Made by a program: the position numbers and the translations under genes. From the NCBI GenBank assembly GCA_051941275.1, contig JAVEBF010000087.1, positions 1-32,067 of the forward strand: a stretch of 32,067 bases of DNA, in the 5' to 3' direction. The stretch is from Dirinaria sp. TL-2023a (taxonomy: Eukaryota). This document shows positions 1 to 32,067 of this stretch, one piece after another; within the stretch, counting starts at the first letter, position 1; each line of letters starts with the position of its first letter. The notes beneath the pieces are model-generated. The model did no database searches and had not been told where the DNA came from. It worked only from the letters and a program-made list of their open reading frames with translations.

Positions 1-20
1 GAATGGGGGGAAGATGGTAC

Positions 21-1628
21 CGAGAGCCGGGGAGATGCGGAGGGATTCGAGCGTAGAATAGTGTAGTAGCGTGGTTTGCGAGGTGAGGTAGGTGGTGGAT
101 TGGGACGGGTGGTTGTGCTGCTGGTGCTGGTGCTGGTGCTGGTGCTGCTGGGCGAATTCGGACCGGAGAAGGGTTTGGAAGGTGGAGTTGGCGGAGAGGT
201 TGATCAGCTGGAAGCCGAGGACTGTGCCGGTAATGTCGATGTTTGTGAAGAGGATCTCGTCGAGACTTTGGGTGTACTGGTGGAGGGAGGGGGATATGGA
301 TGTTAGCTTTACCCGACGCAGTTCGTGGGTTGGGGGAGGGGAAGGATTCGGGAACTGAGTTGGCTTTACCTCCATCATGCTCATGTCACCCCTTTCAACC
401 GCTCTGTAGATACGCTCCGCTGGGCAGGAGTGGTTCTTCTGTGAATCAGGTCTTAGTAACAGTACGCTTGTCGCACTCTCGCTGAGACAAGTGGCTGCTA
501 TACTTCTCGTGCACCTTGGATGATGCGTAGGTTGAGCTTCTCCCATTCTGAAAGGAAGCTGTTCATCTGCCGCCTGAACTTGGTGGGCAGCACGTTGAAC
601 CATGCAGAAGTGAGTGGCTTGCCGAAGATGGCCGCTCCCATCAGATTGTCGTGGTGTTCGCTGAGCTTGATGATTTCGAGGAAGTCCTGTGCAACCCCTC
701 AGTACGTGTAGTCATGGCTGGATATATCTGAATTACTGACCGCTTCATCGAAGGCTTCGCCGTATATGGTCAAAGCGATTAAGCGTAGGGTTATCTGTTT
801 GGAGGCTTTCATCATATCCTCTACAAAGGCACCGTTGGGTTTTTGTGCAATCGGGTCCTTGGGCAGGTCGTCGAGCCAGTTATTGATATGCTTTGAGAAC
901 AGCGAAACCATGTTCGTGCTAACTTGAAAAGAAAACTCAGGGTCGAAATGTCTTCTCATCGACTTCCACTTCTGCCCATTTTGCAAGCCAATACATACTC
1001 CAAGAAGCCTAGACGGAAATGATTTAATACGGCCCTGGCTGTATCGAGCAAAGACGCTGGAAATCAAGCTTACCTGCCGAAATAGTCGCCAAAATTCAAA
1101 TTTGGGGGCTTGAAATGGTCTAGCATTGCACTTAACAATTCCGTTCAGGCCCACATTCACATAAGAAATCGGACCTTGCTCGGCTTTGCGCAGATAGTCT
1201 TGGAGCTGGTCGGATGAGAACAGGACCAACTCCTTGACAGATTCCATTTGAACCATATAAGGATCATCTCCTGCCAGTGTTCTCCCTTCCTGGGAGAGCT
1301 CTTGACTGTGAGCAGCTTAGCTTTGCGTGTTCCAGGATGGAGCTGGAGTCATCCGTACGCGTGGGTAAATCGCTTGAACCGTGTGTCACCCTTCAACTGC
1401 TTGATTCTCCCTCCATGTTCATTCTTAAAATTATCATTTCCCTTCATCCCCGTCACTATGTCTTAATCCCATAAGGGTTTGGATCTTTCTTACGCGAATA
1501 ACTTGAACCGCGCTGCGTGAAAACAGTCCAGCAAGAAGCAAACCAATTCCGATTGCTAGATAGAGCTGGGTTCCTGTCTGAATCGAGGGCACGATGGACA
1601 GAAACCAGATGCTATCTTCCGATCGCAT
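21..1628 (-). CDS. Cytochrome P450 monooxygenase, 3' end truncated by the window edge; resembles the TenA/ApdE pyridone-pathway P450 class
   Basis: Hand-spliced exons 1628-1494, 1423-1359, 1305-1175, 1119-1074, 1008-741, 686-504, 438-370 and 276-21, with GT..AG introns and consistent phases (intron 1 acceptor least certain). N-terminal hydrophobic anchor (LYLAIGIGLLLAGLF), C-helix WKSMRRHFDPEF, I-helix LDEILFTNIDITG (226-261), K-helix ExxR = ESLR (37-48). The heme Cys lies outside the window. Subfamily likeness is from recall, not a search. Confidence 0.88.
115..150 (-). repeat. (CAGCAC)n hexanucleotide microsatellite inside a P450 exon, encoding a Gln-His run
   Basis: Plus strand gtgctgctggtgctggtgctggtgctggtgctgctg; in the P450 frame it reads QQHQHQHQHQQH. 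Confidence 0.9.
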
Positions 1629-2343
1629 GATGAGTATTAAGACGACAGTGCACGGCTAATGAACAGACGTAGGAAAGAGCGTGAAAGCAATAAGCTATGC
1701 ACCACAGGTCGAACCTTTAATCGGGAGAGAAGGCTAAGAGGTAGGACGTGCTGAGCCTTCCTCCACTAGCCATCATGAATGAGGAGATAATTACTCGAAT
1801 CGACTTCCTCAGCGAACATTGACCGAGAAGGCCGAGACAGCGTCTCCGATCGATGTAATAAAGCGAGCCCCCCCACATAAACTAAAATCTCACTTCAGGC
1901 GTACCCGCACGGGATCTTTCTCTGAGTAGGCGTCGAGGGCAGAGGCTGATTTTCAGGGTCCGGTGGTGCCGTACAACGGTGCAAGGTACGAGTTGTACCT
2001 TTACTCGTACATGGCGCCTTCCATGCCGCCGTAGCTTTTCGGGTCGCTTCTATATCGTACACGTGGCTGTCTAGACGCCTTACGACCTTGCATCTGCGGT
2101 GAGACGGGTGGTTGCAGCTCGGAAGGATTTTCGTCGCATGTCATCACGCAATCAATTGCGCGCGTACAAACACGCAGGACCCCACGGATGATTGGATCGA
2201 TGCGACGATAGCTCAGGTTGGTGGTACCTCATGTATCTGCACATAGAATATGGAAGCGACGAGGAGAGCGGAGTAGTACGATACAAGTAGAGCAGCGAAG
2301 TCAATATTGTGCTAGCGCTCCTCAGATCGGCATACTCGTATTC

Positions 2344-2456
2344 ACCTACTTTGTTGCGAGGGTTAGGGTTATCCCAGCAAGAAACCATAACCCTAAGTAA
2401 GGTAGGGTTGGAAGAATTTTGGTGGGTGCAACCCTAACCCTCGCAACAAAGTAGGT
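2344..2456. mobile_element. 113-bp inverted-repeat (MITE-like) element containing telomere-like TTAGGG/CCCTAA units
   Basis: Perfect 27-bp inverted repeat: acctactttgttgcgagggttagggtt (2344-2370) and aaccctaaccctcgcaacaaagtaggt (2430-2456). The 59-bp spacer has an inner AACCCTA..TAGGGTT stem. TA dinucleotides at 2347-2348 and 2452-2453 could be a target-site duplication. The repeat is certain; mobility is inferred. Confidence 0.5.
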
Positions 2457-2645
2457 AGGTGACCGCGATGTCGCGTCTCCTCAGCGCCCTCACCCTAAAA
2501 TAACCCTACAACGCAGTTCTCGTACTGTATTCATAACATCCACATGTAGATACTTGGACGCCTCGCCCCCCTCTCCCAACCCCTTTCAATTCTGGTCTCT
2601 GGACTCCACTGCCTGACTGATCACACGCTCACAACGTGACAACAG

Positions 2646-3855
2646 TCAATCATGATCCGGTGCAACCGCTTCCTTGACTTGCAGGGGCCCGCTAACCTCA
2701 TACACCAGTTTGACTCCCGATACCAGACCTTTCCGCACTCGATCGACACCGCCTCTGACCCCGGCCAGTCCACCCGTCTTCGTCTCGAGCGTGTGCGACA
2801 CAATCAATCCCTTGTCGAGCAATTCCTGCGCCACCTGAAACCACTTCTCGGCGAATTCGCGGTCTTGGGGTCTGGCCTCGCGCTCAAAGGGCCGTTGCCA
2901 CTTGACCGGCTTGTTGAAAATGGTGAACGCGATGATCCAGCTGGGTTTCACGCTCCGACGCGTGTGCGCCCGGATGGGAAATGGATCGAGTGCGACGTAT
3001 CGACCGCCTTTGCTGCCGATAGCATCGTAACACGTCTTCATCGACGACGTGTCCGTGATGCAGTCCAAGGCGTATTTTAAAGAGTTATCCGTGTATGCCC
3101 GGATGTCCTCTCCGCAACTGGAGGAGTGGTAGTCAAAAGCCTCGGCAGCTCCGAGTGACTTGGCGAGCTTGAACCGGCGCGGAGAGCATGTGACAACCGG
3201 TATCATGCCAGACCTGTGAGGGGGAAAAGGATTAGCATTGGAGAAGATGGTCTACCATTCACTCGCCTCGCCTTGACAAGGCAATGCCTGTCGAAACCCA
3301 ACTGCTTATTCCCACTTACGTCCGGATCATCTGGATGGCCAATGTCCCAGTGGCAGTTCCCCCGCCATGCACCAGAACGAAACCTGGCTGCGCAGCTTCC
3401 AGCCCTGGCCACGGTAGTTTCAGGGTGTTATAGAGCGCCATTCCTACCGTTGTCAGACCGACACCTAGTGATGCTGCCTCTTGGAAAGACATTGCTGGCG
3501 GTATCCTGAACACGAGATCTCCCGGCACCGCAAGGAATTCGGCAAAGGCTCCATTTTCAACTTCTTCAGGGTTGTTTCCAAACACGCAACCGCACACTCG
3601 GTCGCCAAGCGAAAGCTCTTGCTTGATAGCAGGGCCTACGGAGGTCACTTCCCCTGCAAAGTCACAGCCCAATGTGGCTCCTGGAGTTGGCGACAAATCT
3701 GCCGACTTCCCATCCACAGGATTAACCGCTACGCAAACGACTCGAACCAGAACCTCATCAATCTGAGGAGCTGGAATGGGGCACGAGGTGGCAAGCTCGA
3801 GCTTTCCAAGGCCCCGTATCTTGATCGCTTTTTGCTTTGTTGGTATCATAGACAT
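2646..3855 (-). CDS. Trans-acting enoyl reductase (LovC/TenC/ApdC family, zinc-free MDR), 367 aa
   Basis: Exons 3855-3320 and 3213-2646, intron 3319-3214 (GTAAGT..CACAG). Motifs [29 protein letters not shown] (NADPH-binding), [22 protein letters not shown]. Divergent from the PKS-NRPS. Confidence 0.95.
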
Positions 3856-4378
3856 TCTGATATATTTATGGATTCATATGAAAAGGTTCGCCTGGAAAGA
3901 AGCAGGGACGGATGTCTATTTTGAATTAATTAGGACTAGGACCTGCGTGAAAAGGATCCAAGTGCCCGGTAGTAGTTCAGCAGCCTACTCGCTCGGGATT
4001 TGCCAAAATGCCGGAGCTCATCTAGGCTTGACACATACGTTATAAAATCTGTTGAAAGCGTGTTACGCGAGCACGAAGGAATAATGCGATCCTCGACCCA
4101 TACTCACGTCAGCAAGCGAGGTCTACTGAGGCTGAAGTTGACCAGTCCAGCCGGAGGATTCGGTCTTTCCCTGCAAATGGCCGAATGTAACATATCAAAG
4201 CTAGGATCTTGAAAAATGTATACATAACCATCGGTCCCATAAGGCGTATGGAGACTTACTCTCCTTTGATATTTTTGATGCTATCAGTCTTCACCTTCTT
4301 TTTCATCCAGCAAACATGATTTAAATTCAGGCGGCCATACCTTTCTTTAGAGATTACTTTGAACAAGGTCATCCCATC
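3856..4378. promoter_or_regulatory. Divergent (bidirectional) promoter region shared by the trans-ER and the PKS-NRPS
   Basis: 523 bp between head-to-head start codons (3855 minus, 4379 plus). No specific binding site was established. Confidence 0.6.
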
Positions 4379-7300
4379 ATGGTCACTACCAAAGAGCCTA
4401 TTGCCATTGTTGGTTCTGCGTGTCGCTTGCCGGGTGGTTCTAGTTCCCCCTCAAAGTTATGGGACCTTCTACAGAGTCCTCGCGATATCTTGAGCGATTT
4501 TCCCAAGGAAAGATTAAATCTGTCTAGCTTTCACAACATAAATGGCGAACATCATGGCAGCACAGACGTCAAAAACAAGTCGTACATCTTATCAGAGGAT
4601 CCTCGCTTTTTCGACGCTTCGTTCTTCAATATCAACCCTAGGGAGGCCGACGGTATAGATCCACAGCAGCGTCTACTTCTGGAAACATGCTACGAAGCTT
4701 TGGAATCCGCTGGCTGTACGCTCGATCAGATACGTGGGTCTCTTACCTCAGTCTTCGTAGGTAGTATGACCAACGACTACTACGACATCCAAATCCGTGA
4801 CACGGAGACAATGCCAACGTACAGCATAACCGGTACCGCTCGGAGTTTTCTATCCAACCGTATCTCATACTTTTTCGACTTGAAAGGAGAATCTATGACT
4901 ATCGATACTGCGTGTTCGAGCTCGTTGGTTGCATTACATCAGGCTGTGCAAAGTATGCGTAACGGTATCTCTAATAATTCCATTGTGGCCGGATCAAATA
5001 TCCTCCTCGACCCTGGAACGTATATAGGAGAGTCTAAACTTCACATGCTCTCGCCTGATAATCGCTCTAAGATGTGGGATAAGTCTGCCAATGGCTATGC
5101 GCGAGGGGAAGGTGTAGCTGCCCTTTTCTTAAAACCTCTGAGCCTCGCGGTCCGAGACGGCGACTACGTCGAATGTCTCGTGCGAGAGACATACGTCAAC
5201 TCAGACGGCCGCACAAAGGGTATAACAATGCCTAGTGCCACAGCACAAGCAGCCTTAATTCGCCGCACATATAAAAATGCAGGATTAGACCCATTAGTCG
5301 ATCGCTGCCAGTATTTTGAGTGTCACGGAACCGGCACCCAAGCAGGGGATCCCCAGGAAGCACAAGCCATCCAAGAAGCTTTTTTTCCAACAGCCAGTAA
5401 TCAGCAATATCCCGATGACAAACTTTATGTCGGATCCATAAAAACTGTGTTGGGCCATACCGAGGGGTGTGCAGGCCTGGCAGGAGTCCTTAAAGCATCA
5501 TTAGCCCTACAAAACCAGACTATTCCGCCGAACTTGCATTTCAAGGAGCTAAGCCCTGCAGTAGCTCCGTATTACGGCAGCCTTCAGCTTGCCACAGATC
5601 CGACCCCGTGGCCAAAAACTCTTGGTACACCTTCAAGGGCAAGTGTCAACAGCTTTGGTCTGGGTGGAACGAATGCTCATGCCATCCTGGAAGCCTATCA
5701 ACGAGAAAATGAAGGAGGGTCCCACAAGTCCTGTTCCCCTGAGTCTGATCTGGAAGAACGCTTTGTGGGACCTTTGACATTTTCAGCTAAGACTAAATCG
5801 TCCCTCAATGCAACTGTACAAGAGTTCACGAATTTCATCAAGCTCAATCCTCACGTCGAATTAAAGGCTTTGACACATGTTCTATCAAGCAGAAGGAACG
5901 AATATAAAGTCAGGGCTTTCTTCTCCGGCGCAACGCGGCAGCGGCTTCTCGATTGCATGGGCAAGTATGTCGAAACACCGGAAGCTGGTGGCGACGAAGC
6001 GATAACGCAGCTGCTCAAGAGTCACCCAGAAGAGATCCCTGGTACGCTCGGCATCTTTACAGGCCAAGGCGCACAATGGGCGTCAATGGGCAGGCGTTTG
6101 ATAGTTCAATGTCCGCTGTTTCGCAAGTCAATTGAAGAATGTGAAAGCTCCTTGGCTACTCTTCCTGACCCTCCTTTATGGTCTTTGAAGCAGGAGCTCA
6201 TGGCTGCTAAAGAGAACTCGCGCATGGCTGAAGCTGCAATATCTCAACCACTGTGTACCGCCATTCAGGTCGCTCTGGTTGATTTACTTACAGCGGCTGG
6301 GATCAAACTGGACGCTGTAGTTGGCCATTCGTCGGGGGAGATCGCTGCAGCATACGCAGCTGGATTAATTTCCGCGCACGACGCAATACGGATCGCGTAC
6401 TATCGTGGTTTTCATGCGAAGCTCGCTCACGGCCTCAAAGGCGAATCCGGAGCAATGATGGCTGTCGGCCTGCCCATGGATAGCGCAGTGTCGTTTTGCT
6501 CGAGACGCTCGCTATCTGGACGCATAGGCGTTGCAGCAAGCAATGCTCCAGCGATTGTAACACTCTCAGGAGACTCGGCCGCCATTGATGAAGCCAAAGC
6601 GATTCTAGACGAGGAGAAGACTTTTGCAAGACTTCTCAATGTTGATACTGCGTATCATTCCCATCACATGGTACCTTGTGCTGAACCGTACTTAGCCTCT
6701 TTGAAGGCTTGCAACATCAAGGTCATGGCTCAACGGGAAGATTGCATCTGGATATCTAGCGTCCGTGGTGACATTGACCTTCTTGACCGCGACCTACATA
6801 TGCTATCGGGCCCTTATTGGGTCGATAACATGGTGAAACCGGTTCTTTTCTCGCAGGCGGTCGAGTGTTCACTGTGGAATGGTGGGCCGTATGATTTGGT
6901 ACTTGAAATTGGTCCTCACGCAGCGCTCAAGGGGCCCAGCCTGCAAACAATAAAACCAGCAACAGGGATCTCTTTACCCTACGTAGGTGCTCTAAAGAGA
7001 GGTGATGACGACGTTGAAGCATTCTCTAGCGCTATTGGCTATATCTGGTCACACCTCGGAAAATCTTTTGTCAATTTCGAGGGATATCGGAAAGCCTTCG
7101 AAGGTGCGGATTCAATTGAGCCCAAGATGCTGAAAGGGCTACCATCTTATGCATGGGACCACGAAAAGCTCCACTGGACTGAATCTCGCCTTACTCGAAA
7201 CTATCGTCTCAACACAGAAATTTCTCAGGAACTTCTGGGTCGACGGCTTCATGACGATTCTAAAAATGAATCACGCTGGCGAAACTTTCTGAAATTGAAC

Positions 7301-10300
7301 GAGCTGCCATGGCTGCGTGGCCATGAATTCCAAGGGCAAACTCTTTTCCCTGCTGCTGGCTACATCGCAATGGCACTTGAAGCTTCAAGGAAGCTTACAG
7401 ACCAACGCACTGTAAAGCTTATCGAGGTGCATGACTACGCCATACTCGGACCCTTAGTCATAGATGACAACTCATCAGGCGTGGAGACTATCTTCAGTGT
7501 CAGAGCTCCACATGGCAATTCGCGAGCCAAACAAGATGCCGTTATCTACTGCGAGTTTGATTGCTACGCTTGCCATGATGCGCTAGGTGGCTCTTTGATG
7601 AAGAAATGCATGGGTAAGCTACTCATCCATCTCGGTCAATCCTCGTCCGATGAGTTGCCCTCGCGAGTTCCAGGTCCATCAAGCGTTTTGCCTGTGGATA
7701 TGGAAAGGTTCACATCTTCAATTAAAGATGTTGGGCTGAATTATCAGGGCCTCTTCACAGGAATCAAATCATTGAAACGGACTATGGGCCATGCAACAGG
7801 ATCTGCAGCGTGGTCAGATGGCAGCTTCACGCAGGACTATCTGGTTCACCCAGCGTTCTTAGACAGCGGATTTCAGTCTTTATTTGCTGCCTTTAGCTCA
7901 CCTTCTAGCGGAGCGCTTTGGACGACATATCTTCCTGTCTCTATTCGTCGTATTGCTGTGAACCCTGGTGTAAATTTTTATTGCCCTCTAGGCGGGGTGA
8001 AGTTTGACGTCGATGCTTTCATCACTGACACAACCTTCAACTCATTTGTCGGTGACCTACATCTTTTTGATACCAATGGTAACGCTGGCATTCAAGTTGA
8101 AGGATTAGTTATGCGGTCGATCTCCGAGCCCCAAGCATTCAACGACCGTTTACTATTTACAGAGACTGTTTGGGGAGCAGATATCTCTTACAGCCTGGAA
8201 GGCCTAGAAGAGCCACGGGGTACGGACGGAGAAAATATTACTGAAAGATCTGGGCTCGCTTCTCTCAATGGATACATTGCACGAGTGGTCAGAAGGATTA
8301 CTTACAAATATCCGCAAGCAAAAATACTGGAGATTGGTACCGGCCTTGGAGATACAACCACATGTGTGTTGGACATGGTCAACCATGGATTTTCTTCTTA
8401 CGAGAAAGTAGGCGAAGAGATTGCTAAGCCACACGGCAAACTTTCCTTCCCTTCGCTTGATATAGGTAAAGACGTTGCTGATCAAGGTTTTACTCCTTAC
8501 TCCTACGACATTATCATTGCTTCCAACGCCTTTCGTAAAGCTTCGAATTTGGGTGACAAATTGCAGCATACAAGAACTCTCTTGAAGCCTGGTGGCTATC
8601 TGATTGTTTTAGACCTTACAGATGACCTTTCGTCCATGGATTGGGACGAACTCTTGCAGGCCAAAGCTTTCTCTGGTGTCGATAACGTTGTCCATTACAC
8701 ACCAGATTCTAGCAATGGCTGTTGCTCGGTAATTGTCTCTCAGGCTATTGACGATCGCTTCAACCTGATTCGCGATCCTCTTGCCTCTATTGCATCCATA
8801 TCGATGAAGGAACCCTTGCTGATCATTGGTGGAAGGACGTTGCTTATCGCTAGGCTGATCCGTGAAGCCAAGAAATTGCTAAGTCCATGGGGAAAGCAAA
8901 TCACCGTTGTCAAAACTGTCGATGATCTAAGCCAGCAACATCTAGCAACGAGAGCGTCGGTCATAAGCTTGACAGAGCTAGAAGGGCCTTTATTTGCAGA
9001 TACTATGACCACTGCTCGGTTGGAGACTTTGAAGTCACTTTTCAGTCAAGCTACCAACGTCCTTTGGGCCACTGCGGGTCGATTGTCACAGAACCCTCTG
9101 TCTAATATGACTGTTGGACTTGGTCGTGCTCTGTTGATTGAGATACCCCAACTGAACTTGCAATTTCTAGACAGCGGTATGGCTGCTCACCCTAGCTCTA
9201 GGACAGTCGTCGAATCATTCCTCCGACTCCTACTCCACAAGTCTCAAGCATTCAGTAAATATGACATGCTCTGGACAACAGAACCCGAGATTGCTCTCGA
9301 TGGTGATCAAGTGCTTATTCCTCGTGTTGTCATTGACAAGGCGAGAAATGACAGATTCAATGCTTCGCATCGGCTTGTTACCCACGAAGTTGATGCCAAA
9401 GCGGATCCTGTCGTTGTATCCTCTTTCAAAGACTCGCTTACTATGCGGACTATTAACTTAGTTGACCGTCAGAGTGATGCTGAATATACGCATATAGACA
9501 CAGCCTACTCGATATCCATACCCGCAAAGGATCGAGGGGCGCCTGTTCTGAGCCTTGGCACTAAGCATGGAACTAAAGAGAAAGTGCTTGCAATATCAGG
9601 GTCGCATTCTTCGGCGGTCGATGTTCCTTCTAATGAAGCATTTACTTTGAAGCAAGATGAGCAGAGCCTTAGCCCAGAGAACCTAAAAGCCATTGCCAAT
9701 CAGCTGTTCATAACTGCGCTCCTATCCGAAATCCCTGCTCATTGCTCGGTGCTATTTTATGAGCCAGATGAATCGCTCGCAGCAGCGCTCACGAAAGACA
9801 TGCGGTGGCAGGAGCGAGAGCTTTTCTTTTCTTCATCGAAGCAACTTCCTTTGCCAAAGGCATGGATTCGAATCCATCCACAGATTTCCGATCGGGCTTT
9901 AAAGGATGTCTTGCCAAGCGGTATAAGATACCTCGTTGATTTTTCGAGCGTTCACGACGAAGCGGCAACCTTGCTGAAGAATAGTCGCTCTGTCTGCTCA
10001 CTCGACACAACATTTCTGATGAGAAATTGCCAAAAGCTTCTTTCAGATGCCTACTATGCCGTCCAACACAGAGACAAATTGCAACCGCAGAAAGCTGACG
10101 TCGAAACCATCATACCAGCGCAGAATCTAGCTGGAGCTCCTGTGGCATCAAACTTGTATCCAGAAATTGTGGACTGGACGCATTCTAATCACTTCAACGT
10201 TGCTGTTCAGCCCCTGGAGCCATCTCATCTATTCTCTGGCAGCAAAACTTACTTCCTTGTTGGTTTGACTGGGGACTTAGGGCGGTCACTTTGCCGTTAT

Positions 10301-13300
10301 ATGATCAGCTATGGAGCACGATACTTTGCTCTTGCGAGTCGGAAAGCAGAAGTTGATCTTTTGTGGCTGGCAGAAATGCGGAAAAAGGGCGCCACTATCA
10401 AGATATTTAAAATGGACGTCACTGACAAGGACTCGGTTCGTGCAATTCACGCTACAATCAGTGACACAATGCCACCAATAGGGGGCGTTTGCAATGGAGC
10501 TTTGATTCTCGAAGACAAGTTATTTGTTAACAACAGTGCTGATGCTATGAATAAATCGTTGGGCCCCAAAGTCACTGGCTCAAAGCATTTGGACGAGATC
10601 TTCGCTGACAACTCACTTGATTTTTTTGTCCTCTTCTCATCGACAGCCAGTGTCTTTGGTAATGCTGGGCAGTCGAATTACCACGCAGCTAATCTTTTCA
10701 TGACCAGCCTAGTGGCCCAACGCAGGTCGAAGGGGCTCGCTGCATCAGTGATGAGTATTGGCATGATTACCGATCTTGGAGTTGTCCAAAGAGCAGGTCA
10801 AATGCTTGAAGATCACTTGCGGAGGCTCTTCTTCCTACCGTTATCGGAATCGGATGTTCACTACTTATTTACGGAGGCTGTCTTGGCAAGTCCTCCAAAC
10901 TCGAATTGCAGCTCAGACATTATCATGGGCATTGAGCTGTTCAGGGGCAACGCCGAATCAAAGGTTAAGCCACCATGGTATATGAATCCACGCTTTTCTC
11001 ATCTCGTGCTCGGAAGCGACGATAGAGAAGAGCAAACACAAGTGGCATCATCAGCCTTGCCTGTCAAACAGCAATTAGAGAGTGCGGAGTCCGAACAGTC
11101 GGCGATAGCGATACTTCAAGACTCTTTCTCTTCGAAACTCAAGTCCATGTTGCAACTCACGTCGAGCGCCGTCAATGTCAATACGTCTCTACTCGAGCTC
11201 GGTTGCGATTCCTTACTTGCGGTTGAAATTAGAACGTGGTTCCTGAAAGAGATCCAAGTGGACATTCCGGTGCTCAAAATAATCGGCGGATCTTCCGTAG
11301 CCGAGATATGCCTTGATGCTACAAGAAAGTATATTGCATCCAAGCCATTTAATGCTCAAGAGGAACCCCCTGTCAACGAGGTTGCTCTGCAGAAGGAGAA
11401 TAATGTCCGGCAGGGGGCCTCTGACACCACTCAGCTCGACGAATCTGATAGCTCTCAAGTATCAGACTTAGATTCTCAGCTAAACGTCGAGGACGTCAAT
11501 TGGACATCGGCAATGACTACACCTAACAACGAACCTTTCGCGACACTAGGTTCGAAATTGGGTCCCTTGGGCGACGAGCAATTCAAGAGAGTGGAGAAGA
11601 TGTCTTATGCCCAGTCGAGAATGTGGTTTGTCGGTAAATTTATGAAAGATCCAACAGCATGTAAGTTTCCTCTTGCGAGCTTTTTTCATGGGTTCTCCTC
11701 CTGCGGCGGAGCTTGAGAGCTTTGGAATGTACTTTACCATTGTCCACTCTTGAGATGTGCCTTCCAACTCACAATTGTGCCCTTACAAAGAGATATACTA
11801 ATTGGGAAATTATGAAGTCAACGTTACCATTTCCTATAATATCACTGGCGAGTTACAACCACGATTATTTCACCGGGCTTTGGAAACGGTGGTTTCTCAC
11901 CATGAATCCTTACGGACATGCTACTTCTCAAAGCCGGACAATGGAGAACTCATGCAAGGAGTGTTGACAATACCACCAAGAGGCTACTTTAAGCATATCC
12001 AGACTGAAGAAGAAAAAGCAATCAAACGGGAGTTTGACTCCCTGAACAATAAAGTGTGGAAGCTAGAAGACGGACACTCTTTTGGAGTGACCTTAATTAC
12101 CCGAAAACCTGAATCGCACACACTTATGTTCGGCTATCACCACATACTTATGGATGGCTTTAGTTGGTACCTGTTCTTGCGGGATCTTAACCTTGCCTAT
12201 CAAATGAGGCCCCTGGAGCCTGTAATCAAAGAATACTCGGATTTCACCCTTGAGCAGACTCGTTCGGTGGAAGAAGGAGAGCTTGAAAATCAAATCGAGT
12301 TCTGGAAGAACGAATTTCAAGAAATACCGGGGCCTTTGCCACTGCTTCCCTTCGCTCGTGTCAAAAAGCGCAAGGCTTTAAAAACCTACGACTCCAACAC
12401 TGCAAGCGCTATTATTGGCAAGGACTTAGTGACCAAGATCAAGAATGCTGGCCAGGCGCTTCGGGTAACCCCCTTCCATTTCCACCTTACCGTGGTCCAA
12501 GCCTTACTTTCCAGCATCCTGGACGTCCAAGACATCTGTATCGGTGTCACTGATGCCAATCGTGCTGACGAGAGTACCGCAAACACAATTGGCTTCTTTT
12601 TGAATCTCCTGCCGTTACGCTTCCAAGTCAACAAGGATGATCTATTTTCCGACGTGCTCGAGAAGACTTCAAATAAGGTCTTTTCAGCCTTGGCTAACTC
12701 GAGCGTCCCCTTTGATTTGCTTCTTGACAGACTCAGCGTGCCCAGATCCTCCACCCACAGTCCCTTATTTCAGGTGGCGCTCAATTATCGCATGGGAGAT
12801 GTAGCCCAGACCATACTAGGGGATTGTCAACTTGACATGAATTCCTACGCTGATGCTAAAAGCCAATTCGATCTCGCTTTCAGCGTAACACAGACCGCAG
12901 AAGGTGGTAGTATGTTACACATTACCTCGCTCAGCCATCTCTATACGCTCGAATCGTCGACGTCGCTTATGAATATGTACGTCTCCTTGCTCGAGAGCTT
13001 TTCGGCAGATACATCCTTGCAAATTCGAGAAGGATCTCTTTTCGATTCCCTAGAAGCTGAGCAAACGATCAACATTGGTCGAGGTGCTCGACTCAGCTAC
13101 GGGCTTTCGGCCACGTTGTCGGAACGGTTCGACATTATCTCGGAGAAGTATCCGGGTGATATTGCCATCAAGGACAGCTTTGGAGAATGGAGTTATTCTC
13201 GTCTGGCTAAACGGGCCAACAGCATTGCGGCTGCCGTACTTGACAAAGGCGTTGTTGCAGGATCGAGGGTCGCTGTCGTATGTCAACCATCGATGGACAC

Positions 13301-16052
13301 TATTGCTTGTATGTTGGGAATCCTCCGCATCGGCTGCGTTTATGTGCCGCTAGATGTGAGCCTCCCACAAGCTCGGCATGCCGCCATCCTGGCTCCTTGC
13401 GAGCCAAGTTTGATACTCTGCCAAAATTCAAATCGGGACTCAGTTTCTGAACTGGCTAGCGCCAGGACAAATATAGTGAATATTTCTGAGCTGAGGGACG
13501 TCCAGGCTAAGAAGGTTCACAATAGAGCCCAGCCGAACTCGCCAGCGTTCTTATTGTACACGAGTGGATCAACCGGTACACCAAAAGGGATTCTTCTTTC
13601 ACAAGCCGGTTTTGCTAACTTCCTCGCTGCTAAAGCTGACATGCTCTCAAGAAATGACAAAGAAGTAGTTTTGCAACAAAGCTCTTACGGGTTCGACATG
13701 TCTATAACGCAAACGTTCTATGCTCTTGCGTTTGGGAATGGAGGAACCCTTGTAATACCGCCACAAACCGCCCGAGGTGATCCAATTGAGATTGCCAAAC
13801 TGATGCTCGAGGCAAAAGTCACCTTGACTATTGCTACACCTTCCGAATATCTCATGATACTAAGGTATGGCAGAGAATATCTTGATCAGTATCCGTCGTG
13901 GCGTCATGCATGCGCTGGGGGTGAGACCGTCACAAAGCAACTCAAGCGAGAACTTCGCCTGCTAAACCAACCCCAACTTACCCTCATTGACTTCTATGGG
14001 CCTACTGAAATTTCAGCTGCCGCTGCAATGGGCATAGTTTCAACGGACGCAGATGAGAGCAATGATAGTGACGCTTATACATCGGTTGGGAAGACTGCTG
14101 CTAATACTTCTATCTATATCCTGAATGAAGACAGCAACCCTGTTCCCATTGGGTATCCAGGAGAGATTTGTGTCGGTGGTGCTGGTGTTGCTATTGGCTA
14201 CTTAGATCTTCCGGGATTGAACAAGTCAAAATTTGTTCCGGACCGATTTGCAAGCCCTGAGGACGTCGCTAAAGGATGGACAAAAATGTATAAGACTGGC
14301 GATCGAGGCAAGCTCCAGCTCGACGGTTCTCTGGTTTTTATGGGCAGAATTGGCAATGATACTCAAATCAAACTCCGTGGTCTGCGGATCGAGCTAGACG
14401 ATGTCGCCAATACTTTACTTCAGGCTTCACAGGGATTACTTTTGGATGCTATCGTAACAGTACGCGGTGATCCTGAGTTCCTTGTTGCCCACGTCGTATT
14501 TGCGCCAGGAAAGAGTACGATCGACGATGAGCTACAACACCTTGTTCAGAACCTACCATTGCCACAGTACATGTGTCCGGCCATGATAGTCCCATTGGAG
14601 CGTCTGCCAACTACGCAAAATGGCAAGATCGACAGGAGAGCAGTTGAGGTACTTCCACTGCCAGCCCGGCAGTCATCCTTCCAAGCACATCAACCTCTTA
14701 CGCTTGAGCAAGGTGAACTCAAGTTGGTTTGGGCAAACGTGCTCAAGCAGCCGGTTGAATCTCTCAGGGCAGGTCCGGAGACCGACTTCTTCATGATTGG
14801 TGGAAATTCACTCTTACTCGCTAAATTACAAGGAGCAATCAAGGAACATATTGGAGTCTCTGTATCATTGAGAGAACTTTATGGACTGAGCACTTTGGCA
14901 AGAATGACGGCGCGAATTGCTGCAGGTCGAGATGAACGGGCTTTGCAAGAGACCTCGATTGACTGGCACTTCGAGACTGCCTTATCAGAGTCACTCTACG
15001 TCGGCAAGTCTCAGTCACAGCGCCAACGGAAATTCAAGTGCTCTAATCAAGAAGTCCTTCTTACCGGCTCCACCTCGTTCCTTGGCTCCTACATCCTCAC
15101 AGAACTAGTAAAAGACCACAGCGTCAGCAAGATCCACTGTATCGCTGTTCCGGAGGATCGAAGTAGCCTTCCACAATCAGATAAAATAACAGCATACACT
15201 GGGCGACTCCTAGAACCAAACCTCGGTCTTTCCGGAGCCCAATCTTCCATGCTCGAGCAAAACATCGACCTGATAATTCACGCCGGCGCGAACGGTCACT
15301 GCCTCAACAATTACTCCTCCCTTAAAGTACCAAACTTTGACTCAACCAAGTCGCTAGCCTCCCTCGCCCTCCCCCGTAAAATCCCCGTCCATTACATCTC
15401 CTCGAACCGCGTTACGCTCCTCTCCGGCTCAGCATCTCTGCCTCCCGTTTCAATGGCAGCCTACCCGCCAGCTACGGACGGGTCCGAAGGTTTCACCGCC
15501 ACTAAATGGGCCAGCGAGCGCTACCTCGAAAATGTGGCGCGAGAGACCGGGCTGCCGGTATGGGTGCACCGACCCTGTGCGGTCATAGGGGATAAGGCGC
15601 CCAGCGAAGATGCACTGAACGCGTTGCTCCGCTACTCGATCCTCATGCGCGCAGTACCCCGTTTCGAAAGCTTTGCGGGTTTCTTCGATTTCAAGGATGT
15701 TGGCGCCGTGGCGGGGGATATCGTTCGCGAAGCTGTCACCGAAAATCACTTTTCCTCTTCCTCTTCCTTCTCCTCCTCCTCATCCTCATCGAAGACTGAG
15801 CATGCATCCTCCCTGCGCTTCCTGCACCATTCCAGTGGGACAAAAGTGCCGGTGCATGGATTGGGGCAGTATATGGCGGAGTTGGAAGGCGCGGCCATTG
15901 ACACTATTGCATTGAAAGATTGGCTCGCCAAGGCGAGAGAATTGGGGATTGAGGATTTGATTGTCACGTATTTGGAAGCGATCGTTGAACGAGGGGATAC
16001 CATTACCTTTCCGTACTTGGGGGAGAGAGATGGTGGCGGGGAAAAGATATAG
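4379..16052 (+). CDS. Iterative HR-PKS-NRPS hybrid, ~3838 aa: KS-AT-DH-(inactive cMT)-KR-ACP-C-A-T-R*
   Basis: Exons 4379-11660 and 11818-16052; intron 11661-11817 (GTAAGT..ACTAAT..AAG, phase 1, restores DPTAFNVT). KS DTACSSS (Cys 4913), HGTGT, GHTEG; AT GHSSG (6323), AYHSHHM; DH HEFQGQTLFP (7322), HPAFLD; KR VGLTGDLG, GQSNYHAAN; ACP GCDSL (11201); C HHILMDG (12138); A YTSGSTGTPKG, YGPTE, YKTGD, NGKID; T GGNSL (14799); terminal SDR-like LLTGSTSFLG..FTATK. Confidence 0.97.
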
Positions 16053-17444
16053 ACTGTGGATTTCTGAAGGCGTTTTGGTTTCTTTTAGACTTGTGATATT
16101 CTTTGACACGAGGACACTAACGATGATGAACATAGACTGATCATTTTCAAACTTTCCTATCAGCTTCTATTGACTATCTCACTTGGCAGATTGAGACTGT
16201 GTCGTTTCTAGACGGTCTATTTGTCTTACAAGCAAAATTCCAATCTCTGGTTCAACTATGTAAATCTTGCGCAGTGATGGTGAGCCTCAGAAACTTACGC
16301 GAAGTTAGTGACGCATCTGCACTTTTCGACAAATGATGGCTAGTATCAGTACCAGTATCAGTATCGGAGAAACCTTCGAGATCTTGATGCGTTATGTATC
16401 TCTTTTTTGGGCACGTTCTAACAAGAATTTATACACTGACCTCTTCGAGCACTTCGTCAGTATGCTTATCTAGAAGTGCGTTCAATGCTTCACGGTTTTA
16501 GCATTGTCAACAGTCTTCAATTGGGTTTGGGTCTCATCGGCGCCAAAGACGACTACCTAGCAAAGCAGAAAATGCATCAAGAATACCACCCCTGACGTCA
16601 AGAATCTCCTCTATCTATGCGACTGATCCTTGGAGTTGGCGAGTAGGCAAACCAGTGCTTCCAAAAACGGGGTATGAATGCGACGTTGAAGCACTTGCGA
16701 AAATCAGAGGAGATGCTTAAGATGCTTGAGATACCCATCTCATATACAACGTGATATACACCCTAAACACAGTCAGCTATATCGGGGAGACTTATGGGTC
16801 ACTGAGTAGTGAGAACAAAAGGCTTATATACGCATACGAGATAGCAATGGCGTTGGCCTTAAGTGCACACCGGAATTAGCAGCAATGACCTCCGCGGCAT
16901 CACCTGAAGGAACAACAGGAACGTCGCTGTATGTATGCCCAGGCATCTAGACACTTTCTCCTAATCAAGCTACTAGTGGGCACTGCAATGCCGGCACGCG
17001 TCACCATGCATAGACTAACAAATACCGCAGCATCCCTCCATGTATAAAGTTGCAGTACGAGTCTTGGAAAAGCAAGTCACGTAATCATTTATTCCTTTAG
17101 GCTTTCGAATGTCTCAGGTTAGTGGATGGCACAGATTTGCGGTAACGCACTTTCTCCCAAGGTATGATCTGTTGTGCTGATGGATTTGATTGTGAGCACA
17201 ACATCATACTGAGTGAACGGCCACTAAAGAATTAGTCTACTCCTACTAACGTGCCTCATGATAAGACTAAGGGAGCTTCGCATTCTAGAAGCTCATCATA
17301 AAATCGCATATGTTCAGGACATCCTCGGCGGGGATCCTCGGTGTAGCAAAAGTCCCCACGTGCCTTGATCGAACTCCCGTTGCTGCATCGTCTTATATTT
17401 ACTTTAATAAAATCGTGCCCCCAGAAACGTCCGTTACACAAGGG

Positions 17445-17469
17445 TTTTTTTTTTTTTTAAAAAAAAAAA
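17445..17469. repeat. Adjacent T14-A11 homopolymer tract (self-complementary) 3 nt before the formyltransferase ATG
   Basis: ggg-T14(17445-17458)-A11(17459-17469)-gcg-ATG(17473). Confidence 0.85.
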
Positions 17470-17472
17470 GCG

Positions 17473-18375
17473 ATGAGTCCATCAAGCCAAAAAAAGCGAG
17501 CGATCCTCTTCACGCGACGGCCAGCTTCGGTCACTTCGCGAATCATCGACAGCCTCAACAAGCGAGGCTACGATGTCCCACTGCTCGTCTGCGCCCCAGG
17601 GCCCAACGGCTCCCTATCGCCCTCCTCAATCCCCAGTCTCGGCACCGTAATCAGCGGAGTCCTGGACGAGATCGACCACCCGCCCGCCATACTCTGCGTG
17701 TTTAACACCAAGCTCCTAGAACAAATCTACATCGGCCTGGATCCGGATCTGTCACTCGTGTACGGCTTCGCTTACCCGATCACCAAGAAGATGTTAAGCT
17801 GCCGCGCCCCCTTCGTGAATTACCATCCTGCGCCTCTTCCGCGTATGCGAGGTCCTGCTCCCTTTGCGCGCATGGTGCTCGATCACAGCATAGAACTGAT
17901 TGCCTCTTGGCACTATATGGTTGCGGAAGTGGACCACGGCCCTCTAATCCACACCTGTGACCTGACCGTGTCGTCGTGCGAGCGAGAGAAGCTCACGGGC
18001 GGGGATGTCGCGAAAGCGGGGGAAGATGTGTTTTTCGCTTCTTTCGATACCTGCCTCGACTTGGTCGAGAGCGGGTTTGCTGGTACGAAACAAGACCATA
18101 CTGATTCTGTAGGGTACGGTGGGACACTGCTGTCGGATGAAGAAAGGACGATTCGGGGTGATATGACCAAGGAAGAGGTTCTGCGCCTGCATCGAGCGTT
18201 GACAGGTACGACGCAGAAACCGCTACTTCAGTTCGATGGCCGCTTAAATCATGTGGTTCGAGTGTCTGAAGTTGAGGAAAATGGTCTTGCTTTGGGCTCG
18301 CAGAAGCGGGTTGGAGCTCATATCATCCAGTCGTTCTGGGGAGGGGCACTGAAAATGGGAATTCGAAATGTTTGA
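17473..18375 (+). CDS. Stand-alone N10-formyl-THF-dependent formyltransferase (FMT-like), 300 aa, intronless
   Basis: PDLSLVYGFAYPI; VNYHPAPLPRMRGPAP matches the NxHPSxLPxxRG motif (Asn 17818, His 17824); SWHYMVAEVDHGPLI matches TxHxxxxxxDxGP (Asp 17932). The Asn/His/Asp triad is intact. C-terminal EVLRLHRAL resembles the FMT C-terminal segment. Confidence 0.88.
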   Translation: MSPSSQKKRAILFTRRPASVTSRIIDSLNKRGYDVPLLVCAPGPNGSLSPSSIPSLGTVISGVLDEIDHPPAILCVFNTKLLEQIYIGLDPDLSLVYGFAYPITKKMLSCRAPFVNYHPAPLPRMRGPAPFARMVLDHSIELIASWHYMVAEVDHGPLIHTCDLTVSSCEREKLTGGDVAKAGEDVFFASFDTCLDLVESGFAGTKQDHTDSVGYGGTLLSDEERTIRGDMTKEEVLRLHRALTGTTQKPLLQFDGRLNHVVRVSEVEENGLALGSQKRVGAHIIQSFWGGALKMGIRNV

Positions 18376-19314
18376 AGATAGGTCTCCTCGGAAAAGCTAC
18401 CGATATGTCATCAGCAAGTTTCTCCCGAATGTCTATCCCCTCGAGTCCAAAGCAATTTAACGTCCTCCATAAATTTTTCAATTTTTTTTTTTGGCAGCAC
18501 ATTATAACAGAAATACTCCAAATAATCCCATCTCGCCCATTCAAATCCCGCACACAAGTGCGCCTTTTTAACCAAACAACCTAAATTGGGAGTGCGGCTT
18601 ACTAAGGTAAGATACTACACACTTTCCGCACAGGCGAATGCTCCTTTTCTCAAATTCCAACACTCCTCGAAGTCTATCCACCCCCCCCACCTTCCATCTC
18701 CCATCTCGCATCTCCAACCTAAATCTCCAATCCACAAAACATCAAACAATCCAAATCCCTGCTCACCATCCTTTACGCAAGTACTCGCGCCGCTGGAAAC
18801 GAATGGATATATTTCACCACGCTTCGAATCCGGTACTATCTTGCTGTAAGGTAAAACACCCCACGCCAACCTCCCCAATCCAAAATCCCCATTGGCCATC
18901 CTCAAAACCCAACAATCCCCTCACTCATGATCACCTCATTCATTATCTCCCCCCCTCTTCAAATCCCTCCCTGAAGCTAACCTGCAAAACTGAGAAACAA
19001 CGAGTACAGTAACACTAAACACCCTCAATCATTTACTCTTAGTTTCGAATATATCCTTTGACCATGCAGAGTCAACTCACAGTAATATTCCCTCCAAAAG
19101 CGCAATACCCTCATCTAACCTCCTCTTTTATCCCAATCATTCTTTTTCTATGAATTCTCAACTTTGAATGGGCGCTTTATGGGATTTGATCGTGTCTTTG
19201 GTTGAGAGTATCGAAATCGAAATGGAGAGGAGGGTTGCTGTTTTAAAGGGGGTTGCATAAGTAAAGTCATAGAGCGCCAGGGATTGGAGGTGGGTTCTTT
19301 CGAGGAGGAAGAGC

Positions 19315-19333
19315 TTTTTTTTTTTTTTTTTTT
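19315..19333. repeat. T19 homopolymer
   Basis: Read directly from the sequence. Confidence 0.85.
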
Positions 19334-21229
19334 GGTTTTAAATTTGGACTTTGGTGGGTATCAGGTTTGAGGACTTCAATCTCATACTTCCATTTCACGC
19401 TTCTCGATGCTATATCAGTTACGTTTTCCTCGTCTGTTTCATTTCCGCATCATCCCTCGTGAGATACCACTCAAGCCCAACAAACCTGAGATGAGAAGCA
19501 TCGAAATCATCTACAAATCGGACTTTTGCCCGCGTTACCAATGCCCCTGACGAATATGATCTCGACACATCTCTCGCAAACAAATAAGGTTTCAATAGAT
19601 CAAGAAATATATCATCCTTTAATCGATTTTGATAACTCTACAATATAACCCACCTCTCTGACATTCCGCCATTACGACAGGGACTACACCAAGATACTTG
19701 CAAGCGTAGTAAGGAGCGCGGGGATTGTGTACAGAAGTCTTTATTCTCCATGTCTTAGTTGTTTCTTTGGCAACTTTGAGGTTCCGAGTATCGGTGCGTA
19801 CATCCAAGTCTTTCAAGATTTTTGTGGGCAGAATATGCTGTGAATGCCATCATGGAGGCCGAAAGGGAAACGGTTTTGTACTATATTTTGCAGAATATGA
19901 ACGACATGACGGTGTGCATTACCTTATACTCACATTTCTCATCGTAAAATGTTTTTCTTCGCACATGGATCTCGAGGAGGGAAATTGTGTTGATCAATCT
20001 TCACAGGGATTTCGTCTGTGTGGGATCTGAAGAGCCGTGATTGGACCAGTGGCTCTTGATCTAGATCGGAGGATTAACTCTCCGAACACTTTCTATGTCC
20101 AAATGTGGGCTTAGAAGGAAGACTAGGCTTGCTCTTGGTGGCAGAGTGTATTAACACTTATGATTCACTGGAAATGCATGTTTCTCTCCTGGCGGTACCT
20201 CAGGCGGCATCGCAGAATTTCAGCTCAGAATTCTTCATGAAGGATCGACTGTAGTGCAAGGTGCAGCTATGGTTTCTGGATATTCCTGGAAATTCGGTTA
20301 ATGGCTGGGCAGAAATTCGTTCTGGATAGATCTTCTATAAGGCTTCACTCGTCACAATAGAAAGATATATCCTTTAATGAACTGCTGAATGTTATTCAAA
20401 TTCCATCTCCCTTCTCAATCAGAGCCATTTCTTGTGATTGAGCCATGTTGTGAACGGAGCAACTCAAGTCCGATTTTCCACGATCACGATCCATATATGC
20501 GGTTAACACAGCGAAATTCATTGTTCAGCAACACTTTCTTTAATGCATATAACCCGGCCCTTATCCTGATCTTCCGGCAACTAGGTGTCCGGTAGAGGAA
20601 CTCGTTGACGATTGATTCATCTTCTGAAATAGACAATCCCTGATCATTAGCTTCTCTCAATACTATAAAGTAACTCAGCTGGCTAGCCGACTCGCTTTCT
20701 GATATCACACGTTAGCTAGACATGTCCACCGCATGAGGCAAACCTTTCTTGTGAAATGCGCATTGTTTCGAGGAACCACAACGCTAGCCGAGCCGCGTTC
20801 TGATATCGTGACCTCGGTCAAGTTATCATCATACCAATCGGATGGACCTTCAGCCGACTCAATTCTGCTATCAGTCATCTTTCACGTGGCCCAGATCGCT
20901 GGTCCCTGGCTCTCGGATCCAATTTCCGAGGTATTTTTCAATAGAAAGACCAAGGTGTTGATGCTGCACAGCCGCTTAGAACAAAGAAAAAATGTGGGCC
21001 CACCCTTGACATAATAGAACAATGAAAATAGCGCGATTGCTAAGCGAGATTGCCTAGCACAAAGCATTTGTTCTTGAGTTCCCCTCTTGAACTTTCCTTT
21101 CTTCTTTCTTTTCTCTCACCAACCTACTGTACTCCCAGGATTCTGCTCGTCTTCGAAGCTTGTTTCTTGCCCTACCAACTTGCTTCTCGCTTTACCAGCT
21201 TGTTTCTCACCTCATCATCATTTACAGCC

Positions 21230-22857
21230 ATGGCCATGGCAGCGATGGCTATGCTCGCTCAGTGGGTGTTTGGTGGGTTTTTCAACGGGGCTGCTGAGGT
21301 CCCCGCCTCCGTGCAGTTGAGGCCAACCTTGGCCTCACTGTATCGTGAAGCGCGGGGATCTCCAGCCCCCGCGACTCTTTCATACCAGCTTCAGCTGGTA
21401 CCAGGAGATGTCAGAAGCGGAGGTGGTCTATGTAAGCAACCAACTCCCACCGTCACTGAATTCCAAACAATCGATCGGCTCCCTTGCTCTTTTTGATTTG
21501 ATGTGTTTGCATCGTAGCTGCATCTCAGTTCTACTTTGATCGTGTCTTATGCTTAGTGCCTCCGTAGCAATTCCTGTCATCGTGCTTTTCCATAGTAATT
21601 AGCTAATGAACTTTAGTAGCGACCACAGACTACACCTGCTTGCTCTTCGCGTGGCTTCTCTTCTTGCTCTCGGTCGGTCTCTGTCTCTTCGCCTGTTGCA
21701 GCCAAGTACTCCAGGCGACGAAAGCTTCGCTCGTTCAATTCATCAAGGCGTTGCACGAAACCATCGGAACGCTGAACGAGACGATCGGAACGCTCCACCG
21801 GACAATCGAGGAAAACGTCTCCAAGATCGCCGAGCTGACCAAGACATCCGACTCGCTGCTCGACCAAGCCAACGATGCGAAGGTAGAAACGCGAAGGTAC
21901 GAGACATTGCTCTACGAGAACAAGGCCAAGATGGATTTTCACATGAAAGAAAATCTCATCTTGAGGAGCACCATCTTCGTACCCGTTGGCACCTTCAACG
22001 TCGACATTCAATTTAAGCGAGATCGCACGAGCGCCTCCAGCACCATCCCTTCTGGCACGATCTCTTCCGACGCTGACCCTTCCGACACCGTCTCTTCCGG
22101 CACTATCCACTCCGACATCGTCTCTTCCGGCGCTATCCCTTCTGGCACCAACCCCTCCGGCACCATTCCTTCCGACACCATTTCCTCGGCCACCGCTGCA
22201 GAAAAGCTACAGGAAGACCTCCCTCAAAAGGTGCAGGACGACCTGCCGCAGCATTCCGAAACGGTCGAGGCCGCGGCGCCGAAGAAGGGCCGCAACTGGC
22301 GCCGAAGGCAGAACAAGCGCGCGAGGAGGCCCGAGCCGGACGAGACGCCCGTGGAGCCTGACAACAAGAACGCCGAAGACCAGCCACGGACTGGGCTCTC
22401 TGCGTGGGCCTCCTTCCAAGCCACATCCGATCGGGAGCAAGCCGCGAGAAAGCAGAAAGCCGCCGAACAACTCGCCCTCCGAAAGGCAGAAGAGGCCCAA
22501 ACAGGTGTCCGGGACGAACCCGAGCTACCTGATTTCAAGGAGACCTGGAAACAGGTCAAAGTGAACTCAGGCCAGCGGAGGGTGGTCGGTGTTGGGAAAG
22601 GCCAGGAGGACGGCGGAGACAAGCCACGCACTGGCGTCTCCGCCTGGAACTCCTTTCAGGCTACGTCGGGTCGAGAGGAAGCTGCGAGGAGGCAGCAAGC
22701 CGCCCAGCAATCCGCGCTTCGAAAGGCAGAAGAAGCCCGAACTGGTGTCAAGCACGAGCCTCAACTACCTGAATTCAAGGAGACTTGGAGGAAGGTGAAG
22801 GTTGACTCGAACCAGCGAAGGGTTGTCGGTGTTGCCAAAGATCAACCTTCGAAGTAG
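21230..22857 (+). CDS. Hypothetical ~480-aa protein: TM segment, coiled coil, pentapeptide repeats, basic patch, two 80-aa C-terminal repeats
   Basis: Exon 21230-21431, intron 21432-21616 (GTAAGC..GCTAAT..TAG, phase 1), exon 21617-22857. Long, GC3-rich open frame. Hydrophobic LLFAWLLFLLSVGLCLFACC; basic PKKGRNWRRRQNKRARR. Confidence 0.75.
22042..22191 (+). repeat. Ten degenerate 15-bp coding tandem repeats (TIPSG/TISSD-type pentapeptides)
   Basis: accatccct tctggc / acgatctct tccgac / gctgaccct tccgac / accgtctct tccggc and so on, with an exact 15-nt period. Confidence 0.9.
22378..22840 (+). repeat. Two diverged 240-bp (80-aa) tandem coding repeats
   Basis: DQPRTGLSAWASFQATS..FKETWKQVKV..RRVVGVGK (from 22378) versus DKPRTGVSAWNSFQATS..FKETWRKVKV..RRVVGVAK (from 22618). 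Confidence 0.92.
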
Positions 22858-22948
22858 CCTGGACCTGGCTCCGGCTTGAATGGCGATCAGGACGATGGAA
22901 GATGAAGAGCGAAGGTTTCGTCGGTGGACTCGAGATTTGATGTTTATG

Positions 22949-23367
22949 GTTCAGTGTTGCGGGGTATTTTGGTGCTTCTCGGCGCTTCTGGGTTTGGCGA
23001 ACATGCTTCGGTAAATTGCCTCTTGTCAGAGCTCCAACTTGTCGACCAACACTTCGAGGTAGGTGAGCGGATCTGTTTTGACATACGTCTGGCCTTCATC
23101 GGCCTGAACATCCAGGTGGACTGGCCTTTGGTCTACGTCCCCAGGATGATGCAGGTTGATTCGGACTAGACTTGTGTCTCAATGGGTTTCGGGGTTGACT
23201 GGCTTCGGCTTGCGTCCCCCGACTTGCGCGATCTTAGCTGAGGGTGTTGCGGCGGTGAGAGAGCCGATGGCAAAAGGAACGTTGCTGCATGCATTGTTCG
23301 GAACGTAGATAGATTTGTTTTTGCTGGAGACACGATCCATGTTGCTCATAGATAGACTTTTCCTCAT
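22949..23367 (-). pseudogene. Possible decayed ORF remnant, family unknown
   Basis: The frame of ORF 23367-23179 continues after TGA as DTSLVRINLHHPGDVDQRPVHLDVQADEGQTYVKTDPLTYLEVLVDKLEL*QEAIYRSMF. It looks protein-like but has no recognisable motif. Confidence 0.2.
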
Positions 23368-23815
23368 ATTGATTCTCCTTTTTATCGATTATTTATTCCA
23401 ACTGAAGTACCTTACCTATCGAGTGCATCGAGTGCCTTGTAGTCAAAATCAACCTCAAAGGCCAAGCTTCTGAGGTCTTGGCAGCCCTGACTCAACCCTA
23501 AAAAGCACCCCGTCAGTGGGTACTTCGTCACTTTCAGTCGGCAACACTACTGCAATCGACTGCTGCCAACTTCTCTCTACCGAAGTAGCATGTCCAACAA
23601 GATTCGTGGGCCGGTAACGGTGCGAGCATATACCTCCTACCTAATGGCTATCTATACGAATTCACTTAGCTGCTGACTTGATTACGGTCACGGAACAGGT
23701 TGAACCAACTCAGTTAAGCAATCGATAATTAGGCACCTCTATGCGAGAATAAAAAAGAAAACTCGTGGTGTTCAGTACAGGTTTACGAATTCCACATGCG
23801 ATTCTAGAGACAGGT

Positions 23816-26471
23816 TCAAAGCGACAGCTTGGCTAAGCTCTTCTCTAAGCTCTCTTCATAGTCGCGCATGCCTCGATCCAAGTGTGTCAGCTTTCCTTTC
23901 TTCAACAAGAGCAGCGAGTGTTGCAACTCCGCCACTTCCTCCTCGTCGCTTTCAAGCTCATCGTCATCCCAGGCCAGGAGCTCGGTGTCTCCGTCGACTA
24001 TCGACTTGATCAAGAAGCGATCGTGTGAGGCGAGCAACAGTGCGCCGTTGAACGCCCGAAGCGCTTTGCCTAAGGCGATGACGGTGTAGAAATCCAGATG
24101 CGTGGTGATTTCGTCCAGAACAAGAAGATGAGGATGGCGGCAAACTATGCGCGCAAGAGCGAGTCGGACCTGCAAGCTCAGAGTCAGTGCCGCTGTTATC
24201 CCTTAGCTCAAGAATTGTAAAAGTGTACTCACGAGCTGTCCGCCGGAAAGTTTGGATACTGGTGTGCTTGAAGCTGTGTGTCCGGGCAAGTGGAATGAGC
24301 CTAGAAGAGCGCGCATCTCGCCTTCGTCCATTTCGTCACCAGCACTGGCTCTTAGCATATGTAGCGCTGTCAAAGACTGGTCGGATTTTCCCGCTGCTCG
24401 TAGCTCCTCCACGGCGAGCTGGGAGTAGTATCCCAGTTTCAGATGGCTATGAAGGTTTATGGAACCTTTCGTCGGGCTAAGGCTACCGATGACGAGCTTG
24501 ATCAGTGTAGACTTACCGGATCCGTTTAGGCCTACGACACCGACGCGAGAACCCATATGGATAGTGAGATTGATGTCACGAAGGATCGGACCCTGTTTCG
24601 GGCTGTAAGAAAAGGTCACATCTTCTAGTGATATCAGAGGGCCCGGGAAGCGCAGCTCAGCAGCAAGTGGTATCATCAACTTGTTGCTCCTTTCCTCCGG
24701 AGGAATCTCGATCGCGCTCCTTTTTGCATCATGCCAGCCTAATGTTCATGAGCGAGTACATCGCAAAACCACAGACGGTATGCATACCGACGAGATCTCT
24801 TGATAGCTTGAACTTGACCCCTTTCTCGTTTTTTTGCATGCCAGATCGATCCTCGATCCGTTTCTTCCGAGATGCCGCCTGCCGCAGCTTGTTTTCGTCG
24901 CCAGACTTCTTCCCAGCCTTGATATTGGATGCAATAGTCTTCTCCATGTGCATGATTTGTTTATCCTGTGCTTCTTTTTGCTTTGTCAGGTTGATCCTTC
25001 GTAGCTTCAAGTCTTCTTCGTAAGCGGTGAGGTTGCCATCAAAATAAATGAGGATCTTCTCCTTCATTAAGATGATCTCCTGGCAAACATGATCAATGAA
25101 ATCACGGTCATGCGAGACGACGACAACGGTCTTTGGAGACTCTGCTCGAAGCCGCACAAGGTATTCTTGGAGCCATATGATACCAAGAATGTCCAGAAAG
25201 TTGGTTGGTTCGTCCAAGATCATGATGTCAACATCTTGCAGAAGGACATTGGCTAGCATGGCACGCATCTGCCAGCCCCCGGATAGCTCTCCCAATGGAG
25301 TACTCATCGTTTTCTCGCTGAATCCTAGACAGACAAGCACATTCCGTGCTTGTCTTTCGAGATCCCACATCCGTCGCTGACAGAATTCAATTAGCACGAC
25401 TTCGAATTCAATTCTTCGGTCTAACCTCATCAAGTTGCGCCTGCAGATCCGTCATCAGCTCCGAGGCTTGCAGCACCTCATTTTGGCAGGTCTCTGACGC
25501 CAACGGAGGATCTTGAATATCGATTCTGTCCTCGTTATCAGTGAAAGGGTTCTACTTCAGTTGAGGTATAGAGTCAGTGGTACCTTCTCTTAGCTTCAGC
25601 GACTTGCTTTTCGAAGGCTAGCAACTCCTTGCGAGCTTGCGAACCTCTAGCTCCACTGCGTAGCGCGGCATTCTTCTCAAGCTCGGCCAACTCCCGCTGC
25701 ATATGGGTGTACTGTAGTCGTCGGTAGCTACGTATTCGCACCCATTCCTCTCCACATTGTTCATCGCTGGCCACACTGCAAGAAAGAACTTCGCTGGTCA
25801 GCCTAGGGGAACGGTGGAAAATCCCTCATCCGTGAGAAGAGATAAACGCAAGTGTCGTGAGTCATGAAGAGCAGGTTCCCGCTTACTGTCTAGCTCTTCC
25901 TGTATTCTATTCTTGACTGTATCGTTGCTGATAATGAACTCTAGAGCACTTTCCTTCAGAGCTTCACTATCAAAATTACGCGCGACCGTTTGCGCATCAC
26001 TGGAAGCAGTCTGTTGAAGGAGAGCGATATTAATCGAGTGGGGTATCCCAGGAATGATTTTATCGCCGATGGCCCGCAGTAGAGCTTGAACTTTGTTAGC
26101 TTTCAGCTTGGGGTAACTTCTAAAAGGAGTATACTGGATTTTCCGCAGCCATTGCGGCCTAAGAGGCCATAGTGAACCCCGGGTTTGAGCTTCAGAGTTG
26201 TATCTGCAACAACGTCAAGTGCTTTGCTCGAAGCCTTGGCCTTTCCCGAGGCGTGGGCCCGAGTGGGAAGGATAGAGATGGTAAGCTGCTCCACAAAGAC
26301 CTGAATACGCCACACGAGTTAGCTCGGCACTCGCAAGGCATGCGATCGAGGAAAAACACTAAGACGTACTTCACACGTGTGTCGGTCTTCCGCTATATGA
26401 AAACGAGTCTGTTGGCACGTCGCAACCAGATTCGATTTTCCGTCAGGCGTATTTCCTTCGGATTCTGTCAT
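23816..26471 (-). CDS. ABC-F family soluble ATPase (two NBDs, no TM domain), multi-intron
   Basis: Start MTESEGNTPDGKSNLVATCQQTRFH (ATG 26471). NBD1: GRNGCGKS, LSGGW, IMILDEPTNFLD, VVSHDRDF. NBD2: GLNGSGKST, LSGGQ, LLVLDEITTHLD, ASHDRF. Seven GT..AG introns read in phase (e.g. 26369-26301, 25425-25377). Confidence 0.93.
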
Positions 26472-27361
26472 GATTTCTATCTCACGGAAGGGAAAGAAAA
26501 GAAAGAAGAAGTCTGGTTAAGCATACAACAATTTCAAGCTTTCTCTAAGTTATATACATTCTGACTTGGTACGCTTATTCCACCATCTCAATGAAAGGAA
26601 GAGCAGCACTATATATTTGAATTGGACTGCACCATGCATGTAGGATGTAGTCATTCCCTCCTACAGGTCTGACGATGAGTCTTTCCTCTTAAGGAAGGTT
26701 ATCTTCTAAACCTGGCCATGGTTAGGGCTATACCCTATGACTCACCTACCTTACCTTACCGTAGGTTGCTGCTTGCTTCCTATCATAAGTACACTTATTT
26801 GGTTAAGCGATGGGCACCTTACCTTCGTCTATGTAGTTAAATCTTGCATGACGACGCCCCGATTGATAATCGGACCAAGTCGAGCCCTTGTCTTCGTTGA
26901 TTGGGAGCGTCTTAGGATAGTCTGCATAGACAAATAGTAGTACCAACCCCTATTTTAAACTAAACCTCGCCTTCGACGCAGCTACCAAACAACCTTCGAA
27001 TGCTATTGTAATTTTTTTTTCAAATTTTCAAAAGGTTCAAACATTGACTTCATCTGAAGCTTCACTAACTCAAATTTTCAAAAATGATACTGTGCTCCGA
27101 ACAGCATGGTCATGTATGCAACCCTAAGTAAAAATCACGATTTTCTCATACAATTTCGATCATTTTCAACCATGCATTTCCTCTCGCGCACACTCCAAAA
27201 TGGAAGAAATAGCACATCGAAATCCCGAACCGATAGAATAACGTGATCGCGATATCCTACTACTTTGCCAGCGGGTAAAAACTTTTGTGTCGCCTACGGA
27301 ATTGATAGGATTTGGTGCAAAAGAGGGGTGGGACATAGACTTTTGCTTTAAAACTGTATAC

Positions 27362-27542
27362 CCTAGACAGATGCGCACATTCAGGGCTTGCGTTTCGAGA
27401 TCATATACTCGTCGCTGATACAAGTCCATGAGCCCGTCTTTGAATTGAAGTAGTTCTTTCTTTGGTCTAATCTTGTTAAGCTGCGCTGGTAGATCCGTCA
27501 TTAGCTCCGAGGCTCGCAGTACCTCGTTCTGATCGGCCTCCG
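27362..27542 (-). pseudogene. Diverged partial duplicate of the ABC-F gene segment 25324-25496 (exon-intron-exon)
   Basis: QNEVLRASELMTDLPAQL..RRVYDLETQALNVRICLG versus the gene's QNEVLQASELMTDLQAQL..RRMWDLERQARNVLVCLG. About 75-80% nt identity by eye (12 mismatches in the first 57 nt). The donor GTTAGA has become ATTAGA. Confidence 0.85.
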
Positions 27543-27952
27543 GTTTTTCTTCTCGATTACCAGAATACTCGATTGAAGGAAAGAGTGCAGTAAATGCGAA
27601 CGAAATCCCTGCTACCGAATAAGAGCCTTTTTGAATCGAGGTATCAAATTTCTCACTCAAAATATGACGTTTTCCCTTGTTTGCATATTCAGAACGCCAA
27701 TACGTTTTGCTGCTGAAACAAATTCTGGAACTCGAAGAAAAGCCTACTGCGAAGCTTCAAAAGTTTGGCATGTCGGTAAATCTATAACTGCAGCTGCATT
27801 GGGTTTTACAATCTACGAAAACGCTATCGGAGGGTAATGCATACAATGCAGTGAACCATGTGCGAGCATCAGGCACTGATCAAGAGTAGAGAACCAGATC
27901 TTGTGTGAAGTGCCCCAGGGAAATCGTATGATGGCCTGGGGCATGATGTGAC

Positions 27953-28923
27953 TCATGACAAGTCAGTGCTCGAAAGCATTGCTATCTTCGGTTTGCTTTT
28001 AGCCAGCTGATCCCGCACATAGTCTGACCATTTCTCCTCTTTATCCAACCAAGCTACGCTCGAGCCAAGCACGTTCTCGAGAACCACGTCATGTCTAGAC
28101 CAGCTACTAGACCTTTGCAATATTTCCCTGTTGAAATAGTCTTCCAACGTAATAGTGCTGCCTTCCAGCGGTGGGTTCCTCCTTATTTCGCTCTGAAATA
28201 TCTTCGACATCGCATCTCGATCCGTCCACTCTAAAATCAAGAGAAACGTCTTCTTCTGAGTATTGATATTCGGCTTTGTGCCAGGAGTTACGTCCGATGC
28301 TCCTGATGAAGATGACGAAGTTGACGGCGATGAAGCTAGCTGCAATGGCTCGATCCAACTACCGTCCATTCCCAGAAACGGGTCACCAGAATCTAATTCA
28401 TCTGCAGCCTTGTAGAAGAAGTCTCGACAATGTTGTATCTCGGTGCCCAGTGACACACTGTGTTTATTGCTGGGTTCGGCGTCGAAAATGAGCTCGTAGA
28501 GGGAGCTAATTGCTCCAAGCTCTAGACTTGGCATGCCAGGATGGAGGTCGATGAGGTAGGGTGTAGGCACAAACACTGCCGAATCTTTGCCAGGACAGAG
28601 TAGAGGCGATATGGCACGCAAAAATTGTTGATGTCCATGTTCCATGAAATCTTGTAAAGCAGTCTTGCTCCGCCAAGCTAAGAATCGCCATTCAGATTAA
28701 TCGTGTTACTTACTCGTCATGTTACGTATCACTTACTTATTAGTAGATCGGCAACGTCTTTTGCAGCGACCCTTGTGCCCCAGTGAAGCGCCAACCAGCC
28801 TTGTGTCTGAGAGACCTGCTTCAAGGCGGAATTCCATAGCTTACCGTGCGGAGTGGACGGATCATCGAATGTAACACCAGGTTGGAACGTTAAGTATTGT
28901 GCGATGGTCGTGTGTAGAGCCAT
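27953..28923 (-). CDS. Hypothetical 303-aa protein, probable dimeric alpha-beta-barrel (ABM-like) fold
   Basis: Exons 28923-28737 and 28677-27953, intron 28736-28678 (GTAAGT..TAG). The pattern GWLALHWG..DLLITWRSKTALQDF..QQF and a second GSWIE..FLLILEWTDRDA resemble tandem ABM-like fungal proteins (recall only). Confidence 0.7.
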
Positions 28924-30732
28924 TTTGCCGAATCATGGAAAGTTGATAATGTTGAAGAGTTGAGTCCTAGAGTCCGAGGATGTAGCACCACATGCGGGAA
29001 GGGTAGCAAATTGGGAAAGTTTGGCATTCAATCCCTATATTTTACCAGCGCTAATGCTTGACCTTCGGCGTAAACAAGACTGTTTGAATGGAAAGTCAAT
29101 ATTCGATTTCTTATACGGTTTTCGAATGCTCTGCTTCGTCAATAATAATGCTTTGATTCATAAGTATGACGCAAAGTGGTGATCATGAGGCCCGCAAGGC
29201 AGTGCAACAAGCTGAACGTACAAAACGCTGTGAAACAACTTGGAACCCGTGCCACGAATAATGCCGCATTCCTGCAGAAGCTTGCACGTCTGAAAACGAA
29301 AGCAGTAACAATGTGCTAGAGACTGAAGGGGTTCGAGTCTTCCCGGGGGAAGGCAGAGGTTGCTACATGTAGATAAGCTGAACTGTCGCTTAGGTACGAG
29401 TAATGGACCCTTAATCTTAAGGTAAGGTACATGTATGTAATGTCGGTCAACCGTAAGGTACCTTACCGCTACCGCTGCCGCCCCCGAAATCGAAATCTAA
29501 AGAGACGCACCCGCCGCTAGTTACGGGGGTACGCTTACCTGCGAAACCCGAGCAATCAACCACCTTACAGCATCACGAATAAGGTAGAACATTCTGTATG
29601 GTTTGTTACGAAGCATGCCTTCAACAGGGAAATCTTACCGGCACACAAGAATTGTAGGATATAGAAAATCTTACGTCCGATGCATGTCAAAGGAGGGTTG
29701 TTTCAGACATTATGGCCCATATCGCTAGAGGGAACGGTCGAAACAAGATGTTATGTTGTAAAAGCGACCGGCTCCTACGACTCAACTGAAACACTGTCTA
29801 CAGAACTTGGTCAGACCGCCGCCTCAGGAAGACGGCGTGCTAGTCCACAGCCGTGGCAGTGGTCAAACTTAGATCTAGCGCCGAGTCGAGAACACTCTTT
29901 GACAGCGATCCGCTTGGCCTTACCCCGTGGCAATGTTTGAACAAGGGTCTAAGGATGGGTAACGCCTCTATTCAGGATTTGCCGCCGAGATTTGATTTCC
30001 GTCATGCTGATTTAAAATGCTTATATGAGGCGCCGAATGCTTATCAGTGGCATGTTGCACTAGGTACGAAATGTGTGTGTCGAACAGCGAAAATTGCGCC
30101 AAAAGTGGAGCCGCAGAGTTGGTGGGCGGTTATTGCTGTATATGATCGTTTATATCGTCCGAAAGTATGCATGAAAATAGCTGAAGCTTTAATAATGCTA
30201 AAATATATCAAGATGTGTACCAGAGAGGTTTTGGCGATACAGCGACCTGCTCACAGCTCAGTCGGCTAAATGTGGCGTCAGAAGAGGCAACCAGACAAAT
30301 GAGAAGGTATGCAAGAATTGCTGCAAGCTAACTCCTCAACCTGTCTATGTGACGCAGCTCTTAGAGCAAATCAGCAAGATAGAAGAGCATACAGTGTGAA
30401 ACAAGAAGTTGTGTGTAGGTTTCTCGTATCAGAAAATGAGGAGGATTCCCAAGTCCAACTCAAGCATCCCTGCATTAGCCTTGGGTCATGCAGGGAATAT
30501 TCTATGTTTGTTGTCTTCTAGCAAGGAGGATCTTATATCATTTACCTTAGAGAGGCTATGACGCGTTTGAAATGCCACGTTTGAGTGGGGACCTCCAATT
30601 CAATCCGCACATTATGCATCGTCATTATTTCATATACTTTAGTTTCCATCTTTTATAAACCGTTGAAGTGTACATTAAAAGGAGTTCTACGATGCAGCGT
30701 TTTTCACTCATATCGCTTGAAGCTTACCAACC

Positions 30733-32067
30733 ATGGGTTTTCCTCACACCATTTCCATACTTCTAATTCTTTTCCGCATTTCTACTACAGTCAGCCGTTG
30801 CGCAGGCGCAGCATTCAACGCCAAAGCTCAATTTGCCTGGATTGATTCGAGCTGCGATTCGGTCATTGATCAAGTCAATGCTGCTGGCGACGATTACAAC
30901 TCGCTAGTGAGCGCTGCACTCACAAATCTTGAAGACGGCAGTCCAAGCACGGAGTTGGGCAAGGCAACATTGCTAGCATACTTCGGTACTAATGTCGGCC
31001 TTCTAATCAATAACAGATACAAAACACTCCAGAATGCTTTCGCTACTGAGACAATCAGGTTGGATCTTTACTGCGACGGCACGGCCTTCGAGTGGGTGAC
31101 GACCGATCAGGAGGATAAGGAATCCAGCGAGTCTACTCCTGACGGTGGGCATTGGCAAGCCAAAGAAGGTCGTTATAACCCTGCTGGAGACCAATTAAAA
31201 TTGAGTGGGAAAAAAACGGATCAGAGAACAAATATCTGTCAGACTCCCGAGGGTAAAAGTGCCGCAGGCGTTTCAACGATCAATAAGAGGCATATCATTC
31301 TTTGTCCCGATGCATTTACATTCCACGGGAGCGTGCCTAACTCTCAACAGACTATTGGTACCTCTCTCGATGGTCTCACGAGTACTGGCGCAGTTTTACT
31401 ACACGAAGTAACTCACTGTCTCCTGGGCACCAAAGACATACAATATAATGTGGATGGTGTCCTCCTCACGGCCATCATTTCTTCCAGCGCACAAAAAAAT
31501 GCAGATACCTGGATGTACTATGCTATGGCTTCGCGCCTCAACAAAAACGCATGGGTAGTAGGTGTTGCCCAGGCTATTGACAATTTTGGGCCTAAAGCTT
31601 CCAAAATCCCTCCATCGAAGACCACACGAGAGGTGGATATGATAAACCATCGACGGCCTCGAGCTATTCCGAACAACAACCACACAACATTGATCGCCTT
31701 ACCTCGTTCGCTCGGAACGGGGACTGGGCCTCTTGGCTCTAGTATCTACAATGCTAGTTTTACCTTCTCAGGCTTTACATCTTCTAGGTCAGCCAATTTC
31801 AACTCCACCACCTTGGGTTCGTCAGCGCTCGGTATGAAAGGCTCTTCTACTGGATCCGTCTCTTCAGGCATCACTCGCGCGGGTATCGGCAGCACTAGTC
31901 TATTCAGTGCTAGCTCTTCTATCACGAAGCCATCAAACCAAGGCACAGGATCTTTGAGCAACACTGAGTCAGAATTAAGTACTTTCCGTTCTCCGATCGT
32001 GCATCCGCCAAGCCTGGGTGTGACAGACCATAGTACTGGCAGATCCAGCTCTTCCATCACTGGCTAT
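30733..32067 (+). CDS. Secreted zinc metalloprotease-like protein (M35/deuterolysin aspzincin motif) with a Ser/Thr/Gly-rich extension; truncated by the window edge
   Basis: Stop-free frame of 445 codons from ATG 30733 to the end (absent from the ORF track). Signal-peptide-like MGFPHTISILLILFRISTTVSRCAGA; IILCPDAF; HEVTH (31402-31416); GTKDIQY (31426); NADTWMYYA (31498). Confidence 0.85.
   Translation, partial: MGFPHTISILLILFRISTTVSRCAGAAFNAKAQFAWIDSSCDSVIDQVNAAGDDYNSLVSAALTNLEDGSPSTELGKATLLAYFGTNVGLLINNRYKTLQNAFATETIRLDLYCDGTAFEWVTTDQEDKESSESTPDGGHWQAKEGRYNPAGDQLKLSGKKTDQRTNICQTPEGKSAAGVSTINKRHIILCPDAFTFHGSVPNSQQTIGTSLDGLTSTGAVLLHEVTHCLLGTKDIQYNVDGVLLTAIISSSAQKNADTWMYYAMASRLNKNAWVVGVAQAIDNFGPKASKIPPSKTTREVDMINHRRPRAIPNNNHTTLIALPRSLGTGTGPLGSSIYNASFTFSGFTSSRSANFNSTTLGSSALGMKGSSTGSVSSGITRAGIGSTSLFSASSSITKPSNQGTGSLSNTESELSTFRSPIVHPPSLGVTDHSTGRSSSSITGY

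Follow-up and report, generated by a model that had tools for sequence, protein, structure and literature searches.

A transcribed, uncharacterised fungal PKS-NRPS cluster with a rare formyltransferase-like gene alongside

The window, by which we mean the whole 32,067-nucleotide stretch analysed (contig JAVEBF010000087.1, forward strand, of Dirinaria sp. TL-2023a), carries four adjacent genes, identified by Pfam searches and inspection of open reading frames and lying where the sequence-only reading had placed them. A cytochrome P450-like gene (positions 21 to 1628) and a gene for a trans-acting enoyl reductase (ER; 2646 to 3855) occupy the minus strand, and a hybrid PKS-NRPS gene (4379 to 16052) and a formyltransferase-fold gene (17473 to 18375) follow on the plus strand. 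The locus is a real, transcribed and uncharacterised fungal polyketide-amino acid hybrid cluster; it is of an ordinary kind, and its sole unusual feature is the rare formyltransferase-like gene alongside.

Transcription was assessed from the assembled RNA contigs of one lichen-metagenome sample, compared with the window up to base 20000. These contigs, which are ~88-97% identical to the window, cover the P450 gene, the ER gene, pieces of the PKS-NRPS gene and the formyltransferase-like gene (17568-18455), and they splice out six P450 introns together with the ER intron. Next to no depth is seen over 16676-17342 (0, 0 and 0.25 in three runs) and none over 18677-20000; because these are assembled contigs of a single sample, depth is unfit for ranking the genes. 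All four genes thus have transcripts in one lichen sample, but the presence of a transcript does not amount to co-regulation.

The P450-like gene is represented by its 5' part only (384 codons). The joints in the RNA contigs define six introns with GT..AG borders, and a loose end marks base 21, where the next intron begins, giving exons at 1423-1359, 1305-1175, 1119-1074, 1008-741, 686-504, 438-370 and 276-21; the first exon (1628-1494), with a transmembrane helix, and the intron that follows it (1493-1424) are predicted from the sequence. The spliced frame is open and contains an ExxR motif. The identity of the product is nevertheless probable rather than proven, since single exons score 18.9-19.1 bits against the Pfam p450 model (PF00067), below its curated cut-off of 22.8; in the Atlas, the closest cluster is labelled P450 (score 0.95), with no finer type given, and searching PDB sequences with the last exon returned a chance match only. 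The gene runs off the contig, taking with it the C-terminal part and the haem-binding region, and the expectation that the cluster continues past the left edge is therefore upheld. With this flank missing, a hydrolase, a second P450 or further genes may sit there.

The ER gene encodes 367 residues, with Pfam ADH_N and ADH_zinc_N domains, and is interrupted by one intron (3319-3214), which is seen in an RNA contig and is the sole GT..AG model compatible with an open frame. Its best solved relative is LovC, the trans-enoyl reductase of lovastatin biosynthesis (PDB code: 3b6z), matched over the whole of the first exon with an E value of 1.5e-27. Thus, a trans-ER of LovC type is encoded beside the hybrid gene, although here it partners a PKS-NRPS, whereas LovC partners LovB.

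The PKS-NRPS gene runs from an ATG at 4379 to a stop at 16052 and comprises 3838 codons with a single GT..AG intron (11661-11817). The junction is consistent with the alignment to an orthologue, P0007, which matches end to end with identities of 80.2% in the PKS part and 81.6% in the NRPS part; RNA cover is absent at 11340-12006, a stretch that includes this intron. The two exons encode, in one protein, the fungal highly reducing hybrid order KS-AT-DH-CMT-(ER0)-KR-ACP-C-A-T-R. Pfam places the ketosynthase at 4394-5542 (PF00109, PF02801), the acyltransferase at 6053-7033 (PF00698), the dehydratase at 7232-8134 (PF21089, PF14765), a weak methyltransferase match at 8276-8674 (PF13489), the ketoreductase at 10247-10771 (PF08659) and the ACP at 11096-11311 (PF23297, PF00550). 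These are followed by the condensation domain at 11818-13064 (PF00668; HHxxxDG), the adenylation domain at 13143-14627 (PF00501, PF13193), the thiolation domain at 14718-14918 (PF00550) and a terminal reductase-like domain at 15054-16049 (PF07993, NAD_binding_4). The catalytic motifs, as we take them to be defined, can be read in every one of the KS, AT, DH, KR, ACP, C, A and T domains; they include DTACSSS, GHSSGE, HEFQGQTLFPAAGY, the KR tyrosine, LGCDSL, HHILMDG, the A-core motifs and GGNSL. We reject the possibility that the gene is a pseudogene because the frame is intact, the orthologue is conserved and RNA covers parts of it.

The C-methyltransferase (CMT), an optional domain in the fungal PKS-NRPS family, is a degenerate remnant, as had been claimed. 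Two deletions, of 10 and 31 residues, are accompanied by loss of the histidine of the NVLHAT motif, and these lesions are confined to two of the 19 aligned sequences, namely, the window and its ~80%-identical orthologue P0007; in the other 17 homologues, the domain is intact.

The sequence-only reading had also described the adenylation-domain pocket as variant, and the alignment substantiates two substitutions: the window, P0007 and P0008 have a phenylalanine where most relatives have a cysteine, and a small residue where others have leucine or methionine. The claim is confirmed in part: these residues differ, but the mapping of pocket positions onto the motifs is assumed rather than computed.

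The terminal domain bears the sequence TGSTSFLG, in which the second glycine of the NAD motif is replaced by serine, and a phenylalanine in place of the SDR tyrosine. Both states are identical to those of FunA from Talaromyces coalescens (P0065), which we take to be the synthetase for the 2-pyridone funiculosin; by comparison, a relative named for fusarin (P0125) has TGATGFIG and keeps the tyrosine. Redox-incompetent R* domains reportedly lack the catalytic tyrosine. The change from tyrosine to phenylalanine, as read from the sequence, suggests, without being diagnostic, that a tetramic acid is released by Dieckmann cyclisation. Indeed, section 12 of PMC7421883 holds that no residues reliably tell Dieckmann from reductive terminal domains, and it names an alpha/beta-hydrolase as the expected partner for reductive release followed by Knoevenagel closure. 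A working terminal reductase, which would release an aldehyde that closes to a pyrrolinone with the aid of a hydrolase encoded past the left edge, must consequently be weighed. The tyrosine is kept by some close relatives (P0013, P0015, P0017, P0018 and P0021), and the flank to the left of the P450 gene is off the contig, both of which favour such a scheme, as does the poor separability of the two domain types noted above. However, the synthetase itself has lost both the tyrosine and the second glycine of the NAD motif, and there is no alpha/beta-hydrolase among the 132 open reading frames of at least 60 residues outside the synthetase in the window; we consider reductive release distinctly improbable. 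Taking the observations together, the explanation that we favour, and think probable, is that the window covers the right-hand portion of an orphan PKS-NRPS cluster, intact and transcribed, of an ascomycete that probably inhabits a lichen, and that the synthetase releases a 3-acyl tetramic acid.

The assertion that the locus matches no characterised cluster is supported by the searches. The closest named relatives of the synthetase are ~48-49% identical in the NRPS part, FunA being 45% identical there. FunA has the same domain order and, as described above, the same terminal-domain states, but identity is 53% over KS-DH and 37% over CMT-ACP; moreover, its CMT is intact and its pocket residues are unlike those of the window. 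In a tree of 92 NRPS-part sequences, from which TenS, ApdA, LepA and IccA are absent, the window groups with unnamed proteins, outside the clade formed by FunA, CapA and the Fusarium FunA-like proteins. Among solved proteins, the NRPS part is most closely related to PsoA, the pseurotin PKS-NRPS (PDB code: 9x2c; E value 1.6e-278 over residues 6-1393), a distant paralogue with different product chemistry.

A more specific proposal was that the cluster specifies a 4-hydroxy-2-pyridone of the tenellin/aspyridone type, the P450 ring-expanding a tetramate derived from tyrosine or phenylalanine. According to PMC7421883, the core set of this class (TenS/TenC/TenA and ApdA/ApdC/ApdE) is a PKS-NRPS that ends in a reductase-like domain, accompanied by a trans-ER and an adjacent P450. 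The resemblance is one of gene set, and in the present locus the CMT is dead, the P450 gene is truncated at the contig edge, a second P450 is not seen in the window and a formyltransferase-fold gene lies alongside. The terminal-domain states shared with FunA speak for the proposal, and the Ala-rich adenylation-domain pocket may be roomy, albeit this is a weak argument given the assumed mapping. Conversely, a 555-base open frame of the P450 gene, which reads through two introns, matched no relatives, the Atlas label goes no further than 'P450', and the synthetase falls outside the FunA clade of a tree that, as noted, has no TenS, ApdA or LepA reference. On balance, we find a pathway of this type rather doubtful, its ring-expanding P450 being putative and its pyridone product a guess; release of a tetramic acid remains the preferred reading.

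The formyltransferase-fold gene is a single exon of 300 codons, 1.4 kb downstream of the PKS-NRPS gene on the same strand, and the proposal that a formyltransferase gene adjoins the cluster is confirmed at the level of fold. The protein scores 27.2 bits against PF00551 (cut-off 26.1), and its AF2 model (pLDDT 90.6) has two domains and is Fmt-like; the top Foldseek matches are Met-tRNA formyltransferases (TM ~0.7, E value 3e-16, 17-21% identity). The triad Asn116, His118 and Asp154 aligns with the Fmt active-site motifs and is invariant in all 18 family members compared. The protein shares the two-domain fold and the Asn-His-Asp triad, together with an HxxxLPxxRG motif, with Fmt and the bacterial stand-alone formyltransferase family, and bacterial formyltransferase-family proteins form the nearest Atlas clusters (score 0.96). 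Unlike Fmt, the protein has no N-terminal presequence, since strand 1 begins at residue 8 of the model. It is not itself a Met-tRNA formyltransferase: its score against the Fmt equivalog TIGR00460 is 40.4 bits, far under the cut-off of 201.5, and four other family members score 31-55. It nonetheless belongs to the superfamily and appears to be active; charge and pI across the family give no clue to the substrate. The family is tiny, with 27 representatives at E values of 1e-10 or lower among 1.84 billion, and its only named member comes from the lichen fungus Coniocarpon cinnabarinum.

This gene is a candidate member of the pathway, although we lean slightly towards the view that it is simply a neighbour, with its own one-carbon or other role, and that the cluster ends at the PKS-NRPS stop codon. 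The gap of 1.4 kb that separates it from the synthetase has almost no RNA cover, the 13.7 kb to its right hold no biosynthetic genes, and the three upstream regions have no 8-, 9- or 10-mers in common. By general NRPS rules, a formyl group on the alpha-amine would prevent condensation, and the adenylation-domain pocket, as mapped here, has no acidic residue suited to a side-chain amine. The genomic contexts of relatives point the same way: the contigs that carry formyltransferase relatives (51198, 26016, 65400, 11908, 10705, 14253, 120219 and 81741 bases) are none of them equal in size to a contig carrying any of the 120 synthetase relatives listed in a word search with PKS residues 1280-1800, and P0003, a 76% identical formyltransferase, lies on a 51-kb contig, the synthetase orthologue P0007 being on a 20-kb contig. 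The mismatch in contig size is weak evidence against adjacency, however, because the window's own synthetase is absent from that protein collection. With P0137 as query, JGI metagenome contigs yielded no relative; a scan with the synthetase relative P0020 found seven distant loci (26-44% identity), none of which has a formyltransferase relative (tblastn with five queries), and is uninformative on close relatives.

Several observations, on the other hand, argue against mere proximity. The gene directly follows the synthetase on the same strand, it belongs to the very small family described above, and it is clearly distinct from housekeeping Fmt. Both genes are present in one lichen RNA sample, and their divergence runs in parallel: the formyltransferase relatives are 91%, 76% and 60% identical, and those of the synthetase ~95% at the nucleotide level (in the RNA sample), and then 82% and 65% in amino-acid sequence. 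These could be accommodated if the Fmt-fold protein were a dedicated tailoring enzyme, of a small family so far from lichen fungi, that was recruited to attach a formyl group, or some other one-carbon unit, to a tetramate or pyridone made by a PKS-NRPS, but we judge this unlikely. We found no formyltransferase step in the literature on fungal PKS-NRPS, tetramate or lichen clusters.

The following sequence of events would be consistent with the locus. The highly reducing PKS module, with the LovC-like trans-ER, would assemble a polyketide chain free of C-methyl branches, the methyltransferase domain having been destroyed, and the NRPS module would join it to one amino acid. The terminal reductase-like domain, lacking the catalytic tyrosine, would most likely free a 3-acyl tetramic acid by Dieckmann cyclisation, whereupon the neighbouring, probable P450 may oxidise this compound; expanding the ring to give a 4-hydroxy-2-pyridone is one option among several. 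Finally, the formyltransferase-like protein may act at a late step, adding or handling a one-carbon unit; equally, it may be an unrelated neighbour.

Were the formyltransferase to participate, this would represent a new tailoring reaction for the PKS-NRPS class of compounds; without its participation, the cluster is another orphan among many. To our knowledge, hardly any product of a lichen-fungal PKS-NRPS gene is known. The present locus offers one intact PKS-NRPS gene that is transcribed in a lichen sample and, given the absence of C-methylation and the probable release of a tetramate, its product is partly predictable, which makes it a reasonable target for heterologous expression.

The gene structure of the window is fungal, and the window is probably a complete contig, since its formyltransferase-like protein is on record for a contig of the very same length, 32067 bases. 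Open frames together with Pfam matches delineate, in left-to-right order, a P450-like gene (− strand), a gene for an MDR-type, LovC-like trans-enoyl reductase (ER; − strand), a very large PKS-NRPS gene (+ strand; hereafter the synthetase) and, 1.4 kb beyond the latter, a 300-codon formyltransferase-like gene with a Formyl_trans_N match; the sequence-only reading was, therefore, right in its observation of four adjacent biosynthetic genes. The synthetase gene, of 3838 codons, runs from the ATG at 4379 to the stop at 16052 and is interrupted by one GT..AG intron (11661–11817); the exon junction is consistent with P0007, an unnamed orthologue that aligns across it without a break. For the ER (367 aa), the sole GT..AG model with an open frame has an intron at 3319–3214, which is also seen in an RNA contig.

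The introns of the P450 gene (277–369, 439–503, 687–740, 1009–1073, 1120–1174 and 1306–1358; − strand, all GT..AG) are defined by RNA contigs of a close relative. At base 21, which falls on a GT, these contigs have a loose end, and hence the P450 message runs past the end of the contig, bearing out the expectation that the cluster extends beyond the left edge. The portion within the window extends as far as the ExxR motif and comprises 384 codons, and a first exon encoding a membrane helix is predicted at 1628–1494. The assignment as a P450 is supported by the ExxR motif and by the closest Atlas cluster, which is a P450 cluster (0.95), but its support is thinner than had been assumed, the Pfam score being 19.1 bits on one exon, under the cut-off of 22.8. 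No relatives were found with the 185-codon frame 702–1256 (− strand) as query; this frame crosses the introns at 1009–1073 and 1120–1174 (120 bases together) and thereby mimics one exon. Within 21–276 (− strand), a His/Gln-rich run (QQHQHQHQHQQHNH) separates the ExxR motif from an I-helix-like stretch (TNIDITG), in which the usual acid-Thr pair cannot readily be made out.

Pfam places KS, AT, DH, weak methyltransferase, KR and ACP domains in exon 1 of the synthetase, and C, A, T and NAD_binding_4 domains in exon 2; the usual catalytic motifs are readable. The C-methyltransferase (CMT) region was aligned with those of 18 homologues. In the window and P0007 only (2 of the 19 sequences), ten residues spanning the YTxTDxSxGFF motif and 31 residues spanning LLRMPFLMGGLPGWWLG...GRRLSPG are missing, and the His of NVLHAT is lost; the region is intact in the remaining 17. 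Both deletions and the lost His show that the CMT is dead, as had been proposed, and inactivation had already occurred in the common ancestor of the window and the 80%-identical P0007. The conservation of the rest of the synthetase speaks for a working enzyme, whose product chain would be unbranched.

Relatives were sought by a word search with synthetase residues 1280–1800, which gave 522 matches, and by local BLAST against the 120 of these that were listed. Among those 120, the orthologue P0007 is closest (80.2% identity in the PKS part and 81.6% in the NRPS part), followed by the unnamed protein P0008 (65%, NRPS part) and an unnamed group at 53–58%; among proteins that carry a name, those of Pseudogymnoascus (49%) and Oculimacula (48%) come closest. 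For FunA, a PKS-NRPS from Talaromyces coalescens, identity over the NRPS part is 45%. A FastTree phylogeny built from 92 NRPS-part sequences puts P0007, P0008 and the window among unnamed proteins, apart from the FunA/CapA/Fusarium clade; genuine TenS, ApdA and LepA are absent from these 92, and so the tree does not place the window relative to the published pyridone clade (PMC7421883).

With the pocket positions placed from the FDxS, GGE, YGPTE and GKxDR motifs, using a mapping in GrsA-PheA numbering, the A-domain pocket reads roughly D-M-T-(I/A)-A-A-F-A-A-K. The residue preceding YGPTE is Phe in the window, P0007 and P0008 only, and Cys in most relatives; that preceding GGE is Ala in the window, Thr in P0007 and P0008, and Leu, Met, Cys or Ser elsewhere. 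Under this mapping, the pocket differs somewhat from those of its relatives, and the variant pocket proposed earlier is thus partly borne out.

In its terminal domain, the synthetase has the sequences TGSTSFLG and G-F-T-A-T-K-W, with Ser in place of the nucleotide motif's second Gly and Phe in place of the SDR Tyr. Redox-incompetent (R*) domains, as far as is known, lack the catalytic SDR Tyr. FunA shares both states, whereas a fusarin-named relative retains the Gly and the Tyr. According to PMC7421883 (section 12), Dieckmann domains cannot be recognised reliably from any residues, and it is an alpha/beta-hydrolase gene that marks the reductive route; no such gene turned up among the window's 132 stop-to-stop frames that lie outside the synthetase and reach 60 aa or more, the left flank lying outside the window. 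Moreover, the Tyr/Phe state flips inside one clade (Tyr in the near relatives P0013, P0015, P0017, P0018 and P0021; Phe in others), in agreement with the warning that it is not diagnostic. Set against this caution, the FunA-like Phe and Ser and the lack of a hydrolase in the window make release by a Dieckmann route to a tetramic acid likely, but no more than that. The domain also carries a Ser-rich low-complexity insert (SSSSSFSSSSSSS; 15742–15807), for which the relative's RNA contigs show 4 more letters (69 versus 66).

The formyltransferase-like protein belongs to a rare family: there are just five close relatives in a collection of 5.8 billion sequences, and 27 representatives at E ≤ 1e-10 (312 at E ≤ 0.001) among 1.84 billion. 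Two named clusters emerged from ten representatives looked up, one a hypothetical protein, KAL9056564.1, from the lichen fungus Coniocarpon cinnabarinum, the other JGI metagenome proteins auto-named methionyl-tRNA formyltransferase. Asn116, His118 and Asp154, invariant in an 18-sequence alignment, line up with the active-site motifs of Met-tRNA formyltransferase (Fmt), and a confident AlphaFold model (pLDDT 90.6, pTM 0.87) finds its best structural matches in Fmt enzymes over both domains (E 3e-16, TM 0.72/0.69). Nevertheless, it scores 40.4 bits against the Fmt equivalog (TIGR00460; cut-off 201.5), the model has no N-terminal extension ahead of the first strand, and the Atlas clusters closest to it consist of stand-alone proteins of the formyltransferase family from bacteria. 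Taken together, these features indicate that it is probably an active enzyme of the superfamily, and that it is not the housekeeping mitochondrial enzyme.

The gene can be assigned to the cluster only tentatively, with somewhat more doubt than confidence. Its position beside the synthetase on the same strand, the rarity of its family and the parallel divergence at which relatives of the two proteins are found all favour membership. If it instead lay outside the pathway, this would fit with its having no obvious chemical role there: a formylated alpha-amine would stop condensation, and the A-domain pocket lacks an acidic residue that would suit a basic side chain. Membership is further favoured by RNA contigs that cover all four genes in one lichen-metagenome sample, sequenced in three RNA-seq runs, with next to no depth at 16676–17342 (0, 0 and 0.25) and none at 18677–20000; they derive from RNA, since the P450 and ER introns are spliced out. 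Against membership, these contigs, being assembled from a single sample, attest to the presence of transcripts rather than to co-regulation, and none of them joins the synthetase to the formyltransferase-like gene. Also against it, the contigs of the formyltransferase relatives match in length none of those bearing the synthetase relatives listed (120 of 522), which is weak evidence because the window's own synthetase is absent from that protein collection, and no common words were found in the upstream regions. The lichen-metagenome label of the RNA sample and the lichen-fungal origin of one family member make a lichen-forming or lichen-dwelling ascomycete the probable source of the contig.

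Beyond the four genes, the frame scan gave only an ABC-F-type ATPase (multi-exon, about 23819–26318, − strand; two ABC_tran matches and ABC_tran_Xtn), which is probably not an exporter but a translation factor with a housekeeping role, and an Aspzincin M35 (deuterolysin-like) metallopeptidase with a Ser-rich tail, which crosses the right edge (30721–32067, + strand). No hydrolase, regulator, transporter or cyclase was found among the 132 frames. An open frame at 21610–22857 (+ strand; 415 codons, GC-rich at 0.60), without a Pfam family, contains Ser/Thr/Pro-rich repeats as well as an internal stretch of ~70 residues that is duplicated in tandem (PRTG.SAW.SFQATS...KETW..VKV...QRRVVGV).

Overall, the locus is a further example of a familiar cluster type; the earlier interpretation was reasonable, yet ran ahead of the evidence as regards a pyridone and a formylated product. 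It is the formyltransferase-like neighbour that is unusual and worth testing.

Follow-up and report, generated by a model that had tools for sequence, protein, structure and literature searches.

We found that a contig of the lichen fungus Dirinaria sp. TL-2023a, analysed over its whole stretch of 32,067 bases (hereafter the window), carries a gene for a free-standing formyltransferase of 300 amino acids. As judged from its sequence, the product is a paralogue-like enzyme and is neither the mitochondrial Met-tRNA formyltransferase nor the GAR transformylase. Its fold and its chemistry are known; the eukaryotic clade to which it belongs is uncharacterised, and no precedent was found for its setting. 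The original prediction had placed the gene beside a hybrid PKS-NRPS, and this holds. We consider the chance somewhat better than even that the formyltransferase has an accessory role in the PKS-NRPS pathway next to it, where it would act on a nucleophile of the assembly line.

The gene and the fold of its product

The gene and the elements within and in front of it were located as follows.

17473..18375, plus strand: formyltransferase gene, an uninterrupted open reading frame with an ATG start and 300 amino acids
17443..17470, plus strand: run of T followed by a run of A directly 5' of the ATG, within the promoter or the 5' leader, read from the sequence
17818..17826, plus strand: codons of Asn116-Tyr117-His118, motif VNYHPAPLPRMRG (folate loop of the SLLP type), from the alignment to Fmt and PurN
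17932..17934, plus strand: codon of the catalytic Asp154 (EVDHGP), which stands in the Asp column of Fmt in the alignment
Residues about 1-205 and about 250-300: N-terminal domain and C-terminal beta-barrel, respectively, in the AlphaFold2 model

The Asn-His-Asp triad, predicted earlier to be intact, is indeed so. Alignment to the solved Fmt and PurN placed Asn116 (17818-17820) and His118 (17824-17826) within VNYHP and Asp154 (17932-17934) within EVDHGP. These three residues were invariant in 23 of the 23 aligned sequences, and P123 and G127 were likewise invariant in all 23. The invariance of the triad, together with the folate loop, argues for real formyl transfer from 10-formyl-tetrahydrofolate (10-fTHF), to the extent that residues can predict activity. 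The gene had also been described as intronless, and this agrees with our result, because its homologues align with it end to end (P0002 over residues 1-300).

The family-level profiles recognised the protein only in part. It passed Pfam PF00551 (Formyl_trans_N) marginally, with 27.2 bits over residues 89-168 against a gathering score of 26.1, and its relatives obtained 29.5-46.6 bits with this model; the Pfam scan of the 300 residues gave no match to Formyl_trans_C. The AlphaFold2 model, for which 23 relatives were used as input, had a mean pLDDT of 91.8, with residues 8-14 as the first Rossmann strand and residues 251-299 as the strands of the second domain. The top match of Foldseek was E. 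coli Fmt (1fmt, E 7e-16, TM 0.69). In VIA, the alignments spanned roughly residues 5-300, and the scores were Z 23.6 for B. anthracis Fmt (rmsd 3.6, 279 residues), 23.1 for the formyltransferase domain of ArnA, 21.9 for the hydrolase domain of FDH and 19-22 for sugar N-formyltransferases. Fmt was again the top match when PDB sequences were searched by phmmer (3tqq, E 1e-4), and no chain of the LgrA F domain was among the matches listed by Foldseek or VIA. On the model, therefore, the protein is certainly of the two-domain fold class of the Fmt/ArnA type.

The acceptor of the formyl group cannot be told from this fold, because Fmt and ArnA fell within the same range of Z 19-24 as the hydrolase domain of FDH and the sugar N-formyltransferases. 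The net charge of the C-terminal domain, compared as a possible hint of tRNA binding, varied from -8 to +7 in the 23 sequences and from -3 to +7 in the 19 sequences of the window clade. Since FDH hydrolase domains almost equal Fmt in their scores (Z 21.9 versus 23.6) and FDH hydrolysis uses the same triad, the protein might be no transferase in vivo. It might then be a 10-fTHF hydrolase, of the type of the N-terminal part of 10-formyl-THF dehydrogenase, or a protein for binding or self-protection. We regard this as quite improbable, because neither the protein nor the ORFs of the window contain an aldehyde-dehydrogenase partner domain or gene, and most of the characterised members of the formyltransferase fold are transferases.

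Relation to Fmt1, Ade8 and bacterial formyltransferases

The claim that the enzyme is neither Fmt1 nor Ade8 stood up to the family models. With NCBIfam TIGR00460 (fmt), the protein scored 40.4 bits over residues 89-272 and was 160 bits short of the cut-off of 201.5, whereas true Fmt proteins in the same search reached 239-296 bits. Its score with TIGR00639 (PurN/Ade8) was 15.3 bits against 150.1, and it possesses an extra C-terminal domain in comparison with the single-domain type of about 200 amino acids.

A divergent mitochondrial Met-tRNA formyltransferase (Fmt1) of the fungus could be considered, in that Fmt was the best match in both sequence and fold (Z 23.6), and the triad and the Fmt-like linker motif are common to both proteins. 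In the model, the layout of a catalytic domain and a C-terminal beta-barrel is also shared, and the alignment with Fmt spans residues 5-300. We nevertheless think this reading very improbable. In addition to the 160 bits lacking on the fmt model, the fold score of Fmt was tied with those of ArnA and the FDH hydrolase domain. A Rossmann-like fold from about residue 9 without a clear presequence had been noticed before; in our model, the first strand already begins at residue 8, which would leave no room for a mitochondrial presequence. Furthermore, a search of 1.84 billion representatives gave only 15 clusters at E<=1e-30, and this does not match the near-universal single-copy distribution of Fmt1 in fungi. 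Far more strong matches would be expected for a universal fungal Fmt1.

The relatives were collected by an exhaustive phmmer search of the 1.84 billion representatives at all lengths, which identified 312 proteins at E<=1e-3, 27 at E<=1e-10 and the above 15 at E<=1e-30. A profile search with alignment A1, in which 8000 candidates were scored, added little. In line with the earlier description of a stand-alone enzyme, none of the best 27 relatives was longer than 341 amino acids and none was fused to other modules. The only named members of this small clade belong to Coniocarpon cinnabarinum, a lichen fungus (37% identity), and to the bdelloid rotifer Rotaria sp. Silwood1, the latter with two distinct proteins; the word 'formyl' had no occurrence in the bdelloid paper. 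The accessions are KAL9056564.1 and KAL9085076.1 for Coniocarpon and CAF3847496.1 and CAF3628563.1 for Rotaria. A more distant named relative was that of Glycomyces rhizosphaerae (23% identity). This eukaryotic clade is deep, and the identity to the window protein falls to 27% among its members.

For the phylogeny, 64 rows were analysed with IQ-TREE (LG+C20, ultrafast bootstrap and SH-aLRT), none of them a fungal Fmt1. A FastTree of 129 rows was also built, for which the sequences were limited to 240-360 amino acids and freed of redundant members of clusters. In the 64-row tree, the presumed fungal clade was supported by 100/99; among the 20 rows labelled as fungal, there is direct evidence for three, namely the window protein, that of Coniocarpon and that of the metagenome contig L001. 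A pair consisting of P0024 and a Rotaria protein joined this clade (100/97) and a metagenome protein joined next (100/98), followed by two small groups of rotifer or unnamed source, the order of which had a low support of 40/22. A split of 93/92 divided the bacterial stand-alone clade and the Fmt-type sequences from all the remaining sequences. The bacterial clade, which comprised MAGs of Thermoleophilia and Chloroflexia and Glycomyces, was supported by 98/97, and the Fmt-type sequences formed a group of their own (99/100). The bacterial stand-alone relatives, for the most part Thermoleophilia MAGs with Glycomyces in addition, sit between canonical Fmt and the window clade on the tree. A phylogeny against bacterial formyltransferases had been proposed as a check, and in it the window clade was set apart from the bacterial stand-alone clade by the 93/92 split.

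The bacterial relatives, annotated as 'formyltransferase family proteins' (MAGs of Thermoleophilia and Chloroflexia, and WP_387980712.1 of Glycomyces), resemble the window protein in being stand-alone, two-domain proteins of 275-295 amino acids with sub-threshold Fmt scores (94-119 bits on the fmt model). They differ from it in sequence (22-25% identity) and in the lack of NRPS/PKS neighbours. In all five genomes checked, the bacterial relative occurred in addition to another protein that matched Fmt better. Among the representative neighbour ORFs scanned at 36 bacterial loci, there was no NRPS or PKS, and the representatives were instead cyclase/AAA/TPR regulators, transporters and similar proteins. 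After clustering of 469 neighbour ORFs, for which the ORF caller was crude on high-GC DNA, no neighbour was conserved beyond 9-10 of the 36 loci. One neighbour set of 10 loci was an antisense artefact. The wider family is therefore not intrinsically tied to natural products, since NRPS and PKS were absent at these bacterial loci.

The original prediction took the gene for a bacterial-looking one, possibly acquired horizontally from actinobacteria, and cited three motifs for this. The motifs are present, i.e. LLVCAPGP at residues 37-44, GFAYPI at 98-103 and GFAGTKQ at 201-207, but they are not specifically actinobacterial signatures. Their columns are partly conserved, with G43 invariant in alignment A2 and F99, G201, G204 and Q207 conserved at >=90% in alignment A1, and by this comparison the motifs are traits of the wider Fmt-like group. 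What stands of the actinobacterial reading is that the nearest prokaryotic relatives are mostly from Actinomycetota; the nearest ESM-Atlas clusters, which serve as a lead, were likewise bacterial with Actinomycetota commonest.

The horizontal reading as a whole is weakly supported by these sequence comparisons. A recent gain from actinobacteria, or contamination with bacterial DNA, would agree with the lack of introns and with the nearest prokaryotic relatives being mostly stand-alone formyltransferases of Actinomycetota. We consider this reading highly unlikely, because the identity to the bacterial relatives is low (22-25%) and the E-values to them (2e-9 to 2e-10) were no better than that to sub-threshold Fmt-like proteins (4.5e-9). 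The base composition of the gene (GC 0.556, GC3 0.62) also lies inside the range of its neighbours (0.575 and 0.68 in the enoyl reductase exon), intron-bearing fungal genes occur on the same 32-kb contig, and the protein is nested inside a deep eukaryotic clade with a support of 100/98. An ancient transfer, which for the rotifers could have been in either direction, is possible.

The PKS-NRPS neighbourhood and a second locus

To the left of the formyltransferase gene, the window contains the following genes.

1..2001, minus strand: cytochrome P450 gene, running off the left contig end, with at least six introns (weak Pfam p450 match; RNA contigs)
2646..3873, minus strand: trans-acting enoyl reductase (ADH_N and ADH_zinc_N), with one intron at about 3214-3320 (Pfam; RNA joint 3213/3321)
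4325..16052, plus strand: hybrid PKS-NRPS (Pfam, translation)

The neighbours had been described as intron-bearing, and this could be seen directly. The P450 gene has six spliced joints of GT..AG on the minus strand, with cover by RNA contigs to about position 2001, and the enoyl reductase has one, while the frame of the PKS-NRPS is interrupted between 11716 and 11802, by a frame break or an intron at about 11717-11801. The joint of the enoyl reductase ends in CT..CG.

The PKS part of the hybrid (KS-AT-DH-cMT-KR-ACP) occupies 4325-11716 and the part with C-A-T-R occupies 11802-16052. AT and ACP each occur once, and KS starts from residue 24 of the frame. In the R domain, GFTATKW is found where reductive R domains have Tyr, and we take it to be a redox-inactive domain of the Dieckmann type, by which tetramic acids are released. 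The closest A domain in the PDB was that of PsoA, from which the readable pocket positions differ. These are M, T, C, A and A, and none of them is an acidic residue such as the specificity code would presumably require for Lys or Orn. For the PKS-NRPS together with the trans-acting enoyl reductase and the P450, the predicted product is an acyl-tetramic acid or a compound of the pyridone type.

The PKS-NRPS stop lies 1.4 kb upstream of the start of the formyltransferase gene, a gap of 2.7 kb follows on the other side, and neither Pfam nor the ORFs revealed recognisable genes in 16053-17472 or 18376-21043. Farther to the right are a gene for a repeat protein, an intron-rich ABC-F gene, an uncharacterised gene and an M35 peptidase gene. 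None of them is typical of clusters, and the formyltransferase is therefore the outermost candidate member. It is possible, though we think it rather doubtful, that it is a bystander, i.e. a real formyltransferase paralogue that takes no part in the PKS-NRPS pathway and has another task in one-carbon metabolism or in the formylation of amines. Its place at the outer edge between long gene-free gaps would fit this. Promoter words common to the region upstream of the formyltransferase, the region between the enoyl reductase and the PKS and that between the P450 and the enoyl reductase were not above those in five control regions, so that no promoter motif shared with the cluster emerged. The variable and non-biosynthetic neighbourhoods of the bacterial relatives would fit a bystander as well.

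A second locus argues against a bystander. The metagenome contig L001, which carries a fragment of a Fung_rhodopsin domain, encodes a family member with 33% identity to the window protein. There, the homologue lies tail to tail with a gene for a stand-alone condensation domain, and this gene is divergent from that of a 1138-aa A-T protein, in which 500 unassigned residues precede A-T. The A domains of L001 and the window have 25% identity. NRPS-type genes thus adjoin the family member at both of the two loci read, with unrelated machinery in each. Judged from these two loci, the synteny may be conserved. NRPS-type genes account for little of the genome in a fungus, and adjacency at two loci by chance is therefore unlikely, which is a matter of general knowledge rather than of computation. 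The rarity and the patchy distribution of the family are also more in keeping with accessory metabolism than with a core role.

Some evidence is also available from RNA. The RNA contigs, which are from one lichen sample, were 90-97% alike to the window and so come from a relative rather than from this strain; all the RNA runs with look-alike sequence were labelled as lichen metagenome. They cover the spliced P450 and enoyl reductase and much of the PKS-NRPS. In the formyltransferase gene, the bin 17343-18009 was covered in one of three RNA runs, by contigs only and with no splice mark, and no cover was present in the bin 18010-18676 (the 3' end of the gene) or in the intergenic bins on either side, 16676-17342 and 18677-20000. 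This lends weak support to the expression of the gene. Taken with the position of the gene, the findings suggest membership in the PKS-NRPS cluster, and we believe that the formyltransferase is modestly more likely to belong to the pathway than to stand outside it.

Candidate acceptors and known systems

If the formyltransferase does serve the adjacent pathway, 10-fTHF would supply the formyl group through the site of Asn116, His118 and Asp154, an activity that we infer, and this group would be placed on a nucleophile belonging to the PKS-NRPS assembly line. Given membership in the pathway, we lean slightly towards an amine as the acceptor. The original prediction had suggested that the amino-acid precursor or the product is formylated. 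On the alpha-amine, such formylation would clash with the C domain, because the C domain needs and consumes that amine. An N-formyl product would therefore need another amine, in the amino-acid unit or in a precursor, or else a formylated precursor. The readable pocket positions of the A domain do not hint at a basic side chain. For relatives beside NRPS genes only, the acceptor might be the carrier-bound aminoacyl amine, in the manner of the LgrA F domain but in trans. A thiol of CoA or of the carrier arm, which was not considered in the original prediction, is a clearly less probable acceptor that we suggest by analogy, and any other acceptor seems improbable.

Several known systems bear on the amine. 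The F domain of LgrA (linear gramicidin) and that of FmtATR have the Fmt-type fold, the same triad and a carrier-bound aminoacyl amine as the acceptor. They are fused N-terminally to A-T, unlike the free-standing window protein of 300 amino acids. As described in the report on bursatellin, FmtATR is a molluscan NRPS of the order Fmt-A-T-R, and eukaryotes can thus encode such chemistry (PMC11869996).

Trans-acting enzymes form another group. CchA and Rft are trans-acting siderophore formyltransferases. Formyltransferases acting in trans are also encoded downstream of NRPS genes for ornibactin, malleobactin and pyoverdine (PvdF), according to the review PMC8949500, which also treats F domains. 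Such enzymes resemble the window gene in being stand-alone and adjoining NRPS genes. They differ in being bacterial, in using N-hydroxy-ornithine as the acceptor and in occurring together with an N-hydroxylase, which the window lacks. Neither an amino-acid N-hydroxylase nor siderophore NRPS domains were found in its 13 ORFs of at least 150 amino acids and 66 further ORFs of at least 60 amino acids.

For the thiol, the system to compare is LctF from the lactacystin cluster of Streptomyces lactacystinicus. According to a 2025 paper, LctF uses 10-fTHF to formylate CoA, and a dedicated AT1-ACP1 pair then passes the formyl group on to prime the PKS (PMC11730586). On that account, LctF is like the window enzyme in being stand-alone and Fmt-like and in lying beside a PKS/NRPS hybrid and a P450, with a gamma-lactam as its product. 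It differs in being bacterial and in having the thiol of CoA as its acceptor, and the likeness is one of setting. An additional AT-ACP pair for loading, as in LctA, is absent from the window PKS-NRPS, in which AT and ACP are each present once. With a thiol as the acceptor, the formyl thioester would be a C1 building block, as for LctF of lactacystin. By analogy, the whole clade might be the eukaryotic counterpart of LctF, making formyl-CoA or formyl-S-carrier from 10-fTHF that would prime a highly reducing fungal PKS-NRPS with a C1 unit or feed a stand-alone C domain, and it would have spread patchily with NRPS-type genes in lichen fungi and on to bdelloid rotifers. We think this broader proposal unlikely.

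In a literature search conducted mainly outside the subscription journals, we found no description of folate-dependent formyl transfer in fungal polyketide or non-ribosomal peptide biosynthesis. Titles and the openings of abstracts likewise did not point to any free-standing formyltransferase of fungi within an NRPS or PKS-NRPS cluster. In the accessible part of a paper on Aspergillus arachidicola (PMC5845213), only AICAR formyltransferase appeared, in a GO table. The precedents that we found were bacterial (LgrA, the siderophore enzymes and LctF) or molluscan, and none was fungal.

If the gene is a bystander, it is merely an uncharacterised formyltransferase paralogue. If its role in the pathway is confirmed, it would represent a new tailoring or priming chemistry for fungal genome mining, and could serve as a marker by which a set of orphan clusters in lichens is recognised. 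Should the LctF-like reading be true, there would be a route for carbon from folate to the assembly line that is new in fungi. A confirmed role would also bear on the movement of biosynthetic genes among bacteria, fungi and rotifers.

Release domain of the PKS-NRPS

Two features lie in the terminal R domain of the PKS-NRPS.

15300-15340: R-domain motif GFTATKW (in P0204, the protein carrying this domain)
15742-15807: serine-run insert SSSSSFSSSSSSS, inside the R domain

The Phe in GFTATKW occupies the position of the catalytic Tyr in reductive R domains. Because Phe replaces this Tyr, the motif suggests a non-reductive Dieckmann release, which would yield a tetramic acid product. The serine-run stretch comprises 66 letters in the window, versus 69 replacing letters in the RNA contigs of a related lichen.

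Formyltransferase flanks and genes further right

17443-17470: T run followed by A run, immediately 5' of the formyltransferase start codon
18600-19000: strongly C-rich, G-poor tract
21610-22857: 415-aa frame, GC-rich (0.60)
23816-26318, minus strand: ABC-F type ATPase gene (ABC_tran, ABC_tran_Xtn), interrupted by several introns

No recognisable coding content was found in the C-rich tract at 18600-19000, and the GC skew across 18001-19000 was -0.18. The 415-aa frame matched no Pfam family; its N-terminal part is coiled-coil-like, and it contains short Ser/Thr-Gly-Thr-Ile repeats as well as two long near-identical repeats (PRTG.SAW.SFQATS...KETW..VKV). The ABC-F gene is probably a housekeeping gene, although proteins of this type can act in ribosome protection.

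Homologues in other organisms

Additional stand-alone formyltransferase paralogues of 275-295 aa occur in Thermoleophilia and related soil MAGs (loci L004-L039), and in all five bacterial genomes checked (G001-G005) the paralogue was present in addition to the best Fmt match. No conserved neighbourhood was found around it in the L004-L039 loci. A further homologue is encoded on L001, a fungal-looking metagenome contig, in the following compact set.

L001:1060-6983 (+, -, + respectively): formyltransferase homologue, stand-alone condensation-domain gene, A-T protein

The A-T protein has 1138 aa, of which the 500 N-terminal residues carry no assigned domain and are followed by A-T. Together, the three genes form a small orphan NRPS system.

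For the bdelloid rotifer Rotaria sp. Silwood1, the annotation includes two distinct proteins homologous to the formyltransferase of the window (P0062/P0200 and P0070). In the tree, one was nested beside the presumed fungal clade (support 100/97) and the other was placed in an intermediate group. The rotifer homologues look like products of inter-kingdom transfer, either into or out of rotifers.
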